DNA from: an uncultured Gemmatimonadales bacterium
GTDB lineage: Bacteria; Gemmatimonadota; Gemmatimonadetes; Longimicrobiales; Gaopeijiaceae
Reading direction: 5' to 3'
DNA length: 64,000 nucleotides
Assembly (NCBI GenBank): GCA_963809895.1
Contig: CAWELD010000010.1
Span: 480,001-544,000, forward strand
Position 1 is the first letter of the stretch. The number at the start of each line of letters is the position of its first letter. The translations under genes and the position numbers were made by a program. Below, piece by piece: positions 1 to 64,000 of this stretch. The notes beneath the pieces were generated by a model. The model had not been told where the DNA came from and did not search any database. It was given only the letters and a program-made list of their open reading frames with translations.

Positions 1-1
1 G

Positions 2-277
2 GCTCTCCGCCAGCCCGACGAGGCCCATGGCGCCGCGCTCCAGGAGGACATCCAGGAGGTGGCTGGCCGGCGCGTGTCGCTGGGGAGCATCCACCTCACC
101 ATGAGCCGGCTCGAGGAGCAGGGGCTGGTGCACTCGGAGCTGGGTGAGCCCACCGGTGGTCGGGGAGGCAAGGCCCGCCGGCTCTACCGCGTGACCTCCG
201 AGGGCCGCGACGAGCTGCGGCGCACACGCGAGATCTTCGAGCAGATGTGGTCCGAGGTGCCACAGGAGGCTCGATGA
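2..277 (+). CDS. PadR family transcriptional regulator (5' partial)
   Basis: wHTH motifs SLGSIHLTMSRLEEQGLV and RRLYRVTSEG; stop overlaps the ATG of the downstream permease. Confidence 0.85.
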   Translation, partial: ALRQPDEAHGAALQEDIQEVAGRRVSLGSIHLTMSRLEEQGLVHSELGEPTGGRGGKARRLYRVTSEGRDELRRTREIFEQMWSEVPQEAR

Positions 278-2979
278 GCGCTCCCGTCCGCGGAGTACTG
301 GCCGCGTGGAGCATCCTCGTGCCCCGGGAATTCCGCGAGGCGCTGGTGGGGGATCTCCTCGAGGGGCTGGCTCGTGTGCGGCGACGGGGGCGATGGAAGG
401 CGGCGATGTGGCTCGCCGCGGAGATGGCGCGCACGCCCTACGTGGGCCTCTGGCGCCAGGCACGCCGGGGCGTCACGAGGCGCGCGAGCGGCTCCGGCCC
501 CCGACAGGTGAAACGACGCTGGGGGGACGGTATGGGGACGACGCTCAAGATCGCTGCGCGGATGCTCGTTCGGCGACCCGGATTCGCCGGTGTGGCGGTG
601 GCGACGCTGGCGCTCAGCGTCGGGGCCGCGACGCTGATTTTCGGTCTCCTGAACGCGGTGCTGCTGCGGCCCTTGCCGTATCCACAGCCCGATGCGCTCT
701 ACGAGGTCTACGGCACCAACACCGCGTGGCGCGACGGAGACCAGGCGTTCCTGAAGGCGGCCTGGGACCGGGCGCCCATCTCCGCCACCATGGCCGAGGC
801 GTGGCGCGAGCAGGGCGCTGTCCAGGTGGGGACGTTTCAACCCGACTCGCGGACCACGCGTGTGGCGGAGGGTCCGGCGGAGCCCCTGAGCGGTGCACTC
901 GTGGGCGCGCACTTCTTCGAGACGCTGGGAGTCCAGCCCCTCCTGGGCCGCTTGCCGACCGCTGACGAGGTGGCTGCGGCCCAGCCTGTGGTGGTGATCC
1001 ACGAGAGTCTCTGGGCGAGGGATTTCGGGCGGGACCCGGAGGTGGTGGGGCAGACCCTGGAGTTGGACGGGACCCCCTACACCGTCGTGGGCGTCATGCC
1101 TCGTACCTTTGCCCTGCCGGCTCAGGGCACCCGCTGGTGGGCGCCCTTCCCGCAGGAATTCGCGGACTACGCCGACGCGACCGTCCTGAGCGCGGTGGTG
1201 CGACTGGGCCCGGACGCCACGGCCTCGTCAGCCGCTGAGGCCATGAACGCCGTAGTGGACAACCTGGCCACCGCGGAGCCTGCCTACGAGCCGTTGGGCG
1301 CCCGCATCGTGCCGCTCCGCGAGGAGGTGCTGGGCTCGGTGAGCGACGGCCTCCGGCTCCTGTTCGCGGCCGTGTGCGTGGTGGTCCTGATCGCGTGCGT
1401 GAATCTGGCGAACCTGGTGGTGGCCCGAGGCGCTCGCCGCATGCCGGAGCTCGCCGTGCGCGCGGCGCTGGGGGCGGGCCGGGGAGGGCTCGTGGGTGCG
1501 GTGCTCACGGAGGTGGGCCTGCTCTGCCTCGTGGGGGTGGCGCTGGGCGTGGGGATCGCCGCCCTGACGCTGGGCCCGCTGGTGTCGTTCCTGACGGCGG
1601 CCATGCCGGACTTTCCGCGGGCGCAGGACGTGTCGCTGAGTCTGCCGGTGCTGGCCTTCGCCGTGGGCGTGATGCTGCTCACGGCCGTGTTGGCCGGGCT
1701 GTTGCCGGCGCTGTCGGTGGCGCGGCGAGCCCCGGCCGAGTACCTGCGGGCGGGGAAGCGGAGCGGACGGTCCCTCGGCATCCGGCGCACCCAGGCGGGG
1801 CTGCTGTTCGCCGAGGCGGGTCTGGCCATGCTGCTCCTGGTGGGTGCCGGGCTTCTCACGCGCAGCATGGCGCACGCGCTCCGTCTGGATCCCGGATTCG
1901 ATTCTCGGGGGATCGCGTATCTGTCGCTCCAGTTTCCCGAGGGACGGTTTCCCGACGACGCGGACGTGGTTCAGGCGCTGGACGAGCTGGAGGGACGCCT
2001 GGCCCGGGTGCCACAGGTGGCTGGCGTCGTGGAGGCGCGCCCGCTGCCGTCGCTAGGCGGGAATACCATGACTCCCGTGCGACCCGAGGGAGCGCCGGCG
2101 GACCAGGCCGGCATGGTGCTGCGGCCCTCGGTGGGGCCCGGCTACTTCCGGGCGTTGTCGATCCCGTTGCTCGAGGGGCGCGGATTCGAGCCCGCCGATG
2201 GCCCGGACGCGCCTCCCGTGGCCGTGGTGAGCGCCTCGCTGGCGCGCCAGCTCTTCGGCGACGAGGACGCCATCGGACGGGTCATCGTCGCGGCAGACGG
2301 TGCCGTCCTGACCGGCGCGCGGGCCGATGTGAGCAAGGAGACGTCCATGCGGATCGTGGGCGTGGTGGGCGAGGTCCGGCAGCTCGCGGTGGTGCGCGAG
2401 GCCGAGCCGGTCCTGTATCGGCCCTTCCGGCAGTCGTCGCTTCGTTACCCGACGCTGGCGGTGACCACCGAGGGTGATCCGAGGCGCGCGCTCGCCTCCG
2501 TACGGGCTGCCGCCGGGGAGCAGGACGGCGTCGTGATCGACGACGCGGGCGTCTACCGCCGCCAGACCTTCCGCATACTCGCCCCGGTGCGATTGCGTAC
2601 CGTGCTGCTCGGGGCGCTGGCGGGGTTGGCGGCGGTGCTCGCCATGGTGGGGATCTACGGGGTGGTGAGCTACGTGGTCTCGGATCAGCGGCGGGAGATC
2701 GGCATCCGCATGGCGTTGGGCGCCCACGCGGGCGGCGAGACCGGCCGCATGATCCGTCAGGCGCTCCTCCCGAGCCTCACGGGGGCGGTGCTCGGGTTGG
2801 CGGTGGCGTCCGCGCTCTCGCGGGTCCTGGAGTCGTCGATCTTCGAGATCAGCCACCTGGATCCGCTGACGTACGCCGCGGCATTCGCGCTCCTGGTCGT
2901 GGTGGCGACGATGGCCGCGTGGTGGCCCGCCCGCCGTGCCGCGCGGGTGGAGCCGGTGACGGCGCTGAACGAGGAGTAG
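274..2979 (+). CDS. ADOP-type duplicated MacB/FtsX-like ABC permease
   Basis: LLRPLPYP, LIACVNLANL, ELAVRAALGA, REIGIRMALGA, PARRAARVEP; two MacB_PCD/FtsX halves; ATG at 274. Confidence 0.9.
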   Translation: MSAPVRGVLAAWSILVPREFREALVGDLLEGLARVRRRGRWKAAMWLAAEMARTPYVGLWRQARRGVTRRASGSGPRQVKRRWGDGMGTTLKIAARMLVRRPGFAGVAVATLALSVGAATLIFGLLNAVLLRPLPYPQPDALYEVYGTNTAWRDGDQAFLKAAWDRAPISATMAEAWREQGAVQVGTFQPDSRTTRVAEGPAEPLSGALVGAHFFETLGVQPLLGRLPTADEVAAAQPVVVIHESLWARDFGRDPEVVGQTLELDGTPYTVVGVMPRTFALPAQGTRWWAPFPQEFADYADATVLSAVVRLGPDATASSAAEAMNAVVDNLATAEPAYEPLGARIVPLREEVLGSVSDGLRLLFAAVCVVVLIACVNLANLVVARGARRMPELAVRAALGAGRGGLVGAVLTEVGLLCLVGVALGVGIAALTLGPLVSFLTAAMPDFPRAQDVSLSLPVLAFAVGVMLLTAVLAGLLPALSVARRAPAEYLRAGKRSGRSLGIRRTQAGLLFAEAGLAMLLLVGAGLLTRSMAHALRLDPGFDSRGIAYLSLQFPEGRFPDDADVVQALDELEGRLARVPQVAGVVEARPLPSLGGNTMTPVRPEGAPADQAGMVLRPSVGPGYFRALSIPLLEGRGFEPADGPDAPPVAVVSASLARQLFGDEDAIGRVIVAADGAVLTGARADVSKETSMRIVGVVGEVRQLAVVREAEPVLYRPFRQSSLRYPTLAVTTEGDPRRALASVRAAAGEQDGVVIDDAGVYRRQTFRILAPVRLRTVLLGALAGLAAVLAMVGIYGVVSYVVSDQRREIGIRMALGAHAGGETGRMIRQALLPSLTGAVLGLAVASALSRVLESSIFEISHLDPLTYAAAFALLVVVATMAAWWPARRAARVEPVTALNEE

Positions 2980-3062
2980 GCGGAGAGGCACGCGAGCCGA
3001 GGCCGGCCCCGATGACCGCCTGCAGGCCGTGGGTGTCGCGTGCCAGGGCCGAATCAGGCTGG

Positions 3063-3210
3063 GTTTCGCAGCCAGAGATGGCAGCGGCGAGGGGCGCGGG
3101 CTGCAAAGTCCAGGACTATCCTGGGGTTCGCAGCCACGGAAGGGGCGGCGCAGGTCTGGGGCTGCAGACACCATGATAGTCATGGTGTTCGCAGCCGTCT
3201 CGCGTGATTC
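3063..3210. repeat. Palindromic intergenic element, copy 1 (37-nt GGCTGC...GCAGCC hairpins at 3099-3135 and 3160-3196)
   Basis: Aligns with 55294-55442; each unit is an imperfect inverted repeat; 61-nt period. Confidence 0.85.
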
Positions 3211-3279
3211 TGCGATTGACGGCGGCGATCACCATCATCCGTCCACCCAGGGCGACGCCCCCCACGAAGCCTCCGTCCC

Positions 3280-4191
3280 CTACCGGAATCCCTCCATCTG
3301 AATCCCCCGCACGAAGTAGCGCTGGGTGAAGAAGAAGAGGATGACGATGGGGAGCACCGCCGTCGCTCCGGCGGCCATCTGATAGGGCCAGTTCACCTCG
3401 TAGGTGCCGTGGAAGGAGGCGATGCCCACCTCCACCACGCGCATGGCCTGCGAGCGGGTGGCCAGCAGGGGCCAGAGCAGGTTCTTCCAGGCGTCGATGA
3501 AGGCGAACAGCGCCAGGGTGGCCAGGGCGGGCCGGGCCAGGGGCAGCGCCACGCTCCAGAAGATGCGGAAGGGCCCGGCGCCGTCGATGCGGGCGGCGTC
3601 CTCGAGCTCGCGGGGGACGGTCCGGAAGTACTGACGCATGAGAAAGATCCCCCAGACCGAGACCAGCTCGGTACTCACCAGTCCCTGGTAGGTGTCCACC
3701 CATCCCAGCGACTCGATGAGGAGGAAGCGGGGGATGAGGACCACCACCGCCGGGACCATCATGGTGGAGAGCACGAGCAGGAAGAAGCGGTCGCGCCCGC
3801 GGAATTCGAGGCGGGCGAAGGCGTAGCCCGCGGTGGTGGCGGTGAAGAGCTGGCCCGCCACCACGCAGGTGGCGAACACGGCCGAGTTGAGGAAGTAGCG
3901 GGCGAAGGGCTGGGCCGTGAGGGCGCCTGAGTAGTTGCCCCAGTGGGGCGGGTCCGGAAGAAGGTCGGGGGGATAGCGGAAGACGTCGAGCTGCCCCTGC
4001 AGGCTCGTCACCAGCATCCACACGAAGGGAAAGAGCATGGTGAGGGCCGCCAGGATCGTGGCGGTCCAGGCCAGCGGCGTCAGCCAGTCGCGCCGGCGCC
4101 GGGGATGTCGCTCGTCGCCGGGTCGTTCGTCGCGTGGTCGCTCGTCGCCGGGTCGATGGTCGTCGGGTCGGCGGTCGCCTCGGGCGCTCAT
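3280..4191 (-). CDS. Carbohydrate ABC transporter permease (MalG-like)
   Basis: EAA loop ELEDAARIDGA; QRYFVRGI C-terminus; start overlaps upstream stop. Confidence 0.92.
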   Translation of the reverse strand: MSARGDRRPDDHRPGDERPRDERPGDERHPRRRRDWLTPLAWTATILAALTMLFPFVWMLVTSLQGQLDVFRYPPDLLPDPPHWGNYSGALTAQPFARYFLNSAVFATCVVAGQLFTATTAGYAFARLEFRGRDRFFLLVLSTMMVPAVVVLIPRFLLIESLGWVDTYQGLVSTELVSVWGIFLMRQYFRTVPRELEDAARIDGAGPFRIFWSVALPLARPALATLALFAFIDAWKNLLWPLLATRSQAMRVVEVGIASFHGTYEVNWPYQMAAGATAVLPIVILFFFTQRYFVRGIQMEGFR

Positions 4192-6002
4192 GCCGCTGCC
4201 TCCGCGGTGCGCCGCTCCAGGATGCGGAAATGGAGCCAGGTCACGGCGAAGATGAGGGCGAACAGGATCCAGCTCATGGCGGCGGCGTTGCCGAAGCGCA
4301 GGAACTCCCACGCCTCCTGGTAGATGTGGTAGACCGCCACGTCGGTGCTCCGGAGCGGGCCGCCCTCGGTCATGACGTAGACCGCGCCGAAGACCTGGAA
4401 GGAGCCGATGACCGACGTCACCAGGACGAAGAAGATGGTGTGGCGGAGCCCGGGTAGCGTGACGTGCAGGAAGCGGCGCCACGGCCCGGCGCCGTCGATG
4501 CGTGCGGCCTCGTAGAGCTCCCGCGGTATCGCCGCCAGCCCCGCCTGGAAGAGGATCATCTGGTAGCCCACCACGAGCCAGACGCCCAGCAGCATGATGG
4601 AGAGGAGCGCCGTGCGGGGTGAGGTGAGCCAGGGCACGGGGCCCAGCCCCACCTTGCCCAGCAGCCAGTTGAGGAGGCCGTACTGATCGTTGAGCATCCA
4701 CTGCCAGACCACCGCGATGGCCACCAGGCTGGTGATGCTGGGCAGGAAGAGGGCGGCCCGCACCAGGAGCACGCCCCGGGTGCGGCGGTGCACCAGGAGG
4801 GCGAATCCCAGCGCCACCGCCATGGCCACCGGCACGTGCAGCGTGAACAGGGCCGTGTTGCCGATGGCGTTCCAGAAGGGCCCATCCCGGAGGAGCGTCA
4901 GGTAGTGACCCAGGCCGACGAAGGGGCGGGCCGGGTCCACCAGCGACCATTCGTGCAGGGAGAGCCAGAGCGCGAAGGCCAGGGGTCCCAGCGTGAAGAC
5001 CGCCAGGTGCAGCGTCGCCGGTGTCAGGAACGCCCAGGCCACCAGGTTGCGGCGGAGCTCCAGACGGCGCGCCACCAGCGGCGCCAGCGTCATGGGGAGC
5101 GTCGCCAACAGCAGCCCCGCCAGCCCCACGCCCAGGAGCGCACCCCAGGGCGAGTGAGTGTGCTCGTACGGGACCATGGCGAGGATCACCGGCCCCAGGT
5201 CGGCCAGCGCCCAGGGCGCCCGGTCGACGGTGGTCCGGTCGGGAAGGGGGCGGGGCGCGGCGGCGAGGGTGGCGGCGGTGGTGGGGAGGAGCGTCGTCGT
5301 GGTGACCTCGCCGCCTGGCGCCACTCGTACGAAGGACAGGCCGGTGAGGCGGGCTACGCCGCCGGGCCGATCTATCACGGCGTCACGGTCCGGCACCGCC
5401 TGAAGGGCGCGCAGGGCCGTCTCCATCCGGGTGTCGGTGAGGTCCGTCAGGGCGTCCTGGCTCCAGCGACCCGCCAGCCCCAGCGAGCCGGCCAGGACGA
5501 CCGCCGCCAGAAGCGCCGGCCCAACCATGCCGGCCGGCCGGCCCGAGGCCGCCAGTCCGGGCCACACGGCCGCGATGCCGAGCAGTGCCGCCGCCGCCAG
5601 GGCGGCCATGAGGACCACCCGATCGGGTAGCCGCGGCCGGTCGGCCGGATCTTCGGAGAGTTCGAGGGTGCCCGCCGGCGTCCATCCATCGGCGGCGTAG
5701 ACGGTAGCGCGGGCGACGCGGCCGTCGGGGCCCTGTGCGAGGACCGGCCGGTCGAGGCCGCTCTCGCTCGGGGGGTCGATGCGCCAGCGCTGTTGGAAGA
5801 GCCGGTCCAGGAGCCCGGGCCCCCCGACCTCCGCATGGAGCGCCACCGCGATTCCGGCCTCGGCTCGCAGGAGCTCGCCAGCCGCGCCGTCCACCGCCCG
5901 CCGAGTCAGCGCGAGGCCGAGCCCCAGGGTGGCCAGCAGAAGGACGCCAGCCACGGCGGCCAGGAGGGTGCGGGGACGGGTCAGCGAAACGGTGCGCTCC
6001 AT
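4188..6002 (-). CDS. Carbohydrate ABC transporter permease (MalF-like) with ~300 aa N-terminal extension
   Basis: LYEAARIDGAGPW, FQVFGAVYVMTEGGP. Confidence 0.9.
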   Translation of the reverse strand: MERTVSLTRPRTLLAAVAGVLLLATLGLGLALTRRAVDGAAGELLRAEAGIAVALHAEVGGPGLLDRLFQQRWRIDPPSESGLDRPVLAQGPDGRVARATVYAADGWTPAGTLELSEDPADRPRLPDRVVLMAALAAAALLGIAAVWPGLAASGRPAGMVGPALLAAVVLAGSLGLAGRWSQDALTDLTDTRMETALRALQAVPDRDAVIDRPGGVARLTGLSFVRVAPGGEVTTTTLLPTTAATLAAAPRPLPDRTTVDRAPWALADLGPVILAMVPYEHTHSPWGALLGVGLAGLLLATLPMTLAPLVARRLELRRNLVAWAFLTPATLHLAVFTLGPLAFALWLSLHEWSLVDPARPFVGLGHYLTLLRDGPFWNAIGNTALFTLHVPVAMAVALGFALLVHRRTRGVLLVRAALFLPSITSLVAIAVVWQWMLNDQYGLLNWLLGKVGLGPVPWLTSPRTALLSIMLLGVWLVVGYQMILFQAGLAAIPRELYEAARIDGAGPWRRFLHVTLPGLRHTIFFVLVTSVIGSFQVFGAVYVMTEGGPLRSTDVAVYHIYQEAWEFLRFGNAAAMSWILFALIFAVTWLHFRILERRTAEAAA

Positions 6003-6104
6003 GGGAGCGGGAAGCTAGGTCGGTCCGGCCGATCAGACCATTCGGCCGCCCGGCGGTATCGATGACGCTTGACGGGGGATCCCGCATCAACCCGGGCTTG
6101 CGGC

Positions 6105-6125
6105 TTGTATCATTAATGCTACAAT
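6105..6125. promoter_or_regulatory. 20-bp palindromic operator overlapping a TACAAT -10 box
   Basis: TTGTATCATTAATGCTACAA (one mismatch) upstream of the DUF4160/HTH pair. Confidence 0.6.
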
Positions 6126-6140
6126 GGGATAGTGAGCACG

Positions 6141-6392
6141 GTGCCCACGGTCATATAGGACGGCGAACTCCAGTTCGTCGTGCACACCCGGGAGCTGCCA
6201 TTCGAGCCGCCGCACGTGCATGTGCGTTTCGGAGGTGCCGAAGTGAGAATCGAGCTGATTGCGGGGACATTCATGGAGGATCCTCCCGAAGGGGATCGCC
6301 GGGCGATCGTCACCGCGTTCTCGCGACACGCCGCTGCGATTCGTCGGGCCTGGGAGGAGATTCACGGCTCGCCAGCAGAGGGCCGACAGTGA
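6141..6392 (+). pseudogene. DUF4160-like (HicA-fold) putative toxin with an in-frame TAG at codon 6
   Basis: GTG CCC ACG GTC ATA TAG GAC... = MPTVI*DGELQFVVHTRE..EPPHVHV..AWEEIHG. Confidence 0.65.
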
Positions 6393-6403
6393 GTGGCGCA
6401 CCC

Positions 6404-6874
6404 ATGACCTACGTTCGAGGTGCCGACCGTATGATGACGGGTGCTCGCCTCACGCCCGAAGGGCTCCACGTGCTGTTCGCGGATGATCACTCCGCGGTGA
6501 TTCCCCGGGCGGTGCTGGACCTCGGAGGTGCGCCTGTTCGTGTGGGTCTACCCACCCCTTACGCCATCGAGGTGCACCTGGACGACGAGCGGGTCGAAGA
6601 AGTCCCCTGGGATTTCGCACGTCACTTCGCCGACCCGGATCACCGGCGTCGTTCCATCGCTATCGTGGAGCGGAGCGGTAGGGTATTGGGAGAGCGCCTA
6701 CGGGAACTCCGTTCCGCGGCAGGGCTCACTCAGGAAGCGCTTGCGCAAAGGGCAGGAGTGAGTCGCGTCACCATCGCGCGTATTGAGGTGGGGGACCACC
6801 TGCCTCGCTACCAGACCATGGAGGCGCTGGCGGCCGGGCTTGGTGCACCGATCAGTCGCCTGATCGTGGGGTGA
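6404..6874 (+). CDS. DUF2442-like N-terminal domain plus XRE HTH, putative antitoxin/regulator
   Basis: C-terminal LRELRSAAGLTQEALAQRAGVSRVTIARIE; alternative GTG at 6389 overlaps upstream stop. Confidence 0.75.
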   Translation: MTYVRGADRMMTGARLTPEGLHVLFADDHSAVIPRAVLDLGGAPVRVGLPTPYAIEVHLDDERVEEVPWDFARHFADPDHRRRSIAIVERSGRVLGERLRELRSAAGLTQEALAQRAGVSRVTIARIEVGDHLPRYQTMEALAAGLGAPISRLIVG

Positions 6875-6896
6875 GGGCCCAGTCCACCCATCCTGA

Positions 6897-7462
6897 TCAC
6901 CCCAGCAACTCGATCCCGAGGGCCCGGGCCGCGTCGGTGACCGCCGGACTCTCCACCGCGAGGACGCCCGGCTGTCCGAAGGTGAGCCGCCCCTCGGTCC
7001 GGGACGTGAACAGGACCCAGGTGTGCCAGTCTCCCCAGAAGCTCGACCACCAGCGGAGTCCGGCGTAGCCCGAGTCCCACAGAGCGCGGGCCATGGGCTG
7101 TGTAGTCGTCCGTGACGGGACGCCGAGCGATCGGGCGCGATCTCCCGGCGCGCCAGAACGGTCGGATCGCAGAGGTCCGCGACCTGGAGACCGGACGTAT
7201 CCAGGTGCACCTTCACCAGTGCCAGTGGGCGGGAGGCGCGCTGAAGATGTGCCGAACCGATTCGACCGCCCCTCCATGGCTGGATGGCTTCGGCGACGGC
7301 GTGCTCAGGGGTCTCGGCAAGGTAGAGAACCGAGGAGAGGTTCCGCGGAAGATCGAAGCGCCCCCGTCCCGAAGGATGAGGCACGAATTCCGGTGAGTAG
7401 CGCTGCCCGTCCGCGACGCCACGCTCCCAGGGGAACACCCTCCAGAGCTCAGCCGTAGGCAC
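6897..7462 (-). pseudogene. RES-domain toxin, frameshifted near 7112
   Basis: GRFD..LYLAETPEHAVAE in one frame continues as TQPMARALWDSGYAGLRWWS in another. Confidence 0.75.
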
Positions 7463-7818
7463 CCGCCTTCTCCGCCTCGATCGCACCGATGACGTCGGCT
7501 ACGTGACCTCGCCGGATCAGGTACAAGGGCGTACGGTTGTCCAAGATGGACGTTGGCGCCCCTGAGCCACGCGCCGACCGTCTCCGGCTCGATCCAGCGG
7601 CCGAGCATCTCTGCCACGAGGGCCAGTCCGCCCAGGCGGTCGGCGTTGTCGGGATCGGGCGTCTGCCCCTTGCGCCAGCGGGAGACCTGAGAGGCGGACA
7701 CTCCCAGCGCATCCGCCACGGCGCGGTCCGATCCCAGAGCGGCGCGGCACGCGTCCAGATGCAGAGAGGACGGGGTCGGGCTCGTTTCAGAAGAGGCAGG
7801 TTGTGCGAGCGTGGTCAT
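7449..7818 (-). pseudogene. Xre/MbcA/ParS-type antitoxin, frameshifted near 7542
   Basis: HTH (VADALGVSASQVSRW) then WLRGANVHL | DNRTPLYLIRRG..VIGAIEAE. Confidence 0.75.
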
Positions 7819-7830
7819 GCTTGAAGATAT

Positions 7831-7866
7831 CGCAACGCTAATCGTTGCGCAACGAAATATGTTGCG
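7831..7866. promoter_or_regulatory. Two tandem CGCAAC-N7-GTTGCG operators upstream of the Xre-RES operon
   Basis: Perfect inverted repeats at 7831-7849 and 7848-7866. Confidence 0.7.
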
Positions 7867-7883
7867 TGTCCTTCAAGGCGCGA

Positions 7884-8453
7884 CTAGCTGGTCCTGAACA
7901 GCGCGGACAGGTCGATGGTGAGCGTTGCGCCCGCCCCGATCGGGGTCCAGCGCAGTGAGTCATCGCCCTCACTCACTACGGGCCTGGTCTTTCCCCCCGC
8001 CAGCTCCCAGACCTCTACTCGTCCCTTGTCGGGATCGACGATCCAGTACTCGGTCACGCCGAACAGCCGGTACCGTTCGAGCTTGAGGCCGTAGTCGCGG
8101 GCTTCTGTCGAGGGAGACAGAATCTCCACTACGAGGTCGGGTGCTCCCTCCACCCCCCGGTCGCTCAGGATGTCGGCTCTGTCCTTTCGGACGAAGACGA
8201 TATCGGGCTCCAGGTAGTCGCCCTCGGCCAGGAGGACATCCAGAGGAGCGGGGAACACCTCTCCAAGACGGTGCTTCTCCACGAAACCGAAGAGCCGTGC
8301 GAACAGTCGTCCTGCGATCCTCTGATGGTGCAGCGACGGCGTCGGTGTCACGGCGAGCTGGTCGTCGATGACCTCGAAGCGCGTGCCGCCCGATTCCGGA
8401 AGACGTGCGAACTCCGAGTAGGTCCAACGCTTGCGCGTGTTCTTGGCCTCCAT
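7884..8453 (-). CDS. Uma2 family (DUF820) PD-(D/E)xK endonuclease
   Basis: LEPDIVFV, GAPDLVVEILSPST, GVTEYWIVDP. Confidence 0.9.
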   Translation of the reverse strand: MEAKNTRKRWTYSEFARLPESGGTRFEVIDDQLAVTPTPSLHHQRIAGRLFARLFGFVEKHRLGEVFPAPLDVLLAEGDYLEPDIVFVRKDRADILSDRGVEGAPDLVVEILSPSTEARDYGLKLERYRLFGVTEYWIVDPDKGRVEVWELAGGKTRPVVSEGDDSLRWTPIGAGATLTIDLSALFRTS

Positions 8454-8606
8454 GGCATCTCCCCCCTCCCAGCAAGCTAGCTCTCGGACTGCGGAGGGAA
8501 CAACGATGCGGGGCCCCGTAGGGCGAGTCGATGGCTGGACGGGACGGGTGCGGGGCACACGTCGAGCTACCGGGAAGATGCGGCAGGGCTCTTCCAGGTC
8601 CGGGGC

Positions 8607-9176
8607 TCACCGACCGGGGAGCCACCCGGCGGACCGGAGCCGGCCGAGTGCCCGGCTCTCCCATGCATGGAACGTACGCTGCACCCGGAGGCCGACGGAT
8701 CGGATCACGGGAATGACCAACAGCAGCCCGGCCACGATGAATACATCGGCCAGGTTGAAGAACATCTGGAGCCCCTCTCGCCGCGTGAGGAAAGCCACCG
8801 GATCGATGCCGATGAAGTCCACCACCGCTCCGCCACGGCCGATGAGGTCGATGAGGTTCCCGAGGCCGCCGACGGCGATGAGCGCGAACCCGAGACGCTG
8901 GCGGATGCGGAGCCCGGCGGCCCGCGCGGCGACCCAGGCGCAGATCGCGAAGATGGCGAGCCGCGCGAGCACGATCAGATCGGCAGGCAGGGCGCCGGCG
9001 CCCAGCGACAGCACGAGCGCCTCGTTGCTGACGTGTGCCAGCGTGAAGGGACCTGCTTCCAGCGGATGATGAAGCGTGGTCGCCCAGGACTTGCTCGCGA
9101 AGTCCATCGCCAACGCGACGAGGGCGAAGGGGAAGATCATCCGGAGCGGCATCGGGGCCGGGCGTGGCTCGTTCAT
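8607..9176 (-). CDS. lspA: Lipoprotein signal peptidase II
   Basis: D..SK, GNLID, VVDFI, FNLAD motifs. Confidence 0.8.
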   Translation of the reverse strand: MNEPRPAPMPLRMIFPFALVALAMDFASKSWATTLHHPLEAGPFTLAHVSNEALVLSLGAGALPADLIVLARLAIFAICAWVAARAAGLRIRQRLGFALIAVGGLGNLIDLIGRGGAVVDFIGIDPVAFLTRREGLQMFFNLADVFIVAGLLLVIPVIRSVGLRVQRTFHAWESRALGRLRSAGWLPGR

Positions 9177-9365
9177 GGCCACTCGAAGGGTCAAGGACCG
9201 TGCCGCCACCCGTTTCCGTTCCCGCTCGGGTCCTGCAATCGACCCGAATGTGCTGCTATTTCGGGAGTTCCGGGGGTGACCGGGAGGCCGCGGACGAGCG
9301 ACGACCTGTTGCGGCCGCGCCGCAGCCTGCCGTGTGGCTGCCGCCCTCCGGGGGCGGCTCGGCCC

Positions 9366-10694
9366 TCAGCGCCGCAGCACCTCGTCCACCTGCCGGGCGA
9401 TGTCGGTGGCGGCGGCGTCCAGCGGCTCGCCCCGGAGCAGGTGGCGGTCCATGACGCGGAAGACCAGCTCCTCGACCTCGTTGAAGTCCCGCACCCGGGC
9501 GCCCCAGGTCATGCGACCCAGCGCCGCCTGCTGGAGAAAGGCAGCCTCCACACCGGTGGTGTCGGCGGCGGCCAGCTCCTCGGCGACGTCCTGGAACGAG
9601 GGGATGGCCAGGCGCGTGCTCGCCCGAACGCGTTGCGCCTCTTCCGAGGCCAGGAAGGCCGCCAGCTCCAGCGCCCGGCGGCGGTGCACGACGTTGGCCG
9701 GCACCGCCCAGCCCGAGGCGTACAGCACTGTCACCGGGTCGACGCCCCGGCGATGGGGAATGGGCAGGATCGCCAGCGACGCCGGGTCCACGCCCATGCC
9801 CGAGACCAGAAGCTGCAGCGTCCAGTGTCCGGAGAAGAGCATGGCCTGCCCGCCGGTGGCGAAGCGCGCCTCACGCGCCGGGTCGCCGGCGGCCACGAAC
9901 TGCACGCCGGGCGTGACTTTCGCGTCGGTGACTAGGCCTGTGAGAAACCGGAAGCTCTCGACGGTGGCCGGACTGTCCAGATACCCCGTCGCCCGGGTTC
10001 CGTCTGGACCCAGGATGTCACCGCCGCCGGCCCATACCCACGGGATCCATTGGTAGGGGTTCCGGGGGAAGTCGAAGGCGTACAGGTCCACGCGGCCGTC
10101 GCCGGTGGTGTCGCGGGTGAGCGTGCGAGCCGCGGCGAGGAAGGCATCCCACGTCCAGTCCGCGCCCGGTGCTGGCAGCTCCGCCCCCCACCGCCGGAAC
10201 ACGGAGCGGTTGGCGTAGATCACCATGGGGGTGAAGTCCTTGGGGAACGCGTACAGGCGGCCGCCCCGCTCGAAGGTCTCCCGCACCTCGTCGAAGACCC
10301 GGCTGCGGTCGTAGCCCAGGGGCGGCAGGTACGGCGTCAGGTCGAGGGTGAGCCCCCGGTCCAGGAACGAGGGGATGTCGGGCCCGTCCAGGAGAAAGAC
10401 GTCGGGCGGCGCCCCGGCGGCGATGGCGGTGAGGAGCTTCTCCTGGTAGTTGGCCGGGGTGGACTCCACTACGACGTGCACCCCCGGGTGCCGCTCGGCG
10501 AAGAGGTCGGCGATGCGCTGCTCGGTGGTGACCTCCTGGTCCCCGGCCCACGTCAGCACGCGGAGGGTGACGGTCTCGGGGGATCCCGGAGCGGTGTCGG
10601 GGCCGCAGGCGGCGATTGAGAGCGCGACGGCAGCGGGCAGCCAACGGAATCCCACGGTAGATCGCTGCGCCGTACGCACCTGAGGTGAGATCAC
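9366..10694 (-). CDS. Sugar ABC transporter substrate-binding lipoprotein
   Basis: Lipobox IAAC; AGAPPDVFLLD, LYAFPKDFTP, WTWDAFLAAA. Confidence 0.9.
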   Translation of the reverse strand: MISPQVRTAQRSTVGFRWLPAAVALSIAACGPDTAPGSPETVTLRVLTWAGDQEVTTEQRIADLFAERHPGVHVVVESTPANYQEKLLTAIAAGAPPDVFLLDGPDIPSFLDRGLTLDLTPYLPPLGYDRSRVFDEVRETFERGGRLYAFPKDFTPMVIYANRSVFRRWGAELPAPGADWTWDAFLAAARTLTRDTTGDGRVDLYAFDFPRNPYQWIPWVWAGGGDILGPDGTRATGYLDSPATVESFRFLTGLVTDAKVTPGVQFVAAGDPAREARFATGGQAMLFSGHWTLQLLVSGMGVDPASLAILPIPHRRGVDPVTVLYASGWAVPANVVHRRRALELAAFLASEEAQRVRASTRLAIPSFQDVAEELAAADTTGVEAAFLQQAALGRMTWGARVRDFNEVEELVFRVMDRHLLRGEPLDAAATDIARQVDEVLRR

Positions 10695-10752
10695 GGGATC
10701 CGGGCTGAGGGGGGACTACGAGTGGACTCGGGGAAGGTCGGCGGGTGGGGGT

Positions 10753-10793
10753 CGTGGCGGCAAGGGAGGCCCTCAGCTTCCCCCGTACAGCCG
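10753..10793. repeat. 41-bp direct repeat of 44830-44870 (3' end of ATPase gene plus downstream DNA)
   Basis: 38/41 identical by manual alignment. Confidence 0.85.
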
Positions 10794-11415
10794 TGTTCGT
10801 GGAGGACCGTTCAGCGTTCGCCGCCCGACTCTCGGCAGCCGACGTAGGGGTGGTCCTGTGCGACGACAAGAGCGGATCGGAATTGGATGGGTGGATGCCC
10901 GGACTGCGTGCTCATGCACCGCTCACCCCGATACTGTGTGTCGCGCCCTTCACCACCGCTGTGGCTCGGGGCTCGCTCGGTCGGGGTTCGTCGATGTGGT
11001 ATGGGATTCGGAGCCGCCTGCCACACTCGCCAACCAGGTGGCCACGCTTCAATGGCCTGGGCCCGAGGTGGTGCTGAGGAGGCTGAGGCGGGCGGCCGAG
11101 GGGATGCGGTTTCCAGTGAACTCGGCCATCCGACGTTTGTGCGACCTCGAGAAGGCTGCCGTGAGAAGTGTGCGGCGGCTATGTGAAGAGATCAATGTGC
11201 CGGAGCGGACATTCCGGAAGGCGTGGCACGAAGCGTTGCCGGGATGCCGTCCGAGCATGATGGTCCGCTGGGTCTTGCTCATCAGGGCCATGGCTCTCCT
11301 GCATTACCAGCGTGCGGTGGTTCGTAGCACGCTACAAGCCTTTGCCGCGTTCGTGACGGATGCAGTCACTCCGGACCCTTCAGGCGGCGACGCACCAAAT
11401 GCCGAGATTGCCTGA
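10790..11415 (+). pseudogene. Receiver-like plus HTH (AraC-like) regulator remnant, frameshift near 10970
   Basis: Degenerate receiver-like region then SVRRLCEEINVPERTFRKAW; layout resembles 35568-36410; 5' boundary approximate. Confidence 0.5.
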
Positions 11416-11633
11416 GAGCGGCCGGGATTCTCATGGCGTAGGCTCATGATGGGCAACCCATCGTTTCGGCGGACCCAGGTTGAGCAGCACCCGGGTGACC
11501 TCGTCGGCATCCACAGGCTTCTCGCTAAGGGATGTCGTCCTCGACCTCCGACGCGTCCAGGTCGAGTAGGGCCCGGACTTCTTCCTGGTAGCTGCGTTGG
11601 GAGTGATCCGGAGGGGTCGTAGGCCTTCGCGTT

Positions 11634-12119
11634 CTAAGGCTCGTCCTGCAGAGCCCCGTACCTTCCCCCGAAGAAGAGAAGTGGCTCGCGGACGTCCTCG
11701 TCGCGGTCGATCTCTTCCACCTGCCCAACCACGATGAAGTGGTCTCCCGCTTCGTGCATCGCTACCGTGCGGCAGCGAAATGCGGCCATAGCCTCCGCGA
11801 GCCGGATCCCGTCCTTCCATGCCTGCAGCCGGTACGGGGGTGGGTCCTGCCCCCTCCATCCCCCTGCGAAGTACGTTGACAGGTCCTGTTGGGCCCGGGA
11901 GAGGATGTTCACGACGAACGTTCCCTCGCCCTCCATCAGGCTGGCGATCTTCGTGGCCGAGCCGACGCAGAGCAGGATCAACGGCGGATCCAGCGAGACC
12001 GACGTGAACGAGTTGGCGGTCATCGCGTGGGCTTCGCCCTTCATCCGGACGCTGACCACCGTCACGCCCGTGGCGAACAGGCCGAACGAGGATCGCAGAA
12101 TCTCAGGAGGAAGACTCAC
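11634..12119 (-). CDS. hpaC: Flavin reductase (HpaC-like)
   Basis: FATGVTVV, MTANSFTSVSLDPPL, AGDHFIVVG. Confidence 0.88.
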   Translation of the reverse strand: MSLPPEILRSSFGLFATGVTVVSVRMKGEAHAMTANSFTSVSLDPPLILLCVGSATKIASLMEGEGTFVVNILSRAQQDLSTYFAGGWRGQDPPPYRLQAWKDGIRLAEAMAAFRCRTVAMHEAGDHFIVVGQVEEIDRDEDVREPLLFFGGRYGALQDEP

Positions 12120-12466
12120 TTGCCCGTGACCTCTCCGTTCAATTCCAATACCGCCTCAGCGTTGAAGAACGGAGCCGGCCTCAGCAGCTTGTTCTCCATC
12201 CTGACGATGAGTGGACGAATCTGCGCCAGGTAGGGTGCCCAGGCCGGATCAGCCCGCATGGCTTCACGGCGTGTGTGCCGATCCTCGAAGTCCCGATATC
12301 CCCAGAGATGGACGACCTGATTGAGGGGTCCGACCTCCGTGGAGTAATAGCCTAGCAGGCCCCCGAGATACTTGAGCTGAATGTGCAGAGCTTGCGCCTC
12401 GTACCGACGCATATAGTCGGGCACCTTCCCTGGCCACAGATCGTACGTACGCTGTTCGATGATCAT
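12116..12466 (-). CDS. NIPSNAP family protein
   Basis: EQRTYDL, EVGPLNQVVHLWGY. Confidence 0.9.
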   Translation of the reverse strand: MIIEQRTYDLWPGKVPDYMRRYEAQALHIQLKYLGGLLGYYSTEVGPLNQVVHLWGYRDFEDRHTRREAMRADPAWAPYLAQIRPLIVRMENKLLRPAPFFNAEAVLELNGEVTGK

Positions 12467-13113
12467 ACCCGCTCCCGTCCGCCTGCCGGTCGAGGAAGTT
12501 CGAAGAAGGGTGTCTCGTCGGGCCCGCCGAGTTTCACGTCGAAGCGGTACACAGGGGGCGCTCCCTCTTCGGATGCGGAACCATCCCGACGGGCGATCAA
12601 CCGGCTGCGCAGCTCGGTGTCCTCGATGGCCAGCAGTTGTCGGTCAGCTTCGTTCAACGGCTCCCCAGGCATGAAGACCTGGGTGACCAGGGGTCGCATC
12701 ACGCCCGACGCGAGTATGCGGATGCGGAAATGGGGCGGACGGATCCACCCGGGCACCTCCGGGACGGAGTAGCTTCCCGGCTCGATGGTGCGGAAGCGGT
12801 ACCAGCCGTCAGCGTCCGTAGCGACCCTTCCCCACCCCCGGCAAACATGGTCATCCTCTGCGCCGGCCTCCTCTGTCCGCGTCGGAAAGCGCCCCATCGC
12901 ATCGGCTTGCCAAAGCTCCACCAGCGCGTTCTCAATGGGTTCGCCCTCCGCGTCGGTGACCCGACCGGCCAATACGAGTCTCCTCCCCGGGACGGTACTG
13001 CCTTCGGTGAGGTCGGCGTGCTCTGCCACGGTGAACTGGATCGGGAAGAACGGTCCGATCGTGTGATGGGCCGTCGGGCCGGGCCGGGGGGTATGGGCCT
13101 CGTCACGCATCAT
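12463..13113 (-). CDS. pcaG: Protocatechuate 3,4-dioxygenase alpha-like subunit
   Basis: TIGPFF, VELWQADAMG, GWGR, FRTIEPG, ETPFFE; lacks the full Fe ligand set. Confidence 0.82.
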   Translation of the reverse strand: MMRDEAHTPRPGPTAHHTIGPFFPIQFTVAEHADLTEGSTVPGRRLVLAGRVTDAEGEPIENALVELWQADAMGRFPTRTEEAGAEDDHVCRGWGRVATDADGWYRFRTIEPGSYSVPEVPGWIRPPHFRIRILASGVMRPLVTQVFMPGEPLNEADRQLLAIEDTELRSRLIARRDGSASEEGAPPVYRFDVKLGGPDETPFFELPRPAGGRERV

Positions 13114-13841
13114 CGACGCCCCTCGAACGGCGTCGCCCGTGAGCCGCCCAGCACGATGTCGTGACTGTAGCCGAGCACGCCGTCGGACGTCCGCGCCTCG
13201 GGAACGAAGTCACAGACCAGTCTGTCCCGGGCCGCTGCATCCGGAATGCTGTTCAGCAGGAGATCCAACTCGTTGAGCGGTTCGCCCGGGAAGTAGATCT
13301 GGGTGGTCAGTCGACTCCCGAACGTGCGGCCCCAGATGGAGAGATGTAGATGCGGCGGGCGCCACCAATTCGCGGCACTTCCGGCCCCGTCGCTCGGAAC
13401 TGCATACCCACCGGGCTTGATGGTGCGGAAGGTGAAGCGACCTTCTTCATCAGCGAAGAACCGTCCGAGGCCATGGAAGTTGGGGTCGAGCGGACTGGCC
13501 GAGGGGTCGTTCCGGTGCAGGTATCTGCCAGCAGCGTTCGCTTGCCATAGCTCGATCATGGCGTTCGGCACGGGCCGCCCGCCCGGGTCGAGGATCTGCC
13601 CCGTCATCACGATCAGTTGGCCCATGGCCCGGGGCCGTCCCGGGCTGATGACACTCAGGTCGTTTCCGTGAAGATCCATCGTCACGGGGTCGAAAACCGG
13701 TCCGGCCCGGTCGGCGGAATCGGCAAGCAGCGGCCAGGGAGACAAACTTGGAGTTCTCAGGCCGCTCTTCCGGTATCCTGCGATTACCCGCGGCGGTTGG
13801 GTCGGATCTTCCGTTGTCACTCGCACTCGGTGTTCACTCAT
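13110..13841 (-). CDS. pcaH: Protocatechuate 3,4-dioxygenase beta-like subunit
   Basis: WQANAAGRYLH, TIKPGGY, WRPPHLH (two Tyr and two His Fe ligands). Confidence 0.88.
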   Translation of the reverse strand: MSEHRVRVTTEDPTQPPRVIAGYRKSGLRTPSLSPWPLLADSADRAGPVFDPVTMDLHGNDLSVISPGRPRAMGQLIVMTGQILDPGGRPVPNAMIELWQANAAGRYLHRNDPSASPLDPNFHGLGRFFADEEGRFTFRTIKPGGYAVPSDGAGSAANWWRPPHLHLSIWGRTFGSRLTTQIYFPGEPLNELDLLLNSIPDAAARDRLVCDFVPEARTSDGVLGYSHDIVLGGSRATPFEGRR

Positions 13842-13862
13842 CTCTGATCCTCTCCTGACAGG

Positions 13863-15050
13863 TCAGGTCACCCAGATCTCTTCAATCGTCATGTCCCCCA
13901 CAGCCTCTTGATCCAGCTCCACCCCGTTTCCGGGGCCTTTGGGCACCAGCATATGCCCGCCCTCCACTATGGGCGGGTTCAGACACAGCGAGTGCTCGAG
14001 CAGGTGCAGTCCGGAGTCGTTGGCCCTGCGGATCGGCTCGCAGGCTGCGGCCAGATGCAGATTCACCGCAGTTCCCACGCCGGACTCGAAGAGGCTGTGT
14101 ATGGCCACCTCCATCCCCCGTCCATCAACGGCCCGCACCGTCTCGTGGAACCCCTGGATGCCCCCCCACAGGAAGACGTCGGCCAGAACGACATCCACGG
14201 CCTGCAGTCGTGCGGCCGGGGCCAGATGCTCGCGCGAAGTCACGAACATGTTCGTCGCCACAGAGGACGCGCTCGCTGACCGGACCGTGCTCAACCCTTC
14301 CAACTCGGGGGCCGGATCCTCTAGGAACTCCAGTTCCAGTTCGTCCAGATCTCCACACAACCCCAGTGCCTCCGCCACGGAGTATCCGGCATTCGGATCG
14401 AAACGCAGTCGGGACTGAGGGCCCAGTGCTGCGCGGAGTTCCCGCATGACGCAGAGATCCCAGCCTGGATCCAGGGCTGCGCTCTTGTACTTGAAGCAGC
14501 GAAATCCACGCTCCTCGGCGTGGGCGCGGGCGCACTCAGCGACGCGATAGGCGTTGGCGCGGTCGGCCATGTGGGCGCGCAGATCCGTGGCGTCCGAAGC
14601 GCTCTCGAAAACCGCGGCTGACAGAGGACACACGACCTCGATGCTCCTCCGCAATGCACCCCCCAGGGCCTGACTGAGGGAGACTCCGTCATGGCGAGCC
14701 ACCAAGTCCCAAGCCGAAGTCTCCAGGGTTGCCAGGGCAGACCAGCCGTTGCGTCCATTTCGATTGTGGAAGGTGGTAGGAGCGAACTCTCTCCGTAGCG
14801 CGTCACGGTCTCGTAGGTCCCGACCCAACCACGTCCGCGCCAGAGCCGCCGTGAGTCGGACTACCTCGGGGTAGCCCGGCCCGTCGCCGATGCCGACCTC
14901 ACCGTTCTCGCTCTCCAGTTCGACGATTGTGCGCACCGTGGAGTCCATCACGTACATGGAACTCACGTAGACGAAGTTCAGCGGGATGCGCACGCGGCGG
15001 ATGCGCACACTTCGGAGCCTCAGCGGAGCCGACACGGATACGGGGTTCAC
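13863..15050 (-). CDS. Enolase superfamily enzyme (glucarate dehydratase / muconate cycloisomerase-like)
   Basis: FKYK, RFDPN, FLEDP, ATNM; GTG overlaps upstream stop. Confidence 0.82.
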   Translation of the reverse strand: MNPVSVSAPLRLRSVRIRRVRIPLNFVYVSSMYVMDSTVRTIVELESENGEVGIGDGPGYPEVVRLTAALARTWLGRDLRDRDALRREFAPTTFHNRNGRNGWSALATLETSAWDLVARHDGVSLSQALGGALRRSIEVVCPLSAAVFESASDATDLRAHMADRANAYRVAECARAHAEERGFRCFKYKSAALDPGWDLCVMRELRAALGPQSRLRFDPNAGYSVAEALGLCGDLDELELEFLEDPAPELEGLSTVRSASASSVATNMFVTSREHLAPAARLQAVDVVLADVFLWGGIQGFHETVRAVDGRGMEVAIHSLFESGVGTAVNLHLAAACEPIRRANDSGLHLLEHSLCLNPPIVEGGHMLVPKGPGNGVELDQEAVGDMTIEEIWVT

Positions 15051-15811
15051 TTCGGGTCCCGCGCCCGCACCCAGCGGGACAGGGGCACTCCGTCGTCCAG
15101 CAGCTTCATGCGCGCCCTTTCGGCACGCACGCTCTCCTCCGCGAGCGTCACGACCTGCTCGGCGCGAGCTGTGGGCACGACACACACGCCGACATCGTCG
15201 GCCAGCACGAGATCGCCGGGCCGGACATCGACCCCAGACACCGTGACATGCCCGTTCACCTCGACCGACTCCAGGCGGTACTTGCCGGTAAGTGGGCTTA
15301 CCGACCGCGACCAGACCGGGAACCCCATCCTGCGCAACGCGTCGATGTCGCGCACGCCGCCGTCCACTATGGCGCCGACCTCACCCTGCCGAAGACCGAT
15401 CCGTCCCGACACCGCGCCCATGTTGGAGACGGGTTCGGGCACGCTCTGGATGACGAGCACATCGCCAGGTCGCGCCAGGTTGTGGCATTCAACGTCGGCC
15501 AGTCGCGAACTCCTTTCCTCGACGGCTCGCGTGAGCCCGTCAGTCCGGGCCACATTTCGCAACGTGACCGCCGAGCCGACCAGGCGATTACCGGGGCTAC
15601 GTGGCACCAGGACCGAGCCGGAGACCCCTCCTCCGATCTGCAGTCGGTCCAGGATGTCAGACACGGTGGAAGTGAGGTCGTCCAGCGCCTGGAACCGTGC
15701 GACGATGGCGGGTTCGGGGCGGGCCGACCATCGTACGCGGACGCGAGCTTCGTCGATGCGCCCTGTCGGCGTCCATTCCGTAGCCTCGGAGCCAGTCGAC
15801 GTGTCGCTCAT
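15047..15811 (-). CDS. RraA family / HMG-CHA aldolase-like protein
   Basis: GSAVT, DVLVI, IVDGGVRD, PGDLVLADDVGVCVVP. Confidence 0.85.
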   Translation of the reverse strand: MSDTSTGSEATEWTPTGRIDEARVRVRWSARPEPAIVARFQALDDLTSTVSDILDRLQIGGGVSGSVLVPRSPGNRLVGSAVTLRNVARTDGLTRAVEERSSRLADVECHNLARPGDVLVIQSVPEPVSNMGAVSGRIGLRQGEVGAIVDGGVRDIDALRRMGFPVWSRSVSPLTGKYRLESVEVNGHVTVSGVDVRPGDLVLADDVGVCVVPTARAEQVVTLAEESVRAERARMKLLDDGVPLSRWVRARDPK

Positions 15812-16680
15812 CCCTGAAAGCGCGGCTCCTCGATTCCCCGCACCCCGGGTACGCACGCGAACAGCGCTCCGGCCAGAGGCTCCCGCGCGAGCTGCGCCGG
15901 GGACAGGCGCTGGGAGGCGGTGGTGATGTACATCGTGTCCAGACGCGATCCTCCGAAGGTCACGCAAGTGGGATTCGACACGGGGACCTCCACGACACAG
16001 TCTACCGAGCCGTCCGGCCGATAGCGGACCACACGCGCCCCGGCATACTCGGCGTTCCACAGGCATCCGTCCTCGTCTACGGCGGATCCATCCGGACGGC
16101 CGGGCTGATCCCGCGTGTCGCGAAAGAGCCGCTCGTTCGACATCCGTCCCTCGTCGGAATCGAAGTCATAGGCAAGGATGTGGTGGCGGTACGTATCGGC
16201 GAAGTACATGACAGAGGAATCCGGACTCCATGCCAGGCTATTCGGCACGATGACGTCTTCCAGCATGCGCCGACACGATCCGGCTCCGTCCAGGCGGTAC
16301 AGTGCTCCCACGGGATCTCTACTGACATCGCTCATGGTCCCCGCCCAGAACCTCCCGGCACGGTCGCATCGCCCGTCGTTGAATCGGTTCTGGGGATGGT
16401 CCTGCTCGGGAGACGCGAGCAGGGAGATGTCGCCGGTATCCGGGTCAAGCGTGTATATGCCGGTCTTCATGGCCGCGACGAAACCGCCACTTTCCCGCAA
16501 GGCCACGGAGCCCACCACCTCAGGCAGGCTGGACCGACTCCAGCCCGACCCATCCGCCTCGCAGGACTGCAGCGCCGGGCCGCGGCTGTCGACCCACCAC
16601 AGCCTCCCAGCCCTTCCGTCCCACACTGGGCTCTCACCCAGGCGATCACCGCACCTCACGACCAACTCCACATCGCTCAT
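15808..16680 (-). CDS. SMP-30/gluconolactonase family lactonase
   Basis: LGESPVWD, NRFNDG, PNSLAWSPD, PDGSAVD. Confidence 0.9.
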   Translation of the reverse strand: MSDVELVVRCGDRLGESPVWDGRAGRLWWVDSRGPALQSCEADGSGWSRSSLPEVVGSVALRESGGFVAAMKTGIYTLDPDTGDISLLASPEQDHPQNRFNDGRCDRAGRFWAGTMSDVSRDPVGALYRLDGAGSCRRMLEDVIVPNSLAWSPDSSVMYFADTYRHHILAYDFDSDEGRMSNERLFRDTRDQPGRPDGSAVDEDGCLWNAEYAGARVVRYRPDGSVDCVVEVPVSNPTCVTFGGSRLDTMYITTASQRLSPAQLAREPLAGALFACVPGVRGIEEPRFQG

Positions 16681-18155
16681 GTCCAAGCGGCGTCGTCGGA
16701 GTGACCCGCCCAACGTGTGGTCACTTTTCGGCTTTGCGTCCAGAACGCCAGGGACCCAGAGCCTGTGATGTCCCCAACACCAAATCTGGAGTGGTACCAT
16801 CCTCCAAAGGAGAACGGCTCGCGCGGCACGGGGACGCCTACGTTCACGCCGACCATTCCAGCGCGCACACGCTCGGTGACGGTGCGGGCCGCACCGCCGT
16901 CATTCGTGAATACCGAAGCCGCATTGCCGAACGGCGATGCGTTTTCCAACGCCACTGCGTCCAGCAGGCGGTCCACTCGCATCACCGCGAGAACGGGGCC
17001 GAAGACCTCATCACGTGATATGCGCATCGCGGGCGTGACGCCATCGATCACCGTCGGCCCTAGCCAGAACCCGCCGCTGCGGTCTCCCATCTTTGGCGAC
17101 CGTCCGTCCACAACGACTCGGGCGCCCTCACGCTCTGCCTCGTCGATGGCGGCCACGATCCGGTCGCGCGCGTGGGCAGAAATCACGGGTCCCATGTGAA
17201 CGCCGGGCTCCATGGCCCGGGCCTGCCTGATCAGCTCGTCGATGAGCTCGTCCGTGCCTGGTAGGGTCACCAACACCGAAGCCGCCATGCAGCGCTGCCC
17301 GGTGCAGCCCGCCATCGCGCCCAGAATAGCAGGCGGCGCGGTAACCGGGTCGGCGTCGGGAAGCAGGATCACATGGTTCTTCGCTCCTCCCAGGGCCAGC
17401 GCCCGTTTCAGGGTGGAGGTCGCTCGTCGGAAGACCGACTGTGCGGCAGGGGTCGAGCCGACGAAGGTGACCGCCACCACATCCGGGTGATCGCAGAGGG
17501 CCTCGACCGCAGATCGATCACCGTTCACCACGTTGAATACACCGGGCGGAAGACCCGCCTCGGCCAGGAGGTCCGCGGTCCGAGCCGCTGTGAGCGGCAC
17601 ACGCTCCGACGGTTTGAGGACCATGGTGTTGCCCAGCACCAAAGCCGTGGGAATGGTCCAGTGGGGCACCATGCAGGGAAAGTTGAACGGTGTGATCGAC
17701 GCCACGACACCCAGTGGCAGGATCTCGGAGCGGCACTCAACCCCGGCGCTGACCCGGTCGATACTTCCGGTCGTCAACTGCGGGAGCGAGCAGGCGAACT
17801 CCGTTTCCTCGATGGCCTTGTACACCTCCGCCTCGGCTTCCTCCTTGGTCTTGCCGTGCTCCTCCCTGATGAGGGAGCCCAGTTCCTCTACGTGCTCTTC
17901 CAGGAGAGTCCGATACCGGTAGAACACCTCGGCGCGCTCCCTTGACGTCAACGCGGACCACGAGGAGAAGGCCTCCCGGGCCACCTGAACGGCACGCCCC
18001 ACAGTGTCTGTAGACCCCAGGGGCACGTGTGCGATGATCTCCCCGGTTGACGGGTTGTGCACATCGGCCCTGGGACCATCGTCGTCTATGGGCACACCTC
18101 CGATCCGGTGCTGAACAAGCCCATATCGAGGGTCGGTCGTCGGTGTCATCGTCAT
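16677..18155 (-). CDS. mmsA: CoA-acylating (methyl)malonate-semialdehyde dehydrogenase
   Basis: ITPFNFP, ALGGAKNH, GQRCMA, VGVPVPREPFSFGG. Confidence 0.9.
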   Translation of the reverse strand: MTMTPTTDPRYGLVQHRIGGVPIDDDGPRADVHNPSTGEIIAHVPLGSTDTVGRAVQVAREAFSSWSALTSRERAEVFYRYRTLLEEHVEELGSLIREEHGKTKEEAEAEVYKAIEETEFACSLPQLTTGSIDRVSAGVECRSEILPLGVVASITPFNFPCMVPHWTIPTALVLGNTMVLKPSERVPLTAARTADLLAEAGLPPGVFNVVNGDRSAVEALCDHPDVVAVTFVGSTPAAQSVFRRATSTLKRALALGGAKNHVILLPDADPVTAPPAILGAMAGCTGQRCMAASVLVTLPGTDELIDELIRQARAMEPGVHMGPVISAHARDRIVAAIDEAEREGARVVVDGRSPKMGDRSGGFWLGPTVIDGVTPAMRISRDEVFGPVLAVMRVDRLLDAVALENASPFGNAASVFTNDGGAARTVTERVRAGMVGVNVGVPVPREPFSFGGWYHSRFGVGDITGSGSLAFWTQSRKVTTRWAGHSDDAAWT

Positions 18156-19144
18156 GTGCGGTACACCACGTTTTCAGGCTCGGCACCCCTAGCAAACCGA
18201 GCTAGGTTCTCGGCAATGAACGCCCATCGCCGCTCCAGCATTCCCTTGGTCCAAGCGGACGAATGGGGCGTCATCAGGACGTTCTCCAACTCAGCGAAGG
18301 GATGGCGGGAGGGTGGCGGATTCCGATCGCCTTCGGTGGGATAGCGGTACCAGGCGTCGAGCACCGCGCCGCCGATCAGTCCGGTCCTGAGGGCGTGGAA
18401 GAGGGCATCCTCATCAACCACTTCGCCGCGAGCGACGTTGATCAGCACGCCCGAATCCTTCATGCAAACCAGTTCATGGACGCCAATCAGGCCTAGCGTC
18501 TTGTGCCCGAGGGCCGTAGCCACCACGACGAAGTCGCACTCTCCCAGGAAGTCCTGGAGGGCGTCGAACCCCACGACGCTCTCCGCAAGGCCCTCTTTTC
18601 CGGCCGGCGTTCGTGTGCAGGCCAGCACCCGCGCACCCATGCAACGGGCCCTGCGTGCCACGGCTTGGCCGATACGCCCCAGGCCCACGATTCCGACCGT
18701 CGACTGGCCCAACTCACGCCCGAGGGGACCATCCATGCGGCCGCTCATGCGCCAACTCCCGGCTCGAAACGTCCTCTCTGCCTCTCGAAACGTCGAGCAA
18801 TTCAGCAGCATGGCGAGGACCACGTACTCGGCGATGGCCCCTTCATGACCGTAGGCGTTGGCCACCACGACTCCCGTGGGCAGGTGGTCGATGTCGATGC
18901 CATCCCACCCCGAACCCGCCACTTGGAGAAACTCCAGGTGCGGGGCAGGCGGCATCTCACGCGTATAGCGCAGAGTGAGCACTACCCGGGCCTCGGCCAG
19001 CACCCCGGTCATTTCCTCGATGGGCGTATCGTCCAAGACGCAGCTGAGCCGAGCCCCGGGGAATAGGTCCTTCAGGACCACCCCCTGTTCGCATGCCAGG
19101 GTGCCCAACATCACGACATCCAGAGGTTCAGCCGCCGTCGCCAT
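18152..19144 (-). CDS. D-2-hydroxyacid dehydrogenase
   Basis: GLGRIG, INVARG, GAVLDAW, MTPHSS. Confidence 0.88.
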   Translation of the reverse strand: MATAAEPLDVVMLGTLACEQGVVLKDLFPGARLSCVLDDTPIEEMTGVLAEARVVLTLRYTREMPPAPHLEFLQVAGSGWDGIDIDHLPTGVVVANAYGHEGAIAEYVVLAMLLNCSTFREAERTFRAGSWRMSGRMDGPLGRELGQSTVGIVGLGRIGQAVARRARCMGARVLACTRTPAGKEGLAESVVGFDALQDFLGECDFVVVATALGHKTLGLIGVHELVCMKDSGVLINVARGEVVDEDALFHALRTGLIGGAVLDAWYRYPTEGDRNPPPSRHPFAELENVLMTPHSSAWTKGMLERRWAFIAENLARFARGAEPENVVYRT

Positions 19145-20630
19145 GTGCCTCGCCGGTTGAGTTCGCCAGGAAATCCCGGATGCGATCCATGTAGACAGTG
19201 CGGTCATGGCTCTTCACCACCGCACCAGCCATGCGAACGGGATCGCCGAAGAAGAAGCGCTCGTAGAGCACCTGCCGCGATGCAAACGCCGACATGGCGG
19301 TATCCCACGCCAGGCGGAAGATGGGAATCCGCTCGTGGGCCTCCGCTCGGGCCGCTTGGAAATACCGCTGTATATCGGCAGCCATGGGGCCGTCTACGTC
19401 GGCTTCGGTGGGCATGGCCACGAGTCCGGACGCCCCCATCTGCCTGATGATCTCCACCATGCGCGGGTACAGGCGCGGGTACAGATTACGCGCGGCATCC
19501 AGTGGGGCCCATGCGGGTCGCATGACACCCCACTCATCCAGCTCGGCGTCCACCTCCGCCGTGCGGAGGAAGGCCTTCATCGTCTCCAGGTTCACCCAGA
19601 TCTCGGCAATCTTCTCCTGGATATGCTGGAATCCTTCGATGGCGATCGTGTCCGCAACCAGCGACGCGACGCCGAGCAGGAACTCGGTCTTCGCAACGTT
19701 CTTAACTACCACCTGGTGCGCCATGTGGACGACCGCGCCGGTACGGGCATACGACGCATTACACCGTTCGGGCTCACGGTACATGAACACGCGCTGCCAC
19801 GGGACCAGGACATCATCGAACGTCACCACCGCGTCCATCTCCTCGAAGCGCGAGGAGAGCGGGTGGTCATAGTGGGAGCGACCGTAGTCCACGCTCTCAC
19901 GGCATAGGAACCTCAGCCCTTCGGTGTTGCTCGGGATGCAGAATGCGTACGAATAGCCCGCATGTTCGGGTGTGTTCTTCAGGAACGTGGAGGGGAATAC
20001 CATGATCTCGTCGGACACGGGCAGAGTGGCCAGCATCCGACATCCCCGGATAACGATGCCCTCCGACGTCTCCTCCTTCACCTTCGCTGCCAGGTAGGGA
20101 TCATCCTGCTCAGCCGCGTGTTTGGCCCGGTTGGCCTGCGGGGAGCTGAGCGTGTGCGTGAGGCAGAGGTCGTTTTCCCGCATGTAACGGTGATACTCGC
20201 GGATATTCTCCCCAAAACGCGGGTCCTTTTCGGCGAGGAAGTCCGCGCCCCCGGCGTACCCCGAGATGGATCGGTTGATGTAGTCGGGCAGGCGGCCCAT
20301 GAGGCCGAAGCTGGCGCTCGCCCACTTCTTCATGGACCGACCGATGCTCTCCAACTCTGGTCCCGTGCGCGGGATCATGAACGAGCGTCCCACCTGGTTC
20401 CCAGTATCGGGAGACTGGAAGAGCGTGGCTTCTGGATCCTCCCACTGCATGTCGTAGAGGCCCGCCAGCGTATGGATGCCGCGCCCGATGGCCGGGTGCT
20501 CGGTCGGATCCTCGACCTGCTTCCCGCCGTACCAGAGGTTGGGCGGATCCTTGCGTAGGCGTTCCAACAGCGCAGAGCCGCTGCGTGCACCCCTCCCGGT
20601 GTCTTGTTCTCCTGCCGCGTCCTGCATCAC
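19128..20630 (-). CDS. hpaB: 4-hydroxyphenylacetate 3-monooxygenase-like oxygenase component
   Basis: GLMGRLPDY, LTHTL..PQANR, HPLSSRFEEMDA, SRQVLYERFFFGDP. Confidence 0.9.
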   Translation of the reverse strand: MMQDAAGEQDTGRGARSGSALLERLRKDPPNLWYGGKQVEDPTEHPAIGRGIHTLAGLYDMQWEDPEATLFQSPDTGNQVGRSFMIPRTGPELESIGRSMKKWASASFGLMGRLPDYINRSISGYAGGADFLAEKDPRFGENIREYHRYMRENDLCLTHTLSSPQANRAKHAAEQDDPYLAAKVKEETSEGIVIRGCRMLATLPVSDEIMVFPSTFLKNTPEHAGYSYAFCIPSNTEGLRFLCRESVDYGRSHYDHPLSSRFEEMDAVVTFDDVLVPWQRVFMYREPERCNASYARTGAVVHMAHQVVVKNVAKTEFLLGVASLVADTIAIEGFQHIQEKIAEIWVNLETMKAFLRTAEVDAELDEWGVMRPAWAPLDAARNLYPRLYPRMVEIIRQMGASGLVAMPTEADVDGPMAADIQRYFQAARAEAHERIPIFRLAWDTAMSAFASRQVLYERFFFGDPVRMAGAVVKSHDRTVYMDRIRDFLANSTGEAHGDGG

Positions 20631-20687
20631 CCCTCCTCCGTGGTCTCATGATCCCCGCCTGACGCAGCGGATCTCTCGATCGATTAA

Positions 20688-20717
20688 ATTGTCTGACAAT
20701 CCTAATGTATGGACATT
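20688..20717. promoter_or_regulatory. GntR/FadR-type operators in the divergent promoter
   Basis: ATTGTC-T-GACAAT (20688-20700) and AATGT-N4-ACATT (20704-20717). Confidence 0.7.
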
Positions 20718-20773
20718 TGGAGAGGAAGCAAGTATGATTGTTGGTCTGCACCGGGTTCACAGCACGAGGCGTC

Positions 20774-21502
20774 ATGAACCAACCAACGTTGTTTGCCGAC
20801 CGGAACGTCACGATCAGGAGGACGACCACCGTGGATCAGGTGGTCGCCACCGTGTCCGACCTGATTTTCCAGGGGGAGCTTCCGCCAGGCACTCCGCTCA
20901 GGGAGGAGGCTCTGGCCGCGAGCCTGGGCGTCGCGCGGACCACACTTCGTGAAGCGTTGAAGGAGCTGATCCACAAGGGACTGGTGCGGCACCACGCTCA
21001 CCGGGGATCTGCCGTGGTCACTCTGACCCCTGTGGATGTGGCCGACCTTTATCGTGTGCGGAGGCTTCTGGAACTTCCGGCTGTGCGGACCTGTCTTTCA
21101 GGCGAAGATCGCCTGCTCAGGATCGAGCGCCTGGAGGCGATCGTGGAGCGAGCAGAGGCCGCCGCCCGAGGCGGTAGGATCGCCGACCTCGTCCATGCCG
21201 ACCTTGCGTTTCACCGAGAAGTCGTGAGTTGGTTGGGCAGCAGCCGGACCGACCAGTACTTCGACTCGATCCTCAATGAGCTCCGCATCGGGTTCGCCCA
21301 GGTGGAGCGCGAACAGCGGTCCCTGACGGCACAGGCGAGCGTGCACCGCGAAATCCTGGAATGCCTTCAAGCGGGAGACGGCGAGGGATGCGCGCGTGTT
21401 CTCGGAGACCATCTCGCTGACTCCGAAGAAACGGTGGGGGCGGCGGTCGCGCGGTCGGTGAGCGAGGACGCGGGACCCCAGGGATCGGCCGCGACGGCCT
21501 GA
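20774..21502 (+). CDS. GntR family (FCD domain) transcriptional regulator
   Basis: LPPGTPLREEALAASLGVARTTLREAL; DLAFH. Confidence 0.92.
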   Translation: MNQPTLFADRNVTIRRTTTVDQVVATVSDLIFQGELPPGTPLREEALAASLGVARTTLREALKELIHKGLVRHHAHRGSAVVTLTPVDVADLYRVRRLLELPAVRTCLSGEDRLLRIERLEAIVERAEAAARGGRIADLVHADLAFHREVVSWLGSSRTDQYFDSILNELRIGFAQVEREQRSLTAQASVHREILECLQAGDGEGCARVLGDHLADSEETVGAAVARSVSEDAGPQGSAATA

Positions 21503-21533
21503 GTTCCAGCACCTGTCCTCCACCGAGGACCCA

Positions 21534-22919
21534 ATGAGTCCCACACCTGGGCCAAGCGGCAATCCGTCCACAGCACGGGAGCACTGGAAGAGCAGACTCG
21601 GGTTCATCAGTGCAACGGCGGGACTGTCCATTGGCTTGGGCAACGTCTGGCGATTCCCATACGTGGTCGGAGAGAACGGGGGGGGGGCTTTCCTCCTGGT
21701 GTACCTGCCAGCAGTAATCCTCATTGGTATTCCTCTGTTCACTGCGGAGATTTCACTGGGCCGGAGTGCGCAGCTCACCCCTATCGCTGGGATGCGTAGG
21801 CTCACCGGGCGAGCCTTTGGGTTCTGGAATCTCATCGGATGGCTGGGCGTCATCGCTGCCTTCGGAATCCTGACCTACTACGTGATGCTGCTGGCCTGGA
21901 TCGCTGACTATACGGTGGCGACCGCGACCGGTCGGTTCGTGGGGGCCGGTGCATCCGAGATCTCCGACGCCTTCGAGGTGATGGCGGGAAGTCCCGGACG
22001 CGTACTGGGGTGGATGGTGACGCTCTCGGTGGTGATGGGACTTGTCGTCACCCGTGGCCTCCAGCGCGGCATCGAGATGGCGAGCCGTATCCTCATGCCT
22101 TTGCTGGCGGTCCTCATGGTGGTGCTTGCCGTGGGGGCCATGTCATTGCCTGGGGCAGGAGAGGGCCTGGAGTGGTTCCTCCGTCCCCGGCTCGAAGGGC
22201 TCTCACCCCGGACCGTCCTGACCGCGCTGGGACAGGCGTTCTTCAGCCTGAGCATCGGCATGGCCGCAGCGTTCGTGTTCGGGAGCTATCTCGATCCCGA
22301 GGACAGCGATATTCCGGGTGCAGCCGCGACCGTCGCGGTTTTCGATACATTAGCCGCCATCTGTGCTGGTCTCATCATCTTTCCGGCGGTTTTCTCGCTT
22401 GGGTTGGAGCCCGATTCGGGGCCGCGGCTCATCTTCGTGACCATGACGAACGTGTTCTCCCAGGCGCCCATGGGGCGCTTGGTCGGAACCGCCTTCTTCT
22501 CCCTCCTGCTGCTCGCCGGGGTGACCTCCGGGATGGCTACGGTGGAGGCCGTAACCGCAACGGTTATCGATTCCTTGGGTCTCGACCGAAAGAGAACCGT
22601 CTGGATAGTCCTCGCCTCGGCCTTCTGCTTCGGAATTCCCAGTGTTCTCTCGTTCGGACCGTGGTCGGCAGTACGCCTGTTCGGCATGGACATCTTCGGG
22701 CGTGTCGACTTCTTGTTCGGAGTGGTCTTCCTGGCGCTGGGCGGGCTCCTGATGGCGTTGTACACATCACTTGTTTGGGGCTTCGACGCTTTTGCCAGGG
22801 ATACGAACGTCGGCGCGGGTCGGATCCGTGTGGGTCCCGCCTGGAGGGTGTTCGTGAAGATCTTGGTGCCCCTCTCCATCATCCTCGTCCTCCTCAGTGC
22901 CATCGGAGTCGTATCGTGA
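21534..22919 (+). CDS. Sodium-dependent transporter (SNF/NSS family)
   Basis: GLGNVWRFPY, GGGAFLLVY, QAFFSLS. Confidence 0.92.
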   Translation: MSPTPGPSGNPSTAREHWKSRLGFISATAGLSIGLGNVWRFPYVVGENGGGAFLLVYLPAVILIGIPLFTAEISLGRSAQLTPIAGMRRLTGRAFGFWNLIGWLGVIAAFGILTYYVMLLAWIADYTVATATGRFVGAGASEISDAFEVMAGSPGRVLGWMVTLSVVMGLVVTRGLQRGIEMASRILMPLLAVLMVVLAVGAMSLPGAGEGLEWFLRPRLEGLSPRTVLTALGQAFFSLSIGMAAAFVFGSYLDPEDSDIPGAAATVAVFDTLAAICAGLIIFPAVFSLGLEPDSGPRLIFVTMTNVFSQAPMGRLVGTAFFSLLLLAGVTSGMATVEAVTATVIDSLGLDRKRTVWIVLASAFCFGIPSVLSFGPWSAVRLFGMDIFGRVDFLFGVVFLALGGLLMALYTSLVWGFDAFARDTNVGAGRIRVGPAWRVFVKILVPLSIILVLLSAIGVVS

Positions 22920-23839
22920 GCTTTCCTCGCACCGAGTGGATCTGGAAGAACGGCGAACTGATTCCGTGGGAAGACGCCACCATCCACTCACTCTCCCACG
23001 TGGTGCATCACGGCTCGTGCGTCTTCGAGGGTGTGCGCTGTTACGAAACGGCGGAAGGGGCGGCGATCTTTCGCCTGCGTGATCACATGCGTCGCCTGGT
23101 CGGCTCGGCGAAGGTGTACCGGATGGAACTGGCCCACTCGGCCGAGGAACTCGGAGCCGCCTGCGTCGAGCTGGTGCGCAGCAACGGGCTCCGGGCCTGC
23201 TACATCCGGCCTTTCGCCCTCCGAGGTCTCGGATACCCGGGCGTGAACCCGACCGGTACGCCCATCGAGGTGTTCATTGCGTGCTGGCCCTGGGGGACAT
23301 ACCTGGGAGACGAGGCTCTGGAGCGGGGTGTGGATGCCTGTGTGTCCAGTTGGTCGCGGCCCGCGCCCAATACGTTGCCGGTCGGGGCAAAGGCCGCGGG
23401 CAACTATCTGAGTTCGCAACTCATCAAGATGGAGGCCCTCGCCAACGGTTACGACGAGGGCATCGCCCTCTCTCCCGGGGGCTTGGTGAGCGAGGGGAGC
23501 GCGCAGAACCTCTTCCTGGTGCGGGACGGGGCTCTGTTCACGCCCGCCGTCGATGGGACCCTCCTCGCCGGGATCACCCGCCACACCGTGCTCCAGATCA
23601 TCAAAGATCTCGATCTCACGGTTGTGCAGGGCCCCATCCCCCGCGAGGACCTGTACACCGCCGACGAATTGTTCTTCTGCGGGACTGCAGTAGAAGTGAC
23701 ACCGGTGCGGGCCGTGGATGGCGTTCCGATCGGCTCCAGGGAGCCCGGACCCATTACCCGCCGGATCCAGAGTCGCTTCCTGGAGAGCGTCACCGGACGG
23801 CTCCGCGACGTCCACGGATGGCTTACCCGGGTCGAATAG
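22916..23839 (+). CDS. ilvE: Branched-chain amino acid aminotransferase (class IV)
   Basis: VFEGVRCY, AKAAGNY, VSEGSAQN, LAGITR, CGTAVEV. Confidence 0.9.
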   Translation: MSFPRTEWIWKNGELIPWEDATIHSLSHVVHHGSCVFEGVRCYETAEGAAIFRLRDHMRRLVGSAKVYRMELAHSAEELGAACVELVRSNGLRACYIRPFALRGLGYPGVNPTGTPIEVFIACWPWGTYLGDEALERGVDACVSSWSRPAPNTLPVGAKAAGNYLSSQLIKMEALANGYDEGIALSPGGLVSEGSAQNLFLVRDGALFTPAVDGTLLAGITRHTVLQIIKDLDLTVVQGPIPREDLYTADELFFCGTAVEVTPVRAVDGVPIGSREPGPITRRIQSRFLESVTGRLRDVHGWLTRVE

Positions 23840-24078
23840 TCTCGGGTGCCGATGCAGGTGACCGAGTCGTCGGCGTCCCCACGCCGCCAAGACCAGGCGA
23901 CGTCACCGCACCATGGTCTCCGTGGGGAGAGTGCACGCTCTCTACGTTCGACGTGGGGCCTGCGTCCAACAACGGCTCAGTGCACGAACCGGTATCCCGG
24001 TGCCACGAACCGGTCGTGAAATGGGCAACTCCCCGTCAGAGCCGTGCCCATTGGATCGGACCATTCAGAGATCGGAGT

Positions 24079-24408
24079 CTAGGTGGGCGGGCTCACCCTC
24101 TCGTCCAAGACCTCAAAATGAGCTGATCTCAGGTCCCACCGCTTGAGGACTGCCTGAGCCGGTTCGGGTACGTAGCATTGCTCATAGTCTTCGCCCGTGA
24201 AGTCTCTCACGCTCTGAAGGGACGCGAAGGTCATCACGGTCACAAACTCGACCTCGTCTTCATGATCCCGCCTCAGAACGTCAATCCCCCGGTAGCCTTC
24301 TATCTTCTTGGCCTCGATTCCGGGGATCACGATTGTACTCAGGACCTGCCAGTAGGCCTCGGCGTCCTCAGGAGCAGTCCAGCCGTGCCGTATACGTTTG
24401 ATTGTCAT
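24079..24408 (-). CDS. Antibiotic biosynthesis monooxygenase-like (dimeric alpha-beta barrel) protein
   Basis: RIRHGWT, EVEFVTVM, FTGEDYE..VP. Confidence 0.7.
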   Translation of the reverse strand: MTIKRIRHGWTAPEDAEAYWQVLSTIVIPGIEAKKIEGYRGIDVLRRDHEDEVEFVTVMTFASLQSVRDFTGEDYEQCYVPEPAQAVLKRWDLRSAHFEVLDERVSPPT

Positions 24409-24527
24409 TCGTCCGCCTTCGAGAGTGTTCGAAACTGTAGTCAGCTTGGGACGGATCGGATGACGGATCCAGTGGGAGCGGGTCATCGTCTCGTCCCTCA
24501 CGGAATGCTGGCTCCGGACCAGGAGCC

Positions 24528-24863
24528 TCACCTCCTCACACATAGGCAGCCAGCGGGGCGATAGTAGAAGACAGAGCTGATCTGGTCGGGATTGCCTCCG
24601 TCATTGGTGCCGTTGTCGATGAGCTCGATGGCCACTCCGGTGATCAAGGCGTCGACGTCGTCCCCATATGTCGATCGATCCCACGTCGTCTCGTTGGACT
24701 GGAAGAGGATCCGGCGTCCGTCTGGGGAGAAGTGGGGGTACTTGAACTCCACCGTGGTGAGGCGGACCAGCGAGTCCAGGGAGAGGGAGGCCTGGGCGGC
24801 CGCGCCGGGTACGGCCAGGACCACCGCGAGGGCGGAGTGGCGGACGGGAGCGGACCGGATCAT
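24528..24863 (-). pseudogene. TolB/PD40-like secreted protein fragment fused to unrelated sequence
   Basis: Signal peptide and YPHFSPDGRRILFQSN, then abrupt loss of similarity. Confidence 0.5.
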
Positions 24864-25315
24864 CGGTATCTCCGTGCTTATGACAACACCAGGTGTTGGC
24901 AAAGTATCAACAGCACAGCCATGCACAATCAATACCTGGGACGCGACGCCGTGCCACTACCATTGCTAGGTGTGGGCATGACAGAGCCCCGCGACGTGCG
25001 GCCGTCCCCCCCTGACCCGGCGCCTCCTCCGCGGTCCGGCTCGGCTCCCCCGCCGCCGAGGTTTCCGCCCCATGCGCCTGAAGGGACGGTCCGGCACATC
25101 CTCGTCCGTTTCGGCGGCCGCGGGTGACGTCGTCCTCCTGAATGCCCTACCTGTGGATTGAAAGCCTCAACTGAGGGCGCCAACCAGTGGTGCGCCACCA
25201 CGGGAGCCGGCCCGACCTTCCAGGCCGACCATGGACAGATCCAGATCCGCTAACCGACACTCGTCTCACCTTCAGCGGTCGACCTCCGGTCCGCCGCTCA
25301 ATCGGGGACACTGAC

Positions 25316-25837
25316 ATGTCCGAAACGAACAGCCGCACGTGGTGGGTGGCCGCAGGCCTCCTGCTCGCTCTCGCTCCAGCCTCCGCCGTGGGGCAGACCT
25401 CGCCGAGGTGTACCGACGCGGAGTTCCGCCAGATGGACTTCTGGATCGGAAGCTGGGAGGTGACCGACGCCGAGGGGACCCTGGTGGGCCGGAGCACCGT
25501 CTCTCCCATCATGGAGATGTGCGCGCTCCGCGAGGAGTGGGACTCGGGCCAGGTGAAGGGGATGAGCATCAACATGTATGACAAGCCCACCAGGTCCTGG
25601 CACCAGATGTGGGTGGACAACATGGGCGTGGTGTTGCGTCTGGAGGGCGCCCGATCCGGCGAGGCCATGGTGCTTCACGGCAGTCGGGTGGGGTCGGACG
25701 GGAAGGAACGTCAGCTACGGGTGACGCTGACGCCCCAGGCCGACGGATCGCTCCGCCAACTCCAGGAGCGTTCCGAGGATAACGGCATGACCTGGTCGGT
25801 GATCTTCGATGGACACTATTCGAAGACCGGGATGTAG
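25316..25837 (+). CDS. Secreted DUF1579-like beta-barrel protein
   Basis: Signal peptide; RQMDFWIGSW, WHQMWVDN, ERSEDNGMTW. Confidence 0.7.
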   Translation: MSETNSRTWWVAAGLLLALAPASAVGQTSPRCTDAEFRQMDFWIGSWEVTDAEGTLVGRSTVSPIMEMCALREEWDSGQVKGMSINMYDKPTRSWHQMWVDNMGVVLRLEGARSGEAMVLHGSRVGSDGKERQLRVTLTPQADGSLRQLQERSEDNGMTWSVIFDGHYSKTGM

Positions 25838-25861
25838 AACGGGCGTTCGCACGGGAAACGG

Positions 25862-26200
25862 ATGACCCGCGGCGAGCAGCGACATCCGACCGAGCCCTTT
25901 TGGGAGGTTTCCTACCAGGACGACGACGTGGCCACCTTCGGTCCTCCTTCATCGGGGTTGGACCGGGTGGTCGCGTCGCTTCCATAAGGGGCGCGGGCTC
26001 TGGATCTTGGGTGCGGAGACGGGCGCAACACACTCCACCTGATCCGCCTGGGCTGTGAGCGCGTGGGTTCAGGAGGTGACGACGCTGGAACTCAAACGGT
26101 CTTATCACCTCGTGGTCTGCCAGGGGCTCCTGCACCTGCTCCTGCCCGACGCCCGCCTTCCCCTGGTCGAAAGGCTCAAGGCCGCCACTCTGCCTCCCTC
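25862..26200 (+). pseudogene. Class I SAM methyltransferase (TehB-like) remnant
   Basis: In-frame TAA before ALDLGCGDGRN; internal deletion; later YHLVVCQGLLHLL. Confidence 0.6.
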
Positions 26201-26360
26201 GAAGACGAGCATCCGGGCGGGGTACGGCACCGTCATGCGGTCAATTCGGTGGTCGCCCGGAGGCGTCCCTGACCGGGCCGCGGTGATCCGTCGCCGTCGC
26301 TGCCCGCGACCGTCGGGCGATGCGGCCGGCTCCCCCGGTGCACCCCGGAGGTCGTGGCGT

Positions 26361-26460
26361 CTACTCGTCCCGGAGCACCTCGATCGGATCGACCCGCGCA
26401 GCTCTGCGCGCGGGGAAATAGCACGCCAGCAGCGTGACGGATCCCAGCAGGGCCGCGCAC
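26361..26460 (-). pseudogene. C-terminal fragment of an ADOP permease
   Basis: LLACYFPARRAARVDPIEVLRDE*. Confidence 0.7.
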
Positions 26461-26757
26461 CGAGGCTCGAAGCTCACTGCGAACCGCCCGAAACAGAATC
26501 CGAAGTACCGCGCTTGACAGCTCACCGTTTCGCATGAGGTGCGGTCGCAGCCGCTTGGGCACGGACAGCACCCATTGCCGCATCGGTACGACCGGAACGA
26601 CGCTGTCGCTGAGGTGTGCGGCGACCTCGGCCATGCGCCGGTTGGTGCACGAGGGGCAGACGCAGCGTCCCTTGCAGCTGAAGGCCACCAGCCGCTCCTG
26701 GCGGCAGTCGTTGCAGCGCGCCCGAGCGAACCCGAACGCGAGGATCCCGCAGGTGGC
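26461..26757 (-). mobile_element. IS91-family transposase fragment (zinc-binding domain)
   Basis: CGILAFGFARARC..C..VAFSCKGR..CPSC..RRM..RQWVLSVPKRLR. Confidence 0.85.
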
Positions 26758-26986
26758 GCACCCCTGGGTGCCGCTCGGCGAAGAGGTCGGCGATGCGTTG
26801 CTCGGTGGTCGACCTCCTGGTCTCCGGCCCACGTCAGCACTCGCAGGGTGACGGCGTCGGGGGATCCCGGAGCGGTGTCGGGGCCGCAGGCGGCGGCGAC
26901 GAGCACGAGCGCAACGGACAGGTACCGGAATCCCAGGGCGGATCGCGGGCGCGTGCGCATCGGACGTGGGATCACGGGATCCGGGC
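26758..26986 (-). pseudogene. Diverged duplicate of the 5' end of the sugar-binding protein gene (10478-10705)
   Basis: AACGPDTAPGSP..VTLRVLTWAGDQEV; nucleotide alignment. Confidence 0.85.
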
Positions 26987-29900
26987 GGTGGGGGAGCCTG
27001 CCGAGAGCCGGTCGAGGGCGCTCCGTACCTCGGCCACCTCGGCCGCCATGGCAGGCTCGGGATCGGCACGGAGCGTCAGATACTGCGTGTAGAGTGAGAC
27101 GGCCCGGTCGCGGTGCCCGGCCAGCACCGCCATCCGGCCGCCTTCTCGCAGGTACGCGGCCAGGTAGTGCGGATAGCCGAGCCCGACCCGGAACCGGCCC
27201 GCCGCCGCCTCGGCCCGGGCGTACTCGCCCTCCCCCTCCAGCATCTTCGCCACCTCCAGGTTCTCCCACATCAGTTGCAGGTAGGGAACCGTGAGCAGGA
27301 GGGTGTCCACCGCCAGGATCATCCGGCGCGCTTCGGGCCTGCCGGTGCCCTGGGCGTGCGCCGCTTCCAGGATCCTGCCACAGACCCTCGCCTGTCGTTC
27401 GGGAAGCGTTCCCATCCCCGACCCGGTGAAGTCCCCGAGGCGCGTGACGGCCTTATCGACCGCCTCCCAGCGGCCCGCGCGCGCGTCCATCAACCCCAGA
27501 GCACAGACATCCGGTCCGTCCCCCAGCCTCGCGATCTCGTGGGAACCCGCGACAGGCGTGCCACCCCAGAACAACTCGTCCACGATGGTCTGGGACGGGG
27601 TGGCCTGTGGGCCCACATCGGGCATCTGCTCGTCGGCCTCCCGGGGTCGCCCAGCGTCCAACGCCAACCATCGGCGCATGACCGCCAGCTCTTCGCGGTG
27701 CTCGCGTCGCTGCACGACATGGTCCATGTGTTCGAGCAACGCCCGAAGCGGGCCGATGAGCTCGGGAAAGAGCGCCACCGAGAAGACCAGCGAGCTGAGA
27801 CCTGTGAACGCTGTGTCGCTTCCGTCGAAATGCTCCAGCGCTCCCCGCGCGAGCGCGCTGTCGCCCAGGACTTGTCCCACCAGCCACTCGTCCTTGAACC
27901 GCACCGCAGGATCGGGGACGGCGGCGCGGTACTCGGTCCAGAGCGAGCGCACCCGGGCGGTGTCGCCACGTCGCGCTGCGATCTGAATCAGATGCTGGAG
28001 GACGCCAGCCTGCCCGGGATCCAGCGCCAGCGACCTGCGGAACGCCTCATCGGCCCGCTCGAGCGGCCGGTCGATTCCCAGCAGGGCCCCGACGTGGAAC
28101 AGGTGATCGGCGAGTAGATACCACGCCTCGAACCGGTCGGCTGCTACGACGGCCGCGTGCTCCCGTGCCGCCTGCACGTCGGCCAGGGCCGACGGCTCGG
28201 GCCCGTTCGGCCCCACGATCGCCTCGACGAGCGCCCGGTCCTTGGCCCGGAGCCGCTGGCGGTTCCGCCATGCCGTCTCGGTGGCGAGACGTGCCGTGGC
28301 CTCGGCGGCGTTGCCGGACCACTCGTGGGCCATCAACAGCCCGAGGCCCGCCAGCGCGAAGCTGGGATCGAGCTCCAGAGCCTCTGTGAACCGATCCACC
28401 GCGAGGTCGTACTCGCCCCGCCGATAGTGGCGTTGGCCGACGAGATAGGCGCGGGTGGCGGTGAGCGAGCTGGTGGTAAGGCTGCCGCTCTGGTCCGGGG
28501 GGATGCCATCGAGCTGCGCCAGGAGACGTCCGAGCAGGCGCGGCACGTGGGCCAGCAGACTGTCCGTGGGGCCCGTTACCGACACATGCAGCACCTGACC
28601 GGCGCCCACGGGCGCCAGAGAGGCGCGGAGCAACACGTCGTCGCCGGCGCCGACGAACGATCCCCGCAGTACCCAGCCCGCGCCCAGGTCCCGTGCGATG
28701 GCCACAGCGTCGTCGTCATCCAACTCGGGATCGGATGCATGCCCGCCGTGGGCGTTCCAGGTCCGGAACAGGGTCGCCGGTTCGACGGCTCGCAGGCCGC
28801 CGTCATCACCCGTGAGATAGATGGCGGAGAGATCCACCACCCCCTCGCTCAGCTCCTCAAGCGCCGGGCCGCCTCCCGCGACCCGGAACGGAAGCACGGC
28901 CACGAGGTTCGGGTCGCCTCCGCCTCCGCCGGCCTCTGCCACGGCCCAGAGTCCGGCCGCCAACAGGGCCGCCACTAGCGCGCTGGCCTTCCAGGCGCGT
29001 GGCGAGATCCGCGAGGTCAGCGCCATGAGACGAAGCCACGGTCGGGCCACACTACGTACGCCCGGCGACGAGTCCTGCCTCAGCGGGTGCTCCGCCGAGA
29101 GCTCGCCCGCCAGAATCTCCGCCGACTGGGGCCGCTGCGCCGGCTCCCTCTCCAGGCAACGCATGAGAAGGCTCGCCAGCCACGGCGGTGCGTCCGGACG
29201 CAACTCCAGCAGGTCTGGAGCCTCTCGGGTCAGCTTCTCGGCCAGGATCTGCTGCGGAGTGTCGCTGATGAACGGCGGCCGCCCGGTCAGCAACTCATAG
29301 CCCACCACCCCCAGGGAGTACAGGTCGGCCAGGTGGCTCACCCGCGGGTCGCCGGCGGCCTGCTCCGGAGACGTATAGGTGGGCGTGCCGAGGCTCGTAC
29401 CGGTCTGTGTGAGGAGCACGCCGTCCCCTTCACCAGGTATGCGGGCGGCCTCGGCGGCCCGGGCGATGCCGAAATCGGCCACGAGCGCGCGGGGGCCCAC
29501 CAGCAGGATGTTCTCGGGCTTGATGTCACGATGGATGACGCCCAGTTCGTGGGCATGACGGAGGCTCTCGGCCACCTCTCGGAGAACCTGGATTACCTCG
29601 GCCGGCTCCATCGGTCCGCGGCGCAGGCGGCGACGGAGCGTCTCTCCGGGAACGACGGGCATCACGTAGTAGAGGCGGCCGTTCACCTCTCCGGAATCGA
29701 AGAGAGGGACGATTCCAGGATGCTGGAGCTGGCTCGCGATGCGGATCTCGCGCAGAAAGCGGTCGCGGGCCAGACCCTCGGTCATCTCCGGAGCCAAGAC
29801 CTTGACGGCTACAAAGCGGTCGTGCTTCAGGTCGCGCGCCAGGTAGACGGTGGCACTCCCGCCGGCGCCCAGCGCACGCTCGATGCGGTAGTGCTCGCCG

Positions 29901-30715
29901 AAGAGAGCATCTCCCTCGGTCCAATCGGTGTCGGCCGAGGCCGCGGCGGCGGGATCGACCCGATCCGATCCCCCAGGGCCCGCGAACTCGGTGATGCGGC
30001 CACTTCGGAGGTCCTCCATGAGGCGTTGCGTCTCGGGGGCGGGGGCCGAACCCCAGGCCTCCTCCAGCCGTTGGACGAAGCCTTCGTAGAGGTTCAGCGC
30101 ACCGGCGTGGTCGCCGGCGCGCACGTGGAGGCTCAGGAGGTCGCGTAGGGCGCGCTCGTCGTTCGGGGTGATCTCGAGCGCCCGCCGGCCCCAGGTGATG
30201 GCCACGGTCAACGCACCTTCGCCTTCGTGTCGCCGGGCCAGCTCGCGGGCGCCGCGGGCGGCGAGCGCACGGAGTGCCGCGCGCTCCGTTTCCATCCAGC
30301 GCTCGAAGCCGTCCGCGCCCTCGACGAAGAACCCCCGCAGGAAGTCGCCGCGGTAGAGGGCGAGAGCGTCGTCCCAACGTTCCGCTTCCGCGGCGGCCCG
30401 GAACGCGGAAGCGTCGCACCAGACGAGCTCAGGATCCACGCCCACGTCTTCGGCGCTCCGGCGCACCAGGGCTTCCGCGCCGAGTGCCTGACGAAGGAAG
30501 CGCAGGGACTGGTTGAGGGCATCGCGGGCACGTGCCTCGCTCAACTCGGGCCAGAAGAGGGCCAGCAGCCGATCGCGGCGCTGCACGCCGCGCGGCCGGG
30601 CGGCGGCCAGATAGGTGAGGAGCGCGAACCGTTTCGGCTGGGCGAGGACCGGCGACACCTCGGAGCCGTCGGGGGCCCGGAGGTCCGTCAACCCGAAGGT
30701 GCGCAGGCGAATCAT
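26972..30715 (-). CDS. SARP/BTAD + Ser/Thr kinase + TM + TolB-N/TPR multidomain regulator
   Basis: QPKRFALLTYL, ALYRGDFL; GAGGSATV, VAVK, HRDIKPEN, DFG; VAVLPF; TPR-like helices. Confidence 0.88.
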   Translation of the reverse strand: MIRLRTFGLTDLRAPDGSEVSPVLAQPKRFALLTYLAAARPRGVQRRDRLLALFWPELSEARARDALNQSLRFLRQALGAEALVRRSAEDVGVDPELVWCDASAFRAAAEAERWDDALALYRGDFLRGFFVEGADGFERWMETERAALRALAARGARELARRHEGEGALTVAITWGRRALEITPNDERALRDLLSLHVRAGDHAGALNLYEGFVQRLEEAWGSAPAPETQRLMEDLRSGRITEFAGPGGSDRVDPAAAASADTDWTEGDALFGEHYRIERALGAGGSATVYLARDLKHDRFVAVKVLAPEMTEGLARDRFLREIRIASQLQHPGIVPLFDSGEVNGRLYYVMPVVPGETLRRRLRRGPMEPAEVIQVLREVAESLRHAHELGVIHRDIKPENILLVGPRALVADFGIARAAEAARIPGEGDGVLLTQTGTSLGTPTYTSPEQAAGDPRVSHLADLYSLGVVGYELLTGRPPFISDTPQQILAEKLTREAPDLLELRPDAPPWLASLLMRCLEREPAQRPQSAEILAGELSAEHPLRQDSSPGVRSVARPWLRLMALTSRISPRAWKASALVAALLAAGLWAVAEAGGGGGDPNLVAVLPFRVAGGGPALEELSEGVVDLSAIYLTGDDGGLRAVEPATLFRTWNAHGGHASDPELDDDDAVAIARDLGAGWVLRGSFVGAGDDVLLRASLAPVGAGQVLHVSVTGPTDSLLAHVPRLLGRLLAQLDGIPPDQSGSLTTSSLTATRAYLVGQRHYRRGEYDLAVDRFTEALELDPSFALAGLGLLMAHEWSGNAAEATARLATETAWRNRQRLRAKDRALVEAIVGPNGPEPSALADVQAAREHAAVVAADRFEAWYLLADHLFHVGALLGIDRPLERADEAFRRSLALDPGQAGVLQHLIQIAARRGDTARVRSLWTEYRAAVPDPAVRFKDEWLVGQVLGDSALARGALEHFDGSDTAFTGLSSLVFSVALFPELIGPLRALLEHMDHVVQRREHREELAVMRRWLALDAGRPREADEQMPDVGPQATPSQTIVDELFWGGTPVAGSHEIARLGDGPDVCALGLMDARAGRWEAVDKAVTRLGDFTGSGMGTLPERQARVCGRILEAAHAQGTGRPEARRMILAVDTLLLTVPYLQLMWENLEVAKMLEGEGEYARAEAAAGRFRVGLGYPHYLAAYLREGGRMAVLAGHRDRAVSLYTQYLTLRADPEPAMAAEVAEVRSALDRLSAGSPTARIP

Positions 30716-30927
30716 GGATCCCCCGAACGTGGCGATGCACCTGACCGCGCCGCCGCTCCAGGAACCGCGCGGCTCCGGCGCCAATGTAGTCCCGGCTTTC
30801 CGAGAGCGACAATCCTGGGTTTTCGGCGGCGGGATGCCGGATCAGTGCGGGGTCAGAGGTGGGTCACCGCGTGAGCGCATCGTCGGTTCCTGTCGGTTCG
30901 CGGCCTCATCCCTCAAGGAGCCCTCCC

Positions 30928-33238
30928 ATGGATCGGACCCTCCTATCGCGGACGGCGGCGTTCGTCGTCGTCGCCCTCCTCTCCGTGACCACGCTGTCGT
31001 GTTCGGACTCCTCACCGCCCGTGTCTCCGGAGCTGAACCTGCCCGGGCCCGCCCGCCAGATCGTCGACGCGGCACACTCTGGCGGGAATGCGCACTTCTT
31101 CTGGCTTCCGCCCATGGTGGCCCAGCCCTCGGGCTTCAATGGCGCCTTCGACCCGTCGCTGTCGCCGGTGGTGCGCGTGTGCGACCTGTCCGACTGCGAC
31201 TCGCAGGTCGTGGCGGAGTTCACCACGGCCTCGGGCACCGGCTCCGAGGCTGTCCAGCTGGAGAGCGACCACTACGTGGTGGACTGGCACGTGGACGATT
31301 CCGGCGTGGTTCCCGGGCCGACCTACCGGATCCGCGTCCTGGCAGGTGGCACGCAGCTCGGCCTGGCGGACGTCCAGTTCGGCGAGAACGGGAAGGAGGC
31401 CCGGAACCTCACCACGAACGAGGTCATCGGGCTGAACGAGGGGCGCACGCTGCCCATCAAGTTCCGCATCGAGGAAGGCGCCGTATTCGTGGTCTCGCCG
31501 GCGGACGGCGGCACGGTCGAGGCTCTGGAGGGCACGGTCAATCTGGCGATCCCGCCCGGCGCCCTCACCGAGGAGACCGGCGTGACCGTGGAGTCCGCCG
31601 AGCCCACGGGAGAGGCGCTGGTAGCGGTGGACTTCGGTCCCGACGGACTCACGTTCGAGGAGCCGGTTCCGGTCACCATCGGCTACGATCCGCTGATGCT
31701 TCCGCCGGGGCTCGCGGAGTCCGATCTCGCGCTAAATCTGCTCGACGGACTGGGCCGCTGGATCGTGCTTCCCGGTAGCGTGGTGGATCCCGCGACGCAC
31801 ACCGTGACGGCCCCCTTCTATCACTTCTCCACCGGCGGGGTCGGTGCGGCCTCCCTCGCCGTGTTCTGCCCGGATGACGGCGATCCGGCGACCTTCGACG
31901 ATCTCACCGCGGCCGTGGACGCCGTCCGGAGAGGCGGCACCGTCGAGGTCTGCGAGGGCACGCACACCGTTCAGGGTGAGCTGGTGGATCGGCCGATCAC
32001 GATCCAGGGTGCGGCGGGCTCCAGGCCTACGTTCATCCACGGACGTTCAGGTCGGCCTCGCCGCGGCGCCTCCGTCGGGCACGCTGACGCTCCGGAATCT
32101 CCGGTTCGAGACCGCCTGGAACTTCGGCTCCGACAACCCGCACGGGTCCGCCCTCGTGGTCGGATTCGTCGACGGGACGAGGATGTCCTATGACCAGGTG
32201 GTGATCGAAGACGTGGATCTGGATGTGCCGGACGGGCCTTCCGGGGGGCACCCGGGATCCGGGGCGTGGATCTTTCCGAGCCCAACGAACGGCGCTCACG
32301 TCACGCTCCGGAACGTGACCGAGAGCGGTGGAACGTACGCTCTGTATGTCTTTGCCCCGGGCCCCGCGACCCGAGGCGCGTCGGTGCGCGTCGAAAGCTC
32401 GTCGTTCTGGAACCCGGGACGTCCCGGCATCGTGGTCTTGGATGCATCGGGAAATTCCGCCCAGGGGGCCATCAACGACGTCGACATCGACAACGTCACC
32501 GTGACAGCGGACCTCGGCGTCTTCGCCACGCGAAATAGTAGTGGCGTGGGGGGGCGTGTCGACGTCACGAACTCGACGTTCAGCGGCGGCGCGCTCTGGT
32601 ATCAGAGCGGCGCGACGGGGCTCATCCAGGGCAACACGATAGACTGCGGCCATGCCGCCGCCTGCATCCGTGTCCGATCCGGCGCAAACACCAGCGCCCC
32701 GGAGCCGTTGCGCGTGATCGGAAACCATCTCGTCGGCGCAACCCGGGACGCGCTGTGGCTCACGGAGCTGGACGCAGGGCCGTTCGAGATCCGCGACAAC
32801 CAGCTCGACGGAAGCTGGGCGGGAGGGGACCGGACCGACCCCTTCAGCTATTCGTTCAGAGGCAGCGGCATCCGTGTGGAGAACACCCAGACGGCCGGGG
32901 TCGTGACCGGCAATCTCATCACGGGAGCCTATCAGGCGATCTCCGTGGACGGTGGCTCGGCCGGTGTCTCGGCCCAGGACAATACCATCGCGACGGTCTG
33001 GTCGGGCGTGAGCGTGGCGTACGGCGGACAGCTGTCCGTGCACAGCAGTGACATCACCGACTACCTGGTGCCCATCGGAACGGACGGTGCGTTCGCCACG
33101 GGTGACCTCACCTGCAACTGGTGGGGAGACGCGGGCGGTCCGATAGACGTCGATCCGGGAATCGCCACGGGTGTCTTCACGCCGTGGGCGATCGCCTCGG
33201 TGGCGGGTACCGGCACCACGAGTTGCAGTGGCGGTTGA
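30928..33238 (+). CDS. Large secreted lipoprotein with ZU5-like and right-handed beta-helix regions (frameshift near 32038)
   Basis: Lipobox LSC; LAIPPGAL/FGPDGLTF/HFS; Asn-ladder repeats and CNWWG in the second frame. Confidence 0.6.
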
Positions 33239-33403
33239 GCCGGCGCTGCAGGCATGAAGCGGTCGGTGGGATCGCGGTGCGTGACGTCCGACGGGCGGAC
33301 GGATCGCGCCGCGATCCCGCGGCCACCGGGATGGGGTGGCTGTCCAAGCGCACCGAAGGGCCTCGGTTGCGGATTTGGTGTTCACGAGGCTATTCGTGCC
33401 ACC

Positions 33404-34549
33404 ATGAAGAAGACGCTCGTCGCCTTTGTCGTGGCCATCTGGGCGCTGCCGGCGTCTGCGCAGCAGATGCCCGGGACCCTGCAATCACTCGACACGATCT
33501 ATCGGTTGGATGGCGAGGAGCTGGTGCTCGAAGCCGTGCCCACGGTGCTGCCGCTCCCGGATGGCTCCATGGTGCTGCCGCAACGAGACGCGGCCGAGCT
33601 GCGACGCTTCCTTCCCACTGGTCAGGAGCTGCTGCCGGCGCTGGGCGGAAAGGGGGCCGGGCCGGGCGAGTACGACCTCATCAACACCCTGGGGTGGAAG
33701 GGCGACTCGCTGTGGGTGTTCGACGGGCGCCAGAACCGCTTCACGCTCTATCCCGATTACGGCAGCGGCGAGCCCAACACCTACATGGGCGTGCATGCAG
33801 ACTCTCCTCCGGGCGGCGTCCTTCCCAATTCACCCCTGGTGCTTCCGATCGCGCTCCGACCGGACGGTGCCGTGCTCGGGCTCCTGGTGGGGCCTTCCTG
33901 GCCCACGGGCGACCAGGGTGAGGGCCAGACCATCGCATTGGTCGGTCCCGATCAGAAGACGCAGAGGGTCGTGGCGCGACTTGTCACGACGGCGGATGCC
34001 GAGAGAGACGGCAGCTCCACCTACGTGTTCCTGGATCCATTCGCCCATCAGCCGGTCCGAGCCGTGTCGGCCGATGGCGGATGGTTCGCGTTGGTCCAGT
34101 CACGAGCGCCGCGGCTGGATGGCCTCTTTCCCCAATCGATCCTCATGTTCGATGCCCAGGGGGATACTGCCTGGACGACCGAGATTATGGTGCGCGGAGC
34201 CGCGATTTCGGAGCACGCCAGACGGGAGCTCGTTGGGCAGGTGGCCGAGTTGTACCCGCAGGGCGTGCGCGGGCGGTATCTGAAGTGGATGGAGGGTGAA
34301 GACCGGGCGACGTTCTATCCGCCGGTTCGTGCGGCAGCCCTCGACATCGACGGCTCGCTCTGGCTCCAGCTCCGCGTGTCCGAGGAGAGCACGCAGGTTG
34401 TGCGAATCGGACCGGACGGTCGCCGGCCTTCCAGTGTTCCCGTGCCCGCCAACTCGATCCTCCGGGCGGTCCTGGGCCGACGCCTCTGGTTCGTGACCAG
34501 CGACGAGTTCGACGTCGAGAGCGTGGTGGCGGTGCGGGTCGGGGGGTGA
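33404..34549 (+). CDS. Secreted 6-bladed beta-propeller-like protein
   Basis: Signal peptide; GGKGAGPGEY, LWVFD, DEFDVESV C-terminus. Confidence 0.75.
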   Translation: MKKTLVAFVVAIWALPASAQQMPGTLQSLDTIYRLDGEELVLEAVPTVLPLPDGSMVLPQRDAAELRRFLPTGQELLPALGGKGAGPGEYDLINTLGWKGDSLWVFDGRQNRFTLYPDYGSGEPNTYMGVHADSPPGGVLPNSPLVLPIALRPDGAVLGLLVGPSWPTGDQGEGQTIALVGPDQKTQRVVARLVTTADAERDGSSTYVFLDPFAHQPVRAVSADGGWFALVQSRAPRLDGLFPQSILMFDAQGDTAWTTEIMVRGAAISEHARRELVGQVAELYPQGVRGRYLKWMEGEDRATFYPPVRAAALDIDGSLWLQLRVSEESTQVVRIGPDGRRPSSVPVPANSILRAVLGRRLWFVTSDEFDVESVVAVRVGG

Positions 34550-34592
34550 CGATTCGCCGGGGACAGGCTCGAGCGACGCCCCCGCGGTTCCC

Positions 34593-34976
34593 CTATCCGC
34601 CGAAGGCCGCGGCCAGACCCCGATCGAAGGTGCGGATGCGTTCGATGTCGCGGCGTCGGCAGCAGGCGAGGTGAAGGAGGTCCCGGGCCGTGAGCCCGGG
34701 GTTCGCGCCCACGAGCGAGCGGGCCAGATCCACGTCTTCCCAATCCACGGACCAGATCTCGCCCACCTGGGTGCGCGCCAGCGTGAGCGCGGCATCCAGC
34801 GTCTCCATCCGGTTCAGCGGCAGGTAGGCGTGCCGCAGCTCCTGGAGCACCTCCGCGGAGGTGACCAGCGTTTCAGCTGAAACGCGCTCCCGCAGGAAGA
34901 ACGCCCGCGCCTCTTCCTTCAAGGGATGCTCCCGACCCACGGCGTACATGAAGACGTTGGTGTCGACGAAGATCAT
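34593..34976 (-). CDS. vapC: VapC PIN toxin, duplicate copy with deleted antitoxin
   Basis: MIFVDTNVF, EVLQE, RDLLH, TFD; 3 aa differences from 46412-46795. Confidence 0.85.
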   Translation of the reverse strand: MIFVDTNVFMYAVGREHPLKEEARAFFLRERVSAETLVTSAEVLQELRHAYLPLNRMETLDAALTLARTQVGEIWSVDWEDVDLARSLVGANPGLTARDLLHLACCRRRDIERIRTFDRGLAAAFGG

Positions 34977-35075
34977 GTCCCGCTTCCGCCGGAGCGCTGG
35001 GAGTCGCCGATGAGCCGCTTGTGCTGGTCCCAATCCGGTTCCCGGCCGTCGCACTCGTCGGGATTTGCGACAAGA
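34973..35075 (-). pseudogene. Antitoxin remnant (only the 3' end left)
   Basis: Matches 46792-46891, then jumps to 47121-47137. Confidence 0.8.
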
Positions 35076-35156
35076 TCCTACGATCGGAGATGCTTGACTT
35101 TCTGATAGACTGCGACGCATGATAGAAGCCCCCCCCAAGGGACAGGGAGGAGAGAC

Positions 35157-35520
35157 GTGAGAGGGAATCGTGGGAGGCGGCTCGGATCCGCCACGAGCGC
35201 AGCACTGGCGCTGATGATGCTGGCTGGGTGTCAGGACGATCTGGCACTGGGTGCCAGGGTTCGCTGGCGTGTTTCTCGACCAAGATGGAAACGCTGTAGT
35301 GAGCCTCGCCCGGCCGGGCGCCGAAGCGGCTGCCACGGCATGGGTCCACGGGAGGGGACCGGAGCACGCACAACGTCCTGTGCGCTTCAGGTCGGTGGAG
35401 TTCTCGTTCGACCAGTTGAGTGACTGGCGTGATGAGGTGATGGCTCAGGCCGGGCCTGATGCGGTCCTCTTCGATGTCGACGAACTGAGGAACGGGGTGA
35501 CCATCGGCGTCACCACCTTG
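35157..35520 (+). pseudogene. Truncated lipoprotein fragment (protease pro-region-like)
   Basis: LAGC lipobox; VPGFAGVFLD, FSFDQL, DVDELRNGVTIGV in another frame. Confidence 0.4.
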
Positions 35521-35567
35521 CTTGGGACGATTTTCGCAGTATATACTCAAGATAGCGTATTGCCTCG

Positions 35568-36410
35568 ATGATTGGGGGAAGCATGTGGCATTCAGCGGTT
35601 CCCGTGCTCGTGCGTTCGGACCGGCTCAGGCAACGGCTTGTCCAGTTCTCCTGGCCAGCGGAAGTCGAGCTTCTCGTGTTCTCTGAGACCGCCGATCTGG
35701 CCAATCTCCCGGAGCCGTGCGGGGTCTTCTTGGTCGAGGACCAGGTTCTTCGCGAGTCGTCGATTCGTTCCGCGCTCGCTGCGTGCCTTCTCCGGGCCCG
35801 GACCTTGCGATGTATCTTGGTGCTCTCGACCTCGACCAGACCACTCTTCCTGCGGTCCCTCGCTGGCCGCGGCAGAGTCGCGGGGGTGCCTCCAGACGCG
35901 AAGACACTCCCGGAGCGGGTGATGCGAATGAAGTTACAATCATGGCGAGATCGCATGGTCTCCCGGATTCGGGCGGCACGCTACCCGCCCTTTCTCCTCC
36001 GGGAGGCCCTCGTTCTCTTGCTTCGGCAGGGTGTCTCAGAGGACTTTGGGCACCGCCTCCGCACCGTTACGGCGGTCGCCGAGAGACTCGGCGTCCGACG
36101 CGAGACACTGTCCCGTTTGAGCAGCGCGCATCGAATTCAAATACCGGACTTCGCAGACGCATGCCTGATCGTGGGGGTTCTCTCCGAGGCGGCCATTGCC
36201 AAGACCCCGTGGGTGGAGCTGTCGATTCGCCTGGGCTACGCTTGGCAGTCTGGCCTGGTCGAACTTGTGAAGCGTGGCCTCGGCGTTGCACCTGGCGAGG
36301 CTAAGCATGTTTGGCTTGGAAACCTCGCGCGCTGGTGGGAAACCACAGCGCTTGTCCCCGCTCTCCAGTCGACATCGATGAGGAACACGGACCTTGATCA
36401 CACCGGCTGA
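35568..36410 (+). CDS. HTH (AraC-like) transcriptional regulator with degenerate N-terminal domain
   Basis: TVTAVAERLGVRRETLSR; WVELSIRLGY; LVKRGLGVAP. Confidence 0.6.
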   Translation: MIGGSMWHSAVPVLVRSDRLRQRLVQFSWPAEVELLVFSETADLANLPEPCGVFLVEDQVLRESSIRSALAACLLRARTLRCILVLSTSTRPLFLRSLAGRGRVAGVPPDAKTLPERVMRMKLQSWRDRMVSRIRAARYPPFLLREALVLLLRQGVSEDFGHRLRTVTAVAERLGVRRETLSRLSSAHRIQIPDFADACLIVGVLSEAAIAKTPWVELSIRLGYAWQSGLVELVKRGLGVAPGEAKHVWLGNLARWWETTALVPALQSTSMRNTDLDHTG

Positions 36411-36527
36411 AGACCGCGCACGCGGAGCGTAACGCGGCTGCCACGTTCGGCGCACTCTTGAGGGGCCCAAGGAGCGCGCTACGTCGAAAGCTGCCCTCCG
36501 ATCTTTCACTGACACTGGGAGGTGCCC

Positions 36528-36809
36528 ATGTTTGCACGCCTGCGATTGACGCTGGCGCTTGGTTCTGTCGTGCTCGCGATGTACATGTTGATTGGTGCGA
36601 GTCCCGCGAGTGCGATCACCTTCACTAGCTTGGCGGAATGCACAGCGCACCCCTCCCAAAACACCTGCTGCCAGTGCGCAGGGGTCGGACCCAACCCTGA
36701 ATCTGGTTCAAAATTCTGCTATCAGAGTGACCCCGGTCAAGGCGGGACTGATTGGTGTAACGACGAGGTCTGTCCATACGAGGACCCACCCTGCGGTATC
36801 GTCGAGTGA
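36528..36809 (+). CDS. Small secreted cysteine-rich protein (8 Cys, ~64 aa mature)
   Basis: GGGAGG Shine-Dalgarno; Sec signal ending ASA; stop overlaps the next ORF. Confidence 0.8.
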   Translation: MFARLRLTLALGSVVLAMYMLIGASPASAITFTSLAECTAHPSQNTCCQCAGVGPNPESGSKFCYQSDPGQGGTDWCNDEVCPYEDPPCGIVE

Positions 36810-38017
36810 TGTCGGCTCGGAACGGGGCACGGGAGTACGTCCCGTGCCCCGTTCATGCGAAGAGGTTCGCTAGTCGTCCGGCTGCATCGCAGTCCGGATT
36901 CCACCTTGCGGAGATCCTCTCGATCCTCGCCATTTTGATCTCGGTGGCTGGCTGCCAACCCGATCACTCACCCCTTTTTTTCGGGGGCGAGGAACCCCGC
37001 GACCTTGGCGCGGCGCTCCAAGGTGCCCCGTCCGTGAAATCGTGGGACCTCGTGGAGCAATGGGGCGCCCTAGATGGCCCACAAGCGTTCTCCGTGATCA
37101 ACGATGTCGCGGTCTCAAGAGACTCGGTTCTGGCAGTCGCTGACCGTTACACGTGCAGGGTGATCCTGATTGACATTCCGACTGACTCCACTTGGTCCAT
37201 CGGCGGCTGCGGCCGGGGCCCGGGCGAGTTCCAAGACATCAACGCCTTGGCGTTTCAGGGGAGCACCCGCTTGTGGCTGTCCGACCGAGGGCAAGGAAAG
37301 GTCGCTCTCGTCAATCTACGGACGGGAACGGTAGAGAAGGAGCGTCCACTGGATGCAATACTCCCAGGCCTAGGTGCGATAGCCGCACGCGAAATCGTCC
37401 CAATTCGCGGTGACACGGTGCTTCTAGGCTTGAAACTCCTTCCATCTCAGACCCGTGGGAGACTGCTCGTCGCCAAAGTCGACTTCGAGACAGAGACCCT
37501 CTTGAGACGATTCGTCGCTGATCCCGCGATGTCGGTTGACACCAGATGGTCGTGGGGCCCGAGCGTCCACATTTGCGGCTCACGAGATTTTTGGGCGGTT
37601 GCCAATGAGTGGACTTCGCAGGTGCAGGTCTACTCCATCGCCACGGGCCAGCTCCTGTCGAATGTAAACCTCCCGACTACTTGGTGGATCCCTGTCGACG
37701 ATGGAGCAGAGCCGAACAGTCTTATCGCTCCATCCCAGGATCCGAGAATACTGTGCACGGAGAGCTCGATAGCCATCAACCACAAGGAGTGGCTTGTGAT
37801 TGACCGTCGCCTCACGATTCCTCACTCACGACTGGTTCTGATGGACCCTAGCGGGACAATCAGGCTCGTCGACGAGGCGGAGGCCCCCACGCACGGCTCG
37901 CCTCACACACTAACCCTGGGTGCGATTTTGGGAGATCTACTCTTCGGATATACCACCAGCCTCTTCGACTACCCCATAGTGCGCGCATACCGTCTGCAGG
38001 AGCTTGAAGATGAGTAA
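36806..38017 (+). CDS. 6-bladed beta-propeller-like lipoprotein
   Basis: VAGC lipobox; FSVINDVAV, GGCGRGPGEF; start codon uncertain. Confidence 0.75.
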   Translation: MMSARNGAREYVPCPVHAKRFASRPAASQSGFHLAEILSILAILISVAGCQPDHSPLFFGGEEPRDLGAALQGAPSVKSWDLVEQWGALDGPQAFSVINDVAVSRDSVLAVADRYTCRVILIDIPTDSTWSIGGCGRGPGEFQDINALAFQGSTRLWLSDRGQGKVALVNLRTGTVEKERPLDAILPGLGAIAAREIVPIRGDTVLLGLKLLPSQTRGRLLVAKVDFETETLLRRFVADPAMSVDTRWSWGPSVHICGSRDFWAVANEWTSQVQVYSIATGQLLSNVNLPTTWWIPVDDGAEPNSLIAPSQDPRILCTESSIAINHKEWLVIDRRLTIPHSRLVLMDPSGTIRLVDEAEAPTHGSPHTLTLGAILGDLLFGYTTSLFDYPIVRAYRLQELEDE

Positions 38018-38666
38018 GCAGTCTAGGGTGAGGCGAGCGGCACTCGAATGGTCGCTGGTTTTGCTCATCGTCTGTCTAACGCTAGCGCTGTACATGGAAC
38101 GTCGGGATGCGGGCACTTTGGTGGCGTCCGCAGAACGGATCGTTAAGGAGCGAGATAAGGCGAACACGGAGCTTGAGCACCTGTCATATTTCTTCCGGTC
38201 CCAGGCCGCCCACATCGGTTCGCCCTTCGCCAGGGGCATCGACGTGGTTGGCGATACCGCGATCCAGTTCGTCCGGCCCCACGATGGCCTCTACTATGCG
38301 ATGCAGACGTCCTGCCCCGCTTGTTCACGGAATTTTCCATTCATCGAGCGGCTCCGGCGAGAATCGCCAGAGACCTTCGGCGTGTTCATCTTGTCCTTCA
38401 CTGATTCCGCCTCAGTGTTGCGCGAATATGCTCTCGAGCAACGCCTAGCTTCACCCGTCCTAGCGCAGCTTGCTGGAGGCATAACTGAGCTATTCCCCGG
38501 ATATGGAACGCCATTCGCCATCGCGGTGTTGGACGGGTGCATCGTCCTGACGGCGGCCGGCGAGTTCAGTCCGTCGGAACAGAGAGAGTTCGAGATTCTA
38601 GCGCGAGAACGACCCGTCCGTCGTTCAGAGCCCCCGACGAGAATGAAACCTGTGAGCGCATGCTAA
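38010..38666 (+). CDS. Membrane-anchored thioredoxin-like (TlpA/ResA-type) protein
   Basis: N-terminal TM helix, coiled region, TSCPAC, cis-Pro motif GTP. Confidence 0.7.
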   Translation: MSKQSRVRRAALEWSLVLLIVCLTLALYMERRDAGTLVASAERIVKERDKANTELEHLSYFFRSQAAHIGSPFARGIDVVGDTAIQFVRPHDGLYYAMQTSCPACSRNFPFIERLRRESPETFGVFILSFTDSASVLREYALEQRLASPVLAQLAGGITELFPGYGTPFAIAVLDGCIVLTAAGEFSPSEQREFEILARERPVRRSEPPTRMKPVSAC

Positions 38667-38674
38667 CCGGGTAA

Positions 38675-38764
38675 CTGGTGCTCGAAGCCGTGCCCACGGT
38701 CCTGCCGCTCCCGGATGGCTCCATGGTGCTGCCGCAACGAGACGCGGCCGAGCTGCGACGATTC
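38675..38764 (+). repeat. 90-bp copy of beta-propeller gene segment 33521-33610
   Basis: LVLEAVPTVLPLPDGSMVLPQRDAAELRRF. Confidence 0.9.
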
Positions 38765-39800
38765 AGGGCGTGCCCCTGGAGGCCGTGGCGTGCGGTGTCT
38801 GCCCCTCGTGCACCAACCGGCGCATGGCCGAGGTGGCGGCACACCTCTGCGACCGGGTGATCCCTGCCGTGTCCGTGCGCCAGTGGGTCCTCTCCGTCCC
38901 GAAGCGGCTGCGGCCGCACCTCGCAATCCTCACGGAGCCCGACGCAGCAGATATGCTGGAGTTGCGTGGAACCGGTGGCTTCAGCGTCGACGGCTCCGTG
39001 CGCATCACCGCGCACGACCGGGCCGGGCTCGAGCGATGTCGCCCTCCGCCTCGCTCCGCTCGAGCTGCTCCAGCGGCTCGCCCGCCTGATCCCCCCTCCG
39101 CGACTGCACCGGCACCGCTACCACGGCGTCTTCGCCCCGCACTCCAGCTGGCGCTCGGACGTCGTGCGCTTCGCGAGGGAGACGACGCAGGACCCCGAGC
39201 CCCACGCCCTCCCCTCGCCTCCGGGGGCCACCCCCGCCCCCTGCGCCCACGGCGCTTCACGCGCCCGCTCCCGATGGGCCCGTCTCCTGGCCCGCGTCTA
39301 TGAGGTCGACCCGCTGCGGTGCCCGTCCTGCCATGGGGAGATGCGCGTCGTCTCCTTCCTCACCGACCCACCCGTCGTCCGCCGGATCCTCCGGCACCTC
39401 AACCTCCCCGAACATCCACCGCCCCTCGCACCGGCTCGAGGGCCGCCCCAGCGCGAGCTCCTCGCCGTCGATCCTCCCTCTCCCTGCGATCTCGGCCCTG
39501 CGCCTTCCTCCGGGCGCGACCCCTTCGACCAGAGCCTCCCCGGCGACGACGGCACTTGGTCCGCTTGAGACGGCTGCTGAAGCCTGGGGTGCGGCCGCCG
39601 CCTCGCCGAAGCCCGCCCATCCAGCCATCCAGATGCCGCATTCGCGCATCGCCCGCCTCCAGGGGTGCCCGACGCCCCTACCGGTTCATCCAGACCGCCC
39701 GCCTGCTGCCGTTCTGCCTGACACGAGCGCCTTGCCGACACGAAGCTCACCCCCGTATCCTGCGCCCAGGTGGTCCCACCCCGTTTGAACTTCCTATTCC
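38765..39800 (+). mobile_element. Internally deleted IS91/ISCR element with an oriIS-like right end
   Basis: CPSC..RQWVLS, GGFSVD, LIPPPRLHRHRYHGVFAP, WARLLARVYEVD..CP.C; ends GTTTGAACTTCCTATTCC. Confidence 0.85.
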
Positions 39801-39950
39801 TAGCAACGGTCTGATTACGCTGCACGAGGGCCGGCAGAGTGTTCAGGTGCGACGATGCCCCGAGCGGATCGTAGCCGACCTGCCGCTCCGTCCTTCTGTA
39901 TTCTCTGAGGTGGCATCACTCGTCTGAGTTTCCGCGTTCGAGGACTAGCT

Positions 39951-41036
39951 ATGCCAAAGATCTTTGCGTGGTCCGTCGTGCTTGGGCTGCTGCCCATCCA
40001 CACACTCGCTGCCCAACGGGTCGTCGTCGCCGGCCCTGCCCGATGCGATTCGTGTCGCATTACCGTGTCAAGGGAATTGCTCTTCGGAGACGACAGCGGT
40101 TCAGGTATCATTGAAGATCTCGGCTCCTGGGTGCGGCGCGGACCTCACGGAGAATATCTAGTGGTGGCGCGCGCAGGCTCAGCGCAGACCATCGCGGTCT
40201 TCGACTCTCTTGGACGCTTTCGGCAACGCGTCGGTAGGCCCGGACAGGGTCCCCGTGAGTTCCAAGACATTGTTCAAGTCCAAGTGGTTCACGGCACGCA
40301 TATCGCAGTGTTGGACCGGCTGAACATGCGCCTCTCTCTATGGTCAGCACAGTTCGCGCTGGAGGAGACTCATCCCTTGGGTGTCCTCTTGGGAAACGAC
40401 GCCTTCTACCTACCGGACGGATCGTTGATCTCCAATGGCCGCCAACCTACGCCGGCTCTTGTCGGTCGTCCAGCCATCCTGATAGACACAGCGGGGCAAC
40501 CCATAAGGGCGTTCAATGCTCATGGTGACCGGTACGTGGCGACTAATGAGGACCAAAGTCGCCGTCGCCTCGCGCTGAGTGGTGATACCGCCTTTTGGTC
40601 TGCTCATGTCGATCGATACGAGATGCATCTTTGGCGCCCGGGAGGACAGCTGCTGCTCACGTTGGACGGTTCGCTCGACTGGTTTCCGAATGTTGCAGAG
40701 GAACAGATTCCCGGCGAACCCTCACCTCCTCGACTCCTTGATCTGAGGGAAAAGGATGGCGTACTGTGGATGCTCGTAGCGGTAGCGGACAAAGACTGGA
40801 AGGACTCGGTTACTCCCGACGCAAAGAACTCCCGAGGTTATCACATTGTCGATTACCGCGGCTACCGGGATGCCATGCTTCACGCGGTTGATGTCCACTC
40901 GGGCGAGCTGTTGGGAGAGTATCGACTAGACGTCCCCGCATTCAACTTCGTAGATGACGACCACCTCGCGTACGTCGAAGAGGACGCCGACCTAGTTCCC
41001 CGTATGGTCATAGTGGCCTTCCACCTCTTGCGTTGA
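39951..41036 (+). CDS. Secreted 6-bladed beta-propeller-like protein
   Basis: Signal peptide; CDSC; VFDSLGRFRQRVGRPGQGPREF. Confidence 0.75.
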   Translation: MPKIFAWSVVLGLLPIHTLAAQRVVVAGPARCDSCRITVSRELLFGDDSGSGIIEDLGSWVRRGPHGEYLVVARAGSAQTIAVFDSLGRFRQRVGRPGQGPREFQDIVQVQVVHGTHIAVLDRLNMRLSLWSAQFALEETHPLGVLLGNDAFYLPDGSLISNGRQPTPALVGRPAILIDTAGQPIRAFNAHGDRYVATNEDQSRRRLALSGDTAFWSAHVDRYEMHLWRPGGQLLLTLDGSLDWFPNVAEEQIPGEPSPPRLLDLREKDGVLWMLVAVADKDWKDSVTPDAKNSRGYHIVDYRGYRDAMLHAVDVHSGELLGEYRLDVPAFNFVDDDHLAYVEEDADLVPRMVIVAFHLLR

Positions 41037-41145
41037 CTGCCTCTTGGACTCTATTAGACGAGGAGCGCGCACCCTACCCGGCTCACTTCATACTTTGTAC
41101 CTAGGGGGGAGGGGCTGTTAATATTCATTCAACGAAGAGGGACCT

Positions 41146-41535
41146 GTGAGAATCCTACTACTCGCATTGCTTCTGACGCCTTTCACAATACTCGGGCGTC
41201 CCGCCCCGCTCTCAGCCCAAGACCCGCACCCCTGCTGGGGCTGCGAATCGATTGGGGGCGCCACGCTCTGTGTGAATGAAGATGGCGACACCGGTCGCAA
41301 GCAGACTTGCACGCAATACTGGGAACCGATCCACTGCGAGTTCAGTCTTGAGAATTGCCCGACCTTCGTGTATGACGAGTTGCCCGCCGACGCCTCGGTG
41401 ACTGTCGGGGGGACATTCCTTGGCGTCGGCTGGCCCGGTGTTACCGAGCAAGACTTGGAAATAAACCCCTGCACTGGCTTGGTGCTGACCATTGCTGACT
41501 ACCCTGATGCACCGCCGTTGACGATGACCTTGTAG
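41146..41535 (+). CDS. Small secreted cysteine-rich protein (7 Cys)
   Basis: GAGGG Shine-Dalgarno; Sec signal ending LSA; N-terminal 6-Cys domain. Confidence 0.75.
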   Translation: MRILLLALLLTPFTILGRPAPLSAQDPHPCWGCESIGGATLCVNEDGDTGRKQTCTQYWEPIHCEFSLENCPTFVYDELPADASVTVGGTFLGVGWPGVTEQDLEINPCTGLVLTIADYPDAPPLTMTL

Positions 41536-41613
41536 CGAGGCCTGGCCCCTCCCCTTTCCTAGGTCTCGGCTGACGAGAAGATAGGTTGCACCACCCGAGG
41601 TTGCAGATGACTC

Positions 41614-42699
41614 TTGAGATACACTTCCACTTGGATAATCCTTTCCTCCACCTGCTTGTTATTCATCATGGGGACCCCCGTGAGGGGTCAAGCATTCGAT
41701 GCCAGTCTCTCCTGGGAGGTGGGTGCAGCAGAAGGTGGTCCTGAAGAGTTGTGGACTTTCATCCGAGATGCGGTCGTGCTCGACGGCACCATATTCGTAG
41801 TAGACTCGGGAGCGCCCGCCATCCGGCTATTTACTCTGGACGGGCAATTCCTGAAGACAATGGGGCGTGCAGGTAGCGGACCAGGCGAGTACCGCATCCC
41901 CCTTTCGGTTGAGACGGCCGGTGACCGTGTGGCGGTGCTAGACCAAACACAGGGTCGCATCTCCTTGTTCGATAGTGGGGGCCGCTATGTCGAGACTCAT
42001 AGGTTGGGTGCGACACCGGTTCGCGTCTGGGAACTCTCCTCAGGTTGGACGCTGTCTCTCTACCGTGGCTACGTCGACGGACAGCTTTCCCTCCTCACGG
42101 CTCGACGCGACGCTAGGCTTGACACACTGGCAACCTTTCCTAATGCCTATGTCGAGTTTCATGTAGCTCCAAGAGGGTACCCGAGCGTCCCGAGCGTCAA
42201 TATCGTTGGCGGCATGGATGGCGCAGTGGCGGTCTTGAATGACTCGACGGTAGTCCTTGTGGATAGTGCATCGATCTTGAGGGTCCTTCGACCTCGAGCA
42301 CGCGGGTGGGTCGAGACGCTTGCGGAGCGTTTGTCAGTACGCTCTGAGCCGCTCTCCGACGCAGATCGACGTGCAGCTGCCGAAGTGGTGCATGCGGCAT
42401 TCCGGGACGATCCGCGCCTAGTAGATCCCACCTTCCCGGAGAAGTGGCCAACGTGGATCGACTCTCACGCCACGAAAGGTGTGGTGTGGCTCCGGGAGGG
42501 AGGCATGAAGGGTTCGTTCCTCGGTCGCTATCCCGAACGGTGGTGGCTATGGCAGCCGGGGCGAGGGGCTGCCCTCGGTCTCATCCTACCTGCCGGGACA
42601 CGAGCGCTTCGCTTTCTTGGCACGAAGGGTGTGATCGCAAAGCGCCAGACATCATTGGGTATAGAGGTCCTGCAATTCTTCAGGATCACGCCGTCGTAG
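41614..42699 (+). CDS. Secreted 6-bladed beta-propeller-like protein
   Basis: IFVVD, FTLDGQFLKTMGRAGSGPGEY, GIEVLQFF C-terminus. Confidence 0.78.
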   Translation: MRYTSTWIILSSTCLLFIMGTPVRGQAFDASLSWEVGAAEGGPEELWTFIRDAVVLDGTIFVVDSGAPAIRLFTLDGQFLKTMGRAGSGPGEYRIPLSVETAGDRVAVLDQTQGRISLFDSGGRYVETHRLGATPVRVWELSSGWTLSLYRGYVDGQLSLLTARRDARLDTLATFPNAYVEFHVAPRGYPSVPSVNIVGGMDGAVAVLNDSTVVLVDSASILRVLRPRARGWVETLAERLSVRSEPLSDADRRAAAEVVHAAFRDDPRLVDPTFPEKWPTWIDSHATKGVVWLREGGMKGSFLGRYPERWWLWQPGRGAALGLILPAGTRALRFLGTKGVIAKRQTSLGIEVLQFFRITPS

Positions 42700-42700
42700 T

Positions 42701-43130
42701 GTGGCAGCCAAGAGAAGGACCCGCGTCATGCTGGGAGGCGTTGCCGTCCTGACTTGCGTTGCGCAGGCCTTGTCGGGTGCGGAGGTTGTCGGTCAGGCGT
42801 CAGCATCCGGGGCGGAGGCCGTTGCAGATGTTCTCCTTCGAGAGCTCGGCATCACCACCACCGCGGGCTCCTCACCAGCGCCGATGGACGGTTCGGGTCT
42901 CGCCTCTCTGCAATCAGCAATCACAGGGCGCACGGCACTTGCACACGCGGTGCGAGGGCTTCTCTCTATGTGGCCAATCAGGGAGTCCTGCGACTCCTCC
43001 CAACAACCGACTGAACGCTGCGGGGATAGAGTCTGGCTGTGGAGTGTATTCGGTGCCTCTGAGCCGGCCGATCTACTGAGGTCGGCCGAGCGCATCGCGA
43101 CGGTTCTGGCCTACTGGATAGACAATCTGC
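42701..43130 (+). pseudogene. Truncated secreted hypothetical protein
   Basis: Signal-like N-terminus; frame runs into the 90-bp repeat and IS end. Confidence 0.35.
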
Positions 43131-43225
43131 AGGAGCTGGTGCTCGAAGCCGTACCCACGGTCCTCCCGCTCCCCGATGGCTCCATGGTGCTCCCGCAGCG
43201 AGACGCAGCCGAGCTGCGGCGCTTC
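43131..43225 (+). repeat. Third copy of the beta-propeller segment (33516-33610)
   Basis: Nucleotide and protein identity. Confidence 0.9.
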
Positions 43226-43625
43226 AGGGCGTGCCCCTGGAGGCCGTGGCGTGTCGTACCGTCCTCACGACGCGAGTCCCGGCATTCTCGCCGCCGGACC
43301 CGCCCCGTCCGCCCCTTCCAGCGCCCGCGTCGTGCCCCCCACTTGGGGCATGCCTCGCACCAACCGCGCCCACCGGCAGCGCCGTCGCCCATACGAGACG
43401 CCGCGCTTTCCTGCGGCGGCTCAAGGGTTCTCCCCCTCGGCGGTGTATCGCCCGCTTCGCCCCGCCACGACGCTCCTCTACCGGGTCGTCCAGCATCACC
43501 TCAACACCTTTCTCGTGCTGCGCGAACGGGACACGGGCCGCTCCGTCCCGACCTGGACCGAGAAGGAGTTCAGGCAGTACCTCACCTGCGGGATCTTGGC
43601 CCACGGCTTCGCCCGCATCCGCTGG
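43226..43625 (+). mobile_element. Left part of IS91/ISCR element (putative end plus transposase N-terminus)
   Basis: First 28 bp identical to 38765-38792; YRPLRPATTLLYRVV..EFRQYLTCGILAHGFARIR. Confidence 0.8.
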
Positions 43626-43833
43626 GCGCGGAAGTCGTCGGCGCACTCGGCGGCGATGCGCATCGCGTCTTCGAACGGGAGGGCGGACTTGAACCGCACC
43701 ATGAGGACGAGGCTGGGGTTCGGCACGGTGCGGCTCCGGCGTGAGGGGACTTCGGCGCCCGCTTGCTGCCGGTGACGGAGGAGGGGCAACTTGTCCGACG
43801 AAGTGCCATCCGAAAAGACCCCCGGGAATCCCA

Positions 43834-44769
43834 ATGCGACCGCTTTCGCTCTCCGCCTCCCTCGTCCTCGCCGCCGCCTGGGCCGGTGCCGCACCGGGAG
43901 GCGTCGCCGCCCAGTCCGCCGGCACCCGGCAGCAGGGCTCCTCGCCCTCCGAGGTGCTCGCCGCCTCCACCGACGCCGACTGGCGGAGTCCGGACCCCGC
44001 GCGAACGGTCTACTTCGAGCTCGCCGGGGGGCGCGTGGTGGTCGAGCTCGCCCCGCGGTTCGCGCCGAACCAGGTGGCGAACATCGAAGCGCTCGTCCGG
44101 GCGGGGATGTTCGACGGGGGCCACGTGGTCCGGAGCCAGGACAACTACGTGGCCCAATGGACGGTGCGGGATCCCGCCGGTGGGACGGAGCCGCCGGCCC
44201 TGGTGGCGACGCCGCTGCCCGGCGAATTCGAGATCCCGGCCGCGGGCTCTCCATTCACGCCCCTTCCCGACCCGGACACGTACGCGCCCGAGGTGGGCTT
44301 GGTGGACGGCTTCCCCGTGGCGCGCGACCCGGCGTCGGGCGTGACGTGGATGGTCCACTGCTACGGCATGGTGGCGGAAGCCCGGGGCAACGACCCGGAC
44401 TCCGGCAACGGCAGCCAACTCTACGCCGTCATCGGTCAGGCGCCCCGCCACCTGGACCGGAGCGCCACCATGGTCGGCCGGGTCGTGTCCGGCATGGAGC
44501 ACCTCTCCACGCTTCCCCGGGGCACGGGGAGCCTCGGCTTCTATGAGACCCCCGGGGAGCGCGCGCCCATCGCGCGCGCGGTCATGGCCTCGGACGTGCC
44601 GGCCGCCGATCGCTCGGCGGTGCAGATCCTGCGCACCGACACGCCGACGTTCCAGGCGTATGTCGCGGCGGAGCGCTTCCGGACGGAAGCGTGGTTCCAG
44701 CATCAGGCAGGTCGAATCGACGTGTGCAACCTCCGGCTTCCTACCCGCGCGACGCCCACGGGGCGGTAG
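43834..44769 (+). CDS. Secreted cyclophilin-type peptidylprolyl isomerase
   Basis: [38 protein letters not shown]. Confidence 0.85.
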
Positions 44770-44849
44770 GCCGGGGCCCGGGCGCGTCGGCAGGACCCGG
44801 CGTCGTTCGCGGATGCGTTCGCCGACGCACGTGGCGGCAAGGGACGTCC

Positions 44850-46298
44850 TCAGCTTCCCTCGTACAGCCGCTCCAGGTCCACCAACTCGACATCCGAACG
44901 CCCTGCTGTTCGGGCCCGGAGCGAGTCATCGAACCTCGCTCCGATGAGCATCAGGCGCGCGTGGGCTGCCCGCGGTCCCAAGGCGGCTCGAGCGCGTTCG
45001 AGCCTGTGGAGGTGGCCGGTATCGAAGGTCTCGCCGGCCTTGGCCTCTGCGATGACACGCACGATGCGCTCCGCTGGGGGGGCGCCGTCGGTTTCGTCGG
45101 CAGCCACCACCACGTCGAGCTGGTGGTCGGTGCCGTCGATCGTGGCAACCGAGGGGCCGACGTGTTCGGGATCTCCATCCAGGGTGTTCCGGCTCGCGTA
45201 GCGGCGCACCCAGGTCCTCGCGATCTCTTCGAACACCGGCCCACGGACCTGAGAGTCGAAGGTGGCGACGAGCCGCCGCGCCCATGTCTCCGCGGGCGCG
45301 CGGTCCCTGAGGAGACGTGCGTGGGGCTCGAGGACGGCGTAGTGGAATTGCAGGAAGGGATCGGCCAGCGCATAGAGTGGCCGTTGGGCGCGGATGGGAT
45401 CCTCGTGACGAGCGACGAAACCGGCGGCCACCAGGCGATTCAGGGCAGGCGCCAGGTTGGACACCGGGCGGCGGAGCCGGTTGGCGATGGAGCCGGCCGT
45501 GACCGACCCGGTAGCGATGGCACCGAGAATGCTGTGATGCATGGACGCGCTCGCCGCAGCCAATGTCGGGTCCTCAGCGAGCAAAGTGTTCGCTTCGTGG
45601 TGGAGGGTGGCCGCCGGCGAGAGAATCCGTCGTGAGATCCAACGGTCGAAGTCCGCCTCGTCTTCGGGCAGGTCGTGGTCGACCATGTCGGTCGCATACC
45701 CGATCACCCCTCCTATGACCGAATACAGCCGGACGGCCAGCGTCAGATCGGCGTCGGGCAGCATGCGCTCCCGGGCCCCCCGGAAGTCCAACGGCTGCAT
45801 CACGAGCTCCAGCCCGGCGCGACCTCGCAACGGCGCTTCCCCCGCCGTCAGCGATCGCATCATCGCCACCGCGGACCCGCACAACACGAGGCGGCTCCGT
45901 CCCGGTCCGCTCCGGCGGCTTCCAGGCCCCAGGGCGCGGGCCACGATCGAGTCGAGGGCGGGGTCTCCCTCGAGCAGATAGCCGAATTCGTCGATCACCA
46001 CCGGGATCGGCTCGTCGGAGCCCAACGCCAGCAGCAGCTCCACGGCCTCGCTCCAATCACCGAGGGCCAGGCGGCCTGTCGCCTGCCAGGCACCGAGGGC
46101 CTCGCCGAGCCGGGCGAGATGGACGGCGGGCTCGCCGCGTGTGGCTTCCCAGTAGAAGCCTCCACGCTCGCGCGCCATCGCCTCCAGCAGCGTGGACTTG
46201 CCGATCCTCCGGCGACCGTACACCAGGCCCAGCGTGGGCCGAGTCACGTTCGAATCCAGGAAGCCCGCCAGGGGTGCGCGGCTCGTGGTCAGATCCAT
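44850..46298 (-). CDS. Archaeal-type AAA ATPase with wHTH and DUF234-like PD-(D/E)xK C-terminus
   Basis: GRRRIGKS, VIDEF, LCGS, YALADPF, QLDVV..AEAK. Confidence 0.8.
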   Translation of the reverse strand: MDLTTSRAPLAGFLDSNVTRPTLGLVYGRRRIGKSTLLEAMARERGGFYWEATRGEPAVHLARLGEALGAWQATGRLALGDWSEAVELLLALGSDEPIPVVIDEFGYLLEGDPALDSIVARALGPGSRRSGPGRSRLVLCGSAVAMMRSLTAGEAPLRGRAGLELVMQPLDFRGARERMLPDADLTLAVRLYSVIGGVIGYATDMVDHDLPEDEADFDRWISRRILSPAATLHHEANTLLAEDPTLAAASASMHHSILGAIATGSVTAGSIANRLRRPVSNLAPALNRLVAAGFVARHEDPIRAQRPLYALADPFLQFHYAVLEPHARLLRDRAPAETWARRLVATFDSQVRGPVFEEIARTWVRRYASRNTLDGDPEHVGPSVATIDGTDHQLDVVVAADETDGAPPAERIVRVIAEAKAGETFDTGHLHRLERARAALGPRAAHARLMLIGARFDDSLRARTAGRSDVELVDLERLYEGS

Positions 46299-46325
46299 GC
46301 CTCTTTCCGGGCCGAGAGGGGGTCT

Positions 46326-46377
46326 ATACTCTTCGCTAGAATACTATGATTGTTAATAGTATGCCAGCATGGAGTAT
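46326..46377. promoter_or_regulatory. Nested inverted-repeat operator upstream of the ATPase gene
   Basis: ATACTC...GAGTAT and ATACTAT-N8-ATAGTAT share one centre. Confidence 0.6.
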
Positions 46378-46411
46378 TTGCCGTTGACTGACCCAGGGCC
46401 CCGCGGTTCCC

Positions 46412-46795
46412 CTATCCGCCGAAGGCCGCGGCCAGACCCCGATCGAAGGTGCGGATGCGTTCGACGTCGCGGCGTCGGCAGCAGGCGAGGTGAAGGAGGT
46501 CCCGGGCCGTGAGCCCGGGGTTCGCGCCCACGAGCGAGCGGGCCAGATCCACGTCTTCCCAGTCCACGGACCAGATCTCGCCCACCTGGGTGCGCGCCAG
46601 CGTGAGCGCGGCATCCAGCGTCTCCATCCGGTTCGCCGGCAGGTAGGCGTGGAGCAGCTCCTGGAGCACCTCCGCGGAGGTGACCAGCGTTTCAGCTGAA
46701 ACGCGCTCCCGCAGGAAGAACGCCCGCGCCTCTTCCTTCAAGGGATGCTCCCGACCCACGGCGTACATGAAGACGTTGGTGTCGACGAAGATCAT
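46412..46795 (-). CDS. vapC: VapC PIN-domain toxin
   Basis: MIFVDTNVF..QE..RD..TFD. Confidence 0.9.
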   Translation of the reverse strand: MIFVDTNVFMYAVGREHPLKEEARAFFLRERVSAETLVTSAEVLQELLHAYLPANRMETLDAALTLARTQVGEIWSVDWEDVDLARSLVGANPGLTARDLLHLACCRRRDVERIRTFDRGLAAAFGG

Positions 46796-47067
46796 GTCCC
46801 GCTTCCGCCGGAGCGCTGGGAGTCGCCGATGAGCCGCTTGTGCTGGTCCCAATCCGGTTCCCGGCCGGGCTCTCGGGCGTCGCACTCGTCGAAGAAGCGC
46901 TTCAGCTCGCTCTGGGTCTCGAGGCCGCGGCGACCTTCCGCGGCCTGCGCCCGTTCCCGGGCAGCTTCCCGTAGCCAGGCGCTCAGCGTCTTGCCCTCGC
47001 GCACCGCCATGCGCCTGAATCGCTCCTTCTCAGCGGCGTCGAGGACGAGATGAATGCGCTCGGTCAT
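46792..47067 (-). CDS. vapB: RHH-type antitoxin
   Basis: RIHLVLD..A.REGKTLSAWLREA; ATGA overlap with vapC. Confidence 0.8.
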   Translation of the reverse strand: MTERIHLVLDAAEKERFRRMAVREGKTLSAWLREAARERAQAAEGRRGLETQSELKRFFDECDAREPGREPDWDQHKRLIGDSQRSGGSGT

Positions 47068-47198
47068 AGCAACCCCGGTGGGCTCATACTTAATACATAC
47101 ACATCAATCATACCCACGACCGGGATTTGCGACAAGAAACCTGGATCCAACGGTGAGGTGTTGCCGATCCGCCGGGCTGGTGATCGTGCGCCACCTCG

Positions 47199-48434
47199 CT
47201 ATCCCACCCCACGCCCTCCCAGCGCCCCCAGGCGCGCCCCGTCCAGGGCACCGAACAGGTGGGCCCGTCCGGGGAGGATGCGCACGCCCACGGCGTTGCC
47301 GACATCGGCGGTGTGATCCGGGCCGACGCGAGCCACCCAGGGCGCGCGACCGGGCCCTTCGAGGTGCAGAAGAAGCTCGCTGCCCAGGGCTTCTCTCCGT
47401 AGCACTGCGCTCTCGAAATGGACGCCGGACTCGGACGGTTTGCCCACCGCCAATCCCTCGGGGCGCACCCCGAGCACTGCGGGCCCCTCGGAGGGCGAGG
47501 GTTCGGGGGATTCTCTCGACGCCCCGGTACCGCTGCGGGGCGCCGCAGCCTCGCCGCCGGCTGCCGGCGTCGGCCGAGGCGACAGGTCTTCGGGCCGCCC
47601 GACCACGGTGAGCATCCCGGCGGTGAAGACCGGGCCACCGCCGTCGTCGGTGAGGACACCGTCGACGGTATTGATGGGTGGGCTGCCGATGAAGCGTGCC
47701 ACGAAGAGGTTGGCGGGAGTGTCGTAGATCTCCAGCGGCCGGCCCACCTGCTGCAGCTCGCCGGCCCGGAGCACGGCGATGCGGTCGCCGAGGCTCATGG
47801 CCTCCACCTGATCGTGGGTGACGAAGATCATGGTGGTGCCGAGACGCCGGTGGAGCGCGGCGATCTCGTCGCGCATCTCCAGCCGCAGCCGGGCATCCAG
47901 ATTCGACAGGGGCTCGTCGAACAGAAAGACGGCGGGCTCGCGCACGAGCGCCCGACCCAACGCCACCCGCTGACGCTGCCCCCCGGAGAGCTGCCCGGGA
48001 CGGCGGTCCAGGAGCTCGTCCAGGCCGAGCATGCCCGCGGCCCACGCCACTCGTCGCTGGATCTCGGCCGCCGGCATCTTCCGCATGCGCAGGGCGAAGG
48101 ACAGGTTGTCCCGCACCCGCATGTGGGGATAGAGCGCGTAGTTCTGGAAGACCATGGCCACGTCGCGCTCGCCGGGCTCGAGCTCATTGACCGTCCGGCC
48201 TCCGATGTGGATCTCGCCGGCCGTGGGTTCCTCGATGCCGGCGATCATGCGGAGCACGGTGCTCTTGCCGCAGCCCGACGGGCCCAGCAGCACCAGGAGT
48301 TCACCGCCCGCCACCTCCAGGTCCAGCGGCTGCACGGCGTCCACGTCGCCGAAACGCTTGGCGAGGCCGTGCAGCGCCAGGGGGGCGCCGGGCGTTGCGT
48401 GTTCCTGGTCAGACGCTCGGGGGGATTCCGTCAC
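47199..48434 (-). CDS. Sugar ABC transporter ATP-binding protein (MalK/UgpC-like)
   Basis: GPSGCGKS, LSGGQRQR, FDEPLSNLD, FVTHDQ; GTG overlaps upstream stop. Confidence 0.93.
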   Translation of the reverse strand: MTESPRASDQEHATPGAPLALHGLAKRFGDVDAVQPLDLEVAGGELLVLLGPSGCGKSTVLRMIAGIEEPTAGEIHIGGRTVNELEPGERDVAMVFQNYALYPHMRVRDNLSFALRMRKMPAAEIQRRVAWAAGMLGLDELLDRRPGQLSGGQRQRVALGRALVREPAVFLFDEPLSNLDARLRLEMRDEIAALHRRLGTTMIFVTHDQVEAMSLGDRIAVLRAGELQQVGRPLEIYDTPANLFVARFIGSPPINTVDGVLTDDGGGPVFTAGMLTVVGRPEDLSPRPTPAAGGEAAAPRSGTGASRESPEPSPSEGPAVLGVRPEGLAVGKPSESGVHFESAVLRREALGSELLLHLEGPGRAPWVARVGPDHTADVGNAVGVRILPGRAHLFGALDGARLGALGGRGVG

Positions 48435-50731
48435 GGCGTCACCTCCAACGGCGTTCCGAGCCGCCCGGACATCTGACGTCCGTTCACGGTTGCGGCCATG
48501 GCATCCCCCTGGACCTCCACGCTCACCTGGTGTCCACGGATCACGGCCCCCTCCAGTCGCACGCACTCGAGCCCCAGGGGCAGCGGATCCACGATGATAG
48601 CGACGTCGGCGGCGGCGGCGCCGCTCGGTGCGTCGCCACCTCCGGGCTCCAGCCCCGCGACCCCCCGCACCAGCAGGTCCAGCACCCAGGAGTGCTGGTA
48701 GTCGTCGATGCCCCGGAAGCGGCTGGGGTGCCCCGTGTATGGATTGTAGTGCTCGAAGCAGTTGGGGTGCCCGGGATCGCCGTCGTCGAACATCATGTGC
48801 ACGAAGCGGGTGAGGACGCGGGCCGCCACCGGTCCGACCTCGCGGCGGCCCGCCCGCCACTGCCGGAGCAGGCCCTCGATCAGGTGGCTCGTCGTCATGG
48901 GCCAGACCCGGCCGTTCCAGGGGCAGTTGTGGCGCTTGCCCTTCCACAGGCCCCGGGCGTCGAAGAGGGGGTCGTCCACCGATGAGGAAGGGATGGGCCA
49001 GGTCGTGCCGAAGGTGCGGGGATCGTCCAGATGCGCCAGCAGCCGCTCCAGGTGATGGTCGTCCAGCAGGTCCGTGAGGAGGGGGTAGAACCCCACCGCC
49101 GCCTTGACCCCGGTGCGCTCTCCGGTGCCGGCGTCCACGTCGGTGAAGATGCCGTCCTTCTCGCTCCACATCTCCTGCATGAGGGCCCGGGCGCTCGCGT
49201 CCGCCGAAGCTTCCCATTCGCCGGCCTCGGCGTCCCGGCCCAGGCGCTGGGCCATTAGCGCCAGTGCCCGCCGGAGCCGATGGGCGTACACGGTGACGTC
49301 CACCCCCTTGAGTGCCAGGTGGGGCTCCCAGTCGGTGGTGTCCGAGGCCTCGTCCACCGCCAGGTAGCGGGACATGTACTCCTGGCCGGTCTCGTAGTGG
49401 TTGACCACCGTGATCATCCCCGAGCCCTCGGGATCCCGCTCCCGGGCGAGCCAGCGAGCGTAGCGGGCGAGCCCGTCGTAGGCCTGGGTCAGGAAATCCT
49501 CGTCGGGATGTACGGCATCCACCGCCAGCACCGCGTCGCCCCAGTTCGAGTGGTAGAAATCGGGCTCGGGGCCCGCGCGGCGGCGGCCGAGCCAGAGCCG
49601 GCCGGGCAGGAAGCCGTCGTCCCGCTGCGCCTCCAGGAAGTTGAGCAGCGAGCCCCGGGCCACCGCCGGGTCCCGGCTCCAACGGGTCTCCATCATGTGG
49701 CATTGGGCCGAGTAGCTGATGGGCCAGTGGAAGTACTCGATCCCCTCGGCGATGGCAGGATGGGGATATCCGCCAGGATTGCCGCCCACCCGATTCAGGT
49801 GGAGCCCGTAGATCCGGTAGTCGAAATAGCGCGTGAGGCGCTCGTCGTCACAGACGAAGGTGGGATAGGCGTCGAACGCTTCACTCCACCGATCGGTGGA
49901 AGTGGGGATGGCTGCGCTGGGAAAGGTAGCGCGCACGGGCGCGGGTCGGGGCGCGGAGTCCCTCGCCTCCGCACCGGCCGCCAGCGTCGCCTGCAGGGCG
50001 AAGGTTACCGACGCATCGTTCGCCAATCCGGCCAGCGGTCGCGCCAGCGCGGCGTAGATCCAGCCACGGCCCACCAGGCCGGGAAGTCCCACGCGGTCCG
50101 GCAGTCCGCCGGCGGCCCTGGTCCTGCCCGTCCTCCAGCTTTCCGGGAAGGGCGTCAGGGCCCACACCGGGAACGCCCGTCCTTCGGAGCGTAGCGCATG
50201 ACGGCGCGCGACGCCGTCGGTCTCCAGCCGGAAGCCCACCGGGAGCGACACGTCGTGGTGCTCGAGCAGGCGGCTCCAGGCGACGGCGCGATCCTCGGCC
50301 CGCGACAGCGGCGCGGCCTCTTCGGGTAGCGCCGTGAAGGCCACCAGCGAGGCGCCCTCGAGCTCGGCGCTCCAGCCCACCGGCAACTCCCACACCGAGG
50401 TGAACCACCCGCCGGGCAGGACGCAGCGCGTCTCCTGGAGGGGAATCCCAGGGCCGGCATCGCCGACCTTCGCCTCCCAACGGGCCACCAGGCGATCGGG
50501 GCGCCAGACGCGGCTGCCGTCGGCCATGCGCAAGGGGATCTCTCGCCCCGCGGCGTCCACCAGCGCCACCGTGAACAACGGCCCCACCGGAAAGTGGAAG
50601 AGGTGCGCGGCGTCCCAGAAGCCGGGACGGTCCAGGTGGTCGGGAAAGGGCGGGGCCCACAGGAAGCCCTCTCCGGCCGATAGGTACCACTTGTCCGGGC
50701 GGGCCAACGCCGCCAGGCGGGCCTCGCTCAC
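48431..50731 (-). CDS. MGH1/GH63-like (alpha/alpha)6 glycoside hydrolase
   Basis: YETGQE, GFYPLL, WNGRVWP, FEHYNPYTG, YQHSW. Confidence 0.78.
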   Translation of the reverse strand: MSEARLAALARPDKWYLSAGEGFLWAPPFPDHLDRPGFWDAAHLFHFPVGPLFTVALVDAAGREIPLRMADGSRVWRPDRLVARWEAKVGDAGPGIPLQETRCVLPGGWFTSVWELPVGWSAELEGASLVAFTALPEEAAPLSRAEDRAVAWSRLLEHHDVSLPVGFRLETDGVARRHALRSEGRAFPVWALTPFPESWRTGRTRAAGGLPDRVGLPGLVGRGWIYAALARPLAGLANDASVTFALQATLAAGAEARDSAPRPAPVRATFPSAAIPTSTDRWSEAFDAYPTFVCDDERLTRYFDYRIYGLHLNRVGGNPGGYPHPAIAEGIEYFHWPISYSAQCHMMETRWSRDPAVARGSLLNFLEAQRDDGFLPGRLWLGRRRAGPEPDFYHSNWGDAVLAVDAVHPDEDFLTQAYDGLARYARWLARERDPEGSGMITVVNHYETGQEYMSRYLAVDEASDTTDWEPHLALKGVDVTVYAHRLRRALALMAQRLGRDAEAGEWEASADASARALMQEMWSEKDGIFTDVDAGTGERTGVKAAVGFYPLLTDLLDDHHLERLLAHLDDPRTFGTTWPIPSSSVDDPLFDARGLWKGKRHNCPWNGRVWPMTTSHLIEGLLRQWRAGRREVGPVAARVLTRFVHMMFDDGDPGHPNCFEHYNPYTGHPSRFRGIDDYQHSWVLDLLVRGVAGLEPGGGDAPSGAAAADVAIIVDPLPLGLECVRLEGAVIRGHQVSVEVQGDAMAATVNGRQMSGRLGTPLEVTP

Positions 50732-52131
50732 GAGCCTCCCGAGGTGGCGGTCGCGCCGCCGCCGTCGTTGGCGGATCCGTCGTTCACGCCTCCGCGCACG
50801 TAGGCCAGGAAGGCCGATTCGCGGAGCATGGGATGCGTCTCCAGCTGCGTGATCAGCGGGCCGGCGGCCCGAAGCAGCGCCTCACGGTCGGCCACCTCGG
50901 GCTCCAGCGGTGCATCGCCGGGTTGGCGCGCCTCGAAGATCACGTTGTCGCGGATCTCGAACCCCTCGGGAACCGCGTGGCGGGCGATGGGCCGCTGCGT
51001 GCAGTAGGGCTCGCCGGAGTCGTAGCGCTCGTCCTGGTTCGTGCGCACCAGGACGTTGCCGGTGAGCTCGCCGGGATCGGTGCCTTCGGCGGCCGGCACG
51101 GCGCGGTCCACGATGACGCCGCAGGCGCCGGTGCCGAAGACCACGTTGTCGGCGAAGGTGCCCCGGGGCCGGCCACCGTCGGGTCCCCAGTAGGCCATGC
51201 CCCAGGTGAGGATGTCCTCCACCACGTTCTCGCGGACCACCACCTGGGCGTCCACGAAGGCGCCGATACCCTTCCAGTAGTGGGTGACGCGGTTACCGCT
51301 GATGGTGGCCTGGCCGTTCCATGTCACGCCGATACCCACCCCGCGGCCGCCCCCGTGGCGGGCGCCGGAGGCAGCGTCCACGCCGTCGATGAGGTTGTCC
51401 GTGATGGTGGCCCGAGCAGTGCGGTAGAGCGCCACCCCGTCCCAGGAGTTCCGGAGAATGCGGCATCGGCGCAGCGTCAGATCTCCTCGCTCCCGCACGG
51501 TGACGCCCATGACACCGGAGATGGTGGAGCCGTGGACGATGGCCGAGTCGCCCAGGTTGTCCCGGACGACGCAGTCCTCCACGGTCACCGGCCCACCACG
51601 CACGACCACGCCGGCGTCGGTTGCGCGGCCGTCGGGATCCCGGATCCCGCCCGTGACGGTAATCCCCCGGAGCCCGCAGTTTCGGCAATCGTCGAAGAGC
51701 ACGCCGTATCCCGAACGGGTCTCCAGCACCACCGCCGTGGGATCGTCGGGGTCACCTTCCAGGGTGATGGAATCGCCGGCGAGCCGGAGGCCCCGAGTGG
51801 CGGGCACGGTCTCGGTGGCGTCCTGGCAGTTGCCGCAGGCCGGGTCGATGTAGTCCACGGGCGAGAGCACGTAGCGCCCCGGCGCCAACCTGACCCGGGC
51901 CGGGCCGGAGAGGGTGTCCAGAAGGGCCTGCAGCCCGGCGCCACCGTCGGCCTCGGCGCGGACCTCCACGACCGGAGGGCCGGCGTTCGCCGACGGTCCG
52001 CAGGCGGAGATCGTGATGGCGAGGAGTACCGCCGCAGGCAGGGTGACGCGGAGAGCGCGGCGGTAGTCCGGGCGGTGCGGGCGCAGGCGACGGGGGTCGC
52101 GGATCGTGGTCGCGCGATGGATCGATGGCAT
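50728..52131 (-). CDS. Right-handed parallel beta-helix lipoprotein
   Basis: ISAC lipobox; NSWDGVALY, repeated xxN-V ladders. Confidence 0.75.
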   Translation of the reverse strand: MPSIHRATTIRDPRRLRPHRPDYRRALRVTLPAAVLLAITISACGPSANAGPPVVEVRAEADGGAGLQALLDTLSGPARVRLAPGRYVLSPVDYIDPACGNCQDATETVPATRGLRLAGDSITLEGDPDDPTAVVLETRSGYGVLFDDCRNCGLRGITVTGGIRDPDGRATDAGVVVRGGPVTVEDCVVRDNLGDSAIVHGSTISGVMGVTVRERGDLTLRRCRILRNSWDGVALYRTARATITDNLIDGVDAASGARHGGGRGVGIGVTWNGQATISGNRVTHYWKGIGAFVDAQVVVRENVVEDILTWGMAYWGPDGGRPRGTFADNVVFGTGACGVIVDRAVPAAEGTDPGELTGNVLVRTNQDERYDSGEPYCTQRPIARHAVPEGFEIRDNVIFEARQPGDAPLEPEVADREALLRAAGPLITQLETHPMLRESAFLAYVRGGVNDGSANDGGGATATSGGS

Positions 52132-52174
52132 GCGCCCGAAGCTAGGGTCGGGCGCTCCGAGCCGCGACCCGGCG

Positions 52175-54796
52175 CTACTCGGCGTTCAGCGTGCGCGCCG
52201 GATCGACGCGCGAGGCCCGCATGGAGGGCACCAGGGTCGCGACCAGCACCGAGGCGCCCAACACCACCACCACCACGGTCCAGGCGCGGGGATCCAGCCA
52301 GGCGACGCCCCGGAGATTTCCGGCGAGGGCCCGGGCGAAGAAGGCCCCGGCGGCCAGTCCCAGGACCAGGCCGAGGCCGCCGACGCGGGCGCCCTCGCCG
52401 AGGACCATCCCCCGAACCTGACCCTCGGAGGCGCCCACGGCCATGCGGATGCCGATCTCCCGCGTGCGTGTGGCCACGGAGAACGCCACCAGCCCGTAGA
52501 CGCCGGCCACGGTCAGAAGCAGGGCCACGGCTCCGAACGCCGAGAAGAGGCCGCCCAGGAACCGGAGCGGTGCCAGCGCACGCCGGTGGATGTCGGCCAG
52601 CGTGCCGACGTTGGCCACCGCCAGATCCGGATCGAGACGGGCCAGGGCCTGTCGCACCGCCGGCACCAGGCTGACGGGATCGCCGTCCACTCGCAGCAGG
52701 AAGGCGCGGCTGGCGCGTGGGCTCTGCGCGTGGGGCACCAGGACCATGGGCAGCGTGGAGCCGCTGCCGATTTCGGTGACCAGGTGGTCCGGGAAGACGC
52801 CCACCACGGTCCGGTAGACGTTCTCGTCCCGCCACGAGCGCACCTTCATGCCCACGGGGGATTGTCCCTCGGGCGCCAGCAGGCGGGCCATGCGCTGGCT
52901 CACCATCATCACCGGTTCGGAATTCGCGTCGTCCGTACGGGTGAAGGTACGGCCCCGGGTGGGAGAGAGGCCCAGCGTCTCCAGGTAGTGGGGATCCACC
53001 TCGACCCATTGCGCGATCTGCTCCGGTCCATCGGGCGGCTCGGGAGCGCCCTCGGGCAGGAAGGCGCGCACCAGCTCCAGACCGCCACCGTTGAACGGCG
53101 TCGTCGATGTCAGCGCCACCTCGCGCACGCCCGGCAGGGCGGCGAGCTCCTCCTCGCCTCGTCGGTAGAAGGCCAGGATGTCGTCGGGCTCCTGGTAGCG
53201 GCCCGAAGGCAGCACCAGCGAGAAGGTGAGGAGTCCCTCTGCTCGGAAGCCGGGATCGGTGGCGAGCTGGGTCTGGAAGGAGCGGAGCACCAGGCCCGAT
53301 GCCAGGAGCAGGACGACGCTCAGCCCCACTTCGACCACGACCAGGGCACGCTGGCCTCGGCGGCGTGAGCCTCCGCCTCCGCGGCCTCCTTCGCGTAGAC
53401 TGGGGGCGGGCTCGGCGCGGCCCGCGGCGACGGCCGGCGCGGTCCCGGCCACGAGCGCCGCCAGCAGGGAGAGGGCGAGGGCCGCCCCCACCACCGTGGG
53501 ATCGAGGCGGGCCGCGTGGGCACCGGAGAACGCTGCCGGCGCGATGCGCGCGAACGCCCGCATGAGCAGCAGCGCCAGTGCGATCCCGGCGGCTCCGCCC
53601 GCGACGGCCAGCAGTCCGCTCTCCAGCAGCACCTGCCGTATCAGCCGGCCCCGGTCGGCTCCCAGCGCCGCCCTGAGCGAGAGCTCCCGGGCGCGGCGAC
53701 GGCCCTGGACCAGGAGCAGGCCGGCCACGTTCAGGCAGGCCACCAGCATGACGGCCAGGACCGCGAGGCCGGCCAGAAGCGCCAGGCGGGGGGTCTCCAC
53801 CGAATAGAGCGAGCGCTGCAGCGGCACCACCTGCACGCGCCAGTCCCGCTCGTCGTCTCCCTGCGGGAGCTGGCTGCGGGCGCGGGCGACCACCTGGGAC
53901 AACCGCGTGGTGGCAAGCTCGGCGTCGGCGTCGGGCGCCAGGCGGGCGATGACCTGGAAGGTGTGGTTGTCGCGACGGTCGGCCCACTCGGGTGGCGCGT
54001 CGCCCCAGCCGTAGGCGATCCACGCATCGGCCCCCACCGGCCAGGCATGGTCGGCGGCGAGCACGCCTACCACCGTGTAGCCCCGGCCGTCGAGGCGCAC
54101 GGTGCGGCCGACCACGGTGGGATCCGCTCCCCAGCGCCTGCGCCACAGGCCCTGGGAGAGCACGATGGTGCGCGGCGCATCGGCCGCCTCGTCGGCGGCG
54201 CCGAGCACGCGCCCCACGAGGCCCTCCACCCCGAGAACATCGAAGAACGACGGGCCCACTTCGGCTACCCGGATTCGCTCGGCGGCCACCTCGCCTGCCA
54301 GGTCCACGCTGGCCTGGCTGTAGATGGCCGCATCCGCCAGCACGTCGCTCTGACTGACGTCGTGGAAGTCGGGCCACGACACGCTGGAGCGCTGGAATCC
54401 CTGTACCGGGTTACGGGACCAGACGCGGACCAGCCGGTCGCCGTCGGGGAAGGGGAGCGGGCGGAGCAGGAGGCGGTCCGCCACGCTGGCCACCGCCGTG
54501 GCGCTCCCGATGCCCACGGCCAGGATCGCCACCGCCGCCGCCACCAGAGCCGGCCGCCGCCGGAGCGAGCGGAGGGCCTGCCTGAGATCCACCATCCATC
54601 GTCCCATCCCTGCCTCCCGTCGTCGCAGATGGAGGGCGTGAGGCACGATGCCAAGCGCCCACACCGAGTCCTTCAATGCGCTGCCGCCCGCCCGGCTCCG
54701 ATGTACCAGGTCGGCCTCCCACTGCCTGAACAGGCGAGGGCGGGAGTCGGCGGGAGCCAGCAGGCACCCGACCCGGATCAGCCAGCGCGCCAGCAC
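52175..54796 (-). CDS. ADOP-type duplicated ABC permease
   Basis: LLRPLPFP, LVACLNVAGL, REIGIRMAVGA, RASRVDP. Confidence 0.9.
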   Translation of the reverse strand: MLARWLIRVGCLLAPADSRPRLFRQWEADLVHRSRAGGSALKDSVWALGIVPHALHLRRREAGMGRWMVDLRQALRSLRRRPALVAAAVAILAVGIGSATAVASVADRLLLRPLPFPDGDRLVRVWSRNPVQGFQRSSVSWPDFHDVSQSDVLADAAIYSQASVDLAGEVAAERIRVAEVGPSFFDVLGVEGLVGRVLGAADEAADAPRTIVLSQGLWRRRWGADPTVVGRTVRLDGRGYTVVGVLAADHAWPVGADAWIAYGWGDAPPEWADRRDNHTFQVIARLAPDADAELATTRLSQVVARARSQLPQGDDERDWRVQVVPLQRSLYSVETPRLALLAGLAVLAVMLVACLNVAGLLLVQGRRRARELSLRAALGADRGRLIRQVLLESGLLAVAGGAAGIALALLLMRAFARIAPAAFSGAHAARLDPTVVGAALALSLLAALVAGTAPAVAAGRAEPAPSLREGGRGGGGSRRRGQRALVVVEVGLSVVLLLASGLVLRSFQTQLATDPGFRAEGLLTFSLVLPSGRYQEPDDILAFYRRGEEELAALPGVREVALTSTTPFNGGGLELVRAFLPEGAPEPPDGPEQIAQWVEVDPHYLETLGLSPTRGRTFTRTDDANSEPVMMVSQRMARLLAPEGQSPVGMKVRSWRDENVYRTVVGVFPDHLVTEIGSGSTLPMVLVPHAQSPRASRAFLLRVDGDPVSLVPAVRQALARLDPDLAVANVGTLADIHRRALAPLRFLGGLFSAFGAVALLLTVAGVYGLVAFSVATRTREIGIRMAVGASEGQVRGMVLGEGARVGGLGLVLGLAAGAFFARALAGNLRGVAWLDPRAWTVVVVVLGASVLVATLVPSMRASRVDPARTLNAE

Positions 54797-55123
54797 CTAC
54801 GCCTCGCGTGCCCGGCCGGGGTGGGTCACGCCGTCGATGGTGAGGGGTGCCAGCGCCCGGTAGCGCTCCAGCCCTTCGATGAGCGCCTGCTTGCCGGCCT
54901 TGGTGATGGCGTAGTAGCGGCGGGGCGGCCGCTTCTCGGCCCGGGCCACCTCCACGTCCTCCCAACTGGACTCGGCGAGCCCCTCCTCTTCGAGGCGCTC
55001 CAGCGTGGGATACACGGTGCCGCTGGTGAGGCCGGTCTCGCTCTGGATGTCGAAGCCGTGGCCGTGGCCGCGGGCCAGGGCGTGGAGGATCATGATCTGG
55101 CCGACGCTGGGCTTTCGGGGCAT
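54797..55123 (-). CDS. PadR family transcriptional regulator
   Basis: HGFDI, GTVYPTLERLE, PPRRYYAIT. Confidence 0.88.
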   Translation of the reverse strand: MPRKPSVGQIMILHALARGHGHGFDIQSETGLTSGTVYPTLERLEEEGLAESSWEDVEVARAEKRPPRRYYAITKAGKQALIEGLERYRALAPLTIDGVTHPGRAREA

Positions 55124-55145
55124 GGGGCGCCTCACTCGTTTCTAG

Positions 55146-55166
55146 CTAAGTTGAATGTCAACCTAG
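55146..55166. promoter_or_regulatory. Putative PadR operator
   Basis: CTAAGTTGA-ATG-TCAACCTAG (one mismatch); contains TTGACA on the minus strand. Confidence 0.55.
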
Positions 55167-55293
55167 ATAGCTTCCGGGCGACGGGCAAGTGTGGGGTGCC
55201 TCGCCCCATCGGGGGCCGCCTGGGGGGCTTCGCCCGCCGGGGCCGCACCGGGTGGTGATCGGGTGGCCTGGCGCCTGGGCCGCATCGAGTGGC

Positions 55294-55442
55294 GTTTCGC
55301 AGCCAGGGATGGCCGCGGCGGAGGGTGCTGGCTGCAAAGTCCAGGACTATCCTGGCGTTTGCAGCCACGGAAGAGGAGACGCGTGTTCAGGGCTGCAAAC
55401 ACCAGAATAATCATGGTGTTCGCAGCCCTCTTCACGTGATTC
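55294..55442. repeat. Palindromic intergenic element, copy 2 (hairpins at 55330-55366 and 55391-55427)
   Basis: Aligns with 3063-3210. Confidence 0.85.
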
Positions 55443-55502
55443 GGCGATCCAGGGCGGCGATCCCCATGTTCGCCCCCCACGACCGACCACGCGCGAGCCG
55501 CT

Positions 55503-56240
55503 CTAGCCGTCCACCAGCTCCCGCGCCCGCGCCCACACGGCGTCGAACATCTCCTCGGTGAGCGTGCCGGTGAAGGTGTTCTGCTGAGACGGGTGGTACG
55601 AGGCCAGCACCGGTAGCCGTTCGGGGGCCCCGCGCTCGGCGGGCAGATCCTCGGGCCGCCCCACGAGCGTCTCGGCGCCGTGGCCGAATCGCGGCCGAGG
55701 CGTGGCTACGTCCCACCGCTCGGCGCTCATGATCCGGAGCACCTGATTCCAGGCGTAGGATCCCAGCGCCACGACCCCCCGCAGGCCCGGTGCCAGCAGG
55801 CGCAGCTCCTCTTCCAGATACGGCCGGCAGCTCCGGCGCTCATCGGGCGTGGGGCGGTTCCCGGGTGGGGCGCAGCGGACGGCCGCGGTGAGCCAGAGGT
55901 CGTGAAGCTCCAGGCCGTCGCCTCGCGCCTCGGCCGTGGGCTGGCTGGCGAAGCCTGCCCGGTGGAGCGCCCGGAAGAGCCAATCCCCCGAACGATCTCC
56001 GGTGAACATGCGGCCGGTGCGGTTGGCGCCGTGGGCCGCCGGTGCGAGTCCCACCACCAGCAGACGAGCCTCCGGGTCTCCGAAGGCGGGCACCGGACGG
56101 CCCCAGTACTCCTCGTGGGCGAAGGACGCCCGCTTTTCCTGCGCCACCTTCTCGCGCCAGGCCACCAGCCGCGGGCAGCGCCGGCAGGCCGCCACCTCCT
56201 CCTGCAGTCGGAGGAGGTGGCGCGTACCCGACTCGGTCAT
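55503..56240 (-). CDS. Uracil-DNA glycosylase family 5 (UdgB-like)
   Basis: CRRCPRL, GLAPAAHGANRTGRMFTGD, YHPSQQN. Confidence 0.92.
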   Translation of the reverse strand: MTESGTRHLLRLQEEVAACRRCPRLVAWREKVAQEKRASFAHEEYWGRPVPAFGDPEARLLVVGLAPAAHGANRTGRMFTGDRSGDWLFRALHRAGFASQPTAEARGDGLELHDLWLTAAVRCAPPGNRPTPDERRSCRPYLEEELRLLAPGLRGVVALGSYAWNQVLRIMSAERWDVATPRPRFGHGAETLVGRPEDLPAERGAPERLPVLASYHPSQQNTFTGTLTEEMFDAVWARARELVDG

Positions 56241-56247
56241 GCGGTGC

Positions 56248-58557
<2,310 letters not shown>

Positions 58558-58712
58558 GAATGGCTCCAGGGTTCAGGTGGCGTCTCGGGGCTGGACCGGG
58601 GGCAGGGAGGCCCGCACGGCGAGACGTGCCGGGGGCCTCCGGCAATTTCGACAGCTACGCGGCCGGAAGCGTTGAGGTCCGCGGCCCACCGCCGCAAGGT
58701 CACCGCTACCGG

Positions 58713-59210
58713 TCAGGAATCGGCTTCCAGCAGCTCGAACGTGCCGGTCCGCCGGTTCTTCCGCACCTGATTCCAGTCGAAGCAGCGGCCGTTCATGGCG
58801 ATGTAGATCCCCGGCGGCAGAACCTGGGCGAAGGACAGCGCGCTACCGAGGTTGAAGAGGCCGTCGGAGCTGCCGAAGGCGTAGGGGATCATGGCTCCGG
58901 TCAGCACCACCGTCTTGCCCTGGACGGTGCCCGCCAGGGTGCGGGCGGTCTCGGTCATGGTGTCGGTGCCGTGGGTGATGACGATGCGATCTTCGGCGCA
59001 GCGTTGGCAGTTGCGGCTGATGGTGTCCCGGTCCGCGTCGGTCATCTCCAGGCTGTCCACCATCATCAGGGTGCGGACCTCCAGGTCGAGGGCGCACCGG
59101 CCCCGCCGGAGCATCTCGGGCAGGTGGGTGTCTCCGAAGGAGAGCTCTCCCCGGATCTCGTCGTATTCCTTGTCGAAGGTGCCGCCGGTCACGAAGACCC
59201 GGATGGCCAT
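58713..59210 (-). CDS. Short asparaginase-domain protein
   Basis: TGGTFDK, HGTDT, LTGAM. Confidence 0.88.
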   Translation of the reverse strand: MAIRVFVTGGTFDKEYDEIRGELSFGDTHLPEMLRRGRCALDLEVRTLMMVDSLEMTDADRDTISRNCQRCAEDRIVITHGTDTMTETARTLAGTVQGKTVVLTGAMIPYAFGSSDGLFNLGSALSFAQVLPPGIYIAMNGRCFDWNQVRKNRRTGTFELLEADS

Positions 59211-59230
59211 GAAGGGCTCCCTGTCTGGAA

Positions 59231-59620
59231 TCAGCCGGGCTCGCCCTCCGATTCCACCGCGTCGCGGGTCAACTCGTTGGCCGCATCGATGGCGAGGGGG
59301 AGCGCGGCCCGGAGCTCGCCTGGCGCCACCGAGGCCCGAAAGGGCCGGCGCAGGCTCCGGTACGCACCATCCTGGCGCAGCCGGGCGCCCACCGCCAGAT
59401 CGATGGCGCCATCGGGGGAGTCCGCGGCAGGCGTCACGATGATGTGGCGCTCCATCCCGTCGCGGTACCACTCGAAGATCCGCTCCGGCCTGCCGGCTGG
59501 ATCGCGCAGGAGATCCGTGCCGTTGGCCAACGCGAAGATGTTCAGGTCCGAATCGATCTCCTGCAGGACGGATCCGGCGGGCTGTTCTTCGCCGCCTGGT
59601 CCGGTTGGCTCCTGAGACAT
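59231..59620 (-). CDS. Hypothetical protein
   Basis: Clean ORF co-oriented with neighbours, protein-like composition. Confidence 0.6.
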   Translation of the reverse strand: MSQEPTGPGGEEQPAGSVLQEIDSDLNIFALANGTDLLRDPAGRPERIFEWYRDGMERHIIVTPAADSPDGAIDLAVGARLRQDGAYRSLRRPFRASVAPGELRAALPLAIDAANELTRDAVESEGEPG

Positions 59621-59729
59621 GGGATCGACGCTCCTGGCTGGCGGTCGGATGCTGCGATGCCCGGCGGAAGGCCGCGGCTGTGCTTCTATAGACGCGGCCC
59701 GCCGAACGAAGGTTTCCCCGATGACCCCT

Positions 59730-60335
59730 TCAGCGAAAGAACAATTGTAGTTCGAGCCCGGACCGGAAGGTGCCGTAGGTGTCGGTCGAGCGCTCCCTCT
59801 TCACACCGGCGAGGTTGTCCACGATGTCGGCGCTGGTGTGGAGGTACTGGACGCCCGTGTACGCACCGATGGCGATCTGACGTGTGGGATACCACTCGGC
59901 GCCCAACGCCAGAGAGCCCTGGATGTTGAAGCCCGTCTCGTCGCGCTGAAGATCGTCGTTGATGTGGAGATCGCTCCCGGACCACCCCACGGACAGCTTG
60001 GTACGCAGGTAGGGCGAGACCGGGCCGGTCCGCATCCCGTAGTAGCGGATCGAGGGGCCGATGTTGAGGAGCCAGGTGGTGGCCACGCCATCCTGGGTGA
60101 CATTGGCCTCGAGTCGCTCGTCGCTGGTGCCGCGACGGAATTCGACCTCCATGCCGCCGTTCAGCCGGTCGCTGAGCATGCGCCAGACTCCGAGGACGGT
60201 GCCCAGGTCCGAGTTGAAGAGCTGGGTGGCGATGGACCAATCCCCCTTCCGGGGCGCTTGCTGCGCCTGGAGCGGGGCCGAAGTCACAAGGGCGGACAGT
60301 CCCAGGGTGGCGAGAGCGATCAGGGTTCGGCGCAC
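59730..60335 (-). CDS. Outer membrane beta-barrel protein
   Basis: Signal peptide, amphipathic strands, aromatic C-terminus. Confidence 0.7.
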   Translation of the reverse strand: MRRTLIALATLGLSALVTSAPLQAQQAPRKGDWSIATQLFNSDLGTVLGVWRMLSDRLNGGMEVEFRRGTSDERLEANVTQDGVATTWLLNIGPSIRYYGMRTGPVSPYLRTKLSVGWSGSDLHINDDLQRDETGFNIQGSLALGAEWYPTRQIAIGAYTGVQYLHTSADIVDNLAGVKRERSTDTYGTFRSGLELQLFFR

Positions 60336-60418
60336 GGGGTTCTCCAGCGGGAAGTGGGACGATGCTTCGGCATCCACGGGGTCTCGGTCCCTACCCTACG
60401 CGCCCGTAGCGGTGGGGG

Positions 60419-61363
60419 TTACCGTCCGCTCCCCTCGGCGGGTCGGCCGCTGTCGAGCCAGGCGGTCCACCAGAGGTCGCGGAGCATGGCGCCTCCGGCG
60501 GCCAGTCGCTCGGCTGCGAACGCCACGTGGTCCGCCGGTGCGCGCGCCTCGGGATCATCGTCGAAGGGTGACTCCTGCTCGAGCCGGTAGAGGCGCTCCA
60601 CCTGCCGGTTCGACTCCAGGATGTGATCCATGACGGCCGATCGCACGTCGCGGAAGTCGCGCGCGGGGCGAGCCGGCATCGCGGACCGGATGTCTGGGTA
60701 GCGCACGTGCGCGCCGACGAAGCCGGTCTCGAAGCGGTAGTGGAAGTCGCGCTCCGTGGTGTATCCCCGGGGATTGGGGGCGTCGCTGCTCCAGCCGTTG
60801 AAGTGGATGGTGGTGTGCTGGGGCTGGGCCGCGTCGGTGACGTAGTGGCCGAGGATCCCGGCGTCGTTGACGATGCGCTGCTGGATCCACTCCCGCTCCT
60901 CGCCCGACGCCTGTCGCCACAGGCGCCACTCGGCGAGGAGTCGCTGGTACAGCTCCACGATCCGATAGGGCAGAAAGCCGGCATCGCGCTCCGGTCGCTC
61001 CAGCCCGGCCGCGTACAACCGGCGCACGTATTCCCAGCGCTGGGGCGCGTCCAGGGCATCGGCGGGGACGTTCTCCAGGTCGATGTAGTGGTCGTAGGAG
61101 AAGGCCTGATCCATGGCCGTGAGCTCGCGGCTGCGCCAGCGGTCGGGCTCGGGATCCAGGTAGACCAGCTGGTCGCCGGCGTCCCGGAAGAAGGCGGGGA
61201 TCCCCTCGGGCAGGGTCTCCACCGCCGCGCGGGCGGCCATCTCGTGGCCGTCGGAACCCCAGAAGAACGGCGGGGCGGAGGGAGTGGCCGCCAGCATGGG
61301 CAGCGCGAGGAGGCTCGCGAGGGCCGCGGCGGGCCGGCGTACAGGGGAGCGGAACGGGCGCAT
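60419..61363 (-). CDS. S1/P1 nuclease-like secreted zinc protein
   Basis: WGSDGH, PDRW, HYID, GHYVTDAAQPQH, FHYRFE. Confidence 0.82.
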   Translation of the reverse strand: MRPFRSPVRRPAAALASLLALPMLAATPSAPPFFWGSDGHEMAARAAVETLPEGIPAFFRDAGDQLVYLDPEPDRWRSRELTAMDQAFSYDHYIDLENVPADALDAPQRWEYVRRLYAAGLERPERDAGFLPYRIVELYQRLLAEWRLWRQASGEEREWIQQRIVNDAGILGHYVTDAAQPQHTTIHFNGWSSDAPNPRGYTTERDFHYRFETGFVGAHVRYPDIRSAMPARPARDFRDVRSAVMDHILESNRQVERLYRLEQESPFDDDPEARAPADHVAFAAERLAAGGAMLRDLWWTAWLDSGRPAEGSGR

Positions 61364-61469
61364 GGGGCTCGGAAGGTCGGCGGCCCTGGGGGCCGGATGG
61401 CGTTCGGAGGGTTCCTGAAGATCGCCTCTTCAGGCGCCGGCCCCAAGCGCCGGACGGGACCGCGGCATG

Positions 61470-62741
61470 TCACGCCAGGCCTGCGGCGCGGGCCTCCAGA
61501 TGGCGGCGCACCGGTGCGCTCCGGGTGCGCGCGGCCGCGAGCCCGTAGGCCCGAGCCGCGTCTTCGGGACGACCGGCCCTCTCCAAGAGCCAGCCGCGCA
61601 CTGAAGGCAGCAGGTGACCCCGGGCGAGTCCCGCGTCGTCGTCCAGGCCGTGCAACGCCTCGAGCCCGGCGCGGGGACCGTCCCGCATGCCCACCGCCAC
61701 GGCCCGGTTCAGGCGCACGACCGGAGACGGCGCCAGGCGCATGAGCACATCGTAGTGCGCCACCACGGTCGCCCAGTCGGTGTCGTCGAAGCTGGCCGCG
61801 ACGGCGTGGCAGGCCGCGATCCCGGCTTCCACGTGGTAGGTGGTGAGCAGATCGCCCCGGCCGGCCCGCTCCAGGTGGCCGAGCCCCCGGTCCCGGAGCT
61901 CCAGATCCCACGCGGATCGATCCTGCTCCGCCAGAAGCAACAGGTCGCCACGGTCGTCGGTACGCGCCGGCAGACGGCTCGCCTGCAGGAGGAAGAGCGC
62001 CAGGAGCGCATCCACCTCCGGCGCCAGGGTCGCCGGATGGGTGGCCAGGAGCCCCGCCAGGCGGATCGCCTCGCCACACAGCTCCTGACGCACCAGCGCG
62101 TCGCCCTCGCTGGCCGCGTATCCCTCGTTGAACATGAGATAGAGAACCTGGAGCACCTCTGCCCGGCGCGCCGGCAGCTCGTCGTCGGGAGGCACCTCCA
62201 GCGGCAGCGCCGACGCCCGCAAGGTGCGTTTGGCCCGGACGATGCGCTGAGCCATGGTGGCCTCGGGCACCAGGAACGCCGCGGCGATCTCCCGGGTGCT
62301 GAGCCCTCCGACGGTGCGGAGGGTGAGGGCCACCGCGCCGTCGCGGCCGAGCCCCGGGTGGCAGCAGAGGAAGACCATGGCGAGCTCGGCATCGGCCAGC
62401 GCGGAGCCTGGCCCCGGGGTGGAGCCCGGACCGGCGAGGTCCCCCAGGGCCTGGATGCGCTCCTCCAGCTCCTGGACATCCAGCTCCGCCTCCCAGCGCC
62501 CCTGCCGTCGCAACCGATCCAGCGCCCGGTTGCGAGCCACCCGGAAGAGCCAGCCTTCCGGATGGTCCGGGACACCACGGAAGGCCCAGATGCGGAGGGC
62601 GCGGATCATGGCCTCCTGAACCGCTTCTTCCGCGAGCTCCAGGCGCGCCGGGCCCAGCGCCCGTGTCAGGTCCGACACCAGCCGCCCGGCGCTCCGGCGG
62701 AAGAGGTCGTCGACCAGCTCGTGGATCACCGGGCCCGACAT
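61470..62741 (-). CDS. ECF sigma factor with DUF6596/TPR extension (ECF42-like)
   Basis: AEEAVQEA, FLCCHP, AQRIVRAK, YLMFNEGY, QDRSAWD. Confidence 0.88.
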   Translation of the reverse strand: MSGPVIHELVDDLFRRSAGRLVSDLTRALGPARLELAEEAVQEAMIRALRIWAFRGVPDHPEGWLFRVARNRALDRLRRQGRWEAELDVQELEERIQALGDLAGPGSTPGPGSALADAELAMVFLCCHPGLGRDGAVALTLRTVGGLSTREIAAAFLVPEATMAQRIVRAKRTLRASALPLEVPPDDELPARRAEVLQVLYLMFNEGYAASEGDALVRQELCGEAIRLAGLLATHPATLAPEVDALLALFLLQASRLPARTDDRGDLLLLAEQDRSAWDLELRDRGLGHLERAGRGDLLTTYHVEAGIAACHAVAASFDDTDWATVVAHYDVLMRLAPSPVVRLNRAVAVGMRDGPRAGLEALHGLDDDAGLARGHLLPSVRGWLLERAGRPEDAARAYGLAAARTRSAPVRRHLEARAAGLA

Positions 62742-62751
62742 CGGTCGACCG

Positions 62752-63096
62752 TCAGCCCCGGTCGAGCTCTTCGATGGCCCGCAGCTCGAGCGATCCGAAC
62801 TCGAGGTGTGGGCAACCCGCCGCCATCTCCTGGGCCTCGTCCAGGTCGGCGGCATTGAGGATCCAGAATCCTCCCACCACCTCCTTGGCTTCGGCGTAGG
62901 GGCCGTCGGTAACGCTCCCGCCCCGGAGCACCCGCGCCTGCTCGCCCTGGAGCTTGTCGCTGGTTTCCAGGTGGCCGGCTTCTGCGAGGCGTCGGCTCCA
63001 GTCGATGTAGCGTTGTATGAGCGCCTGCATCTCGGAGGGGGAGTAGCGCTCGAAGGTCTCGGTGTTGTCTCGGGCCAGCAGGAGATAGCGGGGCAT
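62752..63096 (-). CDS. YciI/DGPF family protein
   Basis: VTDGPYAEAKEVVGGFW. Confidence 0.88.
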   Translation of the reverse strand: MPRYLLLARDNTETFERYSPSEMQALIQRYIDWSRRLAEAGHLETSDKLQGEQARVLRGGSVTDGPYAEAKEVVGGFWILNAADLDEAQEMAAGCPHLEFGSLELRAIEELDRG

Positions 63097-63258
63097 GGCG
63101 TGTAGCTCCGTTCGGGTGAATCCATCGCTCCGCCCATGGACGAACGGCCGGTGGCGATTTCGACATCGGGGCTGTTCGCCCGGTACCCGGATGGATATTA
63201 GTGAGGCCGGTGGCGCCGTTGCGAGCGCCCGGATCCTCCCAGAATCGGAGCGACACCC

Positions 63259-64000
63259 ATGCGACGAGTCCCCTGGCTCGGCCTCGTGCTCCTCGGAGGG
63301 ATCGCGTGCGCGGTCCCGGACCGCCCCGCCGAGCCGCGCGCCGGATCCACGTCTCCCGATCCGAGCCGCCACGAGGTGACGGCCGACGACGGACACCCAC
63401 TCACGGTGTGGGAGAAGCGTCCCGAAGAGGCCCCCCGGGGCGTCGTGCTGCTTCTGCACGGGCGCACCTGGAGCTCGCTCCCCGATTTCGACCTGCGGGT
63501 GCCGGGCGAGGACCTGAGCCTCATGGACGGGCTGACCGAGGCGGGGTTCGCCGTTTACGCCCTGGATGCGCGCGGGTACGGCGGCACGCCCCGCGACGAC
63601 AGCGGATGGCTCACGCCCGATCGCATGGCGCTGGACGTGACGGCGGTCCTGCGCTGGCTGCAGGAGCGGGAATCCCCGGCCCGGCGGCCTGCGCTCGTGG
63701 GATGGTCCTTCGGGTCCACGGTGGCGCACCTGGCGGCCCAGCGGCACCCGGAGCTGGTGTCGGGCGTCGTGCTGTACGGCTTCTGGAAGGACCCGGAGGG
63801 TACGCTTCCGGCGGACACGTTCAGCGGGCCGCCGCCCCGGCACTTCAACACGGCCGGCGCCGCCGCCAGCGACTTCATCGCCCCCGGCGCCATCTCGGCG
63901 GCGGCCGTGCACGCCTACGTGGATCAGGCGCTGGAGGCGGACCCGGTGCGGGTGGACATCGCGCACGTCGAGCAGTTCAACGCCCTCGACCCGGGCGCTC
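63259..64000 (+). CDS. Alpha/beta hydrolase lipoprotein (3' partial)
   Basis: IAC lipobox; LLHGRTW, ALDARGYG, GWSFG nucleophile motif; not in the ORF track because it runs off the window. Confidence 0.82.
   Translation, partial: MRRVPWLGLVLLGGIACAVPDRPAEPRAGSTSPDPSRHEVTADDGHPLTVWEKRPEEAPRGVVLLLHGRTWSSLPDFDLRVPGEDLSLMDGLTEAGFAVYALDARGYGGTPRDDSGWLTPDRMALDVTAVLRWLQERESPARRPALVGWSFGSTVAHLAAQRHPELVSGVVLYGFWKDPEGTLPADTFSGPPPRHFNTAGAAASDFIAPGAISAAAVHAYVDQALEADPVRVDIAHVEQFNALDPGA

Follow-up and report, generated by a model that had tools for sequence, protein, structure and literature searches.

Cassettes of small cysteine-rich proteins and beta-propellers recur in a Gemmatimonadota genome and its relatives

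In Bacteroidota, genes for small NVEALA proteins (PF14055) adjoin those for DUF5128 (PF17170), TolB_like (PF15869) or DUF4221 propellers, and these loci are uncharacterised. The small subunit of methylamine dehydrogenase has two conserved Trp that form TTQ, in PAL-type NHL enzymes conserved His residues bind metal at the centre of the propeller, and polymorphic toxin loci show the surplus of stand-alone partner genes that is typical of effector/immunity sets. As for NHLRC2, the available part of its description reports no classical reductase activity, a cleft between the thioredoxin-like and NHL domains, and no conserved neighbours for its bacterial homologues (PMC6107167). Moreover, ISCR elements mobilise neighbouring genes, and a two-copy sandwich is described in the accessible part of a preprint (bioRxiv 10.1101/2025.01.22.634252). 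Here, two cassettes, each combining a small Cys-rich protein with a propeller, were analysed in a Gemmatimonadota genome. They are real and recurrent, as many variant copies of both were found in the same genome and in its relatives. The set as a whole fits no curated family, no paper describing such cassettes was found in the literature search, and no function was described for DUF5128-type propellers in the literature searched.

The window, that is, the whole stretch of 64,000 nucleotides analysed (contig CAWELD010000010.1, positions 480,001 to 544,000), carries both cassettes on its forward strand, and all the ORFs, with their order and overlapping ends, were found where the first-pass annotation had placed them. 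Cassette 1 comprises a cytoplasmic regulator with an AraC-like HTH in its C-terminal half (35568..36410), mini-protein 1 (36528..36809; 93 aa, with a hydrophobic leader and an acidic 8-Cys core), propeller 1 (36809..38017; a predicted lipoprotein with the lipobox VAGC) and a thioredoxin-fold transmembrane protein (38010..38666; 218 aa, with an N-terminal membrane helix, a linker and CPAC). The ATG of propeller 1 overlaps the stop of mini-protein 1 at 36809, and the propeller 1 and thioredoxin-fold genes overlap by 8 nt. In cassette 2, propeller 2 (39951..41036; export-type leader, CxxC opening the mature chain) and propeller 3 (41614..42699; export-type leader, mature chain without Cys) flank mini-protein 2 (41146..41535; 129 aa, 7 Cys, with a leader, an acidic 6-Cys knot and a second small domain). 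Upstream of both, a solo propeller of the GPGE[FY] family (propeller 0, 33404..34549, forward strand; 381 aa) has an export-type leader and no Cys. The cassettes had indeed a lower G+C content (0.61 and 0.59) than the flanks (0.70 and 0.72), with 0.67 for the propeller at 33404. The 5′ part of an ORF with a hydrophobic start (42701..43130, forward strand) follows cassette 2; no relatives of it were found, and a DUF885 gene at a paralogous locus proved unrelated on comparison. Promoter and terminator scans gave no signal over the chance level.

Co-occurrence of mini-proteins and propellers, which the first-pass annotation had proposed to check with profiles, was borne out. In this genome, 12 of 21 small leader-bearing ORFs with at least four Cys had a propeller on the same strand no more than 500 bp away, compared with 4 of 79 Cys-poor ORFs and 1 of 24 ORFs carrying 2-3 Cys, and with a rate of 3.3% at random free positions; 11 of 14 matches of the 7-Cys profile lay within 250 bp of a propeller. 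Among the relatives, 19 of 22 matches of the 7-Cys family had a propeller immediately downstream; the other three had no neighbouring propeller (one of them at a contig end), and several small Cys-rich ORFs of this genome also lacked an adjacent one. The trio of cassette 1 is conserved, with a propeller at all 12 loci of the thioredoxin family and a mini-protein at 11 of them, and the 8-Cys family was found only alongside a propeller subfamily with four Cys. Some cassettes have two mini-proteins per propeller and others two propellers per mini-protein, and in one relative (L088) a frameshifted propeller stands next to two intact mini-proteins. Furthermore, some cassettes neighbour genes for a signal peptidase and for repeat proteins of the CarboxypepD_reg type, genes for MauE and MauD-like proteins occur at Cys-rich protein/propeller loci in two relatives, and no outer-membrane exporter is encoded in either cassette. 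Mini-proteins are seldom found without a propeller, whereas propellers are often found without a mini-protein, an asymmetry that would, by analogy, be typical of effector/immunity sets.

Mini-protein 1 follows the pattern C-x-CCxC-x-C-x-G-x-C-x-C-x-C, and the second small domain of mini-protein 2 carries one more conserved Cys beyond the 6-Cys knot; the mini-proteins are likely disulfide-stapled. Their leaders, as all export-type leaders here, were called by an in-house hydrophobicity rule and not by SignalP. The view that they fall outside characterised families held, as Pfam/NCBIfam-type profile scans gave no curated-family match for the homologues of either, and scans of the cassette proteins and mini-protein rows recognised no toxin or defence domain. 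A single-sequence search of a large protein set with both mini-proteins of the window returned nothing past the query itself or a 98% twin, mini-protein 2 as the lone query found nothing in 60 relatives, and an Atlas search with one 7-Cys homologue gave no usable match. A fold search with the model of mini-protein 2 (pLDDT 80, pTM 0.55) gave no match either, which is not proof of a new fold. The family had been called polymorphic, and this applies between paralogues, the 7-Cys family forming 56 clusters at 50% identity, but not between orthologues. In the relatives' orthologue pairs, dN/dS was below 1 wherever a value was obtained (0.05-0.76), these being whole-gene or domain averages in which single-site effects could be masked; judged from these alignments, purifying selection acts on the orthologues of both mini-protein and propeller. 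Synonymous divergence was higher in the knot than in the adjacent propeller, a hint only, given the few sites and four non-independent sequences. As 68 of 69 knots were net negative and the orthologue dN/dS was below 1, a cationic toxin in an arms race is disfavoured and appears unlikely. Linked propellers were likewise mostly net negative, so that charge complementarity with the acidic mini-proteins was unsupported.

The four propellers of the window share the motif G..G.GP.E[FY] and are otherwise divergent, as had been claimed, with pairwise identities of 20-26%. Propellers 2 and 3 matched PF17170 (DUF5128) with 27.7 and 40.3 bits, above the gathering cut-off of 22.9, while propellers 0 and 1 had no Pfam match. 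For propeller 1, the AF2 model (pTM 0.81) indicates a six-bladed NHL-type fold, with NHL domains as its best fold matches (Brat, Z 25.8, rmsd 3.5, 268 aligned residues), and its first Atlas match was a DUF5128 cluster (0.94). A single-sequence search of the large protein set (E 1e-8) found only propeller 1 itself among the best 7996 candidates. This protein has four conserved Cys on top of the lipobox Cys; its family (10 rows) has few conserved polar residues and no His at 80% conservation, so that no metal-enzyme site is evident. Propellers diverge as much as their mini-protein partners, and a tree of 101 of them was unusable (1599 columns, 258 kept), with known subfamily members scattered. 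The genome holds a huge expansion of 89 propeller ORFs of the DUF5128 type, about 75 of which are solo, with neither an intact mini-protein nor a thioredoxin-family gene in the vicinity. The same holds for nine of the 21 strong members of the propeller 1 subfamily, one of these nine loci retaining a frameshifted mini-protein remnant. The GC3 of linked propellers was 0.68 vs. 0.83 for solo ones.

The protein at 38010-38666 has a TlpA-like thioredoxin fold, according to a profile match to TlpA-like proteins (probability 95, E 3e-8, 90 columns), Atlas matches to redoxin clusters (0.94) and the CPAC and cis-Pro (TP) loop in its sequence, although it had no Pfam/NCBIfam match. The suggestion of a thiol helper held for cassette 1, whose thioredoxin-fold family accompanies a propeller at all 12 loci, and not for cassette 2, which lacks the gene. 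Dedicated oxidative folding was weakened, since the active site was CxxC at only two of the 12 family loci, CxxS at nine and without Cys at one, making a dedicated oxidase doubtful. One of 10 family rows matched TIGR02661 (MauD), weakly (E 0.006), and it was not the window protein. The sole membrane helix of cassette 1 leaves about a dozen cytoplasmic residues. Regarding the proposed HTH regulator, the call rests on an in-house family profile and a weak match to Pfam HTH_18 (E 0.075, under the cut-off); its family often heads such cassettes, appearing at mini-protein/propeller sites at six of nine relatives' loci, and is absent from most cassettes examined. Sigma-factor-like ORFs, named by eye, were seen upstream of other cassettes.

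Two ISCR/IS91 transposase remnants (38791-39403 and 43401-43622), overlooked by the first-pass annotation, bound the cassettes. Remnant 1 (38675..39800, forward strand) consists of a 90-bp propeller copy, an internally deleted transposase and an oriIS-like end, and remnant 2 (43131..43624, forward strand), into which the ORF at 42701 runs, has a 95-bp propeller copy followed by the 5′ part of the transposase. Both transposases are broken into fragments, and they matched the ISCR clade Ia profile NF052416 below its cut-off. The copies of 90-95 bp preceding the remnants correspond to the interior of the propeller gene at 33404, which was either the donor or the target of this piece. The oriIS-like end at 39783-39797, searched with what we take to be the oriIS consensus, was the sole such motif in the genome, but a control pattern also matched once. 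In contigs from four further metagenomes, the ISCR pieces are joined through an additional 47, 129 and 309 letters. The ISCR junction did not turn up in two pattern scans of metagenome contigs. A 469-bp direct repeat with 98.7% identity, its copies annotated on the reverse strand, brackets both cassettes; the left copy (34580..35048) covers a PIN/VapC gene and the end of its antitoxin gene, and the right copy (46399..46867) lies within a complete PIN toxin-antitoxin locus (46412-47067). The 12 ISCR loci examined in relatives were all free of propellers and mini-proteins, so that the element was rejected as a general component of the system and is considered the vehicle of the present copy. One solo propeller forms a single integron cassette flanked by attC-like sites, with an integron integrase a few cassettes upstream, and two integrase-headed tracts that make up 5.4% of the genome contain 32 of the 89 propellers. 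A regular-expression search found no attC-like sites in the 3.245-3.365 Mb tract of C3.

The best explanation, possible and somewhat short of an even chance, is that the mini-protein is a released disulfide-knotted effector for strain conflict, captured by cognate or orphan propellers. The co-oriented genes, overlapping or near-touching and held together across the class, would be switched by the AraC-like neighbour, and the mini-protein and propeller are predicted to be exported by Sec, with a lipid anchor on propeller 1. The tethered thioredoxin fold, mostly CxxS, might hold and reshuffle its four-disulfide client through a mixed disulfide, unlike a DsbA-type oxidase. Once outside the cell, the mini-protein would target other strains as an effector of narrow range, and it would dock onto the propeller, which probably captures and neutralises it. 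Solo propellers, some as single integron cassettes, could be orphan captors of other cells' mini-proteins, and the present copy presumably came with the ISCR element. Linkage, the matching of 8-Cys proteins with 4-Cys propellers, the propeller surplus, paralogue diversity, integron-borne solo propellers, the lower GC3 of linked propellers and the absence of a conserved His count for this effector/captor reading. Against it count the absence of a toxin or defence domain and of an outer-membrane exporter, the acidic knots, dN/dS below 1, the mini-proteins without a propeller and the uneven mini-protein:propeller ratios, and solo propellers may have their own function. The broken propeller of L088 beside intact mini-proteins argues against a strict toxin/immunity pair, unless it is an assembly error.

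Several of these observations would also fit a stable two-subunit surface protein, which we consider somewhat unlikely, with the mini-protein as a small subunit or exchangeable tip on the propeller, Mau-like helpers and a ligand from the environment or a host. Purifying selection on both partners, translational coupling at 36809, the MauE/MauD-like genes, and the signal peptidase and repeat proteins near some cassettes agree with it, as does the binding of six-bladed propellers by acidic disulfide modules in animals, nidogen/laminin (among the fold matches of propeller 1) and the LDL-receptor being cases. However, most family propellers stand without a mini-protein and show good GC3 adaptation, and the window cassettes have no stalk gene. 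The acidic, non-lytic character of the mini-proteins, the recurrent regulator family and the sigma-factor-like ORFs would suit a strain-specific pheromone with the propeller as receptor and the AraC-like protein as responder, an improbable arrangement, as the cassette has no membrane transducer, its only helix barely entering the cytoplasm, and most examined cassettes have no regulator. A periplasmic RiPP-like pathway, in which the propeller matures a Cys-rich precursor, acting either as a chaperone or as a PAL- or lactonase-like tailoring enzyme, is quite improbable: the fold matches of propeller 1 include PAL (Z 22.2, rmsd 3.5, 278 aligned) and several six-bladed hydrolases, but its family has no conserved His and few conserved polar residues, and propellers are no less divergent than their partners and mostly lack a precursor. 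Certain candidate RiPP clusters put forward for Streptomyces contain MauE/MauD and precursors of at least 8 Cys, with no propeller mentioned in the available portion of the main text (PMC7794033). Finally, an amine-dehydrogenase-like enzyme, with a small Cys-rich catalytic subunit, a propeller and MauD-like maturation, is hardly credible. The single weak MauD match favours it, together with the mauB/mauD/mauA parts list, which is the same as that of the cassette, whereas none of 15 8-Cys proteins has two Trp, neither family has a conserved Trp column, propeller 1 matches six-bladed NHL domains and no cytochrome gene is present among the cassette ORFs.

A broader form of the effector/captor reading, which we regard as rather unlikely, would see in these Gemmatimonadota proteins a so far undescribed class of effectors, exported and disulfide-knotted (a shared six-Cys core with family-specific add-ons), each folded by a CxxS tether and neutralised by the matching propeller; the solo DUF5128 propellers, dozens per genome, would be a decoy library acquired against the effectors of neighbours and spread by integrons and ISCR elements. 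If true, the decoy library would account functionally for what is among the largest unexplained expansions of genes, here and in other uncultured phyla. Bacterial mini-proteins with four disulfides and no fold match would add new scaffolds, and a tethered CxxS thioredoxin that serves a single client would be unusual among folding aids. In the conserved three-gene unit, mini-protein 1 and propeller 1 are an unambiguous cognate pair, which makes the question testable with two small proteins.

Compared with known systems, the cassettes resemble polymorphic toxin/immunity and bacteriocin loci in their diverse paralogous copies, mobile context and surplus of stand-alone, putatively immunity, partners; unlike them, they show no recognisable toxin domain, delivery module, double-glycine leader or C39 exporter, and have acidic cores with dN/dS below 1 instead of diversifying selection. 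The ISCR (IS91-like) likeness lies in the clade Ia transposase matches and the oriIS-like end, although, unlike in described elements, both copies are broken and the cargo is not a resistance gene. With the mau cluster (MauB, MauA, MauD, MauE) they share a disulfide-rich small protein and a membrane-anchored thioredoxin-fold helper, differing in the absence of a Trp pair for TTQ (no Trp column at 50%), the six-bladed NHL propeller and the lack of MauE here, while the propeller 1 family departs from PAL in having no His at 80% conservation. NHLRC2 and SOQ1, both among the fold matches of propeller 1, likewise place a non-canonical thioredoxin fold beside a six-bladed NHL propeller, as a fusion with CCINC, in contrast to the separate overlapping genes, CPAC/CxxS and co-encoded mini-protein found here. 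As in NVEALA loci, a small Cys-rich gene with a predicted exported product stands beside a DUF5128-type propeller, often next to a thiol-disulfide protein, and, of the top structural matches to propeller 1, the alignment with the DUF4221 protein BVU_1028 was the longest (319 residues, Z 21.1, rmsd 3.7). The N[VIL]EAL motif was found in 0 of 54 and 0 of 15 mini-protein rows, PF14055 was absent among their Pfam matches, and a genome-wide PF14055 search was blank, its positive controls being likewise silent. Unlike NVEALA loci, the cassettes have plain signal peptides, an AraC-like regulator, ISCR and integron vehicles and, in one mini-protein family, a second domain with a lone Cys.

Both cassettes were recovered with the open reading frames, overlaps and cysteine counts of the first-pass annotation. 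Cassette 1 comprises a regulator gene (35568-36410), the 8-Cys mini-protein 1 (36528-36809), propeller 1 (36809-38017) and a 218-aa thioredoxin-fold protein with a CPAC motif (38010-38666), and cassette 2 comprises propeller 2 (39951-41036), the 7-Cys mini-protein 2 (41146-41535) and propeller 3 (41614-42699); a further propeller gene stands alone at 33404-34549. The motif G..G.GP.E[FY] was indeed common to all four propellers, whose mutual identity was 20-26%, and the reported dip in GC content was also found (0.61 and 0.59 in the cassettes vs. 0.70 and 0.72 in the flanks). A second island of lower GC content (0.62-0.66) lies at 11634-20627 on the minus strand, with genes resembling, by eye, enzymes for the breakdown of aromatic compounds. 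Export is predicted for the cassette proteins: by our own hydropathy rule (not SignalP), a hydrophobic N-terminal stretch is present in both mini-proteins and all propellers, propeller 1 carries a lipobox, and the CPAC protein carries a membrane helix at residue 15. Propellers 2 and 3 passed the DUF5128 cut-off and propeller 1 was modelled as a six-bladed NHL propeller (pTM 0.81), while neither mini-protein nor the CPAC protein had any match in Pfam, NCBIfam or PADLOC. Cassettes of the same type were found in records named Longimicrobiales or Gemmatimonadota.

A total of 89 propeller ORFs were detected in the genome of the window with a profile of the N-terminal blades. The proposed linkage of Cys-rich mini-proteins to propellers held: a same-strand propeller lay at most 500 bp from 12 of the 21 small ORFs that combined a leader with at least four cysteines, compared with 4/79 Cys-poor ORFs, 1/24 ORFs with two or three cysteines and 3.3% of random free positions. 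The propellers that we classed as linked had a lower GC3 than full-length solo ones (0.68, n=14, vs. 0.83, n=70), and a paralogous locus (contig C3, 932672-941400) again contained a regulator, a 7-Cys protein and propellers. A third mini-protein family, with a Cys/His knot and a C-terminal domain bearing one lone cysteine, has members at C3:1056402, 1569122, 2644479 and 816296, three of these four copies touching a propeller, and at two loci of relatives (L155 and L158).

A 7-Cys profile built from eight proteins of this genome gave hits in 20 of the 300 other genomes searched from the class, and a propeller lay directly downstream on the same strand at 19 of the 22 loci outside the genome; of the remaining three, one was at a contig end and two had no propeller within 1.5 kb. 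With a 5-row profile, the family comprised 56 clusters at 50% identity, members from the genome of the window included, and 44 of these cluster matches plus 10 loci formed an alignment of 54 rows, in which five cysteines were invariant and the C-terminal one was conserved in at least 90%. Past residue 20, the number of cysteines was odd in 53 of the 54 rows (seven in 44, nine in 8 and 11 in one), so that one thiol is likely to be free or used between chains. Pairing of this thiol with propeller 3 is not feasible, as the mature chain of that propeller lacks cysteine. Mini-protein 2 was modelled mostly as short strands (pLDDT 80, pTM 0.55), and fold searches with this model returned no matches. 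A six-Cys mini-protein was observed at L072:3796-6509, followed by a propeller and then by genes for a signal peptidase S26 and a CarboxypepD_reg repeat protein.

For cassette 1, the search with the CPAC protein gave eight matches outside the genome, namely two cassette-borne relatives and six ordinary TlpA-like genes. A profile of the CPAC protein and the two relatives matched 12 of 401 genomes, three of them being query rows, and these 12 loci are not independent because they were drawn from six genera. The propellers at all 12 belonged to one subfamily, recognisable by four conserved cysteines besides the lipobox, and 11 loci had one or two 8-Cys mini-proteins; at the twelfth, the propeller was broken by an insertion, and both the mini-protein and the active-site cysteines were absent. 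Of the 401 genomes, six gave matches to the 8-Cys profile, always at these loci. All eight cysteines were found in the 15 rows, seven of them invariant and the other at 90%, and the spacers between them varied. This profile aligned with the 7-Cys one across a six-Cys core with a probability of 89, a type of score that Cys patterns inflate. At an E-value below 1e-50, the propeller-1 profile matched 21 loci, comprising the 12 of the thioredoxin family and nine without such a gene or an intact mini-protein in the inspected neighbourhood of 1.5-5 kb.

The first-pass annotation had proposed a disulfide oxidoreductase; the TlpA-like thioredoxin fold stood, and the oxidase role became doubtful, the active-site motif being CxxC at only two of the 12 loci, CxxS at nine and missing at one. 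CxxS proteins are not known to catalyse oxidation in the manner of DsbA, and they generally trap their clients or reshuffle them. Since the family is mostly CxxS and given this general behaviour, we read the third gene as encoding a putative membrane-tethered folding aid. At other cassettes, DsbA-like, MauE or MauD-like genes stand in for it. Two loci (L068:8647-11508 and L075:1-2656) show a mau-like variant with a very Cys-rich protein (16 cysteines in L068), a propeller, MauE and a MauD-like or redoxin gene, and L154:2040-5095 contains a regulator, a thioredoxin-like gene, a propeller, two short CC-ending proteins and an ABC transporter.

Pfam support for the annotated HTH regulator was weak, and what stood was its recurrence as a family. 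A profile of three copies from the genome, picked for heading cassettes, matched a fourth copy, which seems to be broken and has no adjacent cassette (10918-11415, plus strand), and nine loci spread over eight of the 150 family genomes; six of the nine were at mini-protein/propeller sites (one loosely, on the opposite strand) and three elsewhere.

ISCR matches in the genome were confined to the window. Downstream of each cassette, a 90-95 bp copy from inside the solo propeller gene at 33404 precedes an ISCR remnant (copy and remnant together at 38675..39800 and 43131..43624); the first remnant ends in an oriIS-like motif, judged against the oriIS consensus. A third transposase fragment lies in the opposite orientation at 26470-26754 (minus strand). 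The two remnants are fused as one longer element in contigs of four unrelated soil or wetland metagenomes, one of which runs further into the 33404 propeller sequence; therefore, the ISCR element carries that piece in nature. According to a preprint (bioRxiv 10.1101/2025.01.22.634252), adjacent genes are moved by ISCR elements. The cassettes of the window would have been captured by such an element, and none of 12 ISCR loci of relatives carried propeller or mini-protein cargo. A 469-bp direct repeat (34580-35048 and 46399-46867) flanks the whole cassette-bearing stretch. Its copies represent a duplicated PIN toxin gene, the left one without most of the antitoxin gene. Just upstream of the regulator, a truncated ORF (35093-35571) without Pfam matches is 78-91% identical in DNA to C3:1978493-1979021. 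A frameshifted copy of the mini-protein gene at C8:20811 lies close to the contig end, at C3:3681501-3682059, with an insertion-sequence gene as its neighbour.

Two integrase-headed tracts, making up 5.4% of the genome, hold 32 of the 89 propellers. The solo propeller at C10:604246-605370 lies downstream of an integron integrase between attC-like sites, called with our own regular expression, and resembles a single-gene cassette. In the surrounding region (C10:600939-640000), attC-like sites come after the integrase, together with solo propellers and numerous toxin-antitoxin pairs. At C3:3210000-3365000, a long array of unrelated, mostly co-oriented short genes behind a tyrosine recombinase includes 21 solo propellers and a VKOR gene (about 3319915); the same regular expression found no attC-like sites in the distal C3 tract.

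Among orthologue pairs of relatives, dN/dS was 0.05-0.31 in genes of cassette 1; whole 7-Cys genes gave 0.25-0.51 (single-domain maximum 0.76), and several distant pairs were saturated. As these values are below 1, the genes compared are real and under purifying selection. The window's own genes had no close orthologue. The knots, or Cys-rich cores, were net-negative in 53 of 54 7-Cys rows and 15 of 15 8-Cys rows. At L025, L029, L031 and L034, the knot-coding segment showed higher synonymous divergence than the propeller next to it, which could point, at few sites, to segment exchange.

What the data establish is the linkage of the genes, the matching of subfamilies, the Cys patterns, the purifying selection and the excess of solo propellers, with export and folds as predictions. 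Beyond this, disulfides would form and the mini-proteins would bind the propellers, and we infer a direction of function as well. Tentatively, and at somewhat less than even confidence, the mini-protein may be an effector and the propeller its captor. Solo and integron-borne propellers are in surplus, so carrying one alone must pay off, in keeping with a captor of foreign ligands. Several observations argue against this reading: the cores are acidic, neither a toxin domain nor an outer-membrane exporter was found, dN/dS stays below 1, one relative has intact mini-proteins next to a frameshifted propeller, and a few mini-proteins have no propeller as a neighbour. That both chains form a stable two-subunit surface protein is conceivable, if rather unlikely. 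Signalling appears improbable, and a propeller acting as a tailoring enzyme slightly more so, no conserved histidine being found in the propeller 1 family. An amine-dehydrogenase-like enzyme is very hard to credit.

A literature search, with subscription journals outside its reach, found nothing on NVEALA, DUF5128 or the cassette combination. BamH (bioRxiv 10.1101/2025.01.31.636011) is a different propeller, and MauE/MauD occur with 8-Cys precursors in candidate RiPP clusters (PMC7794033). The module is real, recurrent and undescribed. It combines a propeller family that is familiar but unexplained with a non-canonical thioredoxin fold and with two mini-protein families that are uncatalogued. 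Compared with known systems, the cassettes appear to work like the NVEALA/propeller loci and match mau in their list of parts, yet they are members of neither.
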